NCBI GenBank assembly: GCA_045605805.1
Contig: JAZUQR010000027.1
Span: 99,908 to 163,907, forward strand
Direction: 5' to 3'
Length of the DNA: 64,000 nt
Source: Alphaproteobacteria bacterium
GTDB taxonomy: Bacteria; Pseudomonadota; Alphaproteobacteria; CAAHEQ01; UBA3637
In this document: one piece after another, positions 1 through 64,000 of the stretch
Layout: every line of letters starts with the position of its first letter
Position numbering within the stretch: position 1 is the stretch's first letter
Notes under the pieces: generated by a model
Told to the model about the DNA's origin: nothing
Seen by the model: the letters and a program-made list of their open reading frames with translations, nothing else
The model's database searches: none
Program-made: the position numbers and the translations under genes

Positions 1-991
1 GCCCCATCGCATCATACATTTGCGAAGCAATCCGTATGGGTTGTTCCCCAAAAGCAGACTTATAATTTTGAGCAAAAGAATTAAAACCACTGGCATCCAA
101 ATCGGCAAAATAAACCCCATTAGCATTGGCATCATTGATAGATTTGACCACCGTCAAAGCATATAAAGGAATATCTTTTGGACCGGCATCATAAAAGGGC
201 ATCAAACTTAAAATCTGACGCAGTTTAACCCCTTCTTCAAAAATAAAAATAGCATCCAATCCAGCCCTCTCTGTCATTGGTTTGGCCAATTCCAACTGTT
301 CTTCTTCGGTTAAATCGGGCTTATCGGCATCAATTTCCTCAGGCAACAAGCGTTTCACAGCATTGGTAAAATTCATTGTTTCAGCATCATATAAAGAAAC
401 CTTTTCAGGGCGCATAGCCGGACAATCTGCCAAAGCGTCATTCAAAGCCTCTTTGGCAATCGCCCCAATCCGACTGTCCGAAGCCAATACCCCCAGTCTA
501 AATTGCCCAACAGCACAGGCATAGCGCACCATCTGACGCACCTGATCAGCCACTGTCACCGCCATTGTGCCCACCTTATCATTCACTAATTGTGTATCCG
601 AAGTAAAGGTCAACAACGGCACCGAAACACCACCGTCTTGAATAGCCGCCACTTCTTGTGAAAAAATAGGCCCTAAAACAACATCCGGTTTTTGGGCCAC
701 CGCCCAATCATAGGCCTGTTCCGCCCCTTTTTGTGTACTCATTGTATCAAAAAACAAAGTTTTCATTTTAACATCTTTATGGTCAAAAACGGCCTGTAAA
801 GCAGCATTTTGTAAATGCTTGCCCGCTTCGGCATATTCACCGGTCAACGGCAACACAATGGCCACAGTTGGCACAACCTGCTGTGACACAGAATCAGAAA
901 AAACACTTTCTTGCCAAAAAATGGGCTGACGCTGAACAGAACACGCCCCAAAAGCCACAAAACTTGTCAATAATAAAACTTTTTTTAACAT
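1..991 (-). CDS. LpoA/LppC-like periplasmic-binding-fold lipoprotein (penicillin-binding protein activator-like). The 3' end is truncated by the window edge.
   Basis: The minus-strand ORF starts with ATG at 991..989 and runs off the window start. Its N-terminus, MLKKVLLLTSFVAFGAC, is signal-peptide/lipobox-like. The body resembles Peripla_BP_6 / LpoA C-domain proteins. It sits divergent to rsmI-yraN, the arrangement seen at the E. coli lpoA/rsmI-yraN locus. It is not in the ORF track because it is open-ended. Confidence 0.5.
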   Translation of the reverse strand, partial: MLKKVLLLTSFVAFGACSVQRQPIFWQESVFSDSVSQQVVPTVAIVLPLTGEYAEAGKHLQNAALQAVFDHKDVKMKTLFFDTMSTQKGAEQAYDWAVAQKPDVVLGPIFSQEVAAIQDGGVSVPLLTFTSDTQLVNDKVGTMAVTVADQVRQMVRYACAVGQFRLGVLASDSRIGAIAKEALNDALADCPAMRPEKVSLYDAETMNFTNAVKRLLPEEIDADKPDLTEEEQLELAKPMTERAGLDAIFIFEEGVKLRQILSLMPFYDAGPKDIPLYALTVVKSINDANANGVYFADLDASGFNSFAQNYKSAFGEQPIRIASQMYDAMG

Positions 992-1056
992 AAGATTTCC
1001 TTTTCTATGACTTTTATGATATACTGAAATAAAGATTATTTCAAGGAGATTTTTTT

Positions 1057-1890
1057 ATGCTTTATCTTGTTTCCACCCCCATCGGCAACCTAGGTGATAT
1101 AAGCCCCCGAGCCAAAGAAGTTTTACAACAGGCCGACTTGGTTGCCTGTGAAGATACACGCACAAGCCGACAATTGTTCAATCTGCTTGGTATAAAAGTC
1201 AAAGCAACAACAGCCTATCATGACCACAACGCAGACGAAGCACGCCCCAAACTGATTGAAAAAATGAAAAAAGGGGCATGTGTTGCCTTGGTCTCTGATG
1301 CCGGCACCCCTTTGGTTTCCGACCCCGGCTATAAATTGGTCCGAGACTGTCACAAAGAACATATCAAAGTGTCAACAGTACCAGGGGCAAATGCTGTGTT
1401 ATCGGCTTTACAGCTGTCTGGGCTATCCTCTGCCTCCTTTTATTTTGGTGGCTTTCTACCCACAAAATCTGGTGCCAGAAAAGAACATTTGGCACAAGTA
1501 AAAGACTTAAAAAGCACCTTGATTTTTTATGAATCCCCCAACCGACTTCTGAAAGCGTTGTCCGACATTTTAACAATCTATGGCAATCGGGAAATGGCGG
1601 TAGTTCGGGAAATTACCAAAAAGTTTGAAGAAACAAAAAAAGAAACGGTGGAACATTTAATCGCTGAGTACACCATAAACGGCACCCCAAAAGGAGAGCT
1701 TGTTTTGGTGATTGAAGGAGCCACACAAGAACAAACCCACCCCGTTCACAATTGGGAAAAATTGATTCAAAGTGTTCGGCCAACCTACCCTGTAAAACAG
1801 GCCGCCCAAATCTTGTCCGAACAAACCGGACATAACAAAAAAGAAATCTATCAAATGATAGTCGCCTATGAAAAAGAAAACAAACTATAA
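1057..1890 (+). CDS. rsmI: 16S rRNA (cytidine1402-2'-O)-methyltransferase RsmI
   Basis: The 277-aa protein begins MLYLVSTPIGNLGDISPRA, the tetrapyrrole-methylase-fold N-terminus typical of RsmI. An AAGGAG ribosome-binding site lies upstream. Confidence 0.9.
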   Translation: MLYLVSTPIGNLGDISPRAKEVLQQADLVACEDTRTSRQLFNLLGIKVKATTAYHDHNADEARPKLIEKMKKGACVALVSDAGTPLVSDPGYKLVRDCHKEHIKVSTVPGANAVLSALQLSGLSSASFYFGGFLPTKSGARKEHLAQVKDLKSTLIFYESPNRLLKALSDILTIYGNREMAVVREITKKFEETKKETVEHLIAEYTINGTPKGELVLVIEGATQEQTHPVHNWEKLIQSVRPTYPVKQAAQILSEQTGHNKKEIYQMIVAYEKENKL

Positions 1891-2233
1891 AACCGGCCAT
1901 TTTGCCGAAAAAGTTGCCTTAGTGTATCTGATGGTCAAAGGATATAAACATATTGCCCATAACCATATCACAGGCAAAGGCACAGGGGCAGGTGAAATTG
2001 ATTTAATCATGTATAAGAAAAAAACCTTAGTTTTTGTGGAAGTAAAAAAACGCAAGAACAAATATGTGGCAGGCGAAGCGGTCACCCTTAAAAATCAACA
2101 ACGCACCAGCAAAGCAGCCGACGTCTTTTTGAAAAACCATCCCGCTTATCAAAACGCAGCCATACGATTTGATGTTATCCTGTTTGGCAAAAGTTTATGG
2201 CCACATCACATCAAACAAGCGTGGTATTTATAA
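1868..2233 (+). CDS. yraN: YraN/UPF0102 family endonuclease
   Basis: The 121-aa ORF overlaps the rsmI 3' end, the conserved rsmI-yraN pairing. Sequence GEIDLIMYKKKTLVFVEVKKR matches the YraN core. Confidence 0.75.
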   Translation: MKKKTNYKTGHFAEKVALVYLMVKGYKHIAHNHITGKGTGAGEIDLIMYKKKTLVFVEVKKRKNKYVAGEAVTLKNQQRTSKAADVFLKNHPAYQNAAIRFDVILFGKSLWPHHIKQAWYL

Positions 2234-3484
2234 GGGCGGCGGAATCACTTCAATTTTGGCTAACTGGTTGTGGATTTTTTCATGAATCACAAAAGTCCAT
2301 CCGTTCACCACAAAAGTTTGCCCTTTGTTGGGAATGCGTTCTAAATAATACATCACATACCCTGCCAAAGTGGCCGCATGTTCATCAGAAAGATCCCAAC
2401 CAAAGTGACGATTGATATCCCGAATCGTGGTTGTTCCATCCAATAAATACCCTGCCGAAGCAGTTCTTTCATAATGGAAAGTAGAGTCGGCCACATTGTC
2501 AGTCTCATCCGAAATATCACCCACAATTTCTTCCAAAAGGTCTTCCAAAGTCAAAATACCTTGCCAACCACCATATTCATCAACAATCACAGCAAAATGT
2601 TCACGGCGTTTTTTGAAGGCAATCAATTGATCTAACAACGAAGTGGTGTTCAAAACAAACCACGGTTTAGAACAAAAGTCCATCAACTTTAATGGATGAG
2701 TTTTGCCATAAAAAAGAGGCATCATCCGCATCACAGATTTTGTATGTATCACACCAACGATATTATCCCGCCGACCTTGATACACAGGAATACGGCTGTA
2801 AGGTGTTTTTGTCACAAATTGAATCACATCTGCAATAGGGGTGTTTGAATTCAAAGAAACAACCTTGGATCTGTGCATCATAATATCACTGACCGTCACT
2901 TCATCCAAATCAAGCACACTGTTGAGCATCCCTTTTTCCTGAGGCAAAACATCTTCCTCTTGCATAGCCAAAGTTCCCCGAATTTCGGCTTTCAGCTGTT
3001 CGTCTGGCGTATGGTTCAAATCACTTTTTGGCAATAACCTCATCGCACAATGAGTCAGCCAATTCAGAGCATACACAACAGGTTTGAACAACCAAACAAT
3101 TCCCATTAAAATAGGCGAAACATGCAAAGCCATAGACAAAGCATTAGAGATCGCATAAGTTTTAGGCAAAATCTCACCAAAAATCAACACCAAAACGCTC
3201 ACAACAAAAGTGGAAATTAAAACACCATAATGTGGCCCAAACACTTCCACCATCAAACCGGTAGAAATAGCCGTAAAAGCAATGTTGACAATGTTATTCC
3301 CAAACAAAATCGTTCCCAAAAAAGTGCCGGAATCTTTTTTAAGTTCTAATAATTTATCGGCCCATTTATTGCCCCGCTTGGCCTGTTCATGCAACAAAGA
3401 TTTTGAAACAGCCGTCACAGCCGTTTCCGTTCCCGAAAAGAAAAACGAACAACATAACAAAAAAAACAAAACAACCCAAGACAT
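2228..3484 (-). CDS. CNNM/CorC-HlyC family transporter (DUF21 + CBS pair + CorC_HlyC), TlyC-like hemolysin homolog
   Basis: The N-terminal DUF21 transmembrane region is followed by CBS domains and a C-terminal transporter-associated domain. The preferred start is the MSWVV ATG at 3484, 1 nt after the aroK stop with an AAGGAAG ribosome-binding site. The ORF track instead extends to 3502. Confidence 0.8.
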   Translation of the reverse strand: MSWVVLFFLLCCSFFFSGTETAVTAVSKSLLHEQAKRGNKWADKLLELKKDSGTFLGTILFGNNIVNIAFTAISTGLMVEVFGPHYGVLISTFVVSVLVLIFGEILPKTYAISNALSMALHVSPILMGIVWLFKPVVYALNWLTHCAMRLLPKSDLNHTPDEQLKAEIRGTLAMQEEDVLPQEKGMLNSVLDLDEVTVSDIMMHRSKVVSLNSNTPIADVIQFVTKTPYSRIPVYQGRRDNIVGVIHTKSVMRMMPLFYGKTHPLKLMDFCSKPWFVLNTTSLLDQLIAFKKRREHFAVIVDEYGGWQGILTLEDLLEEIVGDISDETDNVADSTFHYERTASAGYLLDGTTTIRDINRHFGWDLSDEHAATLAGYVMYYLERIPNKGQTFVVNGWTFVIHEKIHNQLAKIEVIPPPL

Positions 3485-3485
3485 T

Positions 3486-4055
3486 TTACTTCTTCCTTTC
3501 ATAACAAGACTTGTATGGTGAAATCACCTGTGATTCTTCCAATTTTTTCAAAAGTCTAACCACCGTTTTAGAAGGATGCTCATCAAATGAGTCAATGGTT
3601 AAATCGGCTTGGGCATACAACGGATAACATTCCGTCACCAAGCGTTCAATCACTTTTTGATTATCCATAGAAGGCACCAAAGGACGATGTTTTCTGCCCT
3701 CTGTGCGACCGGAAATCACATCCGCACCGGCTTTAATCCATATAGAAACACTTTTGTCTTTTGCCAATTCACGAGTCTTGGCCGACAAAAAAGCCCCTCC
3801 ACCGGAAGATAAAACACAAGGCGGCCCATTCAACAGGCGTTCCATCACTTTTTCTTCACCTAAGCGAAACTCAGTTTCCCCATATCGGGCAAATAAATCA
3901 GAAATAGAAAAACCCGTCATCCGTTCAATTTCTTTATCAGAATCCACAAAAGGCAACTGCAACCTGCGGGCCAATAAACGCCCCAAACTGGTCTTCCCAA
4001 CACCCATCATCCCTACCAGCAACAAGATTTTGGGTTGTAATAATTTTTGACTCAT
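3486..4055 (-). CDS. aroK: shikimate kinase
   Basis: The Walker A motif LLVGMMGVGKTSLGRLLARRL, the FVDSD motif and the 189-aa length are typical of AroK. Confidence 0.85.
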   Translation of the reverse strand: MSQKLLQPKILLLVGMMGVGKTSLGRLLARRLQLPFVDSDKEIERMTGFSISDLFARYGETEFRLGEEKVMERLLNGPPCVLSSGGGAFLSAKTRELAKDKSVSIWIKAGADVISGRTEGRKHRPLVPSMDNQKVIERLVTECYPLYAQADLTIDSFDEHPSKTVVRLLKKLEESQVISPYKSCYERKK

Positions 4056-4109
4056 GCTACATTATATATCATATTTTTTACAATTTGTCCACAAATAAAG
4101 GAGAAAAAC

Positions 4110-4259
4110 ATGAAATACTATCAAAAAAGACGCCACCTTATCAGCAAAATGATTGCGGGAATCATCCTATTCTTCATCCTCTTTTTTGCCTTGTGTGATT
4201 GTACCCCGAAAGCAACCACGACACAAACCACCATCACCTTTGAAAGAAATGGGTCATGA
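4110..4259 (+). CDS. small hypothetical membrane protein (~49 aa)
   Basis: An internal start MKYYQKRRHLISKMIAGIILFFILFFALC is preceded by an AAGGAG ribosome-binding site. The protein has one hydrophobic helix. Its stop overlaps the xerD start (ATGA), indicating translational coupling. Confidence 0.3.
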   Translation: MKYYQKRRHLISKMIAGIILFFILFFALCDCTPKATTTQTTITFERNGS

Positions 4260-5161
4260 TACCCAAAGAAATTGATGTTTTTTTACAAATGCAAACAGCC
4301 GAATGTGGGGCATCACCCAACACAATTTCAGCATACAAACATGATTTGGAATCGCTTCATGCATTTTTACAAACACACCATAATTCCTTAACAAGCGCCA
4401 CAAGTCAAGATCTTAAAGAATATATTGATGATTTAAGTCAACACCACTATTCGCCCAAAACACAAGCCCGTCGCCTGTCCAGTATGCGAGAGTTTTATAA
4501 GTTTCTGTTTTCCGAAAAAACCATCAAATCCAATCCCACCGACTATCTGCACAGCCCCAAAACACAAAAACCATTACCCAAATACCTCAGCGAAGAAGAT
4601 ATTTTTACACTAATTGCCAATGGGGATAAAATCAACCACCGTCTGTCCACATTATTGGAAGTTTTATACGCATCCGGTATGCGAGTCAGTGAATTGGTCG
4701 GTCTGCCCATGTCGGCCGTTTCACAAGAAAATAAGCGTCTGTATATTACGGGGAAAGGACAAAAAGAACGCATTGTTCCCTTAAACGAAAAAGCCTGTGA
4801 AGCATTGGAAAAATGGATCTTAAAACGAGAACTTCTGTTTCCCCGAGCACAAAAAAATAAATGGCTGTTTCCAGCGGCATCAAAATCGGGCCATTTAACA
4901 CGAGGTGTTTTCTTCAAAGAATTAAAAAAATTGGCTGTATTGTGTGATATTGATCCAACAAAAGTATCACCCCATGTATTTCGTCACTCATTTGCCTCCC
5001 ATTTAATTGCCCATGATGCCGATTTAAGGTCTGTGCAAAAACTTTTGGGCCACGCTGACATCGCCACCACAGAAATTTATACGCATATTTTACCAAATAG
5101 ATTAAAAAAGGTCATTGAAAAATCTCATCCTTTGTCGTATAATAACCAAAAGGATGAATAA
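4256..5161 (+). CDS. xerD: site-specific tyrosine recombinase XerD
   Basis: The C-terminal catalytic motifs HVFRHSFASHL and LLGHADIATTEIYTHI (the R-H-R-Y tyrosine-recombinase signature) are present. The N-terminal SAM-like domain and a 301-aa length match chromosomal XerC/D rather than a phage integrase. Confidence 0.8.
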   Translation: MIPKEIDVFLQMQTAECGASPNTISAYKHDLESLHAFLQTHHNSLTSATSQDLKEYIDDLSQHHYSPKTQARRLSSMREFYKFLFSEKTIKSNPTDYLHSPKTQKPLPKYLSEEDIFTLIANGDKINHRLSTLLEVLYASGMRVSELVGLPMSAVSQENKRLYITGKGQKERIVPLNEKACEALEKWILKRELLFPRAQKNKWLFPAASKSGHLTRGVFFKELKKLAVLCDIDPTKVSPHVFRHSFASHLIAHDADLRSVQKLLGHADIATTEIYTHILPNRLKKVIEKSHPLSYNNQKDE

Positions 5162-8100
5162 ATGAAGATTATAGACAAATACATTTTTCGGCAAACATTG
5201 GTTGGCTATCTGACAATTTTAATCAGTTTAACCGTCTTGATATGGTTGACACAATCCCTGCGCATGGTGGATATGATTGTCACCAAAGGGGTTTCTGTGG
5301 GTATTTTTTTGGAAATGACCCTTTTGGTGCTGCCAAACTTTTTACAAATTTTATCCCCCTTAGCCTTGTTTGGGGTAGCCTTGTTTGTGTTTATCCGCAT
5401 GCAATCGGACAAAGAACTGATTGTCTTAAAGGCTGTTGGCATGAACGCCAAACAATTGATAAAACCCTTGTTTATGTTAGGTGGTTTTTTGGTTTTCTTT
5501 GGCTATTTGCTCACCTTATGGGTGATTCCCGCCTCATATGCCCAACTGCGCCAAATGAAATGGAAAATACAAAACAATCTGTCTCACCTTTTGTTGCAAG
5601 AAGGGCAATTCAGCTCGTTCAAAAACGGCATGACATTATACATTCGGGAGCGAGAAGATGCCGGCAAAGTCAAAGGCATTCTGGCACATGAAATCAAAAA
5701 AGATAAAAAGTCTGTGCTTATTGCCGAAGAAGGCTCAATGATTCAAACCCCCGAAGGTATCAGTTTAACATTCAATAACGGCACCCGCCAAGAGTTTAAT
5801 ACAAAAACGAAAGAGTTTTCTATCTTAAAATTTGATAAGCATACCATGCTGTTTGAACATTCGGCAAACAAATCCAGCCGAAAAATAGACCCCCGTGAAA
5901 TGCCCTTAAAACAACTTATCCAAGCCCAACCAAATCAAGTAAAAGATGGCCCAACCTATCGCAAATATAAGGTAGAAGCCTTCAAACGCCTAACACAACC
6001 GCTGTACAATTTATTGTTTTTATGGTTGGCTGCCTTTGGTGTTTTAAGTGGTCATTATAACAGACGGGGTCAATCCCGCCAAATCAATGCTGTTGTCATT
6101 GCAGCTGTTTTAATTCAATCTTTATCATTGGCCTTTGAAAACATTGCCACACGCAACCTGTGGGGCATAAGTTTAATGGGATTCAACTTACTTATGCCAT
6201 TGGTAATTTTGTATTTTGTCTTATTCAAAGAACGCAAAATCGGTTGGATACATTTAATGTTGCTGCTCTCTTTAACAGGAATTGGGACAAACGCCTATGC
6301 CGGTCCGAAATTGGACTTACAAAATCATGATGCCAAGGCCCCTATTGATTTTGAAGCAGACAATATGGACTACAACATCAAAACAAACATTTTAACCGCA
6401 TCAGGGAATGTGGTTTTAACACAAAATCAAATGAATGTGCAAACACCAAAAATTATATACAACCAAGATACAGACGAGGTAAAAATCCCGCAAAAAACAA
6501 AAATTACCTTGCCAGACGGCACAAAATCAACCGTTCAAAATATGATGCTATACCCCAAAAAATCGGAAGCAACAGCCAACACCATCACCAGCATTTTAAC
6601 AGACGATTCCCGCATCACAGCCGAACAAATGATAAGCACCCAGAAGGGCGATATTATTTTGTTGAAAAACGCCACATACACGCCTTGCGATACATGTGAA
6701 GCCAAAGCCCCCCTGTGGCAAATTGAAGCCAAAGAAGTGAAACAAGATTTCACAGACCATACCCTATCTTATAAACATATGTTTTTGGATATAAAAGATA
6801 TCCCTGTGTTATACTTTCCTTACTTTCAAATGCCGGATGCAACCATCAAACGCAAATCAGGTTTTTTGAACCCCAGTATCCGCCATACAAGCGAAATGGG
6901 CCTGTCATTAGAAACACCTTTATTTGTGGATATAGCCGAAAATCAAAATCTGCTCATCACACCGGTGATTTCTGCCAAACACTTACCATTGGGGATTGTA
7001 AATTATAACGGCTTATTCACCAAAGGTATTCTGAATGTACAATTCAGCGGCACGCAAGATAAAGATAACGAAAACGAAGGTCACCTGAAAGCCAACTTTG
7101 AATATGATATGACACAAAACCTCCGTTTAACAGGGCAATACTTCCGCACGCTCAGCGACACCTATTTCCGCCGATATGATATTGAAGGCATCAATGATTC
7201 AGATTCTTTTTTGCGTTCTTATTTAACCGCTGAATACTTTGGCACGAGATTTTATACAAAAGCAAAAACATGGCATTTTCAAAGTCTGTTAAATGAAGTG
7301 AACAGCCGTTCGTTGCCTGTCATCATTCCAACTGTGGATATGCAGTACCACACCAAACCACTGTTTAATACCAATCTGTATGCCTTTACCAACATCAATA
7401 CCGCCTTATATAACACCCGCAACCATTTCAAATCTAACCGTCTGTCTTTAACGCAAGGATTTACCCTTCCCTATACCACTTCGTTTGGGTTGGTCACCGA
7501 AACAAAAGCAAGCCTGCGTTTTGATGGCTATGTGATAGACAGTGGCAAAGACAATCTGGTTTCCAAACATCCGGAAGACACCTATAACAAAGGACGCTTT
7601 ACCCCTATATTCAGCACAAAAATCAGTTATCCCTTGTTCACTACAACAAAGCAAACAACTCAAGTTTTGGAACCCATTATTATGATGGTGATGTCCCCCA
7701 ATACAAAGAACAGCCAAAACATTCCTAATTTAGACAGTACCGTCTTTAACTTTGACGATACCAACCTGTTTTCCGAAAACCGTTTTGCCGGCTATGACCG
7801 CATAGAAACAGGCACACGCATCAACTATGGTTTGCAATGGACAGCCTATCAAAATGATGCCAAAGACAGATCTTTATCCATCTTATTTGGCCAATCCTAT
7901 CGCTTGAACGAATCGGAAGAATTAAAAGATGTGATGGGATACAGCCACCACCTGTCCGACTATGTGGGAAACATTCAATTAAACTATCAACACCTGAATC
8001 TATACTATCGTTTCCGCTTAAATCGTGAAAACCTGTCCAAACGCAAAAATGACATTGGTTTTTCTGTGGGTGGCAACCCCTTGCGAGTTGGACTAAATTA

Positions 8101-8395
8101 TCTGTATCAAGGGGCATATACATTAGACAACAAACACTATGACGAAGAAAATGAAATTCGTTTTTGGGCGCAATCACAATTTCATAAAAACTGGCAAACA
8201 AGCGGTTATTACAGATACAACTTAAAAAAAGACGGAGGCCCTATTGAATATGGTGTTCAAATACGCTATGATAATGAATGTAGTGCCATCATATTTAATT
8301 TGGAAAAATCCTATACCAAAGACAGAAACTATAAAGGAAGCACCTCGTTTATGATAAAAGTACTTTTGAAAACCTTAGGAGGAATCGGTCAGTGA
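5162..8395 (+). CDS. lptD: LPS export permease LptF/LptG family (N-terminal ~365 aa) fused in frame to LPS-assembly protein LptD/OstA (C-terminal ~710 aa).
   Basis: The first ~365 aa form a YjgP/YjgQ-type permease (MKIIDKYIFRQTLVGYL..., six transmembrane segments). From around the ATG at 6257 (MLLLSLTGIGTNAYA, signal-peptide-like) the sequence is clearly LptD, with an OstA N-domain (NMDYNIKTNILTASGNVVLTQ) and the C-terminal beta-barrel. No stop codon separates the two parts, and the junction is in frame (1095 nt = 365 codons). Confidence 0.8.
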   Translation: MKIIDKYIFRQTLVGYLTILISLTVLIWLTQSLRMVDMIVTKGVSVGIFLEMTLLVLPNFLQILSPLALFGVALFVFIRMQSDKELIVLKAVGMNAKQLIKPLFMLGGFLVFFGYLLTLWVIPASYAQLRQMKWKIQNNLSHLLLQEGQFSSFKNGMTLYIREREDAGKVKGILAHEIKKDKKSVLIAEEGSMIQTPEGISLTFNNGTRQEFNTKTKEFSILKFDKHTMLFEHSANKSSRKIDPREMPLKQLIQAQPNQVKDGPTYRKYKVEAFKRLTQPLYNLLFLWLAAFGVLSGHYNRRGQSRQINAVVIAAVLIQSLSLAFENIATRNLWGISLMGFNLLMPLVILYFVLFKERKIGWIHLMLLLSLTGIGTNAYAGPKLDLQNHDAKAPIDFEADNMDYNIKTNILTASGNVVLTQNQMNVQTPKIIYNQDTDEVKIPQKTKITLPDGTKSTVQNMMLYPKKSEATANTITSILTDDSRITAEQMISTQKGDIILLKNATYTPCDTCEAKAPLWQIEAKEVKQDFTDHTLSYKHMFLDIKDIPVLYFPYFQMPDATIKRKSGFLNPSIRHTSEMGLSLETPLFVDIAENQNLLITPVISAKHLPLGIVNYNGLFTKGILNVQFSGTQDKDNENEGHLKANFEYDMTQNLRLTGQYFRTLSDTYFRRYDIEGINDSDSFLRSYLTAEYFGTRFYTKAKTWHFQSLLNEVNSRSLPVIIPTVDMQYHTKPLFNTNLYAFTNINTALYNTRNHFKSNRLSLTQGFTLPYTTSFGLVTETKASLRFDGYVIDSGKDNLVSKHPEDTYNKGRFTPIFSTKISYPLFTTTKQTTQVLEPIIMMVMSPNTKNSQNIPNLDSTVFNFDDTNLFSENRFAGYDRIETGTRINYGLQWTAYQNDAKDRSLSILFGQSYRLNESEELKDVMGYSHHLSDYVGNIQLNYQHLNLYYRFRLNRENLSKRKNDIGFSVGGNPLRVGLNYLYQGAYTLDNKHYDEENEIRFWAQSQFHKNWQTSGYYRYNLKKDGGPIEYGVQIRYDNECSAIIFNLEKSYTKDRNYKGSTSFMIKVLLKTLGGIGQ

Positions 8396-9282
8396 AATAC
8401 CTGCTTTTAATTTTAACCTTATTATGTACCTATACCACCCAAGCGATGGAGCTGAAAGCCACCGTCAACGATGAACCGATTTCTGATTTAGACATCACAG
8501 AATGGGCAAACCTGTTAAAGTTCCAACAACCACAAAAATATGAATCCTACACCAACGAAGACCTTCAAACAGAAGCCCTCAACAATCTGATAGAAACAAT
8601 TGTCAAAAAGCAAACGGCCCAAAATGAAGGGATAAAAGTAAGCAATAAAGAAATTCAAAATGCCAAAAATCATTTGGAACAACAAAATGGCCTGCCAATC
8701 GGAGAATTGAATAATTTATTACAAACCCAAGGCATCAATGCCGCCACACTTCAAAAGCAAATAGAAGCCGATTTATTGTGGTTGCAATACCTGCGTCATA
8801 AAACCGATGATTTATCCATTTCTGATTTGGCAGTGGATAAACGCTATCAAGCCATGAAGCAGGATTTGCAAGACCAAGGCATAACCGGCAACAGCATTAC
8901 ACTGTGGGAAATTGCCCAAGGAATGTTTGATGAAAATGTGGATGTCACAACAACTTTGGAATCAAAAGATTGTGAAGCCTTTTTGGAACATATTAAAATT
9001 GGCACACATCCAGAATCTGCCCAATCCGGTTGGACAGACCCAAATCAAATTGCACCAGAACTATACAACCTGTTAAAAGATGTGGCCGTAGGCGAAACAA
9101 TCGGCCCGTTGCGGGCTCCAAATGGCGTGTTGGTTTTAATGAAATGCAATGTACAAAACCAAAAAATTATGCCGGAAAAAGAACAATTAAAAATGCAAAT
9201 GGAAATGGAACAAATGGATGTGGTTTCTCGCCGTTTAATGGCCGAAGCTGTACGCCGTTCTGTCATAGAAAAAAAGGACTAA
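8392..9282 (+). CDS. surA: SurA-like periplasmic chaperone / peptidyl-prolyl isomerase
   Basis: The protein has a signal peptide (MKYLLLILTLLCTYTTQA), a SurA N-domain, and a parvulin-like C-terminal region. It lies immediately downstream of lptD, as in the alphaproteobacterial lptD-surA locus. Confidence 0.7.
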   Translation: MKYLLLILTLLCTYTTQAMELKATVNDEPISDLDITEWANLLKFQQPQKYESYTNEDLQTEALNNLIETIVKKQTAQNEGIKVSNKEIQNAKNHLEQQNGLPIGELNNLLQTQGINAATLQKQIEADLLWLQYLRHKTDDLSISDLAVDKRYQAMKQDLQDQGITGNSITLWEIAQGMFDENVDVTTTLESKDCEAFLEHIKIGTHPESAQSGWTDPNQIAPELYNLLKDVAVGETIGPLRAPNGVLVLMKCNVQNQKIMPEKEQLKMQMEMEQMDVVSRRLMAEAVRRSVIEKKD

Positions 9283-9283
9283 C

Positions 9284-10123
9284 ATGGAAACAAAAATACT
9301 CAATGGTCGCATTTTGGCCGACCAAATTCAATTATCCTTAAAAAACGAAATCACCACCTTATCCCATATTCCTCACTTAGCAGTTGTGTTTGTGGGCAAT
9401 AATCCAGCCAGCAGCGTCTATGTCAATATGAAAACAAAGGTAGCCGAAAAAGTGGGGATAAAAAGCACCATTCATCATCTGGATGAAAACATATCAACAA
9501 AAGAGTTGCAAGACAAAATCCACCAACTCAACAACGATAAAGATGTGGATGGGATTTTGGTACAATTGCCCTTGCCGCCCCACATTGACACCAACACCAT
9601 CATAGAAACCATCTCTCCCCAAAAAGATGCCGATGGATTGACAAGTAAAAATCAAGGCGGCCTGATGACAGGCTATCCAACCTTACTCCCTTGTACACCC
9701 TTGGGATGTCTGCATCTGATAAAACAAGTACAGCCGAATCTGACAGGCCTGAATGCGGTTGTTGTGGGGCGTTCCCGCTTGGTCGGCCGCCCAATGGCAC
9801 AACTTCTGTTAAATGAAAACTGTTCGGTCACCCAAGTGCATACCTACACACAAAATCTGGCCGATATCTGTGCCACAGCCGATATTTTGGTTTCCGCCAC
9901 AGGCGTTCAAGGGCTGATTAAAAGTAATTTTGTCAAAGCCGGCGCAATCGTTATTGATGTGGGCATCTCTAAAACAAAAGAGGGGCTGATTGCCGGTGAT
10001 ATAGACAGCCAAAACGTGATGGGCAAGGCCGGTTGGCTGACCCCTGTCCCTGGGGGAGTTGGCCCCATGACTGTGGCCATGCTGATGTCAAATATGGTCA
10101 CCATTGTCAAAAACCAATCATAA
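9284..10123 (+). CDS. folD: bifunctional methylenetetrahydrofolate dehydrogenase/cyclohydrolase
   Basis: Sequences ILNGRILADQI, VDGILVQLPLP and the Rossmann-fold motif GRSRLVGRPMAQLL match FolD. The length is 279 aa. Confidence 0.9.
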   Translation: METKILNGRILADQIQLSLKNEITTLSHIPHLAVVFVGNNPASSVYVNMKTKVAEKVGIKSTIHHLDENISTKELQDKIHQLNNDKDVDGILVQLPLPPHIDTNTIIETISPQKDADGLTSKNQGGLMTGYPTLLPCTPLGCLHLIKQVQPNLTGLNAVVVGRSRLVGRPMAQLLLNENCSVTQVHTYTQNLADICATADILVSATGVQGLIKSNFVKAGAIVIDVGISKTKEGLIAGDIDSQNVMGKAGWLTPVPGGVGPMTVAMLMSNMVTIVKNQS

Positions 10124-10135
10124 AGGGCCAAGGCC

Positions 10136-11254
10136 ATGCTGAATCACCTGTTTCAAACACCTTTTCAAAAAATAATTTTAAGCAATAAAAAAAATAAATC
10201 GTACGCTTATAACAAAGGGGTGATTAAACCGATTCGCCTTAAAAACAAACAAGCGTGGCAACTGACTTTATATACAGACAAACAAGCCTTTCAAGAAAAC
10301 TTTTTGGAATTAGAACAAGTCATTTGTAAAACCCATGAACTGTTTCAAAATGATTACAAACAACTCAACTTTTTCGGTGAACACGAAGATATTGAATTAA
10401 AGCAATCCAAAAAAGGCAAACTCCTTCAAAGCATTCATAAACATCCCTCAAAATGCATCACACAAAGCCCCCACAATAAAGAAAAAAACTATCTTTTGAA
10501 TCCCGAACAAAAAATACCGGCATTGGAAGATATGGGCGTTGTGGATAAAAATGGACAACTCCGCCCAAGTCAAATGGATAAGTTTCGGCAAATCAATCAA
10601 TTCTTAAAAATCATTGACGATACATTAAAAAATTGGGACAAAAAAGAAATCACGGTTTTGGATTTTGGATGTGGCAAATCATATTTAACCTTTTTAACCT
10701 ATTATTACCTGACAGAAATCAAAGGATTAAAAGCTCATGTCATTGGCCTTGACTTAAAAGAAGAAGTCATTGAAAAATGCAATATCGTGGCCGAAAAATA
10801 TGGCTATAAAAACCTGCACTTTGAAATTGGCAATATCGCAGGATACAGCCCAAAAAAAGCTGTGGATATGGTTATCTCACTGCACGCTTGCGATACAGCC
10901 ACAGATTATGCTTTATATAATGCAGTCCAATGGAATGTACCGATTATTTTGTCTGTTCCTTGTTGCCAACATGAAATCAATTCACAAATGAAAAATGCGT
11001 GGCCACTCATCACAAAATATGGGTTATTAAAAGAACGCTTCTGCGCCCTTCTGACCGATGCCATTCGGGCCGATTTATTACAGGCACAAGGCTATTCGGT
11101 TCAGATTTTGGAATTTATTGATTTTTCGCATACTCCTAAAAATCTTCTGATTCGTGCGATTAAGACGGGGAAAATGACATCAGACGAACAAACCCAAAAG
11201 GCTTGCGCTCAATTCAAAATTGAACCAACATTGAAAAAATTGTTAAAGAAATAA
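10136..11254 (+). CDS. class I SAM-dependent methyltransferase (Methyltransf_32/METTL25-like)
   Basis: Motif I VLDFGCGKSYLT, an acidic loop in GLDLKEEVIEKC, and the motif LHACDTATD...VPCCQHE fit this family. The N-terminal ~170 aa is not assignable. Confidence 0.5.
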   Translation: MLNHLFQTPFQKIILSNKKNKSYAYNKGVIKPIRLKNKQAWQLTLYTDKQAFQENFLELEQVICKTHELFQNDYKQLNFFGEHEDIELKQSKKGKLLQSIHKHPSKCITQSPHNKEKNYLLNPEQKIPALEDMGVVDKNGQLRPSQMDKFRQINQFLKIIDDTLKNWDKKEITVLDFGCGKSYLTFLTYYYLTEIKGLKAHVIGLDLKEEVIEKCNIVAEKYGYKNLHFEIGNIAGYSPKKAVDMVISLHACDTATDYALYNAVQWNVPIILSVPCCQHEINSQMKNAWPLITKYGLLKERFCALLTDAIRADLLQAQGYSVQILEFIDFSHTPKNLLIRAIKTGKMTSDEQTQKACAQFKIEPTLKKLLKK

Positions 11255-11731
11255 TTATTCTTTGGTAATAAATTCAGGTGGCACAATACCATCTTTCAGC
11301 ACAATCATATAATGTGGAATTTTGGTAAAAAAATAACCATTTCCAACTTTTTCCCATGGCAACCTTTCGTCCCACAAAATTTGTTGAGGGGTGATTTTTT
11401 CTAACTTTTTTCGCCCTGCACAACGGTAAATAGCCTTCACTAAACCCGCTTTTTGCAACGCTTCAAAATCAACGCTATACAAGCACCGATCTTTTTTAAA
11501 ATCGCCATAAAAACAACACGCTTTTGTCATTGGACTTGTCAGAACAGAAATGGCCCGACTGCGTCCAGGAAATCTCGTTTCTAAATATGCCAACACACCC
11601 TTTTTCGTTTTACTTTTTGCCCGACCAAAATAATGTGCCAGAGCTTCTCTAGGCGCCTTAATTGGTGCCCAAAGGCCCGTATTTAAAACATCTGCTTCCT
11701 TTGGCGCATAGTTATAAAGTTTACCCATCAC
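11255..11731 (-). CDS. hypothetical protein (158 aa), translationally coupled to lepA
   Basis: The ORF start overlaps the lepA stop (ATGA at 11728-11731). The protein has no signal peptide and is basic. I do not recognise a family. Confidence 0.4.
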
Positions 11732-13515
11732 TCTTCCCCGATTTTTAGGGCTTCAATAAAGGCATTTTGAGGGATTTCCACTTCACCGAATTGGCGCATA
11801 CGCTTTTTACCCTCTTTTTGTTTTTCAAGCAGTTTGCGCTTACGAGTAATATCGCCACCATAACATTTGGCTGTCACATCTTTGCGATAGGCCGAAATAT
11901 CCTCACGAGCAATAATCTTTCCGCCAATACTGGCCTGAATCGGAATCTTAAATTGATGGCGAGGAATCAAATCTTTCAATCTGGCACAAATTTGGCGTCC
12001 CCGTCTTTCGGCCTGCGAACGATGCACAAGGAAAGCCAAGGCATCTACTTGTTCTCCATGAACAAGGATATTCACCCGCACCAAATCACTGGCATGATAT
12101 TCATCAATATCATAATCAAAGCTGGCATACCCACGAGAGATAGATTTTAAGCGATCATAAAAATCAAAAACAATTTCATTCAAAGGCAAACGATAAACCG
12201 CCATTGCCCGATTCCCTACATAGGTTAAATCTAACTGTTCCCCTCGTCTTTCCGTACACAATTGCAAAATACTGCCCAAATACTCATCGGGGGTTAAAAT
12301 AGTGGCTTTCACCCAAGGCTCTTCAATTTTACGAATCGTTGTCACATCGGGCATATCAGCAGGATTGTGCATCACAAGCTCATCCCCATTTGTTTTATAC
12401 ACCTTATAGGCCACAGACGGAGCCGTTGTAATCAGATTCAAATCAAACTCACGGAATAAACGCTCTTGAATAATTTCCATATGCAAAAGCCCTAAAAAGC
12501 CACAACGAAATCCTTGTCCCAAAGCCATAGACTTATCCGGAGTAAATTGGAAACTGGCATCATTCAACTGTAATTTTTCAATAGCTTCTTTCAAAGCCTC
12601 ATAATCACTCATATCCACAGGAAACAACGAACAAAACACAACACTTTGGCTGGGCTTAAAGCCAGGCAAAACCTCGGCACAAGGTTTTTTCTCATGCGTA
12701 ATGGTATCCCCCACTTTTGTTTCACCAATAGACTTGATACCACAAATCACAAACCCAAGTTCCCCCGCAGATAAAGAATCACTATCTTGCATTTTTGGGG
12801 TAAAATAACCCAATCGTTCCACTGTGTAATTGGCCCCCGTGGACATAAATTGAATCATCTCATTTTTCTTCAAAACACCGTCCACAATACGCACCATCAC
12901 AACAATACCCAAATAAGGATCATACCAAGAATCCACTAACATGGCTTTCAAAGGATGATTGATATCCCCTTGCGGGGCCGGCAAGCGATTGACAATCACA
13001 TCCAAAACATCTTCAATGCCAATACCAGTTTTGGCCGAAATAAGCGGTGCATCGTGTGTATCCAAGCCAATCACATCTTCAATTTGCTGTTTCACCCGAT
13101 CCGCATCAGCCGCAGGCAAATCAATTTTGTTGATAACAGGCACAATTTCATGATTCGCATCCAAGGCTTTATACACATTGGCCAAGGTTTGGGCTTCCAC
13201 CCCTTGGGTAGCATCCACCACAAGCAACGACCCTTCACAAGCACTTAAACTTCGGCTGACTTCATAACCAAAGTCCACATGCCCTGGGGTATCAATCAAG
13301 TTCAAAATGTAATCCCCATACTTTAAACGAACCGTTTGGGCTTTAATGGTAATGCCCCTCTCTCGTTCAATATCCATATTGTCCAAAATCTGTGCCTTCA
13401 TTTCACGATCAGACACAGCCCCACATTTTTGAATCAACCTGTCCGCCAAAGTTGATTTACCATGATCAATGTGAGCCACAATAGAAAAATTACGAATATG
13501 AGATAAATCAGTCAT
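11728..13515 (-). CDS. lepA: elongation factor 4 (LepA)
   Basis: The sequence [21 protein letters not shown] and the full EF-G-like architecture with the LepA-specific C-terminus are present. The preferred start is the ATG at 13515 ([10 protein letters not shown]...), whereas the ORF track's 13551 start is a TTG. A TGTATAAT motif lies immediately upstream. Confidence 0.9.
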
Positions 13516-13563
13516 AGGACAAATTATACATAATTTTTGAAAAAAAATCAAGCACTCAAAGAG

Positions 13564-14157
13564 CTAAACATCCCGTCTGGACTTAAAAGCCATCTGAATA
13601 GTCCCATCATCAAGATAATCCAACTCACCGCCCAAAGGCACACCACGGGACAAAGTGGTCATTTTCACAGGATAGTTGGCCATTCTATCCACCAAATAAT
13701 GCACGGTTGTCTGTCCATCCACAGTGGCTGGCAAAGCCAAAATCACTTCATTCACACAACCAGATTGAATCCGTGCCATCAAACTGTCAATCTTCAATTC
13801 ATCTGGTCCTACACCATCCAAAGCCGACAACACGCCCCCTAATACATGGTAATGACCTTTGAACAGGCCAACCCGTTCAATGGCCCATAAATCGGCCACA
13901 TCTTCAACAACACAAATCTGGGAAGCATCTCGCTTAGCATCGGAACAAATACCACACGGCACTTGCGTATCCATATTGCCACACACAGGACAAACACGCA
14001 CTTTATCGGCCACTTCTTGCATCGCCTGAATCAAAGGCAAAAGCTGGCCTTCACGCTTGTTGAGTAAAGATAAAACCCCCCTTCTCGCCGACCGAGGCCC
14101 CAGCCCAGGCAAGCGAGAAAACAATTGAATAAGATGTTCAATTTCGGGGGCAGACAT
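13564..14157 (-). CDS. recR: recombination protein RecR
   Basis: The zinc finger CPVCGNMDTQVPCGIC, a Toprim domain and a 197-aa length match RecR. Confidence 0.9.
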   Translation of the reverse strand: MSAPEIEHLIQLFSRLPGLGPRSARRGVLSLLNKREGQLLPLIQAMQEVADKVRVCPVCGNMDTQVPCGICSDAKRDASQICVVEDVADLWAIERVGLFKGHYHVLGGVLSALDGVGPDELKIDSLMARIQSGCVNEVILALPATVDGQTTVHYLVDRMANYPVKMTTLSRGVPLGGELDYLDDGTIQMAFKSRRDV

Positions 14158-14159
14158 AA

Positions 14160-14489
14160 TTAAAACGGCAACTTAAATCCGGGTGGCAATCCCAAAGAGG
14201 CTTGCATTTTTTCCATTTCTTCGGCCATATAGGCATCAATGTTGTCATGGGCATTTCCCAAGGCCACAACCAACAAATCTTCCAATGTTTCCACATCAGC
14301 AGGATCCACAACAGCCTTGTCTAACTTCACAGACACAGGACGTCCTTTGCCAGTCATCACCACAGTCACAGCACCATTTCCGGCTTCACCTGTGAATTCT
14401 TGTTGTTCCATTTTGGATTGTAAGATGGTCATTTGAGATTGCACTTTTTGTGCTTTTGCCATCAATTCACCGATATTTTTCATAAGCAT
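14160..14489 (-). CDS. ybaB: YbaB/EbfC nucleoid-associated protein
   Basis: The 109-aa ORF lies directly upstream of recR in the conserved ybaB-recR pair. The N-terminal sequence NIGELMAKAQKVQSQMT is typical. Confidence 0.9.
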   Translation of the reverse strand: MLMKNIGELMAKAQKVQSQMTILQSKMEQQEFTGEAGNGAVTVVMTGKGRPVSVKLDKAVVDPADVETLEDLLVVALGNAHDNIDAYMAEEMEKMQASLGLPPGFKLPF

Positions 14490-14619
14490 ATCCTTTCATT
14501 TACAGCTTTATTGTAAGGATTTTTCAAAAATAGGCAAGAAAATTGTTAAAAAAAAGTTTTTCACTAGACGAACCAAATAAAATCTGTTATGATTATCAAT
14601 AAATAAAGGAGAATTGTTT

Positions 14620-14811
14620 ATGGAACAAATTAAACAAGCCATTAAAAATCTGGAACAATCTGTTTTGCGCTTAGAAACAGCGATTCATACGGCCAAAAAA
14701 AACAATACCCGCACAACAGAAGAAATCACAACATTAAAAAAAGTCATTCGCCAAACACACGACCGAATCGATAAGGCGATAAACCGTTTTCAAGCAAATA
14801 AGGAGGAATAA
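14620..14811 (+). CDS. small coiled-coil protein (DUF4164-like), upstream partner of zapA
   Basis: The 63-aa product is predicted all-helical, with an AAGGAG ribosome-binding site. It sits directly upstream of zapA, as do the DUF4164 proteins of alphaproteobacteria. Confidence 0.45.
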   Translation: MEQIKQAIKNLEQSVLRLETAIHTAKKNNTRTTEEITTLKKVIRQTHDRIDKAINRFQANKEE

Positions 14812-14814
14812 CAA

Positions 14815-15123
14815 ATGCCAGTTGTCTCATTAAAAATCGGCGGTCGCTTTTATAAGTTTTCCTGCAATGACGGACAAGATGGTCATATGCGTGAATTGGC
14901 CGAACAACTAGATAAGCGGGCCGAATCTTTAACAAAATCCATCGGCTTTATGCCCGAAGGGCAACTATTGGCCATGATTTGTCTGTTGCTTGCCGAAGAA
15001 AAACATCATCTGGAACGCACCACCAACGCACAGGTTTTGGAACAAACAACCGATCAAATTGCCCAAAGCATACAAAATCTGGCCTTAAAAGTTGGTGTCT
15101 TGGCTGAAAGTTTGGAACAATGA
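14815..15123 (+). CDS. zapA: cell division protein ZapA
   Basis: The sequence MPVVSLKIGGRFYKFSCNDGQDGHMRELAEQLDKR matches the ZapA N-domain consensus (VxIxGRxYxxxCxxGxE), and the rest is a coiled-coil tail. Confidence 0.75.
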   Translation: MPVVSLKIGGRFYKFSCNDGQDGHMRELAEQLDKRAESLTKSIGFMPEGQLLAMICLLLAEEKHHLERTTNAQVLEQTTDQIAQSIQNLALKVGVLAESLEQ

Positions 15124-15932
15124 AGATTCTGTTTTGCGGAGATGTTGCTGGCGAAGCAGGACGCAAAGCCATTAAAACCTACATTCCGAAATTAAAAAAA
15201 GAATGGGACATAGATGGCATTATCATCAATGCCGAAAATGCCGCCCATGGCTTGGGTCTCACCCCAAAAACTTATGCAGAACTCAAACGAGCTGGGGCCG
15301 ATGTGATGACCATGGGCAATCATACTTTTGATAAGTTAGATATCACCAAAATCTGGCAAGAAGAAAATAGGCTTATCCGCCCGCTGAACTATCCAAACGA
15401 TACAGCTGGCAAGGGGTATCATGTCATTCAAATCAATGGCAAACGCTTGTGCGTCACCCAATTATTGGGCCGAGCTTTTATGAACAGCAAACTGGAAATT
15501 GCCGATCCCTTCAAAACGATTCAAACCTTTATAACTGAACACCAAGCCGAATATGACTTTTTGGTCGTGGATTACCATGCTGAAACAACCGCAGAAAAAG
15601 TGGCAATGGGCTATTTTTTGGATGGCAAAGCTGTTTTGGTTGTTGGCACACATACACATATCCCAACGGCAGATGCGCACATTTTAGCCAACGGAACCGC
15701 CTACATCACCGATGTCGGTATGTGTGGCGATTATACATCGGTTTTAGGCATGACAAAAGAAACAGCCTTTTCGCATTTTGGGCTTGGCACCGAACGCATG
15801 CGCTTTGAACCGGCCGCCAACGCTGTCACATTATCGGCTGTCTTGGTTGAAATTGACGATAAAACCTTAAAAGCCACAGCCATTCGCCAAATAATTTTGG
15901 GCGATACCCTTGAAAATATATCAAGAATATGA
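15120..15932 (+). CDS. ymdB: YmdB-like metallophosphoesterase (TIGR00282; 2',3'-cyclic-nucleotide 2'-phosphodiesterase)
   Basis: The sequence MKILFCGDVAGEAGRKAI...NAENAAHGLGLTPK...TMGNHTFDK has calcineurin-like metal-binding motifs in the YmdB arrangement. Confidence 0.8.
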   Translation: MKILFCGDVAGEAGRKAIKTYIPKLKKEWDIDGIIINAENAAHGLGLTPKTYAELKRAGADVMTMGNHTFDKLDITKIWQEENRLIRPLNYPNDTAGKGYHVIQINGKRLCVTQLLGRAFMNSKLEIADPFKTIQTFITEHQAEYDFLVVDYHAETTAEKVAMGYFLDGKAVLVVGTHTHIPTADAHILANGTAYITDVGMCGDYTSVLGMTKETAFSHFGLGTERMRFEPAANAVTLSAVLVEIDDKTLKATAIRQIILGDTLENISRI

Positions 15933-15967
15933 TAAACTAAATCCCATAAAAAAACGAAAGGAAACTT

Positions 15968-16708
15968 ATGTCAGGACATTCACAATTCAAAAACATTATG
16001 AACCGCAAGGGTGCGCAAGATAAAGCGCGTGCCCGTATTTTTTCAAAATTGGCTCGTGAAATTACGGTGGCCGTTAAAACAGGCGGGGCCGATCCAAACG
16101 GCAACCCACGCTTGCGCTTGGCCATTCAAAATGCCCGCAGCGAAAATATGCCCAAGGATAACATTGAACGGGCCATCGCAAAAGGAAGCCAATCGGCCGA
16201 TACAAGCAACTATGAAGAAGTCCGCTATGAAGGCTACGGCCCTGGTCATGTGGCTGTAATTGTGGAAGCCCTCACAGATAATCGTGCCAGAACAGCCCCC
16301 AATTTGCGTTCTCTTTTTACTAAAAGGGGTGGCTCATTCGGGGATAGTGTTTTGTTTAACTTTGAAAAAATCGGCTATCTTGAATTTTCGTTGGATGTGG
16401 CCACACCGGATGCCATGTTTGAAGAAGCCTTAAACGCAGGCGCAGACGATGTTCAAACCACAGAAACAGCCCACGAAATTATCTGTAAGCCGGAAGATTT
16501 GGGTGCTGTTCGGGAGGCATTGGAACAAAAACTGGGTACACCAAATGTGGCCCGAATTGATTGGAAACCAACCGTTGAAACCCCCATCGCTGATTTAGAA
16601 ACCGCACAAAAATTGATGAACTTCATTGAAGATTTGAACGAAGACGATGATGTGCAACGGGTGATTACGAATGCCGATATCGCCGAGGATATTTTGGCTC
16701 AGTTGTAA
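15968..16708 (+). CDS. yebC: YebC/PmpR family DNA-binding transcriptional regulator
   Basis: The sequence MSGHSQFKNIMNRKGAQDKARARIFSKLAREI is the canonical YebC N-terminus. The length is 246 aa. Confidence 0.9.
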   Translation: MSGHSQFKNIMNRKGAQDKARARIFSKLAREITVAVKTGGADPNGNPRLRLAIQNARSENMPKDNIERAIAKGSQSADTSNYEEVRYEGYGPGHVAVIVEALTDNRARTAPNLRSLFTKRGGSFGDSVLFNFEKIGYLEFSLDVATPDAMFEEALNAGADDVQTTETAHEIICKPEDLGAVREALEQKLGTPNVARIDWKPTVETPIADLETAQKLMNFIEDLNEDDDVQRVITNADIAEDILAQL

Positions 16709-16720
16709 AGGATAAACGCT

Positions 16721-17215
16721 ATGCGTATTTTGGGTCTGGATCCGGGATTACGACACACAGGCTGGGGTCTTGTTGAAAAACAAGGCTCCCGTTTTATTTT
16801 TATCGCTGCCGGCGTCATCAATCCCAGCGATAAATTAGCCTTATCCAAACGACTCGGGATTTTACACGATTCGCTGAAACAAATTATAGAAGAATACACC
16901 CCCGATACAGCAGCCGTAGAAGAAACATTCGTCAATAAAAACCCCTCTTCCACCTTAAAATTAGGGCAAGCCCGAGGCGTTGTCTTGATGACACCCGCCC
17001 TTTATAACATAGAAGTGGGCGAATATACCCCCAATCAAATCAAAAAAACAATCACAGGGGTAGGCCATGCCGAAAAGAATCAGGTGGATATGATGGTTCG
17101 CACACTGTTAAAGACCGTTCCGCAAGGGATTCCCCCCGATGCATCGGATGCTTTGGCCATAGCCTTAACACACGGATTTTTGTACACAACAAACCACAAT
17201 ATGTTGAATCGGTAA
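16721..17215 (+). CDS. ruvC: crossover junction endodeoxyribonuclease RuvC
   Basis: The N-terminus MRILGLDPGLRHTGWGLVE and the 164-aa length match RuvC. The gene follows yebC as in the conserved yebC-ruvC pair, but ruvA/ruvB do not follow. Confidence 0.9.
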   Translation: MRILGLDPGLRHTGWGLVEKQGSRFIFIAAGVINPSDKLALSKRLGILHDSLKQIIEEYTPDTAAVEETFVNKNPSSTLKLGQARGVVLMTPALYNIEVGEYTPNQIKKTITGVGHAEKNQVDMMVRTLLKTVPQGIPPDASDALAIALTHGFLYTTNHNMLNR

Positions 17216-17333
17216 AAACAACATCTAGTGTCAAGGAAAATATTTAACAAATTATTAAATTTTCTTGTTGTTTTTTTTTCAAATAACCGTATGCTGAACT
17301 TAGGAAAATCACCATTTAATAAGAGGGCAAAAA

Positions 17334-18779
17334 ATGGAAAACATCAATACAATTCAGGTTCAATGGGCCGAAATATGCGCACAATTGTCCCAAACGCTCA
17401 GCGACCGATTCGTGATGCGTTGGCTCAGCAAGGTTGTACCGGATAAAATTGAAAACAATCAGGTACACCTCATGGTATCCAGCCCCTGCATTCGTGAATT
17501 AATTGAACAAAACTATCTGTCCCATATTGCCTCGTTATGGAAAACAAAAAATACAAATATCCACACGGTCAGCCTGAAATTGAATCCAGACTTAAAGGAA
17601 AAAGCCCAAATGTCTGTTCAAATCAAAAAAGAAACACCGCAAACCGTGTCCCCCATTCAACAACCAACCGAATCAATAGCGGTTATCAAACCTCAAAATT
17701 TCACACCTAGCTATACGGCCATAACCCCCTCAGCTGTGACAGAGGAGATTCCTTGTTATTTGGATAAATCACACACCTTTGGAAACTTTGTTGTCGGCAA
17801 ATCAAACCAATTTGCCTATGCAGCCGCCAAAAAGATTGCCGAAGAAGACCATCCGGCCTTTAATCCGCTGTACTTCCACGCAGGTGTTGGCTTGGGTAAA
17901 ACCCACTTATTGCACGCCATTGCTTGGCGCATTAAAGAACGTCATCCGCAAAAGAGTGTATTATATTTATCATCTGAACAATTCTTTCAACGTTTTTTGC
18001 ACGATTTGAACACGAAAAATATGGATGGCTTTCGGGCGTTGGTTCGGTCCGTAGATGTTTTACTGATTGACGATATCCAATTTATTTTGGGCAAACAACG
18101 CACACAAGAAGAGTTTTTTCACACATTCAATGCTTTAATTGCTGAACAAAAAACAATCATTTTGTCGGCCGACTCTATGCCCAGTGCCTTACAAGGGATT
18201 GATGAAAAATTACGCACGCGTATTTCACAAGGATTGGTGGTGGATATTGCCCCGGCAGATGAAAACCTGCGACTCGGCATTTTGCAAGGCAAAAGCAAAG
18301 AAATGGGATCGGATATTCCGGATGATGTACTGGCATTTTTGGCCAAAAGCATCACCACAAATGTTCGTGAATTGGAGGGGGCATTAAAACGAGTCATTGC
18401 CCATGCCGAATTGATTGGCAACCCCATCAACATGGATACAACTCAAGAAGTGTTAAAAGATATCTTACACACCTATGAACGGCCGGTCAAAGCCCCCGAA
18501 ATTCAAAACTTTGTGGCACAATACTATCAAATCTCACTGGAAGATTTACAATCCACAAGAAGGGACCGTTCTTTTGCCCGTCCACGCCAAATTGCGATGT
18601 ACCTGACAAAAGTTTTAACGCCCCTATCTTTACCGGATATTGCCTTGTGTTTCAAACGAGATCATACCACAATTATCCATGCCGTTCGCACCATTGAAGG
18701 ATTGATTCAACAAGACAAGAAGTTGGCCCAACAAGTCAATGAAATCACCACAAAACTGAAAGCGGGAACAAATGTCTAA
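17334..18779 (+). CDS. dnaA: chromosomal replication initiator DnaA
   Basis: The protein has an AAA+ Walker A (GVGLGKTHLLHAIA), sensor motifs, and the C-terminal DNA-binding domain (IAMYLTKVLTPLSLPDIALCFKRDHTTIIHAV). Confidence 0.95.
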   Translation: MENINTIQVQWAEICAQLSQTLSDRFVMRWLSKVVPDKIENNQVHLMVSSPCIRELIEQNYLSHIASLWKTKNTNIHTVSLKLNPDLKEKAQMSVQIKKETPQTVSPIQQPTESIAVIKPQNFTPSYTAITPSAVTEEIPCYLDKSHTFGNFVVGKSNQFAYAAAKKIAEEDHPAFNPLYFHAGVGLGKTHLLHAIAWRIKERHPQKSVLYLSSEQFFQRFLHDLNTKNMDGFRALVRSVDVLLIDDIQFILGKQRTQEEFFHTFNALIAEQKTIILSADSMPSALQGIDEKLRTRISQGLVVDIAPADENLRLGILQGKSKEMGSDIPDDVLAFLAKSITTNVRELEGALKRVIAHAELIGNPINMDTTQEVLKDILHTYERPVKAPEIQNFVAQYYQISLEDLQSTRRDRSFARPRQIAMYLTKVLTPLSLPDIALCFKRDHTTIIHAVRTIEGLIQQDKKLAQQVNEITTKLKAGTNV

Positions 18780-19221
18780 TCTAACACCATTTAGCAATCC
18801 GTTTTTGGTTGGCTTTAACGAATTGGAACAAATGTTGCTCCGAGTCGCCAAAGGGGCCGATTCGTTTCCGCCGTATAATGTGGAACAAATCAACAACACC
18901 ACATTTGAAATTACAATGGCCGTGGCAGGTTATTCTGAATCAGATTTAGAATTGGTTCAAGAAGAGAACCAATTGATTATTCGGGGTCATCAAGAACACA
19001 ACCCGAATCGGCACTATTTACATCAAGGCATTGCTGCGCGCAGCTTTATAAAATCTTTTGTGCTGGCTGATGGAATGACCATTCAAGGGGCAGTACTAGA
19101 AAACGGACTGTTGATGATAACCTTGCAAAAACCGCAAAAAACACCTAATATAAAGAAAATAGAAATTAAAAAAACATCAAAAACTGTTCAACTGAATAAG
19201 AAAGGAGAAGCCGATGAATGA
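18772..19221 (+). CDS. Hsp20/alpha-crystallin family small heat-shock protein
   Basis: The alpha-crystallin domain contains NVEQINNTTFEITMAVAGYSESDLELVQEENQLIIRG. The start overlaps the dnaA stop by 8 nt. Confidence 0.85.
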   Translation: MSNLTPFSNPFLVGFNELEQMLLRVAKGADSFPPYNVEQINNTTFEITMAVAGYSESDLELVQEENQLIIRGHQEHNPNRHYLHQGIAARSFIKSFVLADGMTIQGAVLENGLLMITLQKPQKTPNIKKIEIKKTSKTVQLNKKGEADE

Positions 19222-19429
19222 AAAAATCACCATTACATTAGACAACTCCTTCTGTACCGAACAAGTCGGCCTAGATGAACAAGTATATATCAAAAAAGAA
19301 AAACAAAATAACGAATTGGTATGGGCAATATACAGCCCGGAAGGCGAAAGAATGGCTCAAACATTTTCAAAAGAAATGGCTTTGGCTATCGTCCGCCAAA
19401 ACGATTTAACAGCTTCTTATGTTCATTAA
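19214..19429 (+). CDS. DUF1150-family small protein (Hsp20 partner)
   Basis: The 71-aa ORF overlaps the hsp20 stop. An hsp20 followed by a DUF1150 gene is a conserved pair in alphaproteobacteria. Confidence 0.55.
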   Translation: MNEKITITLDNSFCTEQVGLDEQVYIKKEKQNNELVWAIYSPEGERMAQTFSKEMALAIVRQNDLTASYVH

Positions 19430-19541
19430 AAGAGCCCTATTCATCAATATATAATTTCAACAGTCACTTTAAGCAGAGGATGCCAAAAATCCGATAAGGC
19501 AAAGAAAATACCTTGCTTCACACACAAAAAAAAATCAGAAA

Positions 19542-19632
19542 AAAGCCAAAATGGCGGATGGGAGAGGATTCGAACCTCCGTTAGGCTTTAGACCTAAACG
19601 CACTTTCCAGGCGCGCGCCTTCAACCACTCGG
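19542..19632 (-). tRNA. tRNA-Ser (anticodon GGA)
   Basis: The reverse complement folds as a cloverleaf. The acceptor stem is GGATGGG/CCCATCC, the D-arm GCCGAGTGGTTGAAGGC is Ser/Leu-type, the anticodon loop CTGGAAA gives anticodon GGA, and there is a long variable arm, a GGTTCGAATCC T-arm and an encoded CCA. Length is 91 nt. Confidence 0.85.
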
Positions 19633-19729
19633 CCACCCATCCACTTCAATGGAAAGTAAAGCAATTTTACCAAAAACAAAACAAAATGTCAAGAAAATAT
19701 ATCAATTCTCATTAAAACTTATTTGCTTA

Positions 19730-21073
19730 TCATACTTTTCTTGCCAAGAAATACCTATCTGTATCGGTGTTTTTAATATCTCGCCCACAATACCGTGCGC
19801 CTTCTTGGCATTTGCCACAAATAAAACAAGGAGGAGCCAACACCTTTAACAAAGTATCTGATTTTGGCAAACAGGCTAATACCTCTCTTAAAGCCACCGC
19901 CACATGATAGATTTCTTCTTGGGCACACCAACAAGAACGCTTGCCTTGCTCATGAATCAAAGCATTCAAATCAGCCATTTTTTGATAGCGCACCATCCCC
20001 CCATAAGGCGCAACAGCCTGAATCAAACCGGCCGGCACTTGGCCTTGAAAATCCAACCATTCCTGCATATACGCAAGCGCAATATCCGCCATACCGGCCT
20101 CTTGCAATAAAGGCGGCAAATAAAATGAATTGACAAACCAAGGGGTTGACCGTTTCACCGAACGATGCCGTTGATCTTGCCCATAGGTGGCACAAGAAAC
20201 TTGAACCTCTGTTTTGACAAAATGAACCGAGTTATTCATTGCCTGAGGATTAAAATACAAAGTATCCACACTGTCTTTACCGGCATCAGGATAAACTGAT
20301 TCATCCAAATCGGCCTCTAACAAATACACATCCGGCTTCTCCTCCACAACAGCCGTTCCTTCTTTAATCGGCAAATACCAATTTTGTTCCTGACGCATCA
20401 AAGGATTAAAAAAATCGGCCAATTCGGGATATTCTGCCACAACAGCATCCCGCATCATATCCACAATCAAGCGCATTTCACTGGTCCATGCGCTGCGCCA
20501 CAAAGCCGTTAAAGCCGACAAATTCAAGGTCATATCCAATGCCGTTGGCACAAGTTGAGAAATAAACATCCGTAGTTGTTCTTGAGCCAACTTGGGGGCA
20601 TTTATTTCTATATATTTATCATTCGCAAAAGGCCGTTCTGTCCGAATAGCCTTTTCGGCAAGCGGTATAATTTTTGGCAACCAGTCTTGATAAATCTGAA
20701 AACCTTTTTGAATCCAAGGCATTACCTTGTCAATATCCTCGTCACTGTAAAAAGGGGTTAAAAAGGAAGTCATTTTTTCAAAATCAGGTTCTTCATACAT
20801 TTTTGAAAAACGGCCCGACCGTTGATCAGAATTATAATAAGGGGCAGTCAAATGAAGCCCAAAGACCACGGCCGACACAGGAATGTCTTTCAAAGAAAAA
20901 GTAAAATGCGTATGTTGTAAAGTGGTATGATGGCCCGAATCAAACAAACGCCCCTTCACATCAATCGGCTTGTCAATCAAAACTGGGTCCAAAGTATAAC
21001 ACACCCGTGCAGCATGAGACGCCAAATCCAATGGTTTTTTGTCGGACTTTGCCAAAAGTTTAATCTGCATCAT
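19730..21073 (-). CDS. thyX: flavin-dependent thymidylate synthase ThyX, tandem (pseudo-dimeric) two-domain form
   Basis: The N-terminal half aligns to ThyX (LLAKSD..AARVCY, SGHHTTLQHTHFTF), but the RHR motif is replaced by LHL. The C-terminal half is a second ThyX-like unit that retains RHR (QDQRHRSVKRS) and the flavin-region motif (CAQEEIYHVAVALREVL). Total length is 447 aa. Confidence 0.6.
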   Translation of the reverse strand: MMQIKLLAKSDKKPLDLASHAARVCYTLDPVLIDKPIDVKGRLFDSGHHTTLQHTHFTFSLKDIPVSAVVFGLHLTAPYYNSDQRSGRFSKMYEEPDFEKMTSFLTPFYSDEDIDKVMPWIQKGFQIYQDWLPKIIPLAEKAIRTERPFANDKYIEINAPKLAQEQLRMFISQLVPTALDMTLNLSALTALWRSAWTSEMRLIVDMMRDAVVAEYPELADFFNPLMRQEQNWYLPIKEGTAVVEEKPDVYLLEADLDESVYPDAGKDSVDTLYFNPQAMNNSVHFVKTEVQVSCATYGQDQRHRSVKRSTPWFVNSFYLPPLLQEAGMADIALAYMQEWLDFQGQVPAGLIQAVAPYGGMVRYQKMADLNALIHEQGKRSCWCAQEEIYHVAVALREVLACLPKSDTLLKVLAPPCFICGKCQEGARYCGRDIKNTDTDRYFLARKV

Positions 21074-21126
21074 TTTCTCCTTTTGTTTTCTTTAAGCATA
21101 CAAAAACACAAAGAAGATAGCAACAC

Positions 21127-22950
21127 TTATTTTAACAAAAGGGCCATCAATTTTTCCGTCCACAAAGCCGGATCTTTAATCGGTTCCCCCTCAATCACAA
21201 GGGTTTGATTAAACAACACAAGGATATAATCTGTTGGATCCTCCATCTGGGCCATCTTGGCAATCACAGGATGATGTGGATTCAATTGTAAAATCCGATC
21301 CGAAGCAAACACAGTCTGTTGGCCATGCGCCCGCATCAAGCGTTCCATATTCAAAGTCATCTGTCCCGCCCCCGTCACCAAAGCCATCGGGCTTTTTGTT
21401 AAGCGGTCGGTCACTTGAATATCCTTCACTTGATCCCCTAAAACAGCCTTCATTTTTTCAATTAAAGCATCCATCTGGGGTTGTGGCACAGCCTCTGTGG
21501 ATAAATCCACCTTTTGAATCTTGTCCAATTCATCCCCTGCCTGTTGAACCGACACAAACTTCTTTCCCTGATACTCAGGATAGGTATTTGTCCAAAACTC
21601 GTCAATCGGATCTGTCAATAATAACACCTCAATACCCCGAGCCATAAAGCCTTCTAATTGAGGATTTTGACGCAAAGTCGCCAAATCAGAACCAGTTAAA
21701 TAATAAATAGAGTCTTGTCCGTTTTTCATCCGACCCACATAATCGGCAAGCGAAACAACCCCCTCTCCTTGGGTGGAATAAAACCGACACAGTTCGGCCA
21801 CTTCATCTCGTTGAGCAGAAGGTTCATATAACCCCTCTTTCAACACAATACCAAAAGCATCCCAAAACACTTGATATTCTTGTGGATTTTCTGCCCGTTT
21901 TTTCAAAGCATTCAAAATCTTTGTAGAAAGGCCTTGCTTGATTTTGGCCATCACAGGGGTTTGTTGCAACATCTCCCGACTAACATTCAAGGGCAAATCT
22001 TTGGTATCAATCACCCCCGTCACAAAGCGCAACCAATAGGGCAACAATTCCGGCACATCTGATGAAATAAACACTTTATTCACATACAAACTTAAACCCG
22101 ATGGCCGATCTGGTTGAAACAAATTGACCGGAGGTTTTGTCGGTACAAAAACCAAAGCGGTATAATCAATCACACCCTCGGCATGGAAATGAAGCGTTTC
22201 CCAAGGCGTATCCAGCGCATGAGCCACGGTCTGATAAAAATCCTTATACTGCGTTTCTGTAATTTCAGATTTAGAACGCATCCACAAAGCCGAACCGGCA
22301 TTCACCACATCTTCTTTGCCTTCGTTGCACAACGCAATGGGTACATTCACAAAATCGCTGTATTGTTTAATCAATTGACGCACCCGAAATGGGTCAAGGT
22401 ATTCTTCTGCATCTTCCCTTAAAAATAAAGTCACTCGTGTGCCTTGGGATACATCCGCTGCCTCACTTACCTCAAACGAACCGGCCCCATCACTTTCCCA
22501 AAGCCATCCTTGCGTTTCACCGGCTTTTCTGGAATAAACCTGAACCTTACTGGCCACCATAAAGCTGGCATAAAAGCCAACACCAAATTGGCCAATCAAA
22601 GCCATATCTTTTTGTTTATCCCCCGAAAGAGCTTGAACAAACTCGCTGGAACCGGAACGGGCAATTGTTCCCAGATGATTGATTAAATCTTCCCGATTCA
22701 TCCCAATGCCATTATCTGCCACTGTCAAAGTTTTCAATGTTTTGTTCAACTCCACCCGAATCTTAAACGGTTCAGGCTTTGCCAAGTCTGGATGCAACAT
22801 CTGCTCATAGCGCAACTTGTCACACGCATCAGAGGCGTTGGAAATCAATTCCCGCAAAAAAATCTCTTTGTTGGAATATAGACTGTGAATAACAATATCC
22901 AACACCTTTGCCACTTCGGCCTTAAATTCAATTTTCTGTGTATCTGTCAT
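21127..22950 (-). CDS. htpG: molecular chaperone HtpG (Hsp90)
   Basis: The sequence MTDTQKIEFKAEVAKVLDIVIHSLYSNKEIFLRELISNASDACDKLRY is the GHKL ATPase N-terminus. The start at 22950 has a GGAG ribosome-binding site 7 nt upstream. The ORF track's extension to 23184 has no ribosome-binding site. Confidence 0.9.
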   Translation of the reverse strand: MTDTQKIEFKAEVAKVLDIVIHSLYSNKEIFLRELISNASDACDKLRYEQMLHPDLAKPEPFKIRVELNKTLKTLTVADNGIGMNREDLINHLGTIARSGSSEFVQALSGDKQKDMALIGQFGVGFYASFMVASKVQVYSRKAGETQGWLWESDGAGSFEVSEAADVSQGTRVTLFLREDAEEYLDPFRVRQLIKQYSDFVNVPIALCNEGKEDVVNAGSALWMRSKSEITETQYKDFYQTVAHALDTPWETLHFHAEGVIDYTALVFVPTKPPVNLFQPDRPSGLSLYVNKVFISSDVPELLPYWLRFVTGVIDTKDLPLNVSREMLQQTPVMAKIKQGLSTKILNALKKRAENPQEYQVFWDAFGIVLKEGLYEPSAQRDEVAELCRFYSTQGEGVVSLADYVGRMKNGQDSIYYLTGSDLATLRQNPQLEGFMARGIEVLLLTDPIDEFWTNTYPEYQGKKFVSVQQAGDELDKIQKVDLSTEAVPQPQMDALIEKMKAVLGDQVKDIQVTDRLTKSPMALVTGAGQMTLNMERLMRAHGQQTVFASDRILQLNPHHPVIAKMAQMEDPTDYILVLFNQTLVIEGEPIKDPALWTEKLMALLLK

Positions 22951-23175
22951 GTTGTTCTCCTTCTTTTGCATAAGAATATAGTCACTCTTTTGATAAAACG
23001 CAAGACACCCCCATTTTTTTAAGGACTCCTCTCTTGTAATTATTTGACAAAACAGCCATGCGCACAATTTGCGAATAATAAAAAGCCAAAAACATTTTGA
23101 AAAAACAACTTTTTCCTTGCAAAAAACACAAAAAAAAGCTATAATATATCCCACTGTTTTGCGAAAGGAATTAAA

Positions 23176-23688
23176 ATGGCTCAAAATTCAACAAAAACAT
23201 CCGATAAAATATTACAAGAAATTTTTCAACCTGCCTCTTATGTCAATGGTTGTTTTGTACAACAACCTGCTTTTGAAAAAGCAACACAAACACCTGATTC
23301 AACCATTAATACAATCAAATTTATGAAACAACACATTTCGGGCAAAGAGTTTGAAATTCACCGCAACAACTATCTTCGTGGTTCTTTATACGCAATTCAA
23401 AAACATCAATTTGATGCAAAACACACTGATTTTTTGGCTGACACAGTAAATTGGTTTATCCAAAAAAAACCAAGTCCTCACTCACAAACATACCATACAT
23501 TGTTAAAACTTTTAATAGAACAAATCAACCAAAAAGTTAAGATACCCCAAGAAAAACAACAACAATGGACAAACGCTTTAACACGCAAATCCCCGATTTG
23601 CATTCCAAATGATATTGGTTTAATTCCCGAAAATGCCGTTGAACCATCATTTACATTTGTAAAACATTTTTCAAAAAGATCAAGATAA
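23176..23688 (+). CDS. hypothetical protein (170 aa)
   Basis: The ORF lies between the divergent htpG promoter region and mipZ. It has an AAGGAA ribosome-binding site and no recognisable domain. Confidence 0.35.
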   Translation: MAQNSTKTSDKILQEIFQPASYVNGCFVQQPAFEKATQTPDSTINTIKFMKQHISGKEFEIHRNNYLRGSLYAIQKHQFDAKHTDFLADTVNWFIQKKPSPHSQTYHTLLKLLIEQINQKVKIPQEKQQQWTNALTRKSPICIPNDIGLIPENAVEPSFTFVKHFSKRSR

Positions 23689-23698
23689 AGGATATCCT

Positions 23699-24502
23699 AT
23701 GACAGCAAAAATCATCGTTTTTGCCAACGAAAAAGGCGGAACAGGAAAATCTACTCTGGCCATGCACACCATTGTGGCGTTGTTGCGTGCCGGTAAAAAA
23801 GTGGCTTCTTTTGATTTAGACCCAAACCAACAAAGTTTAACCAGATACATTGAAAACCGAAAAACTTTTGTTATGGAAAAAGGTGTCTCATTGGCCTTAC
23901 CGGAACACATTTGTTGGACACCGGATGTGGCCCAGATTTACACATTAAGAAGCAAATTGGATAAGTTATCCAATGAAGTGGATGCCATAGTCATTGACAC
24001 CCCAGGGGCACACACAGAACTTGGCACACAAGCCATGGCTTTGGCAGATGTTTTAATCACCCCCATGAACGACAGTTTGGTTGATTTAGATATTTTGGCG
24101 TTGGTAGATGGAGAAACATTAAAAATCACCGGCCCAAGCCATTTTGCCCAAACAGTATGGGAAACACGTCAACAACGCATGTTGGAACATAAACCATCCC
24201 TAAAATGGTTGGTTGTACGCAACCGAATGTTGTTTAACAAATCCAAAAACTCACAAACCATGTCCATTTTGTTAAATGCTTTGGCAAGACGCATCCATTT
24301 TGAATTGGTGGGGGTTATTTCGGAACGGGTTGTCTTTCGTGAATTATTCCTAAAAGGGCTAACCATGTTGGACTTTAAGGAAAACAACATTCGCATACCA
24401 ACAACCGTTTCTTCAAAATCGGCCCGTCAAGAACTTTGCACACTTGTGGATAAAATTTGGGGTGACCCCTTGTTTTGTGACTCTGTTTCTGCTATAGAAT
24501 AA
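23699..24502 (+). CDS. mipZ: ParA-like ATPase MipZ (division-plane positioning, FtsZ inhibitor)
   Basis: The deviant Walker A motif FANEKGGTGKSTLAMH (GKST, as in MipZ rather than ParA's GKTT) and a 267-aa length fit MipZ. Sequence DLDPNQQSLTRYIENR parallels the MipZ consensus. Confidence 0.7.
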   Translation: MTAKIIVFANEKGGTGKSTLAMHTIVALLRAGKKVASFDLDPNQQSLTRYIENRKTFVMEKGVSLALPEHICWTPDVAQIYTLRSKLDKLSNEVDAIVIDTPGAHTELGTQAMALADVLITPMNDSLVDLDILALVDGETLKITGPSHFAQTVWETRQQRMLEHKPSLKWLVVRNRMLFNKSKNSQTMSILLNALARRIHFELVGVISERVVFRELFLKGLTMLDFKENNIRIPTTVSSKSARQELCTLVDKIWGDPLFCDSVSAIE

Positions 24503-24530
24503 GGAGTGAAACACAAACAAAAGGAACCAC

Positions 24531-26153
24531 ATGGATATTACTGCCGTCAAAACACAAGCCTATCAAGATCAAACTTTTGGCACTGCTGGACTCAGACGAC
24601 GGGTAAGTGTTTTTATGCAAAAAAACTATATTCACAATGTGGTTCAATCCATTTTTGACAGTTTAGAAGGTTTTGAAGGCAAAACCCTTGTTTTGGGTGG
24701 GGATGGTAGATATTTCAATGACAAAGCCATCCAAATTGTTATAAAAATCGCCACAGCAAACGGCTTTGGTCGCATTCTTGTTGGCAAGAACGGATGGTTT
24801 TCCACACCGGCTCTGTCTCATTTAATTACACTTAAAGAAGCCTTTATGGGCATCATTTTAACCGCCAGTCATAACCCAGGGGGAAAAGAGGGTGACTTTG
24901 GCATCAAGTTTAATTTGAAAAATGGCGCACCAGCCCCCATTCACATCACAAAAAAAGTGACAGAACGAACCAAAACAATCAACCGCTATTGGTGGATAAA
25001 CACACCGGATATTGAATTAAATAACACCGGCACACATCAAATCGGCAACACAGTAGTTGAAGTGATTGACCCCCTTGAAGATTACACAAACTATATGAAA
25101 ACCATTTTTGACTTTCAGGCAATCCGTCATCTGTTCAAAAGCGGTTTTTCGTTTGAATTTAACGCCATGAACGGCATCACAGGGCCATATGCAAAACACA
25201 TTTTTGAAACAGAATTAGGGGCAAAAGAAGGAACTGTTGTAAATGGGACACCTTTGCCCGATTTTGGGGGATTACATCCCGAACCGAATCTGACTCACGC
25301 AAAAGAATTGGTAAATAAAATGAACCAAGACGATGCTCCCGATTTTGGGGCAGCCTCTGATGGGGACGGTGACCGCAATATGATATTCGGTAAAAAGTTT
25401 TTTGTGGATCCGGCCGACAGCTTAGCCTTTTTGGCCGAACATTTGAATAAAATACCTTTTTATCAAAACAACTTTTATGGTGTGGCCCGTTCTGCCCCCA
25501 CCTCCAAAGCAGTGGACTTGGTCGCAAAACGCAAAAACCTGCCCCTATATATCACACCAACCGGATGGAAGTTTTTTGCCAACTTGCTGGAAAACAAACG
25601 CATCAGCCTGTGTGGCGAAGAAAGTTTTGGTACCGGTTCATCTCATGTGATGGAAAAAGATGGCTTGTGGGCCATTTTGGCATGGCTAAACATTATGGCA
25701 ATCACAAAAAAAAGCCCCGAACAACTGATGACCGAGTTATGGCAAAAAGATGGACGTGTCTATTGTATGCGACACAGCTATGAAAACATCAACAAAGAAG
25801 AGGCAGTCCATCTGATGGATTCATTGGCTGCCCGCATTCCTGTTTTGAAAGGACAAACTTTTGGTTGCTTTACCATAGAATCAGCCCAAATTTTTAACTA
25901 TACCGACCCTGTCACCCAAGAACGAGAAAGCAATCAAGGCATCATCATCCACCTGTCACAACAGGCCTCTATCATGGTGCGTTTATCTGGCACAGGAACA
26001 GTGGGGGCAACGCTTCGGATTTATTTTGAACGGCACGAAACAAAAATAACAGAAAAACCCGAAGAAGTTTTGGCACCTGTTATTTTAGCTGCCACAACTA
26101 TTTTACAGATTCAAAAATATATCAAAATGGATACCCCTACAACCATTACATAA
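24531..26153 (+). CDS. pgm: phosphoglucomutase (alpha-D-glucose phosphate-specific)
   Basis: The sequence TAGLRRRV and the active-site Ser loop TASHNPGG are present. The 540-aa length is typical of Pgm. Confidence 0.9.
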   Translation: MDITAVKTQAYQDQTFGTAGLRRRVSVFMQKNYIHNVVQSIFDSLEGFEGKTLVLGGDGRYFNDKAIQIVIKIATANGFGRILVGKNGWFSTPALSHLITLKEAFMGIILTASHNPGGKEGDFGIKFNLKNGAPAPIHITKKVTERTKTINRYWWINTPDIELNNTGTHQIGNTVVEVIDPLEDYTNYMKTIFDFQAIRHLFKSGFSFEFNAMNGITGPYAKHIFETELGAKEGTVVNGTPLPDFGGLHPEPNLTHAKELVNKMNQDDAPDFGAASDGDGDRNMIFGKKFFVDPADSLAFLAEHLNKIPFYQNNFYGVARSAPTSKAVDLVAKRKNLPLYITPTGWKFFANLLENKRISLCGEESFGTGSSHVMEKDGLWAILAWLNIMAITKKSPEQLMTELWQKDGRVYCMRHSYENINKEEAVHLMDSLAARIPVLKGQTFGCFTIESAQIFNYTDPVTQERESNQGIIIHLSQQASIMVRLSGTGTVGATLRIYFERHETKITEKPEEVLAPVILAATTILQIQKYIKMDTPTTIT

Positions 26154-26217
26154 AAGTTTTGTTTGCAATTTACAATTTTTATCGTTAAAATAACTCTATC
26201 ATAAGGAGTGATAAAAA

Positions 26218-27006
26218 GTGACCGAAAAATTTTTGTCTTTTATCAATGCATTGGGCCGCATGGTAATCCATTTTTTCAAAGCCAGTGGTGATTTAGTTTT
26301 GTTCACAACAAACATCGTTCTGAACACATTCAAACAACCGTTTTACCTTTCCGAAACAATCCGAATGTGCCGTGAAATTGGATTTTATTCTTTGCCCGTT
26401 GTGGCTTTGACAACAATTTTTTCAGGCATGGTCATTGCCATCCAAACCTATGAGGCTGTGTCAAAGTTTTCGGCCGAAGGGGCGGTATCTATGGTTGTTT
26501 TGGTGGCCGTGACACGAGAATTAGCACCGGTTTTGGCTGCCTTAATGGTTGCCGGCCGTATTGGAGCCGCCATTGCTGCCGAAATTGGCACCATGCGTGT
26601 CACAGAACAAATAGATGCTCTTTCCACTTTACGCACAAATCCAGTTCAATATTTGATTGTCCCACGGGTTGTAGCGGCCACATTGATGATGCCTTTGTTG
26701 GTTTTAATCGGGGATATTATCGGGGTGTGTGGTGGCTATCTGGTTGGGGTATCCAAAATGGGCTTTAACGCCACCACTTATTTGGTGAACACATGGAACA
26801 CCCTTCAAGCAATGGACATCATTTCCGGCATGACGAAAGCCGCTGTATTTGGCTTTATCATAAGTATTTTAGGCTGTTATCACGGTTTCAAATCACAAGG
26901 GGGCGCACAAGGCGTTGGACAAGCCACCACAAATGCCGTTGTCTCATCCAGCATTTTAATTTTAATTTTCAACTATCTTTTAACCGAGCTGTTTTTCAAA
27001 CTGTAA
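26218..27006 (+). CDS. mlaE: phospholipid ABC transporter permease MlaE
   Basis: The ORF has a GTG start with a TAAGGAG ribosome-binding site. The permease has the characteristic MlaE/YrbE topology, and the C-terminus LTELFFKL is typical. Confidence 0.85.
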   Translation: MTEKFLSFINALGRMVIHFFKASGDLVLFTTNIVLNTFKQPFYLSETIRMCREIGFYSLPVVALTTIFSGMVIAIQTYEAVSKFSAEGAVSMVVLVAVTRELAPVLAALMVAGRIGAAIAAEIGTMRVTEQIDALSTLRTNPVQYLIVPRVVAATLMMPLLVLIGDIIGVCGGYLVGVSKMGFNATTYLVNTWNTLQAMDIISGMTKAAVFGFIISILGCYHGFKSQGGAQGVGQATTNAVVSSSILILIFNYLLTELFFKL

Positions 27007-27015
27007 GGGGGAGTA

Positions 27016-27753
27016 ATGAAAAATAAAAAAGTACAAATCAGCTTATCCCATGTTGCCAAAAGTTTTGGCAAAAAACAGGTTTTGAAAAATGTCACTTTGG
27101 ATATTTATGAAGGCGAATCCGTTGTCATTATTGGTGGCTCTGGCACAGGCAAATCCGTCACCTTAAAATGTTTATTGGGTCTGATAACACCCGACAAAGG
27201 CAAATGCAAAATGGCCTCACAAAAGGTGGGTATGCTGTTTCAAGGGGCCGCTTTATTTGACAGTTTAAGCGTTTGGGAAAATGTTGCATTCGTTATGTTG
27301 CAACAAAAAAATGCTGATAAAAAAGCCGCCAAAAAATTGGCCATCCAAAAGCTGGCACAGGTTGGGCTTACCCCCGAAGTGGCCGACTTTTATCCCGCCG
27401 ACGTGTCTGGTGGTATGAAAAAACGAGTGGGCTTAGCCCGAGCCATCGCAACAAATCCCGATATTATTTTCTTTGACGAACCCACCACAGGGCTGGATCC
27501 GATTATGTCCGATGTTATCAACGATTTAATTGTGGATTGCGTTAAAAAATTAGGGGCAACAGCCCTAACCATCACACACGATATGAACTCTGCCCGCAAA
27601 ATTGCCGACAGAATCGCCATGCTTTATAACGGAAAAATTATTTGGGTTGGCACCGTTCAAGAGCTGGACAAAACAACCAATCCGTATGTGCGTCAATTTG
27701 TGGCCGGCTCGGCCAAAGGGCCCATTAAAATGGAAATTAAAGAGGGCTTATAA
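27016..27753 (+). CDS. mlaF: phospholipid ABC transporter ATP-binding protein MlaF
   Basis: Walker A (GGSGTGKSV), the ABC signature (VSGGMKKRVGLARA) and Walker B (IIFFDEPTTGLD) are present. Confidence 0.85.
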   Translation: MKNKKVQISLSHVAKSFGKKQVLKNVTLDIYEGESVVIIGGSGTGKSVTLKCLLGLITPDKGKCKMASQKVGMLFQGAALFDSLSVWENVAFVMLQQKNADKKAAKKLAIQKLAQVGLTPEVADFYPADVSGGMKKRVGLARAIATNPDIIFFDEPTTGLDPIMSDVINDLIVDCVKKLGATALTITHDMNSARKIADRIAMLYNGKIIWVGTVQELDKTTNPYVRQFVAGSAKGPIKMEIKEGL

Positions 27754-29138
27754 TGGCAAAAAAAACATCCCGTTTTGTCTGTCAAAATTGTGGCACAATC
27801 CACACCCGTTGGGCGGGAAAATGTGATGCATGCGGCGAATGGAATACCATTCAGGAAGAAGCCCTTCCCCAATCCGACAGCCCAACCGCCACAGGCGGAC
27901 AAAATGGCCGACAAATTCAGTTTTCTGATTTACGAGGTGCCCCCGAAATTGTATTCAGATTAAAAACAGGCATTGCCGAGTTGGATCGTGTCTGTGGAGG
28001 CGGCCTTGTCCCCGGCTCGGTGATTCTTGTGGGCGGTGACCCCGGCATCGGTAAATCCACCCTATTATTACAAGCAGTGGCCTCTCTTACAAAAGGGGTC
28101 AATAAACAAGGCTCACCCACAAAATGCACCTACATTTCAGGCGAAGAATCGGTAGATCAAGTACGCCTTCGGGCCATGCGATTGGGCTTGGCCGACAATC
28201 CTGTCAATTTGGCAAGCGAAACACATATCCGAGATATCATAGCCACTTTGGACACCCCTGATTCACCCGATATCGTGATTATAGATTCCATCCAAACGAT
28301 GTATGCCGATACAGTGGAATCCGCCCCTGGAACAGTGGCCCAAGTGCGTGCCTGCGGTCATGAATTGATTCGGTTGGCCAAAAAGCGTGGTTTTGTTTTG
28401 TTCTTGGTGGGTCATGTCACAAAAGAAGGCACTTTGGCCGGCCCCCGTGTTTTGGAACATATGGTAGATACGGTTTTATATTTTGAAGGCGACAGAGGTC
28501 ATCATTTTAGGATATTGCGTTCTGTAAAAAACCGTTTTGGGGCCACCGATGAAATTGGGGTTTTTGAAATGACAGATAAAGGGCTAAGCGAAGTGGCCAA
28601 CCCATCAGCCCTGTTTTTGGCCGATCGTCAAGGCCATGTGTCTGGCAGTTGCGTTTTTGCAGGGATAGAAGGCTCTCGGCCATTGTTGGTAGAAATCCAA
28701 GCATTGGTTGCACCGGCAAGTGGTACAACCCCTCGTCGTTCCGTTGTGGGTTGGGATACCAATCGGTTAAATATGCTTTTGGCCGTACTGGAAACCCGCT
28801 GTGGCATTTCACTTGGGTCAAAAGACATTTTCTTAAACATTGCCGGAGGATTAAAACTAAACGAACCGGCTGTGGATTTGGCCGCCATTATGGCCATTCT
28901 ATCCAATGCTTTTAATCATCCGTTGCCTTCGGATATGGTTTTTTTTGGTGAGGTTGGTTTATCGGGAGAAATCAGAAATGTCCCTCTGTGTGATTTACGC
29001 TTAAAAGAAGCCCAAAAATTGGGTTTTTCAAAGGCATTGATTCCAAAAAATAAAAACAAAAAATCAGATTTCAAAGCCACCGAAATCGGCAACTTAAAAA
29101 CAGTTTTAGATTTTTTTGAAAAAAGGAGAAGTGAATGA
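27753..29138 (+). CDS. radA: DNA repair protein RadA/Sms
   Basis: The protein has an N-terminal zinc finger (CQNCGTIHTRWAGKCDACGEW), a RecA-like ATPase (GGDPGIGKSTLLLQ), the KNRFG motif and a Lon-like C-domain. Confidence 0.95.
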   Translation: MAKKTSRFVCQNCGTIHTRWAGKCDACGEWNTIQEEALPQSDSPTATGGQNGRQIQFSDLRGAPEIVFRLKTGIAELDRVCGGGLVPGSVILVGGDPGIGKSTLLLQAVASLTKGVNKQGSPTKCTYISGEESVDQVRLRAMRLGLADNPVNLASETHIRDIIATLDTPDSPDIVIIDSIQTMYADTVESAPGTVAQVRACGHELIRLAKKRGFVLFLVGHVTKEGTLAGPRVLEHMVDTVLYFEGDRGHHFRILRSVKNRFGATDEIGVFEMTDKGLSEVANPSALFLADRQGHVSGSCVFAGIEGSRPLLVEIQALVAPASGTTPRRSVVGWDTNRLNMLLAVLETRCGISLGSKDIFLNIAGGLKLNEPAVDLAAIMAILSNAFNHPLPSDMVFFGEVGLSGEIRNVPLCDLRLKEAQKLGFSKALIPKNKNKKSDFKATEIGNLKTVLDFFEKRRSE

Positions 29139-29794
29139 TTGGTATCATAGATTTAATCATTTTGGGCATTATCATTATTTCTGTGTTATTTGCATTATAC
29201 AGAGGGCTTGTGCGGGAATTATTGGGCATTTCATCATGGATATTGGCCGGTTTTACCGCCATATACAGTTATGACCCACTGTTAAAGTTTGGAGAAAATC
29301 GGTTTGATAATGTCAAATTGTCCGCTATGATTGGGTCGGTGGTCTTGGCTCTCATTGTGTTGGTCATAATGACCATCTTAAACGCTATCATAACAAAAAA
29401 ATTACGCAAAAGTTCTTTAAGCGGATTGGATCGTATTTTTGGATTCTTCTTTGGGATTGCTCGGGCTTTATTGATTGTGGTACTCATTTATCTTTTTGCA
29501 ACCACCATGATGCTGTCTCCAAAATATGTTCAGGAACTACACACAAAAAATTACAGCATTCATTATATTCAGCTGATGGCCGAAAAATTGCAAAATCTGT
29601 TTCCTGAAAACATCAGAACGGATTTAAGCGAATATCAAACAGCCAAAGAAGAAAAGATTAAAAAAATTGAAGAAAACATCCAAAATAAAATTGAAAAACA
29701 AGCCCAAGAAACAATTGTGAATTATAACAAATCTGACCGAGATTCATTGGAAGATATGATTGAAAATATCGTAGAAATAGGAGACATAGAATGA
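29135..29794 (+). CDS. cvpA: CvpA family membrane protein
   Basis: The N-terminal hydrophobic sequence MIGIIDLIILGIIIISVLFALYRGLVREL resembles CvpA. The protein has four transmembrane segments and a charged C-tail. Confidence 0.7.
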   Translation: MIGIIDLIILGIIIISVLFALYRGLVRELLGISSWILAGFTAIYSYDPLLKFGENRFDNVKLSAMIGSVVLALIVLVIMTILNAIITKKLRKSSLSGLDRIFGFFFGIARALLIVVLIYLFATTMMLSPKYVQELHTKNYSIHYIQLMAEKLQNLFPENIRTDLSEYQTAKEEKIKKIEENIQNKIEKQAQETIVNYNKSDRDSLEDMIENIVEIGDIE

Positions 29795-30201
29795 CCAAAA
29801 TAAAACCAGAAGACTTGATAAAAAAAACACAGGATTTGTTAAAAAAAAGATATAATCCCAGCCATCATCATGCCGTTGTTGGGGCTTGTGTTTTATCAAA
29901 ATCCGGCAAAATATACACAGCCTTAAATACCGGCACCTATCAACCATCCATCGCCACCTGTGCAGAAATTATCGCCATTGGCATGGGTCATACAGCCGAA
30001 AAAGATTTTGAAATTGATACTATTGTGGCCATGCGTGACCAACCCGCTTATTGCATCAGCCCGTGCGGCAAATGCCGAGAATACATTGCCGACTATGGTC
30101 CAAAAGCAAAAGTCATTATGCCGGCTGACAATAAAAAAGGCTGGACATTAGAAAAAATTGCCAATTTGATACCGGATAAATATACAAAAAAGGAAAAATA
30201 A
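29791..30201 (+). CDS. cdd: cytidine deaminase-like protein (homotetrameric CDA family)
   Basis: The zinc ligands follow the CDA pattern, with CAE in TCAEIIAIG and PCxxC in SPCGKCRE. The length is 136 aa. Confidence 0.6.
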   Translation: MTKIKPEDLIKKTQDLLKKRYNPSHHHAVVGACVLSKSGKIYTALNTGTYQPSIATCAEIIAIGMGHTAEKDFEIDTIVAMRDQPAYCISPCGKCREYIADYGPKAKVIMPADNKKGWTLEKIANLIPDKYTKKEK

Positions 30202-30662
30202 TGCACATCATCATTTCAACCATCGGTAAATTAAAAAAGAATGCACCGGAATATGAATTGATAAACACATACCTAAAACGCACAAAATGGGATGTGGAAA
30301 TTAAAGAATATGAAGAAAAAAAAGCACTCAGTGGGCAAGCCTTAAAAAATGCCGAAGCCGAATTGCTGTTATCCGCTATTCCTCCAAAAGCCAAAGTAAT
30401 TGCCTTGGATGAACATGGACAAACACTGTCCTCACGAGAATTATCCAACACAATCAAAACATGGCAAACAAATGGCACAGATACAATTGCCTTTTTAATT
30501 GGTGGCTCAGACGGACATGGCGAAAAAGTAAAAAAACAGGCCGATTTAACACTGTCCTTCGGGCGTATGACCTTGCCTCACTTTTTAATGCGAGTTGTTC
30601 TGGCGGAACAAATCTATCGCACAAAAACAATTCTGGACGGTCACCCCTATCACCGAGATTAA
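30201..30662 (+). CDS. rlmH: 23S rRNA (pseudouridine1915-N3)-methyltransferase RlmH
   Basis: The 153-aa SPOUT-fold protein contains LIGGSDG and MTLPHFLMRVVLAEQIYR. Confidence 0.9.
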   Translation: MHIIISTIGKLKKNAPEYELINTYLKRTKWDVEIKEYEEKKALSGQALKNAEAELLLSAIPPKAKVIALDEHGQTLSSRELSNTIKTWQTNGTDTIAFLIGGSDGHGEKVKKQADLTLSFGRMTLPHFLMRVVLAEQIYRTKTILDGHPYHRD

Positions 30663-30679
30663 AAAATACAAAAATATGA

Positions 30680-30708
30680 TTGACAACGCCCATTCCTTTT
30701 GATACAAT
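30680..30708 (+). promoter_or_regulatory. candidate sigma-70 promoter for rpoH
   Basis: TTGACA sits at 30680-30685, a 17-nt spacer follows, and an extended -10 TGaTACAAT ends at 30708. The site is ~90 nt upstream of the rpoH start. Confidence 0.4.
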
Positions 30709-30795
30709 AAAGGGGCTTAGTTCAAAAGACGGGCTTGTTCTTGTCTAACCAGAGGGAACAAAAACTTTATATTGCTTCAAAGAAAGGATATAAAA

Positions 30796-31671
30796 ATGGC
30801 AAATACATACGCACTTTCATTATTGGCATCAAATGCCTCATTACCAAAATATCTGGCCGAAATCAATAAGTTTCCCATGTTGGATGCGGAAAAAGAATAT
30901 ATGTTGGCCAAACGCTATCAAGAAACGGGGGATGTTGCAGCCGCCCATGAATTGACAACTTCTCATTTAAGATTAGCGGCAAAAGTGGCTATTTCCTTTC
31001 GGCATTACGGTTTGTCCTTGTCTGATTTAATTTCCGAAGCAAATATCGGTTTAATGCAAGCCATTAAAAAGTTTGATCCAGATAAAGGCTTTCGTTTGGC
31101 CACCTATGCTATCTGGTGGATAAAAGCCGCTGTTTCTGAGTTTATTTTGAAATCATGGTCATTGGTTAAAATCGGCACAGTGGCCACACAAAAGCGTCTG
31201 TTTTATAACCTTCACAAAATCAAATCCCGCTTGGGTCTGTATGGCGATTCATCACTGGACGATTCCACCGCCACCCAAATTGCCACCCAATTAGGCGTGA
31301 ACAAAAAAGATGTTTTGGAAATGGAACAGCGTTTGGCTGGCGATTCGTCTTTGAACGCTACCTTATCACACGATTCCACCACAAATTATCAAGATATGCT
31401 AACCGATAATGAGATCTCTATTGAAGAAAAAATCGGTGAAACACAAGAAATGCTGTTGAAAAAACAATTGTTGAAAGAAGCATTGGAAACATTATCTGAA
31501 CGGGAAAAACAAATTGTCCAAAAACGCTTTTTATCAGACAATCCGGAAACATTGGAAAATCTGGGCCTGCAATTTAACATAAGCCGTGAACGTGTCCGCC
31601 AAATTGAAACAAAAGCCTATCAAAAAGTTGAAAAGGCCATTCGTTCGGCTGCCACCCGATTCGCCTTATAA
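30796..31671 (+). CDS. rpoH: RNA polymerase sigma-32 factor RpoH
   Basis: The protein has sigma-70 regions 2-4 and the RpoH box (ATQKRLFYNLHK). The start at 30796 has an AAAGGA ribosome-binding site. Confidence 0.9.
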   Translation: MANTYALSLLASNASLPKYLAEINKFPMLDAEKEYMLAKRYQETGDVAAAHELTTSHLRLAAKVAISFRHYGLSLSDLISEANIGLMQAIKKFDPDKGFRLATYAIWWIKAAVSEFILKSWSLVKIGTVATQKRLFYNLHKIKSRLGLYGDSSLDDSTATQIATQLGVNKKDVLEMEQRLAGDSSLNATLSHDSTTNYQDMLTDNEISIEEKIGETQEMLLKKQLLKEALETLSEREKQIVQKRFLSDNPETLENLGLQFNISRERVRQIETKAYQKVEKAIRSAATRFAL

Positions 31672-31714
31672 TTTTTTCTTTCATTTTTTGTGAAAATCGG
31701 CTATACTTCTACCC

Positions 31715-32503
31715 ATGACACAAGAAATTATTATTCATACCCAAGCAGATTTTAAGGGGTTGCGTTTGGCCGGCCGCTTAGCTGCACAAACATTGGATTA
31801 TATCACCCCCTTTGTCAAAGTGGGCGTTTCAACCGAGTATTTAGACAACCTGATGAACGAGTTTATCCAAAAAAACGGGGGCGTGTCGGCGTGTTTAGGA
31901 TATCATGGCTATCCAAAAGCCACTTGTATTTCCCCCAATCATGTTGTGTGTCATGGCATTCCAAACCCGCAAAAACTTCTTCAAAATGGGGATATTATCA
32001 ACATTGATGTGACGGTGATTTTGAACGGATATTATGGGGATACTTCACGCATGTATTATGTTGGCAATCCGTCAATCAAAGCCAAGCGATTAGTGATGAA
32101 CGCCTATGACAGCATGATGGCCGGCATCAACGCCATCACCGTGGGTGGCACAACGGGCGATATTGGTTATGCCATTGAAAAAATGGCCCAAAGCGAAGGC
32201 TTTTCCGTTGTCCGAGATTATTGCGGACATGGCTGTGGCAAAGTGTTTCATGGGGCTCCCAACATTTTGAACTTTGGTAAAAAAGGAAGTGGCACCCGTT
32301 TAGAAGTGGGTATGGTTTTCACTGTTGAACCTATGGTCAATATCGGCACATTTGAAACCGTTGTCTTAAAAGACGATTGGACAGTGGTCACAAAAGATAA
32401 ACAACTGTCAGCGCAATTTGAACATATGTTGGGCATCACAGAGGATGGTTTTGAAATCTTTACCCGTTCGCCCAACGGATGGGATTTTCCACCCTATAAA
32501 TAA
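31715..32503 (+). CDS. map: type I methionine aminopeptidase
   Basis: The metal ligands fall in the MetAP-I pattern (DIINIDVTV, HGIGKVFHGAP, and E in FTVEPM). The length is 262 aa. Confidence 0.9.
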   Translation: MTQEIIIHTQADFKGLRLAGRLAAQTLDYITPFVKVGVSTEYLDNLMNEFIQKNGGVSACLGYHGYPKATCISPNHVVCHGIPNPQKLLQNGDIINIDVTVILNGYYGDTSRMYYVGNPSIKAKRLVMNAYDSMMAGINAITVGGTTGDIGYAIEKMAQSEGFSVVRDYCGHGCGKVFHGAPNILNFGKKGSGTRLEVGMVFTVEPMVNIGTFETVVLKDDWTVVTKDKQLSAQFEHMLGITEDGFEIFTRSPNGWDFPPYK

Positions 32504-32510
32504 AACCCAA

Positions 32511-32546
32511 CAAAAAAACACCCGAAAAATATCGGGTGTTTTTTTT
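32511..32546. terminator. bidirectional rho-independent terminator between map (+) and uvrA (-)
   Basis: A perfect 8-bp stem acacccga/tcgggtgt with a 6-nt loop lies at 32518-32539. It is flanked by an A-run on the left and a T-run on the right. Confidence 0.55.
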
Positions 32547-35328
32547 ACTTCAATATCTTTTTCAAATACTGGCCTGTATAACTTTCTTTCACCAGAGCCA
32601 CTTCTTCCGGCGTTCCCTTGGCAACCACCTGTCCGCCACCAGAGCCACCCTCAGGCCCCATATCAATGATATAATCGGCCGATTTAATCATATCTAAGTT
32701 ATGCTCAATCACCACAACCGTATTGCCAGCATCCACCAACGCCTGCAACACTTCCAACAATTTTTGAATATCCGCAAAATGAAGGCCTGTTGTCGGCTCA
32801 TCCAAAATATACAAAGTTTTACCTGTGGATTTGCGGGATAGTTCTTTGGCTAATTTAATCCGTTGCGCCTCGCCACCTGACAAAGTGACAGCCGATTGCC
32901 CCAAGGTGATATAGCCCAAACCAACCTTGCGTAATAAATCACATTTATCCCGAATGGAAGGGACATGGTTAAAAAACTCAAAAGCCTCATCCACCGTCAT
33001 ATCCAACACATCCGCAATGGATTTTTCTTTATATTTAATTTCCAAAGTTTCCCGATTATAGCGCTTGCCATGACACACATCACACTCCACATAAACATCT
33101 GGCAAAAAGTTCATGGAGATTTGCTTGACACCATCACCTTCGCATGCCTCACATCTCCCCCCAGACACATTAAAAGAAAACCGCCCTGCTTTATATCCTC
33201 TGGCCTTGGCTTCTGGCAAAGCACAAAACCAATCCCGAATAGGCGAAAACATTCCTGTATAAGTGGCAGGATTAGACCGAGGTGTCCGCCCAATAGGGCT
33301 TTGATCAATATCAATGATTTTATCAATAGTAGCGGTTCCCCGAATAGCTTTACACGCCCCCGCCAATTGACGCGTTTTACCAATAATATTACTCAATCCC
33401 TTATACAAAGTTTCAATAATTAAACTGGATTTACCCCCACCGGAAACACCTGTCACACAGGTAAAAGTTCCCAAAGGAATAGAAACAGTGACATTTTGAA
33501 GATTATGACATGTCGCCCCTTCAATGGTTAAAGTTTTGCCATTTCCTTTGCGCCGCACCTGAGGCACTTGAATCTGGCGCATACCGCTTAGGTATTGCCC
33601 CGTCACAGAAGCAGGATTTTCTTTAATCTGTTGGGGCGTTCCTTCGGCTACCAAATATCCCCCATGTCGGCCAGCTTCCGGACCAATATCAAAAATATAA
33701 TCAGCCACTTCCATGGTTTCTTCGTCATGTTCCACCACAATCACCGAGTTGCCTAAATCACGCAAACGAAACAAAGTCTCCAACAATTTATGATTATCTC
33801 GTTGATGCAGGCCAATAGACGGTTCATCCAACACATACAGCACCCCTGTTAAACCAGAACCAATTTGGCTGGCTAAACGAATGCGTTGGGCCTCGCCACC
33901 TGACAAAGTACCGCTGATACGATTCAAAGGCAAATAACCCAATCCAACATTATTCAAAAAGCGCAACCGTTCCGTAATTTCTTTCAAAATGCGTTCTGCA
34001 ATCTCTTTTTTTTCTTTATCCAACTCTGTGGGAATCTTTTGAAACCATTCAAACGAATCACTAATAGACATTTCTGTCACCTCGGCAATATTCTTACCCC
34101 CAATTTTCACAGCCAACGCCTCTGGTTTCAAACGAGAACCGCCACACGCCTCGCAAGGGGTGTTCAACATATATTTGCTCATTTCTTCCCGAGTCCAATC
34201 AGAATCCGTTTCCAAATAGCGTCTTTCCATATTCGGAATCACGCCTTCAAAGTTCACACCTTTTGCATGATATCCATATAAAACCGCCTCACGCACTTCC
34301 GCACTCAATTGATTCCATGGTGTGTTCATATCCAACTTTAAGGCATGAATCAACGGGCGCAAAGCATAATCATACCATTGATACATATCCCCAGACGAAC
34401 TTGTCCATGGCGCAATCGCCCCTTGTTTAATGGATAAAGTCGGCTGTTGAATAATTAAACTTTTATCAACACCCTGCTTTGTACCTAAACCGGAACACAC
34501 CGGACATGCCCCTTCTGGATTATTAAAAGAAAACAGTCTTGGCTCTAATTCAGCAATGGTAAAACCCGAAACTGGGCAGGCAAACTTACTGGAATAAACT
34601 TTGGATTCGTTTGTGGATAAGTTTTCCACTTCCAACAACCCATCTGCCAAAGAAAGCGCCTTTTCCACCGAGGCCGCAATACGCCCGATAATTTCCTTTT
34701 TCACAACAATCCGATCAATCACCACAGAAAGATCGTGTTTTTTGTTTTTATCCAAAGTGGGTACTTCTTCAATTTCACAAAAAACCCCATCCACTTTCAA
34801 GCGAGTAAAACCTGCCTTTTGCCATGCGGCAATTTCTTTTTTATATTCACCTTTTCTGCCCCGCACAACGGGGGCCATTAAAATCAACTTTGTTCCCTCT
34901 GGTTCAGTTAAAATACCATCCGTCATCTGGCTAACCGTCAAGGCTTGAATCGGCAACCCCGTCACAGGGGAATAAGGTGTACCGGCTCTGGCCCACAGCA
35001 AGCGCATATAATCATAAATCTCCGTCACAGTCCCAACCGTAGAGCGAGGATTGTGACTTGTTGTCTTTTGTTCAATGGAAATGGCCGGAGAAAGCCCTTC
35101 AATCAAATCCACATCTGGCTTACCCATCACATCCAAAAACTGGCGAGCATAAGCGGATAAACTTTCCACATATCTACGCTGTCCTTCGGCATAAATAGTA
35201 TCAAAAGCCAAACTGGATTTGCCCGAACCGGACACACCCGTAATCACTACAAGCTGATTTTTGGGAATATCCAAATTGATGTTTTTCAAATTATGTTGTC
35301 TTGCACCACGAATTTTAATTGAATCCAT
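32545..35328 (-). CDS. uvrA: excinuclease ABC subunit UvrA
   Basis: The 927-aa protein has two ABC ATPase modules and zinc fingers. The N-terminus is [24 protein letters not shown]. Confidence 0.95.
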
Positions 35329-35470
35329 CTGCCTCTCCTTTTTTATGGGGAAGTATTATATCACTTTTTCCCTTAAAAATCAAATAGATTTTAGAATAGG
35401 TATGTATGCCACAGACCAGCCCACTCCATCGGGCGTTCTCATCCCAAAATAAAAAATATAATAGTTAAAA

Positions 35471-35561
35471 CTGGCGGAAGGGGGGGGATTCGAACCCCCG
35501 ATAGAGAAAAACCCTATAACAGATTTCGAGTCTGCCGCATTCGACCACTCTGCCACCCTTC
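35471..35561 (-). tRNA. tRNA-Ser (anticodon CGA)
   Basis: The reverse complement has acceptor GGAAGGG/CCCTTCC, a D-arm GCAGAGTGGTCGAATGC, an anticodon loop ACTCGAA giving CGA, a long variable arm, a GGTTCGAATCC T-arm and an encoded CCA. Length is 91 nt. Confidence 0.85.
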
Positions 35562-35594
35562 CATATAAACACCATTTCTGCCCCATGCTGTCGC

Positions 35595-35676
35595 ATATAA
35601 CAGATTTGTCCGCTTCGCGTTCTCTCCCTTCGGTCGGTAGCGAGTCTGCCGCTTCTCACGCACTCTGCCACCCTTC
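35595..35676 (-). repeat. degenerate partial copy (pseudo-fragment) of the adjacent tRNA-Ser(CGA) 5' half
   Basis: Three blocks repeat with identical order and spacing logic to tRNA positions 35514-35561. They are tataacagattt (35595-35606), cgagtctgccgc (35640-35651) and cactctgccacccttcc (35660-35676). A ~33-nt insertion and a mutated D-loop interrupt the copy. Confidence 0.5.
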
Positions 35677-35719
35677 CTTTGGGAAACACAGGCGAGTTTA
35701 GCACATTCCCCACAAAAAA

Positions 35720-36304
35720 TCAAGGATTTTGTGTTTTCAAAAAGGCCACCAATTTTTCCAACGCCCTTGCCCGATGAGAGATTTTATTTTTAACCTCAGA
35801 CGAAAGGCCGCCAAACGGTTTGTCAGAACCCTCAGGCACAAAAATCGGATCATACCCAAAATCTTCCACCGAAGCATCTGGCGTATGGGTTAAATGGCCA
35901 AACACCTGTCCTTCAAAGAACATCGGCTCGTGGTGAGGCATCACCAAACATAAACAGCATTCAAAATGAGCCGAAGTATCATCCCCCAAGCGTCCCAAAA
36001 GCACATCAAAAACCTTTGGAAATCCCCCATTTGCCTTGGCATATCTGGCCGAAAAAAGCCCTGGTTCATTGTGAAGAGCATGCACACACAGCCCCGAATC
36101 ATCCGCCAAAGTCATCATATGGGCAAACTGGGCCGCAGCCAACGCCTTTTGGGCACTGTTTTGACGAAAAGTTGTTCCTGTCTCTGGCACATCCGGCAAA
36201 GCCACATCATCTGCACCTAACACATGATAGCCCAAGGGTTCCAGCAATGTCCGAAACTCGTTTAATTTATTTTGATTATGTGTCGCAATTAAAATATCAA
36301 TCAT
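35720..36304 (-). CDS. rdgB: non-canonical purine NTP pyrophosphatase RdgB/HAM1 (dITP/XTP pyrophosphatase)
   Basis: The sequences MIDILIATHNQNKLNEF and FGYDPIF fit the Ham1 family. The start at 36304 has a GAGG ribosome-binding site. Confidence 0.85.
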   Translation of the reverse strand: MIDILIATHNQNKLNEFRTLLEPLGYHVLGADDVALPDVPETGTTFRQNSAQKALAAAQFAHMMTLADDSGLCVHALHNEPGLFSARYAKANGGFPKVFDVLLGRLGDDTSAHFECCLCLVMPHHEPMFFEGQVFGHLTHTPDASVEDFGYDPIFVPEGSDKPFGGLSSEVKNKISHRARALEKLVAFLKTQNP

Positions 36305-36402
36305 AACCTCATGATAACAAAAAGCCCTCAAAAACACAAGATTTTTCTTGACAGAAATCACAAATAGTGTCTATGATACAAAAAAAAGCAAAAGGAGACA
36401 AA

Positions 36403-36822
36403 ATGATACAACGCACATTTTCAATTATAAAACCTAACGCCACCGCCCGCCATTTGGAAAATGAAATCAACGAAAAAATCCAACAGGCAGGCTTAAAAAT
36501 TATCGCATCCAAGCGCATTGAACACCCCACAAAAGAACAGTTTGAACAATTCTATGCCGAACACAAAGGCAAACCGTTTTATGAAGGCTTGTTGGATTTT
36601 ATGACCTCTGGCCCCATCGTGGTTCAGGTATTGGAAGCCGAAGAGGCCATCCAACGCTATCGCACTTTAATGGGAAATAAAGATCCGGCCGAAGCAGACG
36701 AAGGCACATTACGCAAACTGTATGCCGAAAGCAAAACAAAAAATTCGGTTCATGGGTCTGACTCACCCGAAAGTGCTGCCCGAGAAATTGCCTTGTGGTT
36801 CACCGAAGACGAATTAAAATAA
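36403..36822 (+). CDS. ndk: nucleoside diphosphate kinase
   Basis: The sequence TFSIIKPNA and the NSVHGSDS active-site histidine region match Ndk. An AAAGGAG ribosome-binding site is present. Upstream there is a candidate promoter, TTGACA (36348-36353), an 18-nt spacer, and TATGAT. Confidence 0.9.
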
Positions 36823-36842
36823 CCGTTCAGCGAGGGGCAACA

Positions 36843-39131
36843 GTGACACACAGAAGCAAATCAGCCCAATCCGGTCGCACCATGTTGGAAATCATCTCTG
36901 TCATGGCTATGATCGGCGTGCTGACAATCGGTTCTATTGCCTTTTATCGTTTTGTGATGAACTATCAACAAAGCAAAGCCCTTTATAACGATTTCAAAGT
37001 GCGTTCCGCCTTAAATATGGAAGGCAAAGGGCGTATTTTTTCCACCGATATGGAAAACAAATCAACCTATGACAAAGAAATGACGGTTGCACAAAATTTC
37101 CCCCAGTATGGTTTTTTCAAGATAACCGCCCAAGGTGTTGAACAGGCGATATGTAAAAGGCTGATAAAAGAAGAATGGCCCGAACACAGCCGGATTTATT
37201 TGGATGACAAACCATTTGGCTCGGCCATTACCGAATGTCCCCAAAAAGATGTCGCCTTTTCCGTTGTCTATCGTTCCACCCGCACCCGCCAAGAATTGCC
37301 CCCACTTTGTACACCCGATAGCACCTGTGAAGGCTGTACCTCATGTCAAAATGGCGAATGCCGTGCGGGTTGCTCATCGGGTAATGTGTGTTATGATAAC
37401 GCCTGCGTGGTTGGTTCATGCACATCCCAAGAAGACGGCACAGAATTGTGTTGCCCTGCAACACCGAAATACTGTCCGTTGAATGCACAAATAAGTGGCA
37501 ACCAAACCTCCTGTGCATGCGAATGCCCCTCTCACCGCACACAAAGTGGCGGGATATGCGGTGATTGTCATTTTGACAGCGAGTTTGAACCATTTATTGT
37601 ACCACAATTCACACAAAACACCAAAGCAGGCTATGGCACCTTACAAACCGATTACTATTCAATCAACAGCGCAGATGAAGATGCATGGCGGGCTTTTGAT
37701 GGGGATAAAACCAAACACTTTCTGTGGGTTGGCAACTATAGTTATGTTATATGGCATTTGCCACAACCAGTTCGGGTAAAATCCACAACAATTTGGCAAA
37801 ATTTAATTGATCCGGCAAAAGATAGATTTCCAAGAATAATCACCTTGTATGGTTCTAATGATAAAAACAATTGGACAACCTTGGGAACAATAACAAATCA
37901 AACAATTCCTCCTGAATATGTAAAACTTCAAACCGATGCCTCCCAACAGTGGACCAGCTTGAAATGGGAGTTTAATGACAATTTTGGCGGATGGTATGAA
38001 CAAGTCGGCGAAATTGAAATGGAAGCCGAAATACTGGCTTCAAGTTCAAACTATACTTTTGATACAAACACATTCCAATGCACAAAAGCACGCACCGAAA
38101 AAGAAGGGGAACCATGTCACCCATCTAACGCAGGCCGAACTGCTTGCAATCAATCCGAGGGCATATTGTATAAATGTACAGGTGGAACATTACAAGTACT
38201 CTACACATGCAATGCATCAAATCCCACAAATATTGAAAGTTTACAACAACCGAATATCTGCCCAGAAGTAGGAAATGAGTGTTTTATAAATGAGACACAA
38301 GGGATTTGTTTGGGCGAAGAAGGGAACTTACAATGCTGTGCCGGAGCAATCAATTTAGAAACAAACACTGTTTCTGAAACATGTTGCAACGAAGCTGTTT
38401 ATAACACAGCATTCTCAGGGGATTATTATGTCTACAGCTATCTTGAAGACAATATGGATGTCCCATCTGGAAACACAACTTTTTCAACATACATCAACGG
38501 CACCCCACTTGACTTTGGCTTATGTTGTTTTAATGCCATTGATTTGGTCACAGGCACAACCGATGAACGATGTGGTCAAGCAACAGCCGAAAAAATGAAT
38601 CAATGGACAAGCAGCTATCTGATATACGGTATGTCTAATGGTGAATTTTGCTATGGTCCAACCAATTTAAGCTACAAAGAACCAACCAGCACGCAACAAT
38701 GTTGTGATTTTGTCAAAGAAGATTTCCAATATATGCCTGATCCGCCATCAGTGACTTGGGTTGAAACAGAATGGGGATACAATTTCTGTTGTCAAGGCCC
38801 ATTTGATGCTTCATGTCCAGACTGTGGCATGACTGAAGACTGCTGCAAAAGCGCAGGCGGAACAATGGGAAGTGATTGGTGGAGCTGTTGTAAAGGCGCA
38901 GAAGACCTTGCTAATCCCGAATATGATTCATATACCTGTTGTTCGGATGTTGGGGGAGAAATGAGAACAGTAGAAGATTACTTTAACTACGGATACGAAT
39001 GGGATATGTATGATGTTTGTTTTAATCCAACAACCAATTGCCCCATTTCTCAATTTGCCTGTGAACGCTTCAGCGACAGGTATAATTGTCAATGGAACAA
39101 TGAAAATCAATCTTGCGAACCAATCTTATAA
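36843..39131 (+). CDS. large cysteine-rich secreted protein with a prepilin-type N-terminal domain and a discoidin/F5/8-type-C-like lectin domain (putative modular type IV pilin / pseudopilin-like adhesin)
   Basis: A GTG start at 36843 has a GAGGGG ribosome-binding site. The short basic leader VTHRSKSAQSG is followed by RTMLEIISVMAMIGVLTIGSIAF, the class III signal / prepilin methylation-domain pattern with Glu at +5. The rest has dozens of Cys in EGF-like spacing (CEGCTSCQNGECRAGC...CACECPSH...) and many NxS/T sequons. A central ~150-aa segment (DAWRAFDGDKTKHFLWVGNYSYVIWHLPQPVRV...RFPRIITLYGSNDKNNWTTLG) resembles F5/8 type C galactose-binding domains. Confidence 0.55.
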   Translation: MTHRSKSAQSGRTMLEIISVMAMIGVLTIGSIAFYRFVMNYQQSKALYNDFKVRSALNMEGKGRIFSTDMENKSTYDKEMTVAQNFPQYGFFKITAQGVEQAICKRLIKEEWPEHSRIYLDDKPFGSAITECPQKDVAFSVVYRSTRTRQELPPLCTPDSTCEGCTSCQNGECRAGCSSGNVCYDNACVVGSCTSQEDGTELCCPATPKYCPLNAQISGNQTSCACECPSHRTQSGGICGDCHFDSEFEPFIVPQFTQNTKAGYGTLQTDYYSINSADEDAWRAFDGDKTKHFLWVGNYSYVIWHLPQPVRVKSTTIWQNLIDPAKDRFPRIITLYGSNDKNNWTTLGTITNQTIPPEYVKLQTDASQQWTSLKWEFNDNFGGWYEQVGEIEMEAEILASSSNYTFDTNTFQCTKARTEKEGEPCHPSNAGRTACNQSEGILYKCTGGTLQVLYTCNASNPTNIESLQQPNICPEVGNECFINETQGICLGEEGNLQCCAGAINLETNTVSETCCNEAVYNTAFSGDYYVYSYLEDNMDVPSGNTTFSTYINGTPLDFGLCCFNAIDLVTGTTDERCGQATAEKMNQWTSSYLIYGMSNGEFCYGPTNLSYKEPTSTQQCCDFVKEDFQYMPDPPSVTWVETEWGYNFCCQGPFDASCPDCGMTEDCCKSAGGTMGSDWWSCCKGAEDLANPEYDSYTCCSDVGGEMRTVEDYFNYGYEWDMYDVCFNPTTNCPISQFACERFSDRYNCQWNNENQSCEPIL

Positions 39132-39198
39132 TTATAATAAAAACCCTTGCATTTAACGCATAAAATCCGCTATACTTATCCAAAAGAAAGGATAACGG

Positions 39199-40104
39199 AT
39201 GCAGGCACCACACATTCCTGTTTTATTAAACGAAGTTTTAACCTATTTGGCCCCAAATGGTGGCACTTTTGTAGACGGTACTTTTGGGGCTGGTGGCTAT
39301 ACAAAAGCCATTTTAGAGGCCCACCCTGAAAACAAAGTGATTGCCTTTGATCGGGACCCAACCACAAAACAAACGGCACTGGCCTTACAAAAACAATTTC
39401 CAAACCGTTTCACATTTGTCCAAGAATGTTTCAGCCAAATGCCCCAACACCTTGATGAACAAGTGGATGGCATTGTGCTGGATATCGGTGTATCCTCCAT
39501 GCAAATTGATACCCCCGAGCGGGGCTTTTCCTTGCGCTTTAACGGCCCATTGGATATGCGTATGGGAGAGTCTGGCCCCACCGCTGCCGATTTAATTAAA
39601 GTCCTGCCTGAATCACAGTTGGCCGATATCCTTTACAAATATGGCGAAGAAAGACAAAGCCGAAAAATTGCCCACGCTTTGAAACAACATCTTCCCCAAA
39701 CAACTTTGGAAATGGCCGATATCATCCACCACATTATGCCTCGCCCCAAAGATGGTTCGGACAGCGCAACTCGTTCTTTTCAAGCCTTGCGCATTGCCGT
39801 GAACAACGAATTAAAAGAATTGGAAACAACGCTTGCCAACGCCCCCGCTTTGTTAAAAGAAAACGGACGCTTGGTGGTGGTTTCGTTCCATTCGCTGGAA
39901 GACAGAATTGTGAAAGACTTTTTACAAAACAATTCCGCCAAAAACACCCATAAAAACAAATATGCGCAATCACAAGAAAAAGAAGGGCTGTTCAAAATCT
40001 TAACCAAAAAACCCATACTGGCCACACAAGACGAACTGGAACAAAATCCCCGTTCGCACAGTGCCAAATTACGGGCCGCCATGCGTACAAAGGAGACTCA
40101 ATGA
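39199..40104 (+). CDS. rsmH: 16S rRNA (cytosine1402-N4)-methyltransferase RsmH (MraW)
   Basis: The sequences MQAPHIPVLLNEVL, DGTFGAGGY and RSFQALRIAVNNEL match RsmH. It is the first gene of the dcw cluster. Confidence 0.95.
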   Translation: MQAPHIPVLLNEVLTYLAPNGGTFVDGTFGAGGYTKAILEAHPENKVIAFDRDPTTKQTALALQKQFPNRFTFVQECFSQMPQHLDEQVDGIVLDIGVSSMQIDTPERGFSLRFNGPLDMRMGESGPTAADLIKVLPESQLADILYKYGEERQSRKIAHALKQHLPQTTLEMADIIHHIMPRPKDGSDSATRSFQALRIAVNNELKELETTLANAPALLKENGRLVVVSFHSLEDRIVKDFLQNNSAKNTHKNKYAQSQEKEGLFKILTKKPILATQDELEQNPRSHSAKLRAAMRTKETQ

Positions 40105-40472
40105 AAAAACTGTTTGTCAATTTTGTATTGCTGTCAATCGCCATCGGTATCGGCATCACATTGTTTTTAATGAAACAACAAGTGGTGGAATACGAAAAAC
40201 AATTGGCCACCCTCAGCACCAAGATTTTACAAGATAAACGCCAAATCCATACACTCAAAGCCGATTGGGCCGTTTTAACCGAACCCTCTCGTCTTAAAAA
40301 ATTGCTGTCCGAAAGCCAAGTGGGCTTCATTCATGCCAATCAAGTTGTTCACGCAGAGGAAGTGGATTTAATTCCTGTACCCATTCCCACACAAAAACCA
40401 TTTGAAGAAACGCAACCGCTGTCTGACGAAGAACCAGCACCTTCTTCCAACACCGAAGGAGAAAATCTATGA
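40101..40472 (+). CDS. ftsL: cell division protein FtsL-like
   Basis: The 123-aa bitopic protein has one transmembrane segment (VLLSIAIGIGITLFL) followed by a coiled coil. It sits between rsmH and ftsI. Confidence 0.6.
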   Translation: MKKLFVNFVLLSIAIGIGITLFLMKQQVVEYEKQLATLSTKILQDKRQIHTLKADWAVLTEPSRLKKLLSESQVGFIHANQVVHAEEVDLIPVPIPTQKPFEETQPLSDEEPAPSSNTEGENL

Positions 40473-42220
40473 AGTTCTTCAAAAAAAACCCAACCTCTTT
40501 TTATGCACCGTGCCAAGAAATCCCAACACCAAAACGGGAAAAGGAACGCTATCTGGATGCGGCCACACAAAAAAGCCTGCGCACCGCCAAGAACCGCATT
40601 TTGATTATCGGTTTGGCTTTTTTATCCTTGCTGTTTATCATTTGGGGCCGGCTGTTTTATCTGACGGTTTTAAGCTACGACAAAACCCCCATCAAAACAT
40701 CCCAATGGGATACAGACGAAAAACTGCCCCGCTATAACATTGTGGACAGAAACGGCGTGGTATTGGCCACCACACTCACCTCGTGGGATATATCCGTCAA
40801 TCCTAAAAAAGTGGAAAATCCCGAAGAAGTCGCCAAAAAAATACACGAAAAATTGCCCGATTTACAGGAAAAAGAATTGCTTCAAAAACTCACTTCAAAA
40901 AGCAATTTCAAATACATCAAACGAGGCGCAACGCCCAAAGAATTGGAAGCTGTCAATTGGCTTGGCTATCACTTTTTAACCTATGAAGCCGTCAATACCC
41001 GAGCCTACCCACAAGGCCCTTTATTTTCGCATATACTGGGAGGTGTCAACATTGATAATGTGGGCATATCAGGCATAGAAAAAGCCTTTGATAACGAATT
41101 AAAAAAAGCGCAACTGCAACTCTCACTAGATACTTCTGTACAAGAAGCCGTACGAAGCAACCTTTTGAAAAGTATAGAAAAATTCAAAGCAGAAGGGGCT
41201 TTTGGCTTGGTAATGGACATTCACACAGGGGAATTATTGGCAAGCGTTTCTCTGCCTGATTATGATCCGGAAAAACCAGTTGGTAAAGACCCTTCTGTAC
41301 GCTTTAATATGCCCACATTGGGGGTTTATGAATTCGGTTCTGTCTTAAAATTATTCAACACAGCCATGGCATTGGAAAACAAAATCATCAAAGAAACAGA
41401 CATCATAGATGCCTCTGCGCCATTAAAAATCGGGCGCAAACAAATTGAAGATTTTCGGGGGCAAAACCGCCCACTCAGCACCACCGAAGTCTTGATGCAT
41501 TCGTCTAACATTGCCTCGGCCAAAATTGCTTTGCAGGCAGGCTATGAAAAACAACGGGAGTTTTTACAACGCTTTCACTTATTTGATAAATTATCCATAC
41601 CTTTACCCGAACGAGGTACGCCCATTTACAACACAAAAGAAAAATGGGCGGATATAGAAACGGCCAATGTGGCTTTTGGCTATGGTCTGGCCACAACCGC
41701 CCTACATCTGGCAGCCGGAGTATCAGCTTTAACAAACGGTGGATTTTATAATGTACCGACTTTCCTAAAAGAAGGAAACAAAAACAAACCAACAACAAAA
41801 GTCTTAGATACCGACATATCCCAAAAACTGCGTCATATGATGTGGGCCGTTTTGAATTGGGATATTTGGACAAAGAATGTGGCCAAACACTATGCCGTTG
41901 GGGGCAAAACAGGCACAGCAAACATCAAAGAACAAGGCGGTTATAATACCGATAAAATTCGGGCCTCCTTTGTGGGCGTTTTTCCAATTGATAACCCGCA
42001 ATATCTTGTCCAAGTCACCTTACTCAATCCACAAAGATTAAAAGAAACCTTGATGTTGAATAATGCCGGATGGAACGCCCGCCCCACCGGATTAAATATC
42101 ATCAGCGAAATTGCCCCTTATCTGAATGTGGCTCCTGTCACCGACTATCAACCACCGGAATATGTCCAACAGGCCATTGAAACTTCTTTAATTAAAAACA
42201 AAAGGAAAAAAGCACAATGA
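40469..42220 (+). CDS. ftsI: peptidoglycan D,D-transpeptidase FtsI (PBP3)
   Basis: The protein has an N-terminal transmembrane anchor and a PBP dimerisation domain. The transpeptidase motifs are present, SVLK (SxxK), SSN and KTGT. Confidence 0.9.
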   Translation: MKFFKKNPTSFYAPCQEIPTPKREKERYLDAATQKSLRTAKNRILIIGLAFLSLLFIIWGRLFYLTVLSYDKTPIKTSQWDTDEKLPRYNIVDRNGVVLATTLTSWDISVNPKKVENPEEVAKKIHEKLPDLQEKELLQKLTSKSNFKYIKRGATPKELEAVNWLGYHFLTYEAVNTRAYPQGPLFSHILGGVNIDNVGISGIEKAFDNELKKAQLQLSLDTSVQEAVRSNLLKSIEKFKAEGAFGLVMDIHTGELLASVSLPDYDPEKPVGKDPSVRFNMPTLGVYEFGSVLKLFNTAMALENKIIKETDIIDASAPLKIGRKQIEDFRGQNRPLSTTEVLMHSSNIASAKIALQAGYEKQREFLQRFHLFDKLSIPLPERGTPIYNTKEKWADIETANVAFGYGLATTALHLAAGVSALTNGGFYNVPTFLKEGNKNKPTTKVLDTDISQKLRHMMWAVLNWDIWTKNVAKHYAVGGKTGTANIKEQGGYNTDKIRASFVGVFPIDNPQYLVQVTLLNPQRLKETLMLNNAGWNARPTGLNIISEIAPYLNVAPVTDYQPPEYVQQAIETSLIKNKRKKAQ

Positions 42221-45006
42221 ACTTAAAAGAATTAGGATTTCAACACGATTTACAAATTACAGGCATCACCGAAAAAGCATCCGAAGTAAAAAAGGGTGAT
42301 CTCTTTTGCGCCTTAAAAGGCACAACGGCAAACGGGGCTGATTTTATTCCTGAGGCCATCAAAAACGGAGCTGTAGCTGTTTTAACAAACCAACCTGTCA
42401 CAGCCGATATTCCTGTGATTCAGGTTGAAAATCCTCGTGCTGTTTTAACACAAATTGCCAATAAAATCTATCCTTCCGATAAACTGGAAAAAGTGGCCGT
42501 CACCGGCACAAATGGCAAAACATCCACCGTTTATTATGTGGCCGAAATTATGAACGCCCTTGGCACTTTAAGTGCCAGCATGGGAACGGTTGGTATTCAA
42601 GCCCCCACCTTTCAATTAAAGGGGAATATGACCACACCGGACGCCGTTTCCTTAAATAAAACTTTGCATCTTCTGCAAGAAAAAAACATTCAAGTCGTGG
42701 CGATGGAAGCATCCAGCCATGGGCTTCATCAAGGGCGTTTGTCGGGCAATCTTATCAAAGCAGCCGCCTTCACCAATTTAACCCGAGATCATTTGGATTA
42801 TCACAAAACCATGGAAAATTATCTGCAAGCAAAAACTTTGCTGTTCACACAAAATATGGTTCCAAACGGTACAGCGGTTTTGAATGCAGATATCCCCGAA
42901 TATGAATTCTTAAAACAAATCTGTACAAACCAAAACCTGACAATGATCAGCTATGGCAAACAAGGGGAAACATTAAAACTGATAAGCCAAAAACCCACCC
43001 CAAACGGGCAAGAATTGGTTGTCAAAGTACAAAATAAAGAACACTTGATTCCCATACAGATTTATGGTGATTTTCAAGCCTATAACATCTTGGCTGCTGT
43101 TGGCTTGTGTATGGGACTTGGCAAAACATTTGAACAAATCCTGCCAATACTATCCACATTAAAAGCCCCCAATGGTCGCTTGGAAAATGTGGGAGAAACA
43201 CCCAATGGGGCCCGGATTTTTGTGGATTATGCCCATACACCGGACGCATTGGAACGAGTCCTTTGCTCTTTGCGTCCACACACAAAAAACAAGCTGTGCT
43301 GTCTGTTCGGTTGTGGAGGGAATCGGGATACAGGCAAACGCCCGCAAATGGGTGAAATTGCCAACCGCTTGGCCGATAAGGTCTATATCACCGATGATAA
43401 TCCCCGCAACGAAGAACCGGCCCTTATCCGTCAGGCTATTCAACAAGCCTGTCCCAAAGGAAAAAGTTTTAACAACCGCCAACAAGCCATTTGCCAAGCC
43501 ATTTCAGAATTAGAAAAAGGCGATATTTTGGTGTTGGCCGGAAAAGGGCACGAATCGGGGCAAACCATCCAAAACATAACCTATCCGTTCAATGATAAAA
43601 TTGAAGCACAACTCTGCCTTAAATCATTAAAAGAGCCACCGTTGTGGACAAGTTCAGAATTACAAATGGCCTTGAATACAGCTGTGGATAAAAATATCTG
43701 GGCAAGTGGGGTGAAGTTTGACTCACGCACCATAGAACTGGGGGATATATTTGTCGCCTTAAAAACCGAACAAAATGATGGCCATAACTATGTCACGCAA
43801 GCGTTGGAAAAAGGAGCCAGTGCATGCATTGTCAATCACCCGATAGAAACAGTTTTACAAAGCAAACAAATCGTTGTGCCAAACACCTTACAGGCCTTGG
43901 AATCCTTGGCCCGTTTTGCCCGTATGCGCACCATGGCACAGGTCATTGGCATCACAGGAAGCTGTGGCAAAACAAGCACAAAAGAAATGATTGCACAATG
44001 TCTTGCTAAACAAGGCAAAACACACGCCACACAAAAAAACTTTAATAATGACTTGGGCGTACCATACACATTGGCCAATATGCCAGCCGACACACAATAT
44101 GCAGTGATTGAAATGGGTATCAGCCACCCCAACGAAATGGCTCAACTATCCGATTTTGTGCGTCCCAATGTCACCTTGATAACAAACATTGCCCCAGCTC
44201 ATCAAGAGTTTTTTGAAAACACAAAAGCGATTGCCAGTGAAAAAATACACATTGTTGATTTTCAAGATAAAACAGGCTGTATTTTGCTAAATGCAGACGA
44301 TGAACTGTGTCAATTTTTGGCCGATACAGCCACCCAAAAAGGTGTACGAAAAATTGTGCGTTTTGGACATTCAGACAAAGCCGATACACAACTGATAACC
44401 GCTGTCCCACAAAACGATAGCACAAAAGTGCACTTAAAAATGCAAGGCGAAAAAATAGATTTGACCTTACAATTTATCGGCCAACACTTTGCCTTAAACT
44501 GTGCGGCCGCCCTGTCTGCCATAGAAGCTGTTGGCGCAAGTGTGGATCAAGCAATTTATGACATACAAACCCTGTCTCCCGTTCAAGGCAGAGGGGCTGT
44601 TTTCACCTGTACAATTGAAGGGAAAACCGTTCATTTAATTGATGATGCCTATAATGCCAATCCGCTATCCATGCAATCCAGTTTACGGGCATTTGGCGCA
44701 CGAGAAGGGCAAAAAATTGCCGTTTTAGGGGATATGTTGGAATTGGGCGAAAAATCCCTTAAAATGCATCTTGACATCTTAAACGAGTTAGCGCAAAATA
44801 ACATCAGCAAATTATATGCTGTTGGTCCCATCATGAGCCAAGCTTTTGATTTGGCCCCTCCCGACATACAAGGTGCTAAAACCCTATCGGCAGAATCATT
44901 GGCCGATATTTTAAGGCACAACCTGCAAGACGGAGATTGGGTTTTATTCAAGGCCTCTCATGGAATGAACCTTTCAGCATTGATTCAAAAATTAAAAGGA
45001 GAATAA
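42217..45006 (+). CDS. murE: fused UDP-MurNAc-tripeptide synthetase MurE (N-terminal ~470 aa) and UDP-MurNAc-pentapeptide synthetase MurF (C-terminal ~455 aa)
   Basis: The ORF is a single 929-aa reading frame. The first part has the MurE signature (GTNGKTSTVYYVAEI..., DNPRNEEP). The second part is MurF (...LWTSSELQMALNTAV..., GITGSCGKTSTKEMIA, DDAYNANPLSM). No stop codon separates them. Confidence 0.85.
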   Translation: MNLKELGFQHDLQITGITEKASEVKKGDLFCALKGTTANGADFIPEAIKNGAVAVLTNQPVTADIPVIQVENPRAVLTQIANKIYPSDKLEKVAVTGTNGKTSTVYYVAEIMNALGTLSASMGTVGIQAPTFQLKGNMTTPDAVSLNKTLHLLQEKNIQVVAMEASSHGLHQGRLSGNLIKAAAFTNLTRDHLDYHKTMENYLQAKTLLFTQNMVPNGTAVLNADIPEYEFLKQICTNQNLTMISYGKQGETLKLISQKPTPNGQELVVKVQNKEHLIPIQIYGDFQAYNILAAVGLCMGLGKTFEQILPILSTLKAPNGRLENVGETPNGARIFVDYAHTPDALERVLCSLRPHTKNKLCCLFGCGGNRDTGKRPQMGEIANRLADKVYITDDNPRNEEPALIRQAIQQACPKGKSFNNRQQAICQAISELEKGDILVLAGKGHESGQTIQNITYPFNDKIEAQLCLKSLKEPPLWTSSELQMALNTAVDKNIWASGVKFDSRTIELGDIFVALKTEQNDGHNYVTQALEKGASACIVNHPIETVLQSKQIVVPNTLQALESLARFARMRTMAQVIGITGSCGKTSTKEMIAQCLAKQGKTHATQKNFNNDLGVPYTLANMPADTQYAVIEMGISHPNEMAQLSDFVRPNVTLITNIAPAHQEFFENTKAIASEKIHIVDFQDKTGCILLNADDELCQFLADTATQKGVRKIVRFGHSDKADTQLITAVPQNDSTKVHLKMQGEKIDLTLQFIGQHFALNCAAALSAIEAVGASVDQAIYDIQTLSPVQGRGAVFTCTIEGKTVHLIDDAYNANPLSMQSSLRAFGAREGQKIAVLGDMLELGEKSLKMHLDILNELAQNNISKLYAVGPIMSQAFDLAPPDIQGAKTLSAESLADILRHNLQDGDWVLFKASHGMNLSALIQKLKGE

Positions 45007-45007
45007 A

Positions 45008-46051
45008 ATGTTTGTATTATTAGATTGGTTGAACACCCCCTTGTCTCGCATGGGATTTGCCTTTTTCACTGCCTTGATTTTAACGCTGTGGATGGGGCCG
45101 AATTTAATCGGCTGGTTAAAGAAAAAACAAGGCGAAGGACAACCCATTCGGGAATGTGGTCCTGAAACACATCTGGCCAAAAAAGGCACCCCCACTATGG
45201 GCGGGATTATGATTTTACTGGCGGCCACCGTCTCAGCCTTGCTATGGACAAATCTGACCAACGCTTATGTCTGGATTTTATTGGGAACTTTGTGGGGCTT
45301 TGGTCTGGTTGGTGCTGTGGATGACTATCTTAAACTCACCCATAACAACAGTGCAAAAGGTGTCCCCGGTCGCACCCGATTAGTCATAGAGTTTACCTTA
45401 TCATTACTGGCCTGTTTGGGCATGATGTACTTTGGCCACGCAACCACACAAACAACTTTAACAATTCCATTTTATAAAAACATTTTAATAGATTTATCCA
45501 TTTTTTATATTCCCTTTGCCATGTTTGTCATGGTAGGGGCGGCCAATTCTGTCAATTTAACAGACGGATTGGATGGATTGGTAAGTGTTCCCGTTATCAT
45601 GACACTGATTGTTTTTGGTCTCATCGCATGGAGTGTTGGTATACCTGATTTAAGCCACATTTACTTACAAGGCACACAGGAACTAACAGTTCTTTGTTGC
45701 GCCTTAACAGGGGCAGTTTTGGGTTTTTTATGGTACAACTGTCATCCAGCAAAAGTGTTTATGGGAGATACAGGCTCTTTAGCATTAGGTGGTTTTATCG
45801 GGGCAATAGCTGTGGCCACAAAACACGAAATTATATTGGCTATCACAGGGGCTATTTTTGTTGTGGAAGCCTTGTCTGTTATGATTCAGGTAGCCTCATA
45901 TAAATTGCGTGGCAAACGGGTGTTTTTAATGGCGCCTATTCACCATCATTTTGAAAAGATGGGCTGGCACGAAACAACAGTTGTGACACGATTTTGGATT
46001 TTGTCCGTTTTCTTGGCCGTCTTGGCTTTAACAATTTTGACTTTAAGTTAA
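45008..46051 (+). CDS. mraY: phospho-N-acetylmuramoyl-pentapeptide transferase MraY
   Basis: The sequences GTPTMGGIMIL and NSVNLTDGLDGL and the HHHFE motif are present. The length is 347 aa. Confidence 0.95.
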   Translation: MFVLLDWLNTPLSRMGFAFFTALILTLWMGPNLIGWLKKKQGEGQPIRECGPETHLAKKGTPTMGGIMILLAATVSALLWTNLTNAYVWILLGTLWGFGLVGAVDDYLKLTHNNSAKGVPGRTRLVIEFTLSLLACLGMMYFGHATTQTTLTIPFYKNILIDLSIFYIPFAMFVMVGAANSVNLTDGLDGLVSVPVIMTLIVFGLIAWSVGIPDLSHIYLQGTQELTVLCCALTGAVLGFLWYNCHPAKVFMGDTGSLALGGFIGAIAVATKHEIILAITGAIFVVEALSVMIQVASYKLRGKRVFLMAPIHHHFEKMGWHETTVVTRFWILSVFLAVLALTILTLS

Positions 46052-46070
46052 AAAAAGGCATAAACACACC

Positions 46071-47192
46071 ATGAAATGGATCAACAAACTGAAAAAAAAC
46101 ATCACAACACAATACCGCAGCTTAGACAGAGGTATTTTGTACAGTGCTTTGCTGTTGATGTTTTTCGGTTTATTTTTAACCTTTGCAGCCGGCCCTGTTG
46201 TGGCCGAAAGACGCAACTATGAATGGTTTCATTTCATCTATAAACACCTTATTTTTATGCCCATCGGTATCGGTCTTTTAATCAGTACAGCACTGTTGCC
46301 GTTAAAATGGGCCAGAAGGGTTGGCTTTTTGGTTTTTGTCGGGGCAATTTGTGGTATGATTGCAGTTCTTCTGTTTGGCACACGATTTCAAGGGGCTTCT
46401 CGCTGGATAAACATTGCCGGCATCTCGGTTCAACCTTCCGAATTTATCAAACCTGCCTTTGCCATTGTGGCCGCATGGTGCTTAGCACGAGGCAAACTGA
46501 TTCGGCAATCTCATGGCTATCTGTGGGCATGGGGCCTATGGGGAATAATTGTGCTTTTATTGGGGGCTCAACCTGATTTTGGAATGATTATCACCATCAC
46601 CGCCATCTTTGGCACCGAGATATTTTTGTCCGGCCTGCCATGGGCAATTATTATTGCAATCGGCACATTATTTGCCTCCCTTGTCCCTACAGCCTATTTT
46701 ATGTTTGAACATGTCCGACACAGATTTGATGTCTTTTTCAATCCCACAACCGAAAACGCCTATCAAGTGCGTCAGTCTATGGAAACATTAAAAAATGCCG
46801 GTTGGTTTGGCAAAGGGCCAGGGGAAGGTGTGGTGAAATACACTCTACCAGATGCACATACAGACTTTATCATGGCTGTATCAGCCGAAGAGTTTGGTTT
46901 TATTTTATCCAGCGTTATTATCATAACATTTATGTATATCATCTTCAAAGGCATGCGACAAATTCGGCAAAACAACAACTATTTTGTCCAACTGGCTATT
47001 GGGGGTTTGATCACCCAAATTGCCGTTCAATCCATCATCAATTTGGGATCCACCTTAAATCTATTGCCCACCAAAGGCATGACCTTACCGTTGATTTCAT
47101 ATGGTGGTTCGTCATTGGTATCCATGGCCTTTGCGTTTGGCCTGATATTAGCTTTTACAAAACAACAAACTTTCTCAAGGGGGTTAGAATGA
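46071..47192 (+). CDS. ftsW: peptidoglycan glycosyltransferase FtsW (SEDS family)
   Basis: The protein has 10 transmembrane segments and the SEDS motifs PDFGMIITITAIF and LPTKGMTLPLISYGGSS. It follows mraY directly, so no murD lies between them. Confidence 0.9.
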   Translation: MKWINKLKKNITTQYRSLDRGILYSALLLMFFGLFLTFAAGPVVAERRNYEWFHFIYKHLIFMPIGIGLLISTALLPLKWARRVGFLVFVGAICGMIAVLLFGTRFQGASRWINIAGISVQPSEFIKPAFAIVAAWCLARGKLIRQSHGYLWAWGLWGIIVLLLGAQPDFGMIITITAIFGTEIFLSGLPWAIIIAIGTLFASLVPTAYFMFEHVRHRFDVFFNPTTENAYQVRQSMETLKNAGWFGKGPGEGVVKYTLPDAHTDFIMAVSAEEFGFILSSVIIITFMYIIFKGMRQIRQNNNYFVQLAIGGLITQIAVQSIINLGSTLNLLPTKGMTLPLISYGGSSLVSMAFAFGLILAFTKQQTFSRGLE

Positions 47193-48286
47193 CACAAAAA
47201 ACAATCGTTTTAACAACAGGTGGCTCTGGTGGCCATATTTTTCCGGCCCAAAGCGTGGCAACAGAACTGTTAAAGCGGGGCTATAAAGTAATTTTTATCA
47301 CAGATAAACGGGGCAACGCTTTTCAAAATCTGCCCGAAGTAAAAACCTATCGTTTGGCGGCCGAATCTGTGACAGGGCGTTCTGTATTTGGTAAAATCAC
47401 CGCCTTATTCAAACTGTGGCTTGGATCGGTTCAGGCCATGAAATTATTATTTCAAATCAAACCTGATTTGGTCATCGGCTTTGGTGGATATGCCTCCATT
47501 CCAACAGTTTTAAGCGCCCACATGATGCGCCTGCCGGTTATCTTGCACGAACAAAATGCCATTTTGGGCCGAGCGAATCGGATTGCCGCCAAAGGCACAC
47601 GCATGATTGCCACCTCGTTCGCTCATGTACAACGCATTCCCAATAACATTCCGTCCATTCATGTGGGACAACCGGTACGCCAACCAATTTTGGATAAAGC
47701 AAATGCCCCTTATCCACAAAGTGAGACATTCAATTTGTTGATTTTTGGGGGCAGCCAAGGGGCCCGTTTTTTCAGCGAACACTTGCCCCAAGTTTTAATG
47801 GACTTGCCAACAGAATATCGCCAGAAAATCATCCTAACACAGCAAGTGCGCCCCGAAGATGAAGAAAAGGTAAAACAAGCCTATGAAAAGGCTCAATTCA
47901 AACAATTGACATTGGCCCCATTTTTCAAAAATATGCCTGATCTTTTTGAACAAGCCAATTTAGTCATCGGACGAGGTGGAGCCGGCACATTGACCGAAGT
48001 AATGGTGGTGGGTCGCCCTGCTTTGATTATTCCTTTGCCATCCGCTGCCGATAATCATCAAGCAGCCAATGCCAAGGAATTGGAACAAGCCAAGGCCGGT
48101 TGGGTTTTGGAACAAAAAGACTTTGATGCAAAAAAATTAACCCAACAGCTCAAAGAATGGATAGACAATCCAACCCTTCTGAAAGAAATGGGCCAAAAAG
48201 CACATAATGTTGCCATCATCAACGCCGCCGAACGCATGGCAGATATTGTGGATGATATCACAAAAGGGGTCAACAATGACATCTAG
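47189..48286 (+). CDS. murG: UDP-GlcNAc:undecaprenyl-PP-MurNAc-pentapeptide GlcNAc transferase MurG
   Basis: The sequence MTQKTIVLTTGGSGGHIFPAQSVA is the MurG N-terminus. The start overlaps the ftsW stop (ATGA). The ORF-track extension to 46802 is spurious. Confidence 0.9.
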   Translation: MTQKTIVLTTGGSGGHIFPAQSVATELLKRGYKVIFITDKRGNAFQNLPEVKTYRLAAESVTGRSVFGKITALFKLWLGSVQAMKLLFQIKPDLVIGFGGYASIPTVLSAHMMRLPVILHEQNAILGRANRIAAKGTRMIATSFAHVQRIPNNIPSIHVGQPVRQPILDKANAPYPQSETFNLLIFGGSQGARFFSEHLPQVLMDLPTEYRQKIILTQQVRPEDEEKVKQAYEKAQFKQLTLAPFFKNMPDLFEQANLVIGRGGAGTLTEVMVVGRPALIIPLPSAADNHQAANAKELEQAKAGWVLEQKDFDAKKLTQQLKEWIDNPTLLKEMGQKAHNVAIINAAERMADIVDDITKGVNNDI

Positions 48287-49655
48287 TTTTGATTTTAAGC
48301 GTGTCCATTTTGTGGGCATTGGGGGCATCGGCATGAGTGCCATTGCAGAAATGGTTCAAGCATTGGGCATTCCTGTGCAAGGTTCGGACAAAAGTGAAAA
48401 TGACAACATCAAGCGGTTAAAGCAAAAAAATATCCGCATTTTTTCAAATCATAGTCCCGAAAATCTCTTAGGGGCTGATGTCGTGGTCTATTCCACCGCC
48501 ACCAAAAACAATATAGAAGTTTTAACAGCACAACAACAAGGCATTGCCATTGCTCATCGTTCTGAAATGTTGGCCGAATTATTAAAATTAAAAAAAAGCA
48601 TTTGCGTGGCTGGCACACATGGAAAAACCACAACCAGTTCTTTAATCGCAAGCATTTTAATGGCAGCCGACTTAGATCCCAGTTTCATCATTGGGGGCAT
48701 CTTAAACAGCAACCATTCTAACGCCAAAATGGGCAAAGGTGATTGGGTTGTGGCCGAAGCCGATGAATCAGACGGTTCTTTTTTGCGACTGCCATCCACC
48801 ATTTCTGTTGTCACCAACATAGACGCAGAACACATGGACTATTACAAAACATTTGACCACGAAAAAAGTTGTTTTTTAACCATGCTCAACCAAACGGCTT
48901 TTTATGGCATCAATGTGGTGTGTATGGACCACCCTGTCATACGGGAATTATTACCGAAAATCAAAGACCGTCCAACCATTACCTATGGGTTAAGCCCCTT
49001 GGCAGATGTCTATGCCACACAAATAACACCCACACAAACCGGATCATGTTTTAACCTTTGTGCAAAAATCAACAACACTTCTTTTACAATTGAAAATGTG
49101 TGTTTGAATATGATGGGCGAACATAACATCCAAAATGCTTTGGCAGCCGTTGCTGTGGCATTGCACTTAAAAATCCCACCGCAAATAATCAAAAAAGCAC
49201 TGGCCGAGTTTCAAGGCATTCAACGACGGCTAACTTTGCGTGGTTTTTTTCATCATGCACTGGTTTATGATGATTATGCCCATCATCCAAACGAAATAAA
49301 AGCCACCTTATCTGCCTTAAAAGCACATTCCAGTGGTCGTTTAATTGCTTTGTGGCAACCCCACAGATGGTCACGCTTTAACGATTTATACTTTGATTTT
49401 TTGAACGCTTTTGAATTGGCAGATGAAGTTTGTGTCACACCAATTTATGCAGCCGGAGAAACACCTCCCGAAAACAGCCAAAACCCAACTGATTTTACCG
49501 CAACATTGGGAAAAGTGAAACCAACCCATTTTGCCAAATTGGAAGAAATGGAAGAACACTTACAAAACATCTTAAATCCAAATGATACTTTGGTCTGTTT
49601 GGGCGCAGGCTCTGTGTCTTTATTTTCAAAAGAACTTGTGAAAAAGGAAAAGTAA
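48276..49655 (+). CDS. murC: UDP-N-acetylmuramate--L-alanine ligase MurC
   Basis: The sequence RVHFVGIGGIGMSAIAEMV and the motif GTHGKTTTSS are present. The start is at 48276 (MTSSFDF...). Confidence 0.9.
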   Translation: MTSSFDFKRVHFVGIGGIGMSAIAEMVQALGIPVQGSDKSENDNIKRLKQKNIRIFSNHSPENLLGADVVVYSTATKNNIEVLTAQQQGIAIAHRSEMLAELLKLKKSICVAGTHGKTTTSSLIASILMAADLDPSFIIGGILNSNHSNAKMGKGDWVVAEADESDGSFLRLPSTISVVTNIDAEHMDYYKTFDHEKSCFLTMLNQTAFYGINVVCMDHPVIRELLPKIKDRPTITYGLSPLADVYATQITPTQTGSCFNLCAKINNTSFTIENVCLNMMGEHNIQNALAAVAVALHLKIPPQIIKKALAEFQGIQRRLTLRGFFHHALVYDDYAHHPNEIKATLSALKAHSSGRLIALWQPHRWSRFNDLYFDFLNAFELADEVCVTPIYAAGETPPENSQNPTDFTATLGKVKPTHFAKLEEMEEHLQNILNPNDTLVCLGAGSVSLFSKELVKKEK

Positions 49656-50561
49656 ATGGCCACAACTTCTAAATTAAACATCATCGGATTAAAAGCCCCC
49701 ATCCAACACCACAAAGAATTGGCCCCGCAAACATGGCTGGGCGTGGGCGGTCAAGCCGAATTTTACATTGAACCGCAAGATATCACAGATTTACAATTGA
49801 TTTTAAGTCAAAATCCAAATCTGCCTATCACACTGCTGGGCGCAGGAAGTAATGTTTTGATTCGTGACGCAGGTATTTCAGGCCTAGTCATTCATTTAGC
49901 CAACGGATTCAAAAATTACACTGTGGATAAAAATAAAATCACAGCCGGTGCGGGTCTGTCCCTAATCAAATTGGCCACCATTGCGGCCGAATGTGGGATA
50001 TCTGGGTTTGAGTTTATGTCTGGCATCCCCGGATCGTTGGGCGGAGGGCTGAAAATGAATGCAGGGGCTTACGGATCGGATTTATCCGCCCTCTGCACCC
50101 AAGTGGTCTTTATGGATAAAGAAGGGAAAATCAACAAAATAAACCCTAAAACAACCGATTTTTTTGCCTATCGTCACAGTGATTTGCCTCCTGATGGCAT
50201 TTTCATTGAGGCCACCCTTGAAGGAACGCCCAAAAATAAAAACGAGATTTTACAAACCATGGCTGAATTAAAACAAAAACGCCAAAGCACTCAACCGCAA
50301 GGCGTAAAAACAGCCGGTTCCACATTCAAAAATCCACCCGATTGTGCCGCATGGAAATTGATTGACGAAGCTGGATTAAGAGGCTACACTCATAACGGGG
50401 CAAAAATAAGCGAAAAACATTCAAACTTTATGATAAACGCCAACAATGCCACCGCCACTGATTTAGAAGAATTGGGCGAATTTGTCCGTCAACAAGTAAA
50501 ACAAAAAACAGGTCATACACTGGAATGGGAAATAAAAATTATCGGAAAAAAGGAAAAATAA
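49656..50561 (+). CDS. murB: UDP-N-acetylenolpyruvoylglucosamine reductase MurB
   Basis: The protein has an FAD-binding PCMH domain (TWLGVGGQAEFYIEP) and is 301 aa. Confidence 0.9.
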   Translation: MATTSKLNIIGLKAPIQHHKELAPQTWLGVGGQAEFYIEPQDITDLQLILSQNPNLPITLLGAGSNVLIRDAGISGLVIHLANGFKNYTVDKNKITAGAGLSLIKLATIAAECGISGFEFMSGIPGSLGGGLKMNAGAYGSDLSALCTQVVFMDKEGKINKINPKTTDFFAYRHSDLPPDGIFIEATLEGTPKNKNEILQTMAELKQKRQSTQPQGVKTAGSTFKNPPDCAAWKLIDEAGLRGYTHNGAKISEKHSNFMINANNATATDLEELGEFVRQQVKQKTGHTLEWEIKIIGKKEK

Positions 50562-50562
50562 A

Positions 50563-51483
50563 ATGAAGAAAATTGAAAAAGTTGCAGTCGTCATGGGCGG
50601 TCTTTCTTCGGAACGGGAAATCTCGTTTCAATCAGGCAAAGGCGTGGCGCAAGCATTAAAACAAAAAGGCTATACCGTTTTGGAAATTGATTTAACAAAC
50701 AATATCGCCTCATTTGTCCAACAATTAAACACCTTTAAGCCGGATGTCGTTTTCAATGCCCTTCATGGACGCTATGGCGAAGACGGTTGTATTCAAGGAA
50801 TGTTAAACCTGATGCAAATCCCCTATACACATTCTGGCGTTCAAGCCTCTGCCATAGGAATGGATAAAAACAAAACACGGCAATTAGCCGAAAGTTTACA
50901 TATTCCCGTGGCCAAAGGCGGATTAAAAAGCAAACAGGATTTACAAAATCAAATGCCCGATTTGCCCTATGTTGTCAAACCCAACGATGATGGGTCATCC
51001 TTTGGCGTTCAAATCATCCGCACCCCACAAGAACATGAACAACTGTTAAAAGATTGGCCGGATGTGGAATACCAATTGGTGGAAGAATATATTGCAGGGC
51101 GAGAATTGTCATTTGCCATCTTAAACAACCAATATCTTGGGTCTGTGGAATTGGTTCCCGAATCCGGTTTTTACGACTTTGAAAACAAATATACAGCTGG
51201 CAAAACACAACACCTGATTCCGGCCCCACTGCCCAAAGAACAAGAAGAATTGGCCGCCCAATACAGCCTTCAAATTCATCAGGCATTGGGCTGTCGTGGC
51301 ACAACTCGTTGTGATTTCAGGTATGACGATACAAATCCATCCCAGCCCAAATTGGTCTTTTTGGAAATCAATACGAACCCAGGGATGACACCATTTTCTT
51401 TGGTTCCAGATATTGCCAAATCAAAAAAAATTGCGTATGATGAACTTGTGGATAAAATTGTAAGGGAAGCGCAATGCGATTAA
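50563..51483 (+). CDS. ddl: D-alanine--D-alanine ligase
   Basis: The N-terminus VAVVMGGLSSEREISFQSGKGVAQAL is followed by an ATP-grasp domain. The length is 306 aa. Confidence 0.9.
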   Translation: MKKIEKVAVVMGGLSSEREISFQSGKGVAQALKQKGYTVLEIDLTNNIASFVQQLNTFKPDVVFNALHGRYGEDGCIQGMLNLMQIPYTHSGVQASAIGMDKNKTRQLAESLHIPVAKGGLKSKQDLQNQMPDLPYVVKPNDDGSSFGVQIIRTPQEHEQLLKDWPDVEYQLVEEYIAGRELSFAILNNQYLGSVELVPESGFYDFENKYTAGKTQHLIPAPLPKEQEELAAQYSLQIHQALGCRGTTRCDFRYDDTNPSQPKLVFLEINTNPGMTPFSLVPDIAKSKKIAYDELVDKIVREAQCD

Positions 51484-52283
51484 ACTATAACTTTTTGAAA
51501 TGGTCTTTGAAAGCCCGCACCTTCATCGCAGGTGGGGTTTGGCTGATTGTGGGCATCATTGCCTTTTTCTGTTCCCACACAGGGCATCAATTCACAAATT
51601 GGGCCCAAAACGGCATCAATACCATTTTTCAAAAAGGAAATTGCCACCTTCAACAAGTACAAGTGGTTTGGCAAAACGAATTTCATTACACAAAAACCGA
51701 AACAATTTTGAAAACAATCGGTCTGCAACAAGGCAGCCCCATGGCGGACATTCACTTAAACGAAATCCAATCAAAGGTTAAACAACTGCCTTGGGTGCGT
51801 ATGGCAGTTGTGGAAAGATATTGGCCAAACGAAATCAAAATCACCATTGAAGAAAAAATACCTTTGGCCTTGTGGCAAAATAACCATAAATACCATCCAT
51901 TAGATGAACAAGCCGAAATCATCAAAACAAACACCCAATTACCGGCCGACCTGTTGTTGGTTGTCGGGCCAGATGCGCCAAAGCACTTGATAGAATTGAT
52001 AAAAAATCTGGAACAAGTTCCCCAAATCTATCAATATGTGCGGGCAGCGGTACGTTTTGGCGAACGCAGATGGAACCTGAAACTATTCAATGCCGAACAT
52101 GGTTTAGAGATTCTGTTGCCCGAAAAAGATGTTTTACAGGCCTTACAGCGTCTGGACCAACATAACAAAGAAGAAAAAATAATCAAACGCCAACTGGCAG
52201 CCATTGATTTACGCACGCAAGATAAAGTCATCTTAAAACCCATACCCACTCCATCAAAAAAACCGAAAGCAAAGAAAAAATGA
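51474..52283 (+). CDS. ftsQ: cell division protein FtsQ
   Basis: The protein has one transmembrane segment (AGGVWLIVGIIAFFC) and POTRA plus FtsQ beta domains. It lies between ddl and ftsA. Confidence 0.75.
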   Translation: MRLNYNFLKWSLKARTFIAGGVWLIVGIIAFFCSHTGHQFTNWAQNGINTIFQKGNCHLQQVQVVWQNEFHYTKTETILKTIGLQQGSPMADIHLNEIQSKVKQLPWVRMAVVERYWPNEIKITIEEKIPLALWQNNHKYHPLDEQAEIIKTNTQLPADLLLVVGPDAPKHLIELIKNLEQVPQIYQYVRAAVRFGERRWNLKLFNAEHGLEILLPEKDVLQALQRLDQHNKEEKIIKRQLAAIDLRTQDKVILKPIPTPSKKPKAKKK

Positions 52284-53524
52284 AATCCAACAAAAAATCA
52301 ATTTACACTTTTTTGGATATAGGCTCGTCAAAAATATCGTGTCTAATGGCCCGTATGCCCGAAGGCCATGCCCCTGAAATTATCGCCCATAGCTCAGTTC
52401 AATCCAAAGGGATTCAAAATGGGGCAATATGGGATATAGAAGCCGCCAAACTGTGTGTGGATAATGCCTTGCGTCAAGCCGAAAAAATGGCCGGACGCAC
52501 AATTACAAGCGTGTTTGTCAATGTATCATCCAGCCAATTAAAATCCGTTCAATTATATGATGAAATGGATATTCCAACCGGTCGCACCATCACAAGCGAA
52601 GATGTCCAACAACTGGTCAATGGCATCATCACATCACAAATCCCCGCAGATGAAGAAATCTTACATGCCATTCCTGTGGGTTATACAGTTGATCAAGAAC
52701 ACGGACGAAGTGATCCTCGAGGGATTCACGGCAAAACATTGGGGGCAAGAATCCATGTCATCACCATTCCACAAACACAGATATTAAACCTGTTAAAAGT
52801 GTTAGATTGGTGTCATGTCACTGTGGCTGGCAAAGTAGCCACCCCCTACGCAAGTGCCTTGTCTGTTTTAACGGAAGATGAAATGGATTTAGGGGCAACG
52901 GTCATAGATTTTGGGGCCGGCACAACAAGCTATGCCATCATCATTGCCGGTGGCTTGATGCAACTAGGTCTTATCCCGCAAGGAGGCAATGAAATCACCC
53001 GAGCCATTGCCCAAACATTTAATACCGACTTACAAAATGCCGAGCGCAAAAAAGTATTAAACGGAGCCGCCACCCTGGTCCCACGAGATGAAGTAGAACC
53101 GGTCATCATCCCTGTGTTGGGAGACGATACAGGCACAAACATCCAAATTATGCGATCAAATCTTATCAGTTGTATTCTGCCACATTTGGAAGATATCCTG
53201 ACAAAACTCAACGCTTTTTTAACACAAGATATCACCTTTTCTTCTGTGGCAAACCGTTATGTTTTAACAGGAGGCAGTGCCGGTTTTGACGGTCTTGTGG
53301 AAAAAACAGGCCAATTTTTGGGCGGCATCGCCCGCATGGGAAAAATAAAAGAAATAAAAAACTTGCCAAAAGAGTATGATTCGTGTACATTTAATATATG
53401 CGTTGGATTATTGGTCTATGCCAAAATGAGAATGCAAAACAAAGTGTTGGATGATTTTCAAGAAAAACCAACTGTCATCGGTTGGCTCGGAAAGGTAAAA
53501 GAATGGCTGAAACAAAACCTATAG
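52280..53524 (+). CDS. ftsA: cell division protein FtsA
   Basis: The protein has an actin-like ATPase fold and begins [18 protein letters not shown]. Confidence 0.9.
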
Positions 53525-55008
53525 ATACATTACAAATCGGATTGGCAACCCCACCACCGGAAGTTTTATTAACCCCAAACATTGGTGTAATTGGTGTGGG
53601 TGGTGCCGGTGGAAATGCCGTCAATAATATGATTGCCTCTAATTTAACAGGGGTCAGCTTTTTTGCGGCCAACACAGATGCACAAGCCTTGTCAAAATCT
53701 TTATGTTCCGAACGCATCCAACTGGGCATTAAAACCACCCAAGGGTTGGGGGCAGGCGCTCATCCCGAAGTTGGCAAGGCCTCGGCCGAAGAATCTGCCG
53801 ATAAAATTAAAGAAGAAATCACAGGTCTGCATTTACTGTTTTTAACGGCTGGAATGGGGGGAGGAACCGGAACCGGTGCTTTACCTGTCATCGCAAAAAT
53901 GGCTCATGAAATGGGTATTATGACGGTTGCCGTTGTGTCTACACCTTTTATGTTTGAAGGCCAAAAGCGCATGAAAACAGCCCAAGGCGGTATTGAAGAA
54001 TTAAAAAAATATGTGGATACAATGATTATCGTACCCAACCAAAACCTGTTTCGTGTGGCAAAACCGGATACAACATTTATGGAAGCCTTTAAGATGGCAG
54101 ACGATGTTTTGTGTCAAGGGGTGCGGTCCATTACCGATTTAATTATGAACCCAGGTATCGTGAATTTGGATTTTGCCGACTTGACAACCGTCTTAAAATC
54201 CATGGGGCGTGCCATGATGGGATCGGGCATAGCCTCAGGCGAAAATCGGGCAACTATTGCGGCTGAAAAAGCCCTGTCTAACCCCTTATTGGATGATGTA
54301 TCCATCAAAGGCGCACGCAGCGTTCTGATCAACATTTCTGCCGGCATGGATTTAACATTGGCCGAAGCCGATATCATCAACCAACGCATCACAGCCGAAG
54401 TTGACCCTGATGCCAATATCATCTCTGGCACCACTTTGAATCAAGATATCACAGGCTCTATTCAAGTTTCTGTTGTGGCCACAGGGCTTGACCCAAAAAC
54501 ACAACCCGTTGGCACACAATCAACAATTGCCATCAACACACAAACAGAAACATTGGTCACACCACCCCAAAACCCAATTCCAACGGCCACAGCCACTGTT
54601 TCACAACCCGAGCCCCCAAAAGAAGAACAACCTTCTTTAATTCCAACGATGGACTTTGGATGCACACCGTTTGTTAAAGTGGCTGCCACACCTGCCGAAG
54701 ATTTGGTGGTTGAAGGGACAGAACAGGCCGAACCCACACAGGAAACCTTATTGCCAAATCCTGTACCACACATTGATGCTGTGCAGGAAATACCGCAAAG
54801 TATCCCCCAAGAACAACCCATCAATTTGGATCATAAAACAGCCGAAGCCAATGTCACTTCTGTGAAACCGGATTTATTCAAATTGGTACCTGGGTTATGG
54901 AATCTGCGCAATACAAGTGGCACAAAAGCCCCGCAAAAATCAAAGGAAAAAGAAAAAGAAGCCCCAATTCCCGAATTGGATTTATCTATCCCAAGTTTTT
55001 TCAAATAA
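53482..55008 (+). CDS. ftsZ: cell division GTPase FtsZ (the start is uncertain, the [11 protein letters not shown] at 53503 being the alternative)
   Basis: The sequences [17 protein letters not shown] (tubulin G-box) and NTDAQAL are present. A long disordered linker is followed by the C-terminal conserved peptide DLSIPSFFK. Confidence 0.9.
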
Positions 55009-55011
55009 ACC

Positions 55012-55947
55012 TTAAATAGATAAAAAGCGTTTGTGACGACTTTCTACCAATTCTTCTGGGGATTGTTTTATCAACTGTGCCAAGTATTTTTCAATCACTT
55101 GTGCCACCGAACGCATCGTTTCTTCGGTAAAGCGGTGAGCCCCCCCTAACGGTTCAGGAATCACCTCTTCCACCACCTTTAATTTCAACATATCATGGGC
55201 AGTCAAATGCAAAATCTCCGTGGCCTTTTGAGCATATTTGAAATCTTTCCATAAAATGGAGGCACACCCTTCCGGCGAAATCACCGAATAAATGGCATGT
55301 TCAAGCATCAACACAACATTTCCGCTGGCCAACGCCAAAGCCCCTCCACTGCCCCCTTCACCAATCACACAACTGATAACAGGTACTTTCAAGTTCAAAC
55401 AAGTTTCAATGCAAGAAGCAATAGCTTGCCCTTGCCCATGGGCTTCGGCTTCCACCCCAGGGAAAGCACCGGCCGTATCCACCAAAGTAATCACAGGCAC
55501 ACCATATTGTTCGGCCAATTTCATCAAACGAATAGCCTTACGATAACCTTCTGGCCGAGCCATACCAAAATTGTGTTTCAAACGAGTATCAATATCATGG
55601 CCTTTCTCAGTTCCAATCACCATCACAGTGCGTCCATTAAACTTAGCCAATCCCCCTACAATAGCCGCATCCTCACCATTCAAGCGATCGCCACATAACA
55701 ATTCAAAATCGTCAAAAATAAAATGAATATAATCCACTGCATGAGGGCGTGATTCATGCCGAGCCACCTGAGCTTTTTGCCAAGGGGTCAATTTTTCATA
55801 AGCCTGTTTAATCACCCGAGAACGCTTAGAGGTCAACCGTTTTATTTCCAGTTTATTTTTTTCACTAACGGCTTTTTCGCCCGTTGCCAAACGAGCCAAT
55901 TTTTCATCCACCTCTTTAATTGTGCGTTCAAAATCAAGATATTGCAT
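55012..55947 (-). CDS. accA: acetyl-CoA carboxylase carboxyltransferase alpha subunit
   Basis: The sequences LDFERTIKEVDEKLARL and PVITLVDTAGAFPGVEAEAHGQGQAIA match AccA. The length is 311 aa. Confidence 0.9.
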   Translation of the reverse strand: MQYLDFERTIKEVDEKLARLATGEKAVSEKNKLEIKRLTSKRSRVIKQAYEKLTPWQKAQVARHESRPHAVDYIHFIFDDFELLCGDRLNGEDAAIVGGLAKFNGRTVMVIGTEKGHDIDTRLKHNFGMARPEGYRKAIRLMKLAEQYGVPVITLVDTAGAFPGVEAEAHGQGQAIASCIETCLNLKVPVISCVIGEGGSGGALALASGNVVLMLEHAIYSVISPEGCASILWKDFKYAQKATEILHLTAHDMLKLKVVEEVIPEPLGGAHRFTEETMRSVAQVIEKYLAQLIKQSPEELVESRHKRFLSI

Positions 55948-56027
55948 CTTTCATCCTTTTTGTTTGCTTTTTATAATTATACAAGGTATAATTCAAAAAG
56001 TCCAGCATAAAAAGAAAGGCAAAAAAA

Positions 56028-56357
56028 ATGACACCGTACTTATTTTGGGAATTGATGATTTTAATCACAGGGGTTTGGCTGATTGCTATTTTGTTTTTCA
56101 TCTATGGTTGGGTGTTGATAAAAAAACAAAAACAAATGCTTCATGATTTTTATCAATTTTTGGCCACCCAATCTCCTTTACAAGAAACACCCCCCTTTCA
56201 ACAGAACGAACAAACCATACCAGAATCAGACCGTGAACCTGAAACCGAACAAGAACCGATGCACATTGAAATATCAAAAGAAGAACTCATTGCAAAATAT
56301 GAAAATATGAACCCGCAAAATCCTGTGGATATTTCTTTTATAGACGAGGAAAAATGA
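56028..56357 (+). CDS. hypothetical small membrane protein with an acidic C-tail
   Basis: The protein has one transmembrane segment (LMILITGVWLIAILFFIYGWVLI). The stop overlaps the start of the downstream solute-binding protein gene. Confidence 0.35.
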   Translation: MTPYLFWELMILITGVWLIAILFFIYGWVLIKKQKQMLHDFYQFLATQSPLQETPPFQQNEQTIPESDREPETEQEPMHIEISKEELIAKYENMNPQNPVDISFIDEEK

Positions 56358-58102
56358 AACTTTTCTTTTTTCTTTTTTGCTTTTGTGCATTCCCTGTTTT
56401 TGCCGGACACGGTCTTGCCCTACATGGCGAACCAAAATTACCCCAAGGCTTTAAGCATTTTGATTATGTCAACCCAAACGCCCCCAAAAAAGGCCATTTA
56501 ACAAACGCTATGTCACATGGTTTTGATACATTAAACCCTTTTTCAATCAACGGCATAGCCCCAAGCGGGATTTTTTTAACACACGATACTTTGATGAAGC
56601 AAAACGCCAACGAAGCCTTTACACAATATGGTTTAATTGCCCAAGAAGTTTTTCTGTCTAAAAACAAAAAAACAGTCACCTTCAAATTAAATCCCAACGC
56701 CCGTTTTAATGATAACAGCCCGATTACAGCCGAAGATGTGCTGTTTTCCTTTAACACATTAAAAGAAAAAGGCTTACCCATTTATCGGGTTTATTACCAA
56801 GATGTTGAAAAAGCAACGATTGTGAACCCACACACAATTCAATTCACTTTGAAAACTGATAAAAACAAAGAACTCCCTTTAATTTTGGGGCAATTGCCCG
56901 TGCTATCAAAAAGCTATTGGCAAAACAAAGACTTTGAAAAAACAACCATGCAAATCCCCGTCACAAGTGGCCCCTATCTAATTCAAAAGATAACACCAAA
57001 CCGAAGCATCACCTATCAACGCAACCCAAATTATTGGGCAAAAGACCTCAATGTCAATCAAGGATTTTATAATTTTGATACCATTCAATATGACACCTAT
57101 CTAGACAGCACTGTCACATTGGAAGCCTTACGCAAAGGCATGATAGACCTACATCAAGAAAATGTGGCCAAACGGTGGCAAAATGAACTGCAATGGCCTC
57201 AATTGAAAGACGGCACTTTAACCGCCACCCAAATCCCCCATCAATTACCAAGTGGCATGCAAGGCTTTGTGTTTAATTTGCGAAACCCTTTATTTCAAGA
57301 TATAAAAGTGCGCCAAGCGCTGACAAAAGTGTTGGATTTTGAATGGATAAATCAAAACCTGTTTTATAATATGTATCAACGCACAACAAGTTATTTTGAC
57401 AATTCTTACTTAAAAGCCCCACCTTTACCGTCAAAAGAAGAATTAGCTCTCTTAAAACCATACGAAAGCGACTTACCGCCCAACACCTTAACCACAGCGT
57501 TTGAATTAAAAAATCTTCCACCTCGCCAAGCCTTGCGAGAAGCGTTAGATTTGTTGGAACAAGCCGGATGGTCCGTTCAAAACAACATCCTACAAAAAGA
57601 GGAAAAACCCTTTCAATTTACTCTATTATTGGATGCCAATTCGGCACAAGTGTGGGAACGCATTGCCCTGCCTTTTGTGGCAAGATTAAAGCGATTGGGG
57701 ATTCAGGCCGATATACAGGTGATGGATTTATTACAATATAAAAACAAAATAGATAACTTTGAGTATGATATGATTGTGTTTGTGTGGGGCAACTCGTTAT
57801 CCCCCGGCAATGAACAGATGGATTATTGGGGCAGTCAAGCCGCCCAAACAAAAGGCAGCACAAACCTAACCGGCATTCAAAATAAAGCGATTGATGCGAT
57901 AATTGAAAAAATTAAAAATGCCCAAACCAAACAAGAACTAATAACAGCTACCCACGCACTGGATCGGGTGTTGCTACATCATTATTTGGTCATTCCGCAC
58001 TGGTACAGCGCAACCACCCGCCTCATACACAAACCAGACCTACAACGCCCTAAAACTATTCCCATGAACGGCTTAGATTTAATGACCTGGTGGAAAAAAT
58101 AA
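56354..58102 (+). CDS. ABC transporter substrate-binding protein, family 5 (oligopeptide/YejA-like)
   Basis: A signal peptide (MKLFFFLFCFCAFPVFA) precedes an SBP_bac_5 architecture of ~580 aa. Confidence 0.8.
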   Translation: MKLFFFLFCFCAFPVFAGHGLALHGEPKLPQGFKHFDYVNPNAPKKGHLTNAMSHGFDTLNPFSINGIAPSGIFLTHDTLMKQNANEAFTQYGLIAQEVFLSKNKKTVTFKLNPNARFNDNSPITAEDVLFSFNTLKEKGLPIYRVYYQDVEKATIVNPHTIQFTLKTDKNKELPLILGQLPVLSKSYWQNKDFEKTTMQIPVTSGPYLIQKITPNRSITYQRNPNYWAKDLNVNQGFYNFDTIQYDTYLDSTVTLEALRKGMIDLHQENVAKRWQNELQWPQLKDGTLTATQIPHQLPSGMQGFVFNLRNPLFQDIKVRQALTKVLDFEWINQNLFYNMYQRTTSYFDNSYLKAPPLPSKEELALLKPYESDLPPNTLTTAFELKNLPPRQALREALDLLEQAGWSVQNNILQKEEKPFQFTLLLDANSAQVWERIALPFVARLKRLGIQADIQVMDLLQYKNKIDNFEYDMIVFVWGNSLSPGNEQMDYWGSQAAQTKGSTNLTGIQNKAIDAIIEKIKNAQTKQELITATHALDRVLLHHYLVIPHWYSATTRLIHKPDLQRPKTIPMNGLDLMTWWKK

Positions 58103-58160
58103 AATTTCTTCTTGATTTTCTTAAAAAAAAAAGTAAAACTAATATCAAGAGGGTGAGTAA

Positions 58161-58775
58161 ATGAAAAAAATACTGTTATTCGGACTTTTATCTTGGAGTA
58201 TTCCCATAAACGCACAAAACCTTTTTTGGTCTTTTGATGATAATCAACAGCCCTTAACAATTGCCCCAGAATGTGATGCCCGTTTTGATGAAGTGCGTGG
58301 CGGTGTGTACATGCCATCTGTGGAAGATGTTTATCATTACGGTTCTATTTTTTTAGAAAACCAATCTTATGAAATTAAACGACAAGCCCCATATTGTTTT
58401 TTGATTGCAGCCTTTAATGGCCATGTGGATGCCCAATTTAAGCTGGCACAAATGTATAATAAAGGCGATGTCTTGCCACAAGATGATTTAAGTGCCTATA
58501 AGTGGGCGTTCATTGCGGCCTTAAACGGCAAAAAAGAAGCCGAAGATTTTGTTTTAACTTTGGAACAATTTATCACAACCGATGATTTGGAAATCACAAA
58601 CGAAGCCATCCAATCCACTCGCACAAAAATCCAGCAGAACATGGAAGCACAACTGGTGGCTTTAACAGCAGAAAATCAGCAATATCAATCCAAGCAAGAA
58701 ACGCTAAGCAATCTCAAAATACCAACACCCACACCTGTGACAAATATCTTTAACAATCAGGATCACTTTGAATGA
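58161..58775 (+). CDS. Sel1-like repeat (SLR/TPR-like) secreted protein
   Basis: A signal peptide (MKKILLFGLLSWSIPINA) precedes at least one clear Sel1 repeat, AQFKLAQMYNKGDVLPQDDLSAYKWAFIAALNG. Confidence 0.5.
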   Translation: MKKILLFGLLSWSIPINAQNLFWSFDDNQQPLTIAPECDARFDEVRGGVYMPSVEDVYHYGSIFLENQSYEIKRQAPYCFLIAAFNGHVDAQFKLAQMYNKGDVLPQDDLSAYKWAFIAALNGKKEAEDFVLTLEQFITTDDLEITNEAIQSTRTKIQQNMEAQLVALTAENQQYQSKQETLSNLKIPTPTPVTNIFNNQDHFE

Positions 58776-59113
58776 AAAAAAGCCTTTTAATTTTCTTGCT
58801 TTTTTTTGCCCTAACAACACAGGCCAAGTTTATTCAAGGCACCGACATTCCGCTGATGGACAACTTTCAAATCAGCGAAAGTGAAAGTTTTTCGTTTGAT
58901 ACACCGGCCGGTCAAATTATGACCATCACCGCAACCACAACCTTATCCGAAAAAGAAATCTATAAGTTTTATCAAGAAAGCCTAACGGCATTGGGCTGGC
59001 AAAAAACATCTCCCACTGCTTTTAAGCGAGAACAAGATGTCCTCAACATTAAAATCACCCCACAAAAACAAAACATGCAAATCACAATTCAACTGACATT
59101 TTCCAATAAATAA
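58772..59113 (+). CDS. hypothetical secreted protein (113 aa)
   Basis: The protein has a signal peptide (MKKSLLIFLLFFALTTQA). Its start overlaps the stop of the Sel1 protein gene. Confidence 0.35.
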   Translation: MKKSLLIFLLFFALTTQAKFIQGTDIPLMDNFQISESESFSFDTPAGQIMTITATTTLSEKEIYKFYQESLTALGWQKTSPTAFKREQDVLNIKITPQKQNMQITIQLTFSNK

Positions 59114-59121
59114 AAAAACTA

Positions 59122-59150
59122 TTGACTTTTTGATTTTATTTTGATACAAT
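59122..59150 (+). promoter_or_regulatory. candidate sigma-70 promoter for rpsT
   Basis: TTGACT sits at 59122-59127, a 17-nt spacer follows, and an extended -10 TGaTACAAT ends at 59150. The 16-mer ttttgatacaataaag is identical to the one in the rpoH promoter. Confidence 0.4.
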
Positions 59151-59195
59151 AAAGTCCTGTTATAACAAACCAATTACTTTAAGGATTAAAAAAAT

Positions 59196-59462
59196 ATGGC
59201 AAATTTACGTTCATCTAAGACCCGTGTTGGTCGCAATAAAAGAAGAGAAAAAGTGAACAAAGACCGTTTGGGTTCTGTTCGCACAGCCGTAAAACAGACA
59301 CGTGCTGCAATTGCTGCCGGCGATAAAGAAACAGCACAAAAAGCATTTGTAAAAGCCGAAGGATCTTTGGCTCGTGCTGCAAACAAACGCACCATTAAAA
59401 AACGCACAGCTTCTCGTTTAACATCTCGTTTGGCTGCTGCTGTAAAAGCTCTTTTCAAGTAA
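59196..59462 (+). CDS. rpsT: 30S ribosomal protein S20
   Basis: The N-terminus MANLRSSKTRVGRNKRREKVN and the 88-aa length match S20. Confidence 0.95.
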   Translation: MANLRSSKTRVGRNKRREKVNKDRLGSVRTAVKQTRAAIAAGDKETAQKAFVKAEGSLARAANKRTIKKRTASRLTSRLAAAVKALFK

Positions 59463-59483
59463 GAAAAGTTGATAATTTCAAAA

Positions 59484-59510
59484 ACCCGCCTCAAAAGGTG
59501 GGTTTTTTTA
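59484..59510 (+). terminator. rho-independent terminator after rpsT
   Basis: A stem acccgcc/ggtgggt (7 bp including one G·U) with loop tcaaaa is followed by a T7 run. Confidence 0.6.
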
Positions 59511-59586
59511 TTGTTTTTTTAAGCGAAACACTTGACACAAGCACAAAAATCTGCTTTATTCAAAGCAAAGAACTGAAAGGAAAAAA

Positions 59587-60423
59587 ATGCATTCTAATTT
59601 ATTTTTAAGAATTATCTCCTCAATCGTCTTTGTTCCTGTGGTTTTGGGGGCAATCTGGTATGGCCGTGGAGCTTATGAAGAATACTCCATTCCATTATTT
59701 TCCATTTTTCTGGCTTGCCTTGGGGCTGGATTGTCATGGGAATGGGATACAATGTTCAACAAAAAGAACACAACAAACGGCATTTTACTAACACTCTTTG
59801 CAGTTTTAACTTTATTTTTAACCGAAGCCAAACCGGCCTTTGCCCTGTGGATGATTTTGGCCGGCACTACCGTTTTGTTTTATAAAACGAAGGGGAATCT
59901 TGCCTTTTCGCTTGGCACAGCATACATTTGTCTGCCTTTAACAGCACTCAGCTATCTGTACCACACAAACGGACATGTCAGCCGTGAAATTGTGTTGTGG
60001 TTATTTTTTGTGGTCTGGGCAACAGATGTAGGCGGTTATGTGGTTGGCAAAACCATTGGCGGCCCGAAATTAGCCCCCAAAATAAGCCCCAAAAAAACAT
60101 GGGCAGGTTTAATTGGTGCCATCTGTTTTGCCATGGCAATGGCCTATGTTTTTGCTCTGTACTTAAAAGCCTATGGATATATGAGTGGAGATTTCAGATT
60201 TAACACAAGAATCCTTGTTCTGTCGTCTGGGGTTTTGGCCGTCATTTCTCAAATTGGGGATTTATTTGAATCACACATCAAACGCAAATTAAACATCAAA
60301 GATTCAAGCAACATCATCCCAGGGCAAGGTGGTTTATTTGATCGCTTTGACGGATTGATTTTTGCGGCCTGTGCCGTAGCCTTGGCTGTGACATTCATGG
60401 GGGAAAATTGGTGGACACCATGA
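59587..60423 (+). CDS. cdsA: phosphatidate cytidylyltransferase CdsA
   Basis: The protein is multi-pass membrane and carries the C-terminal CTP-transferase signature KISPKKTWAGLIGAI...GQGGLFDRFDGLIFA. Confidence 0.85.
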   Translation: MHSNLFLRIISSIVFVPVVLGAIWYGRGAYEEYSIPLFSIFLACLGAGLSWEWDTMFNKKNTTNGILLTLFAVLTLFLTEAKPAFALWMILAGTTVLFYKTKGNLAFSLGTAYICLPLTALSYLYHTNGHVSREIVLWLFFVVWATDVGGYVVGKTIGGPKLAPKISPKKTWAGLIGAICFAMAMAYVFALYLKAYGYMSGDFRFNTRILVLSSGVLAVISQIGDLFESHIKRKLNIKDSSNIIPGQGGLFDRFDGLIFAACAVALAVTFMGENWWTP

Positions 60424-61517
60424 TTTCAACATTAGCTTATTTATTTGCCTTTATTGTTGTCTTATCCTTGGTGGTAATTGTCCACGAAGGGGGGCACTTC
60501 ATTGTGGCCCGCTTATGTGGGGTCAAAGTCACCGAATTTTCTTTGGGATTTGGAAAAAAACTTTTTTCAAGAACAGACAAAAAAGGGACAGCATGGCAAA
60601 TTCGGGCCATTCCATTGGGGGGCTATGTTAAAATGTTGGGCGATGAAGATGCGGCCAGTGCAAAATCATCTGATAAAGACATAGCACCAGAGGATAAAAA
60701 CAAAACATTTGCCGCCAAAAACTTGGCTCAACGATCAGCCATCATCTTTGCCGGCCCCGCTATGAATTATATTTTTGCGTTTGTGCTGTTGGTTGGGTTG
60801 TTCTGGGGATGGGGTGAAATCATCATCAAACCCGTTATTGGTTCTGTTCTGCCAGATTCGGCCGCACAACAAGCCGGCCTGATGCCCAAAGATGAAATCC
60901 TCAGCATCAACGAAGAAGAAATTGATTCTTTTATGGATATTCAACGCAAAGTTTTGGTGTCTGATTTTGGTCAACCACTCAACCTAAAAATCAAGCGCAA
61001 CGAAGAAGTTTTAACCATCACTTTAACACCCCATGTGGATGAAAAGACCCAAAATCCCATAATTGGCATTACTTCTGCCGGAGACACACAAATTATCAAC
61101 CAAAACTTAGGTTTTATTCAATCCGCCCAAAAAGCATTAGAAACAATTTATCTCAGCACACATGATACTTTGGTTTATCTGGGACAAGTTTTAACCGGAC
61201 AACGGTCACCAAAAGAGATGCGTGGTCCGTTGGGAATTGCCGAAGCGTCTGGAGATGCCATGATGGGTGGTTTGATTTCTTTAATAGCATTTATTGCACA
61301 AATCTCTATTGCAATTGGCTTGATGAACTTACTACCTATACCTTTGTTGGATGGAGGTCATTTGTTCTTTTACGCCATTGAAGCCATTCGGGGCAAACCT
61401 TTATCCGAAAAAATGCAATCAGTCATTATGTGGGTTGGTTTCAGCATTCTGATAACCATTTTTGCCTATACAATGCTGTTGGATATACCAAGAATTATAC
61501 AAAGGATGATTGAATGA
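60408..61517 (+). CDS. rseP: RIP zinc metalloprotease RseP (site-2 protease)
   Basis: The HExxH motif VHEGGHFIVA, an inserted PDZ domain and the LDGG motif are present. The gene sits in the cdsA-rseP-bamA arrangement. Confidence 0.9.
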   Translation: MVDTMISTLAYLFAFIVVLSLVVIVHEGGHFIVARLCGVKVTEFSLGFGKKLFSRTDKKGTAWQIRAIPLGGYVKMLGDEDAASAKSSDKDIAPEDKNKTFAAKNLAQRSAIIFAGPAMNYIFAFVLLVGLFWGWGEIIIKPVIGSVLPDSAAQQAGLMPKDEILSINEEEIDSFMDIQRKVLVSDFGQPLNLKIKRNEEVLTITLTPHVDEKTQNPIIGITSAGDTQIINQNLGFIQSAQKALETIYLSTHDTLVYLGQVLTGQRSPKEMRGPLGIAEASGDAMMGGLISLIAFIAQISIAIGLMNLLPIPLLDGGHLFFYAIEAIRGKPLSEKMQSVIMWVGFSILITIFAYTMLLDIPRIIQRMIE

Positions 61518-63778
61518 CAAAAACAAAATATGCTTTATTGACAGCCGTCAGCCTGCTTGCCTTTCAAGCTCAGGCCGAAACATTAAAAGAAATGAAAATA
61601 AGTGGTACAAGACGCATTGAAAATGCCGCCATTATGAACTATACGGGTCTTAAAACCGGCCAAGAGGTATCTCATGCTGATTTAGATCAAGCCACAAAAA
61701 CATTGTTTGCTACCGGCCTGTTTGCGGATGTAGATATTCAAATGAACGACGGAATAGCCTCTGTCAAAGTGACAGAAAACCCCATTGTTCAAGATATTTA
61801 TTTTGAAGGCAACAAAGCGTTGGATGATGATGTTTTGAAAACAGAAATTATGTTAAAACCCCGTGCGGTTTATACCAAAACAAAACTTCAAAAAGATGCC
61901 AATCGTTTGCAAAGTGTTTATCAACGCAGCGGGCGTTTTGCGGCCGTGGTAGAACCAAAAATCATTCAAAAAGACCAAAATCGGGTGGATATTGTGTTTG
62001 AAATCAAAGAAGGCGAAAAAGCCTTTGTCCGCCAAATCAACTTTATAGGCAACTCAGCCTTTGATGAAGACACCTTAAAAGATAAAATGATGACCCAAGA
62101 AAAAGCATGGTATCGGTTTTTGTCCAACACCGACACCTATGATGCCGACCGTTTCAAATACGATCAGGAACTGTTAAGAAGATTCTATTTTGAAAAGGGC
62201 TATCTGGATTTCCAAATCACCGATACCTTGTCCGAATTGACACCGGATAAAGAAGGCTTTATTTTAACCGTTAAAATGGACGAAGGAAGCCCTTATACAA
62301 TTGCTAATCAAACACTTCAAGTGTCTTTACCTGATTACAAAAACAACATTTCTTTGGAAGAGTATTTAGAACAAGAAACGGGCGAAAAAATCAACATTAC
62401 CAAAGTTGAAAAAACAACTGATGCGTTGACAGATAAGTTTTTGAACGAAGGCTTTGCTTTTGCGGCCGTAGAACCGGATATCATTCCAAACAAAAAAGAC
62501 AAAACCGCCACAGTGGTTTATCGTGTCGCAGAAGGCGAAAAAGTCTTTATCAGACGCATCAATATCGTTGGCAATTCTCGCACACAGGATGAAGTCATCC
62601 GTCGTGAGTTTCGTATAAAGGAAGGAGATGCCTATAACGCCAACCTGTTGCGCCAATCCAAACAAAATGTATCGGATTTAGATTATTTTTCCACCGTAGA
62701 AATGACAACAAATGCCGTTCCAATGAATCCGTCTTTAACGGATGTTGAAATGTCATTGGCCGAAAAATCAACCGGAGCCTTTAACATCGGCATCGGCTGG
62801 TCCTCCTATGACGGCATGATGTTTGAAACCGGCATTCAAGAACGCAACATTTTGGGAACAGGCAAAATTGTTGGTATCAATATGATGCTCAGCCAAAAAG
62901 AAACCCAATATAATATCAGTTTAACCGATCCTTATTTCTTGGGCTATCGCCTGACAGCTGGCATTGATTTATATCACACAACAAGTGATAACTCGGATTC
63001 ATCGTCCTATAACTATAAAACCACAGGCGGTACTGTCCGGTTCGGATGGCATTATACCGATGCGTTCAGCCATTCGGTACGCTATACTTTGCGGCAAGAC
63101 AATATCTATGATATTGATGCCGATGCGGCCTTGTCCATCAAAGAACAAAAAGGCAAAACCGTTGTGTCAATGATTGGTCAAGATTTAACCTATGACAAAC
63201 GAGACAGTCGTATCAATCCAACCACCGGTTATTATACTTCGTTCAGCTCAGATTTAGCTGGCCTTGGCGGGGATACAAAGTTTTTCCGTGTGGATGCAAC
63301 AGCCATCAAATACTTCCCTGTTGCCGAAGATGTTGTCTTTTCTTTGCGAGCCGATGGGGGCTATATCTGGGGCATAGGAGGCAAAGATTTACGCATCAAT
63401 GACAGATACTTCTTAGGTGACAGAAGTTTGCGTGGCTTTGAATATGGTGGCGTAGGGGCCCGTGATAAAGCCTCTGATGACGCATTAGGCGGTGATTGGT
63501 ATGCAACCGCAAGTGCCGAACTCTCTTTCCCAATTGGCCTGCCCAAAGAAATGGGGGTTAAAGGAAAGGTATTCACAGATGCCGGTTTAATTGGCAAACC
63601 GGATGATTATGATGCCCAAACGATGGAATACTCCAACCGTTTGCGGGCAGCTGTTGGAACGGGCATTGAATGGGCCTCCCCAATGGGTATCATTAACTTT
63701 GACTTTTCTTATGCATTTGCAAAAGAAGACTATGATAAAACAAGGGTTTTCCGCTTAAACTTCGGAAAAGGATTTTAA
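61514..63778 (+). CDS. bamA: outer membrane protein assembly factor BamA
   Basis: A signal peptide, five POTRA repeats and a C-terminal Omp85 barrel ending ...RLNFGKGF are present. The length is 754 aa. Confidence 0.95.
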   Translation: MTKTKYALLTAVSLLAFQAQAETLKEMKISGTRRIENAAIMNYTGLKTGQEVSHADLDQATKTLFATGLFADVDIQMNDGIASVKVTENPIVQDIYFEGNKALDDDVLKTEIMLKPRAVYTKTKLQKDANRLQSVYQRSGRFAAVVEPKIIQKDQNRVDIVFEIKEGEKAFVRQINFIGNSAFDEDTLKDKMMTQEKAWYRFLSNTDTYDADRFKYDQELLRRFYFEKGYLDFQITDTLSELTPDKEGFILTVKMDEGSPYTIANQTLQVSLPDYKNNISLEEYLEQETGEKINITKVEKTTDALTDKFLNEGFAFAAVEPDIIPNKKDKTATVVYRVAEGEKVFIRRINIVGNSRTQDEVIRREFRIKEGDAYNANLLRQSKQNVSDLDYFSTVEMTTNAVPMNPSLTDVEMSLAEKSTGAFNIGIGWSSYDGMMFETGIQERNILGTGKIVGINMMLSQKETQYNISLTDPYFLGYRLTAGIDLYHTTSDNSDSSSYNYKTTGGTVRFGWHYTDAFSHSVRYTLRQDNIYDIDADAALSIKEQKGKTVVSMIGQDLTYDKRDSRINPTTGYYTSFSSDLAGLGGDTKFFRVDATAIKYFPVAEDVVFSLRADGGYIWGIGGKDLRINDRYFLGDRSLRGFEYGGVGARDKASDDALGGDWYATASAELSFPIGLPKEMGVKGKVFTDAGLIGKPDDYDAQTMEYSNRLRAAVGTGIEWASPMGIINFDFSYAFAKEDYDKTRVFRLNFGKGF

Positions 63779-63796
63779 TAATAAAAGGAGAAAAAA

Positions 63797-64000
63797 ATGA
63801 AAAAAACAATGATAACAAGTATTGCAACAGTCGCTATGATTTCATGGATGGCCTTTAACACCTATCAAATCAACAAGCCACAAATCGGTATCATCAACTT
63901 TGCCAAAGTGCAACAAACAGCCAAAGCCTATGTTGATGCCGCCCAAAAACAACAAAAACACGATGAACAAATTCAAAACATCATTTTGCAAGATAAAGAG
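63797..64000 (+). CDS. skp: OmpH/Skp periplasmic chaperone, with the 3' end truncated by the window edge
   Basis: An AAGGAG ribosome-binding site and a signal peptide are present. The sequence INFAKVQQTAKAYVDAAQKQQK is Skp-like, and the gene sits immediately downstream of bamA. Confidence 0.55.
   Translation, partial: MKKTMITSIATVAMISWMAFNTYQINKPQIGIINFAKVQQTAKAYVDAAQKQQKHDEQIQNIILQDKE

Follow-up and report, generated by a model that had tools for sequence, protein, structure and literature searches.

To our knowledge, LptF and LptD are separate polypeptides, encoded by separate genes, in all characterised lipopolysaccharide (LPS) transport (Lpt) systems. Joining a membrane subunit to an exported partner does have precedents. 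The fbcH precursor joins cytochrome b to cytochrome c1, and processing at an internal sequence that resembles a signal peptide separates the two subunits. PMC4986455 names this cytochrome fusion as a characteristic of Bradyrhizobiaceae. At the core-E1 junction of the hepatitis C virus (HCV) polyprotein, as outlined in PMC5402940, an internal signal peptide initiates translocation of the protein that follows; after cleavage by signal peptidase it stays on the upstream product.

Here, we analyse a gene within a 64-kb stretch of an uncultured alphaproteobacterial genome (hereafter, the window) that encodes LptF and LptD in one frame, with a signal-peptide-like linker between them. No description of a natural LptF-LptD fusion, whether as LptFD or under older gene names, was found in the literature searched; as far as that literature shows, one conserved polypeptide that combines an ABC permease of the inner membrane with a beta-barrel of the outer membrane is undescribed. 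We consider it likely that the gene encodes a natural polyprotein, formed by a frame merge of coupled genes and cut by signal peptidase I into LptF and LptD. The two ends of the LPS bridge would thus probably be made as one precursor and then cut apart.

Architecture and conservation of the fused gene

The precursor is encoded on the forward strand (5162..8395) by a single open reading frame (ORF) of 1077 aa plus stop, with an ATG start and zero internal stops, and is assigned as LptF-signal peptide-LptD through the ORF itself, Pfam, NCBIfam and full-length homologues. Both modules are full-length. The LptF module (aa 1-355; 5162..6226) matches Pfam LptF_LptG (PF03739) over residues 6-351 (E 1.3e-65) and passes the equivalog cut-off of the NCBIfam LptF model (TIGR04407, 233.2 bits against a cut-off of 230), whereas the model for its paralogue LptG (TIGR04408) scores 87.4 bits. 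A PDB profile search agrees, with LptF chains at ~98 bits and LptG chains at ~45 bits; LptG identity is ruled out by these two sets of scores. AF2 predicts six transmembrane (TM) helices, of which TM3 and TM4 are separated by a periplasmic beta-jellyroll (helices 2-42, 46-82 and 96-140; strands 150-232; helices 263-295, 305-331 and 335-354), and the hydropathy peaks agree.

Downstream of the linker, the LptD part consists of an N-terminal OstA/LptA-like jellyroll followed by a C-terminal barrel domain, as judged from Pfam, PDB profiles and AF2. The predicted mature N-terminus and periplasmic jellyroll occupy aa 381-530 (6302..6751; LptD_N, PF03968, 398-529), and the outer-membrane beta-barrel extends from aa ~531 to 1077 (6752..8392; LptD, PF04453, 648-1011). 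LptD chains in the PDB match the 1077-aa protein at E 1e-39 to 1e-43, one of them (E 2e-43) spanning residues 396-1053. The AF2 model of this part is all-beta, with strands from residue 396 and barrel pLDDT mostly 80-96; overall, it comprises two confident modules with a low-confidence linker between them. Three LptD cysteines are conserved in the homologue alignment (Cys509 and Cys1040 in 120/120, Cys512 in 119/120); they are candidates for disulfides that would connect the N-terminal domain with the C-terminal end of the barrel. An earlier sequence-only reading had proposed that a complete six-TM permease of the LptF/G type, called lptG, runs without a stop into a complete LptD. The ORF, Pfam and AF2 uphold the uninterrupted fusion of complete modules; the permease, by the scores above, is LptF rather than LptG.

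The same arrangement is widespread in one clade of uncultured Alphaproteobacteria from the gut and rumen. Both domains lie in one uninterrupted ORF in at least 120 protein clusters (~1075-1090 aa, 47-98% identity) and in 62 of 71 species-representative genome loci, down to ~36% identity. Between TM6 and Ala380 the linker occurs in 12 distinct lengths (32-44 aa), with the frame kept in all. A library of 1.84 billion cluster representatives yielded about five full-length fused representatives among 21,945 matches. Automatic annotation calls the fused proteins either LptF or LptD, so that genome-based counts of Lpt components in gut Alphaproteobacteria will come out wrong for one of them.

Frame errors do occur in metagenome-assembled genomes, and two loci (L007 and L057) have breaks within LptD. 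The sequence-only reading had raised, as an alternative, a stop codon lost by mutation or sequencing error, and the fused ORF might more broadly be an artefact or pseudogene in which a sequencing or assembly error deleted the lptF stop or disturbed the frame. This explanation is exceedingly improbable, and we reject it as a general one, because the fusion recurs across independent assemblies from many hosts and many projects, is kept in more than 60 species and joins two strongly conserved modules (invariant columns number 104 in alignment A2, of 120 sequences, and 167 in alignment A1, of 29). Given this conservation across clusters and genome loci, neither chance nor error is a credible source of the fusion.

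Immediately upstream lies a xerD-type tyrosine recombinase gene (4256..5161, forward strand; Pfam), whose TAA stop abuts the lptF ATG; an AAGGA motif precedes that ATG. Downstream is a gene for a SurA-like periplasmic chaperone (8392..9282, forward strand; Pfam), whose GTG start overlaps the lptD stop (GTGA) and follows a strong AGGAGG at 8377-8382. Signal peptidase I, LptG, LptA, LptC, LptB and LptE are not encoded in the 64-kb window, and neither lptG nor lptB lies within 10 kb on either side at ~70 related loci. Custom HMMs for lptG- and lptA-like genes, run on the window and all fetched loci, detected only the fused gene itself and the lptG of locus L069. An adjacent lptG is also missing beside the lptF-lptD pairs of unfused relatives.

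The junction and its predicted processing

The linker (aa 356-380; 6227..6301, forward strand) reads KERK-IGWIHLMLLLSLTGIGT-NAYA, that is, a basic n-region (KERK), an uncharged h-region (IGWIHLMLLLSLTGIGT) and a c-region (N-A-Y-A). It has the tripartite layout of a Sec signal peptide, in which a basic n-region, a hydrophobic h-region of typically ~7-15 aa and a c-region follow one another, and is placed after a cytoplasmic C-terminus and hence in the in-to-out orientation; AF2 gives it pLDDT <50 with a short helix at 362-372. The junction n-region has a mean net charge of +4.5, and the uncharged h- and c-regions together span ~16 aa. The sequence-only reading had noted a signal-peptide-like segment here, which is confirmed and is better delimited as residues 356-380, with the basic loop upstream of Met366 included.

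Signal peptidase I cleavage is predicted between Ala380 and Gly381 (nt 6301/6302), a site placed by the -3/-1 rule plus conservation. Across 120 homologues, the -1 residue is Ala in 115 and Ser in 5; the -3 residue is small in all (A72/V20/S18/T9/G1); and -2 is variable and bulky. The Sec/signal peptidase I rule of small, uncharged -1 and -3 residues without Pro at +1 thus holds throughout, with a single +1 Pro as the exception (1/120). Conservation of the Ala380 column is 0.96, compared to an average of 0.33 for the surrounding linker. Distant fused representatives share the pattern (P0121, ARA|N; P0122, SNA|S; P0126, AGA|K; P0133, LFA|Q; P0157, AKA|A). A few distant members, L043 and L063, have an atypical G-x-C c-region in which cleavage is less obvious; lipoprotein processing by signal peptidase II was considered at these junctions and rejected, as no lipobox precedes the Cys. 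PDB profile alignments of LptD and LptA begin at position ~394, which corresponds to residue ~47 of the Shigella/E. coli LptD precursor.

Three TM helices follow the periplasmic jellyroll of LptF, and the basic loops obey the positive-inside rule, which places the LptF C-terminus in the cytoplasm (AF2 and hydropathy). The next hydrophobic segment would therefore run in-to-out, like an N-terminal signal peptide. It had been suggested that a covalent fusion needs internal cleavage or is topologically odd; the conserved AxA site supports the need for cleavage, but the topology is not odd.

We infer the following pathway for a protein translated as one chain. LptF would insert normally into the inner membrane, with six TM helices and a cytoplasmic C-terminus; residues 356-380 would then cross the membrane in-to-out, as an N-terminal Sec signal peptide does, and LptD export would begin. 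Once signal peptidase I had cut after Ala380, mature LptD of the normal kind would be free in the periplasm, to be assembled into the outer membrane with the help of chaperones and BAM; the SurA-like chaperone from the next, translationally coupled gene may take part. At the C-terminus of LptF the former signal peptide would stay behind as a seventh helix, though it may be trimmed later.

If instead the chain stayed uncleaved, the linker would be a permanent seventh TM anchor holding LptD beside LptF, and the fusion would be a covalent tether from inner to outer membrane. The conserved single ORF fits such a tether, as does the position of LptF and LptD at opposite ends of one trans-envelope bridge. 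However, only 14-18 residues separate the predicted site from the conserved LptD jellyroll motif across homologues (~14 in the window protein), no more than in an ordinary mature LptD; going by general envelope dimensions, such a length is estimated to fall short of the width of a periplasm. A tether would also leave the near-invariant small-x-small motif unexplained; the uncharged stretch, c-region included, has the length of a signal peptide and not that of an anchor; and one member of the clade (L050, below) thrives with split genes. We therefore regard an uncleaved fusion as very unlikely.

A second alternative is that LptD is made separately, by ribosomes that initiate within the junction at the internal ATG (Met366; 6257..6259, forward strand) or at another ATG, GTG or TTG, with the read-through chain tolerated or degraded. 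In-frame start-like codons are found at 56 of 63 junctions, the ATG at 6257 has weak anti-Shine-Dalgarno (anti-SD) pairing (-3.6 kcal/mol; the lptF and surA starts in the window reach -5.4 and -10.2, respectively), and split relatives indicate that an independently initiated LptD with a homologous signal peptide is viable. Against this, Met366 is Met in only 6/120 homologues, the Shine-Dalgarno (SD) motif before it is unconvincing, and seven of the 63 loci have no candidate start. By motif counts and anti-SD energies, the start-like codons at these 63 junctions show no SD signal above background: 168 such codons have a mean energy of -1.76 and the background one of -2.00 (p=0.26). At true lptF starts the mean is -5.29 (p~1e-23), and the closest unfused relatives likewise have strong lptD starts, which an SD motif precedes. 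Initiation at Met366 would moreover yield a signal peptide that lacks its basic n-region, and the conserved AxA site is required under either model.

Because there is no stop codon, each ribosome on lptF must run into lptD, and the fusion chain would be made regardless. LptD accordingly lacks a gene for a precursor of its own; its signal peptide lies within the chain, behind 355 LptF residues, instead of at an N-terminus. SD-independent internal initiation may occur in individual species, but a conserved internal start is excluded by the Met366 column, the SD motif counts and the anti-SD energies, and separate synthesis is on the whole unlikely. The internal ATG thus exists where the sequence-only reading placed it, and its role there as the general start of LptD does not hold. 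The main claim of that reading, a true in-frame fusion in which LptD keeps its own signal peptide, is sustained by conservation in the species noted above, the AxA site and the lack of a conserved start.

Unfused relatives and the origin of the fusion

The nearest unfused lineages have the same gene order, xerD-lptF-lptD-surA, with lptF and lptD overlapping by 1-8 nt (ATGA, TAATG or an 8-nt overlap between the lptF stop and the lptD start). One species, L050, has split, ATGA-overlapping genes and is nested inside the fused clade in 100/100 bootstraps of a distance tree. Its LptD begins MKGKYFSALLLSFMTFSAQA|F, and the junction peptide is predicted to work there as an ordinary N-terminal signal peptide. 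By this placement, L050 has reverted from the fused to the split state. The finding of relatives with two genes and a 1-4 nt overlap had been expected to overturn the fusion. Such genes are present in the outgroups and in L050, yet the fusion stands; judging from these gene arrangements, the split relatives instead indicate how it arose and that fused and split states are interchangeable.

We propose that the fusion originated as a frame merge of two adjacent genes that already overlapped in the coupled, ATGA-type manner, a change that a single-nucleotide indel could achieve. An origin by deletion of an lptG lying between lptF and lptD (the L069 arrangement), with a chimeric LptF/LptG as product, was also considered and is not supported: in the near outgroups lptD already follows lptF with no gene in between, and the entire permease matches LptF.

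The fusion may bring no selective advantage and be neutral. Alternatively, it may be an adaptive assembly device, a reading that we hold tentatively and consider doubtful. Made solely as the tail of LptF, the LptD barrel would be targeted co-translationally via the first TM helix of LptF instead of post-translationally, and would be supplied strictly 1:1 with LptF. It would be freed into the periplasm right at the LptB2FG complex that is to be bridged, and the seventh TM helix of LptF, if functional, may pack where accessory helices such as that of LptC bind. The two ends of a trans-envelope machine would then be born as one chain.

If the precursor is cleaved as predicted, it would be one of few natural polyproteins in bacteria with processing at a signal peptide inside the chain, and the first such case with one product bound for the outer membrane. 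The fused gene would also offer a natural setting in which to ask whether co-translational targeting is compatible with the making of an outer-membrane protein, and whether it makes a difference that the two ends of the Lpt bridge are coupled in stoichiometry or in space. More generally, it illustrates the ease with which ATGA-coupled genes may merge and split through single-nucleotide indels.

Comparison with known systems

Relative to the canonical Lpt system of E. coli (LptB2FG-C-A-DE; PDB 6MHU, 5IV9 and 4Q35, among others), family models and structure profiles identify the fused modules as orthologues of LptF and LptD. They share the periplasmic jellyroll of LptF and the N-terminal jellyroll, barrel and conserved cysteines of LptD, but a single ORF encodes them here, with the LptD signal peptide in its interior. 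The unfused gut Alphaproteobacteria (L072, L075, L076, L078 and the reverted L050) share the synteny and the LptF type, and a homologous signal peptide opens their LptD. In these relatives the lptF stop overlaps or abuts the lptD start, and in the closest ones an SD motif lies upstream of lptD; the fused genes lack both.

The cytochrome b-c1 fusion is alike in that a polytopic inner-membrane protein is joined to a periplasm-facing partner of the same complex, although the protein families are unrelated. Both fbcH products remain in an inner-membrane complex, whereas the LptD released here would have to reach and insert into the outer membrane. Viral polyproteins such as that of HCV involve eukaryotic ER machinery acting on viral proteins and offer an analogy of mechanism only.

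An in-frame LptF-LptD fusion in gut Alphaproteobacteria

A single ORF at 5162-8395 (+) opens with ATG and encodes 1077 aa with zero internal stops. Its Pfam domains are LptF_LptG (residues 6-351, E 1.3e-65), LptD_N (398-529), and LptD (648-1011). The sequence-only reading had described an LptF/G-type permease joined in frame to LptD and treated the permease as LptG; the single-ORF fusion stands, and the G assignment does not. The permease module scores 233.2 bits against TIGR04407 (LptF; cut-off 230) versus 87.4 bits against the LptG model, and the family profile matches LptF chains of solved structures at ~98 bits versus ~45 bits for LptG chains. The permease is LptF, not LptG. Solved LptD chains match the second module from jellyroll through barrel end (E down to 2e-43). 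Tested as family members, the modules are recovered as LptF and LptD, the sole exception being that LptD has no separate precursor.

A search of 5.8 billion proteins recovered the fusion in at least 120 clusters (1062-1091 aa; 98-100% query coverage; 47-98% identity), all of which contain both PF03739 and PF04453 and are named either LptF or LptD in their source annotations. A scan with one genome per GTDB species yielded 71 loci, nearly all titled as uncultured Alphaproteobacteria MAGs, with gut samples from goat, yak, sheep, roe deer, water buffalo, rabbit, and human. Both modules lie within one stop-free ORF in 62 of the 71, down to distant members at 36-42% identity (L043, L056, L070). The remainder are contig-end truncations, breaks inside LptD (L007, L057), a split at the junction (L050), and the outgroup L069. 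The fusion is thus not the product of a sequencing error that removed an lptG stop codon, as the same ORF recurs across these loci and clusters. When HMMER was run exhaustively against 1.84 billion representatives (50% identity), 21,945 proteins matched, among which the only full-length fusions were cluster representatives P0036, P0121, P0122, P0126, and the divergent P0133, plus fragments; below these, scores drop to ordinary LptDs of 700-760 aa. The architecture is therefore phylogenetically narrow yet firmly fixed inside its clade.

The frame breaks of L007 (~12637) and L057 (~5399-5555) fall within the LptD part, away from the junction, and are probably assembly errors or pseudogenes. Three bins titled "uncultured Lactobacillales bacterium" or "Holdemanella biformis" (L023, L043, L065) carry this alphaproteobacterial gene; they are probably mislabelled or contaminated, as LptD is not expected in monoderm Firmicutes. 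In L069 (locus positions 9974-14500; from the distant alphaproteobacterial chromosome OZ245840, 5.3 Mb), lptF, lptG, and lptD are three consecutive genes with 3-nt gaps between stop-to-stop ORFs. This order differs from the lptF-lptD adjacency of the gut lineages, so the position of lptG differs between these groups.

Chromosomal setting and the adjacent surA

The window is ordinary chromosome with dnaA nearby, in the order rsmI, corC, aroK, xerD, lptF-lptD, surA, folD, methyltransferase, lepA, recR, ymdB, yebC, ruvC, dnaA, hsp20, thyX, htpG, mipZ, pgm, mlaE, mlaF, radA, cvpA, sigma factor, map, uvrA, rdgB, mraW. Its annotated part (to ~40 kb) holds no lptG, lptA, lptC, lptB, or lepB, and HMM scans of all ORFs of at least 80 aa revealed neither a second LptF/G-like protein nor another jellyroll protein. 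Since unfused relatives have no lptG next to lptF and lptD either, its absence here is independent of the fusion. A 789-aa ORF (36762-39128, +) at the head of the dcw cluster, flanked by rdgB (Ham1) and mraW, has no Pfam family at E<1e-4; the smaller ORFs 23101-23685 (+), 30119-30577 (-), and 11258-11752 (-, downstream of lepA) likewise have no Pfam match.

Downstream, surA is translationally coupled to lptD through a GTGA overlap (8392-8395) and an AGGAGG at 8377-8382. The codons that carry this motif specify the LptD C-terminus (...KTLGG...), which is almost invariant, and the surA GTG overlaps the lptD stop; the last LptD residues may therefore be doubly constrained, as protein and as ribosome-binding site. 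The SurA homologue (8392-9282, +) is short (296 aa) and has matches to the SurA N-terminal domains only, with no parvulin/rotamase domain. The SurA 3' of the divergent fusion P0133 also has no rotamase domain; such domains are present in lptD-adjacent SurA of the unfused L072, L075, L076, L078, and L079 (314-448 aa).

Junction anatomy and proposed processing

Among the 120 homologues in the alignment, no region of the protein is less conserved than the linker (mean frequency of the top residue 0.33 vs 0.66 in the preceding TM region), whose length from the conserved Pro346 to Ala380 takes 12 values (32-44 residues), in frame every time. Its outstanding column is position 380 (-1), which is Ala in 115 and Ser in five; position 378 (-3) is A/V/S/T/G in every one of the 120, -2 varies and is frequently bulky, and Pro occupies +1 once. 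Upstream lie ~16 uncharged residues preceded by a basic loop (mean net charge +4.5), which bears out the earlier description of a signal-peptide-like segment. The same signature appears in distant fused representatives (ARA|N, SNA|S, AGA|K, LFA|Q, AKA|A) and in L056, L070, and L048; the c-regions of L043 and L063 are less typical (G-x-C). An AlphaFold2 model (120-sequence alignment; mean pLDDT 80.7; pTM 0.55) is confident for both modules, and residues 361-390 fall at pLDDT <50 with just a short helix at 362-372.

The LptF jellyroll, which is periplasmic, spans strands 150-232 and is followed by helices 263-295, 305-331, and 335-354 (AlphaFold2, hydropathy). After TM6 the chain thus lies in the cytoplasm, at the basic KERK loop, and the hydrophobic segment that follows has to cross from cytoplasm to periplasm, as an N-terminal signal peptide does. 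This leaves the AxA site facing the periplasm, the side on which signal peptidase I acts (Sec/SPI). The fusion is topologically coherent, contrary to the initial concern that a covalent junction would be odd unless cleaved.

Three fates are conceivable for the LptD moiety. Separate translation from the ATG at 6257, as the sequence-only reading had offered, fits poorly with conservation, since Met366 is Met in only 6 of 120 homologues. An AGGA/GGAG/GAGG motif precedes the lptF start in 51 of 63 loci and a junction start-like codon in only 5 of 63, versus a 4.9% background. Considering each in-frame ATG/GTG/TTG that keeps 8 or more signal-peptide residues, the mean anti-SD duplex energy is -1.76 kcal/mol at junction candidates vs -2.00 at other internal start-like codons (p=0.26) and -5.29 at true lptF starts (p~1e-23); no candidate exists in seven loci. 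In the window the values are -3.6 (ATG6257), -5.4 (lptF), and -10.2 (surA). With the stop codon absent, ribosomes on lptF must continue into lptD.

An uncleaved fusion acting as a tether is unlikely: AxA is conserved and the connection is short, the predicted site lying 14-18 residues before the conserved jellyroll motif (Phe397). The alignment of solved LptDs starts at ~394, which corresponds to residue ~47 in the Shigella/E. coli precursor; the fusion thus adds no spacer. We regard a polyprotein that is cleaved as the probable arrangement. The precursor would insert as LptF, with residues 356-380 serving as an internal signal peptide; the LptD moiety would be exported, severed after Ala380, and released into the usual outer-membrane pathway, and LptF would keep a seventh helix. 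Possible consequences are that LptF and LptD are made strictly 1:1, that an outer-membrane protein is targeted co-translationally, and that LptD is released beside its inner-membrane partner.

Fused and split relatives, and comparison with known systems

The nearest stand-alone LptDs (P0130, P0127, P0132, P0141, P0131) are each encoded directly 3' of an LptF-type gene and 5' of surA, with xerD also upstream in P0130, P0127, and P0141, as in the window. In split relatives lptF and lptD overlap by 4, 8, 1, and 4 nt, P0131 having instead a 40-nt spacer, and AAGGAG-type SD motifs precede lptD in the closest split lineages (energies -7.9 to -8.2). In the unfused L072, a single nucleotide inserted before the ATG of GCATGAAG would give the fused arrangement.

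A crude neighbour-joining tree built from 691 columns of the LptD part, with 100 bootstraps, recovers the core fused clade as monophyletic in 96/100 bootstraps, with P0127, P0130, and P0132 outside it and the split L050 within it in 100/100 each. L050 has thus undergone a secondary fission. At its junction (10990-11150), lptF ends ...KKEQGPK*, the TGA overlaps the lptD ATG (ATGA) with AAGGAG upstream, and LptD begins MKGKYFSALLLSFMTFSAQA|FVEV; this split is compatible with one A having been lost from an A-run. Overlapping gene pairs, which the first reading had suggested looking for in relatives, occur both here and in the split lineages (1-8 nt). P0126 and P0133 are fused yet outside the core clade, suggesting additional independent merges or splits; in P0133 (L077 9299-12826; 1175 aa) a longer stretch separates the predicted signal-peptide site from the region aligned to the LptD profile. 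Fused and split states therefore interconvert, as is expected if both give identical mature proteins.

Overall, the gene architecture is real and conserved, and apparently undescribed: in the literature searched, no natural LptF-LptD fusion is mentioned. It joins two well-known proteins, and the proposed mechanism is plausible and testable. In the cytochrome b-c1 fusion of Bradyrhizobiaceae, the closest known mechanistic precedent, the precursor is processed at an internal signal sequence. The occurrence of that fusion is recorded in PMC4986455, and viral polyproteins with signal peptidase cleavage (PMC5402940) offer an analogy to LptF-LptD.

Follow-up and report, generated by a model that had tools for sequence, protein, structure and literature searches.

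Two ThyX folds with complementary active-site residues and a near-invariant cysteine set in a single polypeptide

A tandem thyX gene and its two folds

The window analysed here, a single stretch of alphaproteobacterial DNA of 64,000 nucleotides (64 kb), encodes on its minus strand a protein of 447 residues, whose start codon is preceded by a ribosome-binding site at a gap of 4 nt (7 nt counted from the first G of GGAG; Table 1). The neighbours of this gene are htpG, hsp20 and a tRNA-Ser gene, and folD was also found within the 64 kb. An earlier sequence-only reading of this DNA had raised the question of a thyA or a second thyX elsewhere in the genome; in tblastn searches of the window with E. 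coli ThyA and FolA and T. maritima ThyX, neither of these genes was found, nor was folA. A tblastn search of 50,697 phage records with the 447-residue protein gave no match.

Table 1 Features of the tandem thyX locus, in window coordinates.
Feature	Position	Strand	Description
Tandem thyX ORF	19730..21073	-	447 aa plus stop codon; from ORF listing, Pfam, AlphaFold and Foldseek
GGAG ribosome-binding site	21077..21080	-	Upstream of ATG at 21073; read from sequence
Unit 1 (aa 1-228)	20390..21073	-	Full-length ThyX fold (Pfam)
GHHTTLQH (aa 47-54)	20912..20935	-	Equivalent to T. maritima G52-H59 (hhalign)
LHL (aa 73-75)	20849..20857	-	Occupies the RHR motif position
DQRSGRFSKMY (aa 83-93)	20795..20827	-	dUMP-phosphate loop by alignment
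R168	20570..20572	-	T. maritima Arg147 match by motif alignment
Inter-unit linker (~aa 229-240)	20354..20389	-	Coil in model, from helix end at aa 221 to strand start at aa 242
Unit 2 (aa 241-405)	19859..20353	-	Trimmed ThyX fold (Pfam, profile and model matches)
RHR (aa 302-304)	20162..20170	-	ThyX signature kept; aligned to RHR of solved ThyX
KRSCWCAQEEI (aa 378-388)	19910..19942	-	Aligned to T. maritima Arg174-I183 region
C-terminal extension (aa 406-447)	19733..19858	-	Without counterpart in canonical ThyX

The proposal of the sequence-only reading that the ORF contains two ThyX-like units was borne out by profile searches and by structure prediction. The Pfam Thy1 profile (PF02511) matched the full protein with 65.6 bits in two stretches (cut-off 24.8). 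Scored alone, the N half reached 48.7 bits (E 1e-12, profile positions 5–190 of 191), whereas the C half stayed below the cut-off at 20.8 bits (E 3.6e-4, profile positions 62–185); that the C half is a ThyX fold was established by the further comparisons given below. The NCBIfam thyX equivalog model TIGR02170 scored 36.1 bits on the 447-residue protein, failing its trusted cut-off of 87.9, and the NCBIfam comparison produced no match to a model specific to the tandem class.

Unit 1 aligned with T. maritima ThyX in hhalign with a probability of 94% (E 1.5e-7). For the C unit, we built a profile from 20 C halves and compared it with solved ThyX chains, which yielded matches to those of C. glutamicum (E 2.2e-6), T. 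thermophilus (E 3e-4) and M. tuberculosis (E 3.7e-4), with the RHR of the C unit aligned to the RHR of the solved chains. The C half was also modelled by itself with AlphaFold (pLDDT 85.4), and this model matched T. maritima ThyX structures (E 1.9e-7, TM 0.52–0.57, 200–239 columns). The full-length model (pLDDT 91.5, pTM 0.90), when searched with Foldseek, matched M. tuberculosis ThyX at E 3e-6 and only ThyX-family structures (ThyX and PolB) among the 50 matches listed.

The 447-residue protein is two anciently duplicated ThyX folds in one polypeptide, joined by a poorly conserved linker. No similarity between the halves was detectable by blastp (E 1.8) or hhalign (E 0.2), indicating that the duplication is ancient and visible through profiles and fold only; an internal sequence repeat was rejected on the same comparisons.

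Active-site residues divided between the two units

We assessed conservation across 348 tandem proteins of full length, drawn from both clades of the class (~445 and ~520 aa, described below). As the sequence-only reading had noted, LHL replaces RHR in unit 1; the central His (H74) is present in 347 of the 348 proteins, with no Arg among the commonest residues listed at positions 73 and 75. In alignments, H48 corresponds to T. maritima His53, and T50 to T. maritima Thr55 and M. tuberculosis Ser71; the former is found in 348/348 proteins and the latter, as Thr or Ser, in 347/348. The residues S86-G87-R88-F89 align with T. maritima S88-G89-R90-Y91, both S86 and R88 being present in all 348. R168, likewise conserved in 348/348, was equated with Arg147 through a visual alignment of ‘AQEQLRMF’ with ‘PREVARIV’ that used the verified T. 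maritima sequence; Arg147 has a dUMP-phosphate role there. The unit 1 loop also carries a clade-specific extra arginine, R85. Across the class, unit 1 has an Arg at position 66 or at position 85, the two being mutually exclusive, and ~9 of 348 proteins have none at either, indicating that a dUMP-side arginine has been relocated within unit 1 rather than lost and that this unit is under selection for substrate binding. Judged from these residues, unit 1, which has lost both RHR arginines, would be the supplier of the dUMP side.

Unit 2 keeps both the RHR and the AQEEI motif that had been ascribed to it, together with the Cys-rich tail. R302 and R304 are each present in 348/348 tandem proteins and H303 in 346/348. 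Alignments place R379 (348/348) at T. maritima Arg174, C381 at Asp176, C383 at His178 and AQEEI at A179–I183; C383 is mostly a short-clade residue, occurring in 139 of 183 proteins there versus 7 of 165 in the long clade. After RHR, unit 2 continues with SVKRSTPWF, the Ser/Arg loop being absent, and the alignments gave no equivalents of Ser88/Arg90, Arg147 or His53/Thr55. This residue pattern suggests that unit 2 supplies the FAD side. The contiguous RHRx7S(xR) signature occurs in neither unit, unit 1 reading LHL...SGR, and is complete only when the two are combined.

In canonical ThyX, the active site is assembled from residues of three subunits: subunit A contributes RHR, a FAD phosphate/ribityl ligand, and the Arg174-type arginine, subunit B the Ser71/Thr55-type residue, of which Ser71 binds the FAD phosphate, and subunit C the Ser-Gly-Arg-Tyr loop (PMC6514825, our source for the subunit origin of the ligands). 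Across the two units of the tandem protein, the FAD and dUMP ligands are complete (R302/H303/R304/R379 with H48/T50/S86/R88/F89/R168), and this combined set is at least 99% conserved in the 348 proteins. Because the residue sets retained in the two units are the shares of different subunits in the canonical site, we infer that the protein pairs into a homodimer resembling the canonical tetramer; and because the active-site part missing from one unit is not the part missing from the other, the two halves would have to work together. In such an assembly, unit 2 could take only the role of subunit A (R302-H303-R304, R379 and AQEEI) and unit 1 only those of subunits B and C (H48/T50, S86-G87-R88-F89 and R168). 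Two polypeptides would then associate as a pseudo-tetramer in which two of the four active sites are complete and the other two are dead, with a predicted stoichiometry of one FAD per chain. We regard the 447-residue protein as probably a true flavin-dependent thymidylate synthase belonging to a tandem, pseudo-dimeric class, and predict that it converts dUMP, CH2-THF and a reductant to dTMP.

The C-terminal extension and four conserved cysteines

The C-terminal extension, a block modelled by AlphaFold with a pLDDT of 80–90, gave no Pfam domain. Its Cys-rich tail CFICGKCQEGARYC (aa 416–429) holds C416, C422 and C429 within PPC-x5-C-x-EG-x-R-Y-C-G-R. These three cysteines are found in 348/348 tandem proteins, alongside E424 in 347/348 and G425 in 340/348; a fourth, C381, lies two residues past R379, adjoining the flavin-region helix in the alignments, and is present in 347/348, the sole exception among the four. 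Their spacing is C-x27-38-C-x4-11-C-x6-C, without CxxC knuckles, and the C422-x6-C429 interval does not vary in any of the spacing classes listed (~315 of 349 sequences). The tail had been remarked on earlier, but not the set of four that includes C381, which is the least explained feature of the protein.

That C381, C416, C422 and C429 are near-invariant points to a metal site, so far uncharacterised, at a distance of two residues from R379. The four cysteines may hold zinc in a structural role or, alternatively, an iron-sulfur cluster; either would tie the extension to the R379-bearing loop. Evenly poised, in our estimate, is whether they hold structural zinc only, which would staple the C-terminal extension in place and have no redox role. 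Such a site would be in keeping with four near-invariant cysteines that include a fixed C-x6-C pair, and we also counted in its favour a ~529-aa Chlamydia enzyme, which is reportedly active with NADPH after aerobic purification. A spacing that lacks CxxC knuckles speaks against zinc alone, however, as do the position of C381, two residues from R379 and beside the flavin-region helix, and the lifestyle of the hosts, many of the named ones being anaerobes. We think it rather unlikely that the site is instead a redox-active iron-sulfur cluster beside the flavin, in which case ferredoxin or flavodoxin would reduce the class instead of, or alongside, NADPH, and the protein would represent an anaerobe-adapted, half-of-sites synthase of candidate-phyla-radiation (CPR) bacteria, small-genome (DPANN-type) archaea, gut Alphaproteobacteria and possibly Chlamydia. 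If the metal were a redox cluster, this would bear on the re-reduction of the flavin by NADPH, a step described as not fully elucidated (PMC6514825).

Predicted reaction, distribution and relation to known enzymes

With regard to catalysis, we see little prospect that only unit 2 is active, as a monomer or in a non-canonical site arrangement, with unit 1 serving as a structural or regulatory pseudo-enzyme scaffold: the loss of both RHR arginines from unit 1 and the confident packing of the AlphaFold monomer on its own (pTM 0.90) would fit, but unit 2 is without Ser88/Arg90, Arg147 and His53/Thr55 equivalents, exactly these missing residues are kept in unit 1 (at 100% conservation, T/S50 at 347/348), the further arginine has been moved and not lost, and a dead scaffold would not keep its substrate-loop residues under such strict conservation.

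The gene neighbourhoods of relatives speak for thymidylate synthesis by the combined units. Of 80 loci from relatives, 15 contain thymidylate kinase and 14 dCMP deaminase, in most cases within ~700 nt. Relatives beside tmk, dCMP deaminase and dut belong to CPR bacteria and archaea; on the archaeal contigs, long-clade genes have dUTPase/DCD, dCMP deaminase and thymidylate kinase as flanking neighbours. This association with genes of the dTMP pathway was seen in relatives of the tandem gene and not in the 64-kb window. The adjacency to tmk, dCMP deaminase and dUTPase supports real thymidylate synthesis over a recruited paralog. Of the two alternatives offered by the sequence-only reading, the subfunctionalised fused dimer is favoured by the complementary ligand subsets and by the tmk/dCMP deaminase/dut synteny in relatives, while recruitment of a paralog to another function gains no support.

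In one relative (L051), thyA-folA lies immediately upstream of the tandem thyX gene, indicating that the latter is not always the sole candidate thymidylate synthase. This arrangement, the failed thyX equivalog cut-off, the presence of PolB structures among the fold matches and the absence of a contiguous RHRx7S from both units would be expected of a ThyX paralog recruited elsewhere, as a PolB-like enzyme modifying C5 of UMP/dUMP or dCMP or as a nucleic-acid methylase, with the degenerate unit 1 reflecting a changed substrate; we nevertheless judge this very improbable, since every canonical dUMP and FAD ligand is present, and invariant, across both units, the synteny with tmk, dCMP deaminase and dut corresponds to dUMP supply and dTMP use, the class is spread over strongly reduced genomes, those of CPR bacteria and of archaea such as Woesearchaeota, and the PolB matches rank no better than true ThyX matches.

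The rarity that the sequence-only reading had implied proved wrong. Searches for tandem ThyX returned 585 and 2259 matches, with 138 clusters at 50% identity (E < 1e-30). The ~445-aa clade is found in gut Alphaproteobacteria and CPR bacteria, and the ~520-aa clade in Chloroflexi, Omnitrophica and archaea; a look-up of long-clade proteins returned only one organism name, Woesearchaeota. Among complete genomes, the tandem gene is carried by CP175956.1 (Moraniibacteriota). Together, the clades comprise thousands of sequences, all automatically named ThyX (FAD-dependent thymidylate synthase). The class is very common in sequence databases yet hardly described: the suggestion that it might be an already-described common class was upheld as to its frequency, whereas no description of the tandem architecture or of a ThyX metal site was found in the full-text literature searched.

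Several representative proteins of ~209 and ~240 aa, which start or end near profile position 207, had suggested a split-gene intermediate with separate N and C genes. This was rejected after two cases were examined: one (P0215) begins at a contig edge, and the other (P0190) is a tandem gene interrupted by a TAA in frame, beyond which the same frame continues. As this stop is TAA and not TGA, the stop-codon recoding of CPR bacteria is no explanation either.

Canonical ThyX/FDTS (T. maritima TM0449, PDB 1O26/4GT9; M. tuberculosis Rv2754c, PDB 2AF6/3GWC) has the fold common to both units, the same FAD ligands (RHR, Arg174) and dUMP ligands (Ser88, Arg90, Tyr/Phe91, Arg147, His53/Thr55), and the same pathway neighbours as the tandem relatives. 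In contrast, the ligands of the tandem protein are divided within one chain over two units that differ from each other, with xHx for RHR in unit 1 and no Ser-Gly-Arg loop in unit 2, and half of the sites are predicted to be dead; the tandem protein also adds the C-terminal extension with the conserved cysteine set, and falls short of the TIGR02170 cut-off.

ThyX is an antibacterial drug target, and to our knowledge its structure and mechanism have been worked out entirely on homotetramers of single-domain subunits, in which the four sites are identical. A large and phylogenetically wide class appears to use a fused, heterodimer-like chain, with two complete sites and a putative four-Cys metal site, in gut and rumen Alphaproteobacteria, CPR bacteria, small-genome archaea, Chloroflexi, Omnitrophica and perhaps Chlamydiae. 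Tandem ThyX can be read as an experiment of nature on how a homo-oligomer becomes subfunctionalised, one that directly tests the catalytic share of each subunit; for annotation, a class that fails the thyX equivalog model merits a profile of its own.

Two further ThyX-fold proteins were compared. PolB (polyoxin UMP/dUMP methylase, PDB 4P5B), found among the fold matches, has the ThyX fold but is single-domain (solved chain ~235 residues), and the window gene lies outside any biosynthetic cluster. T. thermophilus Thy1 (PDB 6J61), a ThyX with an extra C-terminal domain that was matched by the C-unit profile, differs in being a single ThyX unit (270 aa) whose RHR...SGRY motif is intact, and no cysteine set was seen in its aligned part.

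The ThyX of Chlamydia trachomatis (CT632), which is ~529 aa long, twice the canonical length and of long-clade size, is possibly a member of the long clade. Omnitrophica, a phylum related to the Chlamydiae (PVC group), carry this clade. If CT632 belongs to it, enzymatic activity of the tandem class would already have been shown. CT632 is said to have been the subject of a study by Griffin et al. in J Biol Chem in 2005. Chlamydial ThyX was omitted from the original phylogeny, as it lacked sequence identity (PMC6171736).

The long clade (~480–560 aa), which includes Ardenticatena maritima ARMA_1839, Ca. Chrysopegis kryptomonas, Omnitrophica and Woesearchaeota RME53089.1, resembles the window protein in its two-unit architecture, complementary losses, four cysteines and C-EG-R-F/Y-CG tail. 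It differs in having H-S-H or L-H-S in place of LHL, N at the position of C383 and a longer N-terminal part of unit 2, and is ~20–27% identical to the C half of the window protein. It also keeps the ‘ISR’ arginine at position 66 and not R85; this 66/85 swap tracks the clade split and may represent a single event.

Two ThyX folds in one reading frame

The sequence-only reading had taken a 447-aa ORF of the window for a fusion of two ThyX-like units, the first with LHL where RHR is expected, the second retaining RHR and AQEEI and ending in a Cys-rich tail. All of these elements are present (see table), and both folds are backed by Pfam, by a profile of C halves and by AlphaFold models, confirming that the ORF is a real, correctly read tandem ThyX feature.

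The window's tandem thyX gene and motifs of its product, with equivalents in T. maritima ThyX (Tm)
Feature	Position	Strand	Tm equivalent	Remark
Tandem thyX ORF	19730..21073	minus		447 aa
GGAG site	just 5' of thyX start codon	minus		read from sequence
G47-H48-H49-T50...H54	unit 1		G52-H53-E54-T55...H59	alignment
LHL (L73-H74-L75)	aa 73-75, unit 1		R78-H79-R80	alignment
S86-G87-R88-F89	unit 1		S88-G89-R90-Y91	alignment, past 2-3 residue insertion
R168	unit 1		R147	motif alignment by eye
RHR	aa 302-304, unit 2
KRSCWCAQEEI	aa 378-388, unit 2
R379-S-C381-W-C383-A-Q-E-E-I388	unit 2		R174-A-D-S-H178-A-Q-W-E-I183	alignment
CFICGKCQEGARYC	aa 416-429, C-terminal tail

The whole protein scored 65.6 bits against Pfam Thy1 (cut-off 24.8), split over two stretches. 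The expectation that each half aligns to Thy1 held for the N half, which on separate scanning scored 48.7 bits and covered nearly the whole profile, but not for the C half alone, which reached a sub-threshold 20.8 bits (E 3.6e-4, profile positions 62-185). The C half was therefore examined by two independent tests. A profile built from 20 C halves, drawn from both the short clade (~445 aa, including the window protein) and the long clade (~520 aa), was compared with solved ThyX chains and matched those of C. glutamicum (E 2.2e-6), T. thermophilus (3e-4) and M. tuberculosis (3.7e-4), with RHR falling on RHR. Additionally, when the C half was modelled by itself with AlphaFold (pLDDT 85.4), the model matched T. 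maritima ThyX structures (E 1.9e-7, TM 0.52-0.57, >200 columns). For the full-length model (pLDDT 91.5, pTM 0.90), the 50 matches listed were ThyX-family structures only, namely ThyX and the ThyX-like methylase PolB. Similarity between the sequences of units 1 and 2 was undetectable by blastp and hhalign.

The window protein is a ThyX by Pfam and by fold, and we infer that it works like one. It differs from canonical ThyX, which carries a contiguous RHRx7S, in that neither single unit holds this motif, and it scored 36.1 against the NCBIfam thyX equivalog, below the cut-off of 87.9.

Ligand residues and cysteines of the tandem protein

T. maritima TM0449, whose sequence was checked against PDB 1KQ4 and is identical, served as numbering reference. 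Unit 1 aligned to it with an hhalign probability of 94%, and unit 2 through RHR and the R379...I388 stretch. In these alignments unit 2 has neither a GHxT motif nor an Arg147 equivalent, and its RHR is followed by S-V-K-R-S-T-P-W-F, the Ser-Gly-Arg loop being absent. Among 348 full-length tandem proteins (183 short clade, 165 long clade), H48, S86, R88, R168, R302, R304, R379, C416, C422 and C429 are present in every sequence, H74, C381 and T/S50 in 347, and H303 in 346; arginine is not among the commonest residues listed at positions 73 and 75.

In M. tuberculosis (Mtb) and H. pylori ThyX, FAD-A is bound via the RHR of subunit A, whose first RHR arginine and Arg199 (Tm Arg174) also contact dUMP, while subunit B contributes Ser71 (Tm Thr55) and Arg190, and subunit C contributes Arg87, the Gln103 backbone, Ser105, Arg107 and Tyr108 (Tm Ser88, Arg90, Tyr91) (PMC6514825). 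When the window protein is mapped onto these ligands, the A set lies exactly in unit 2, and the B and C sets exactly in unit 1. By analogy with the symmetric canonical tetramer, a pair of chains would assemble into a pseudo-tetramer with the unit-2 copies in the diagonal 'A/D' places and the unit-1 copies in 'B/C', giving two complete active sites; each of the remaining two would be missing three elements together, namely RHR, a Thr55-type residue and a Ser-Arg loop. A homo-oligomer would thus have subfunctionalised cleanly following duplication and fusion, and the protein is best explained as a flavin-dependent thymidylate synthase of a pseudo-dimeric, half-of-sites type that carries a putative four-cysteine metal site.

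The equivalent of Mtb Arg87, the dUMP-side arginine, is position 66 in the long clade; the short clade has V/I there and a new invariant arginine at position 85. V/I66 with R85 occurs in 194 sequences and R66 with a non-arginine residue at 85 in 145; none has both arginines and about 9 have neither. This switch follows the clade split and may be one single event, and the pattern further supports unit 1 being catalytic rather than a scaffold.

The cysteines C381, C416, C422 and C429 are essentially invariant in both clades, spaced C-x27-38-C-x4-11-C-x6-C with the final interval fixed. C381 lies two residues past the active-site R379, at the Tm Asp176 position; the other three belong to a C-terminal extension not found in canonical ThyX, with the motif C-x-E-G-x-R-F/Y-C-G (E424 in 347/348, G425 in 340/348, R427 in 336/348). 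No Pfam family covered this tail in the Pfam scan, and it is modelled fairly confidently by AlphaFold (block pLDDT 80-90). A fifth cysteine, C383, is largely a short-clade addition at the Tm His178 position. The obvious reading of the four is a predicted metal site, binding zinc or an iron-sulfur cluster; that a redox-active Fe-S cluster feeds the flavin seems unlikely.

Distribution and gene neighbourhood

The short family is tight (about 443-465 aa): the window protein had 585 matches, the best 120 of which almost all aligned full length, with source names of FAD-dependent thymidylate synthase from Alphaproteobacteria or 'Rickettsiales' MAGs. Scanning one genome per species gave 137 confirmed tandem thyX loci, the closest in gut and rumen Alphaproteobacteria MAGs (73-74% identity), then Candidatus Enterousia, with many candidate-phyla-radiation (CPR) bacteria at 40-45% (Moranbacteria, Portnoybacteria, Campbellbacteria, Magasanikbacteria, Saccharibacteria and other Parcubacteria). 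Run exhaustively over 1.84 billion cluster representatives, a profile search returned 1254 proteins at E ≤ 0.001, 138 of them at E ≤ 1e-30. Beneath this core come proteins of 480-560 aa that share the two-unit plan; a profile of this second set recovers a further 2259, about 513-537 aa long, and its members include proteins of the Chloroflexi species Ardenticatena maritima, of Ca. Chrysopegis kryptomonas, of Omnitrophica and of one Woesearchaeota archaeon. Judged by these database and profile counts, tandem ThyX is therefore a very common class, not peculiar to the window genome.

The possibility that such a class was already described was borne out as to its frequency in databases, but apparently not in print: in the full-text literature searched, none of tandem ThyX, the complementary losses of its units and the conserved cysteines was described. 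CT632 of C. trachomatis, an enzyme that Griffin et al. 2005 reportedly characterised, has about 529 aa, the long-clade size; if it belongs to that clade, activity of the class has already been demonstrated. Chlamydial ThyX was left out of the original phylogeny, its identity being too low (PMC6171736).

Within a few hundred nucleotides of the tandem gene, CPR relatives carry Pfam-confirmed thymidylate kinase (15/80 loci) and dCMP deaminase (14/80). On archaeal-type contigs, one long-clade gene adjoins a dUTPase/DCD gene and a second adjoins a dCMP deaminase fusion, an HD hydrolase and thymidylate kinase. Since the neighbouring enzymes produce dUMP or use dTMP, this gene context supports the tandem class being a thymidylate synthase. 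In a Candidatus Moraniibacteriota MAG (BF4_177; L051 6446-10091), thyA, whose product shares 61% identity with E. coli ThyA, and folA lie directly upstream of tandem thyX and tmk. This arrangement marks the locus as a dTMP-synthesis neighbourhood, and it also shows that tandem thyX need not be the sole synthase gene. The thyA-folA pair looks like an acquired cassette beside a resident thyX. The sequence-only reading had offered either a subfunctionalised fused dimer or a recruited paralog; complementary ligand sets and dTMP-pathway neighbours favour the former, and the latter was unsupported.

In the window, thyX lies 53 nt 3' of htpG on the same strand, and the interval contains no terminator-like site. 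Searches of the 64 kb by tblastn with E. coli ThyA and FolA and T. maritima ThyX found no thyA, folA or second thyX; folD is present. Heat-shock genes flank thyX (17334-19429 and 21127-23184; htpG upstream, same strand), with hsp20 (18772-19221), whose start overlaps the dnaA end, and a DUF1150 gene (19214-19429) on the opposite strand. Directly downstream of thyX is tRNA-Ser(GGA) (19552-19642, minus), preceded by a promoter-like site that is the region's best sigma-70-like match (TTGACA-17-TAAAAT with a TG extension, 19692..19664).

A conserved ~135-aa protein without Pfam match (FHxxRRAF...PRGY...GELCxYxG...YLGVRVG) occurs in 18/80 tandem thyX loci (L027, L028, L032, L037, L038, L041, L042, L046 and others; for example L068 11404-11817), starting 3-13 nt past the thyX stop in the 8 with a cleanly measured gap; it is not present in the window. 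One apparent split ThyX (L085 630-1314) was rejected as a broken gene or sequencing error, its frame resuming after an in-frame TAA.

Other reading frames of the window

By Pfam, a 1077-aa ORF (5162-8395, plus) combines an LptF/LptG inner-membrane permease (aa 6-351) with the outer-membrane domains LptD_N and LptD (aa 398-1011), an inner-to-outer-membrane fusion that looks unusual. In the dcw cluster, a 929-aa ORF (42217-45006, plus) with two full sets of Mur-ligase domains (Pfam) is apparently a MurE-MurF fusion. Three further ORFs are without Pfam match: those of 170 aa (23176-23688, plus) and 158 aa (11255-11731, minus), and a very Cys-rich one of 778 aa (36795-39131, plus) with a pilin-like hydrophobic N-terminal segment.
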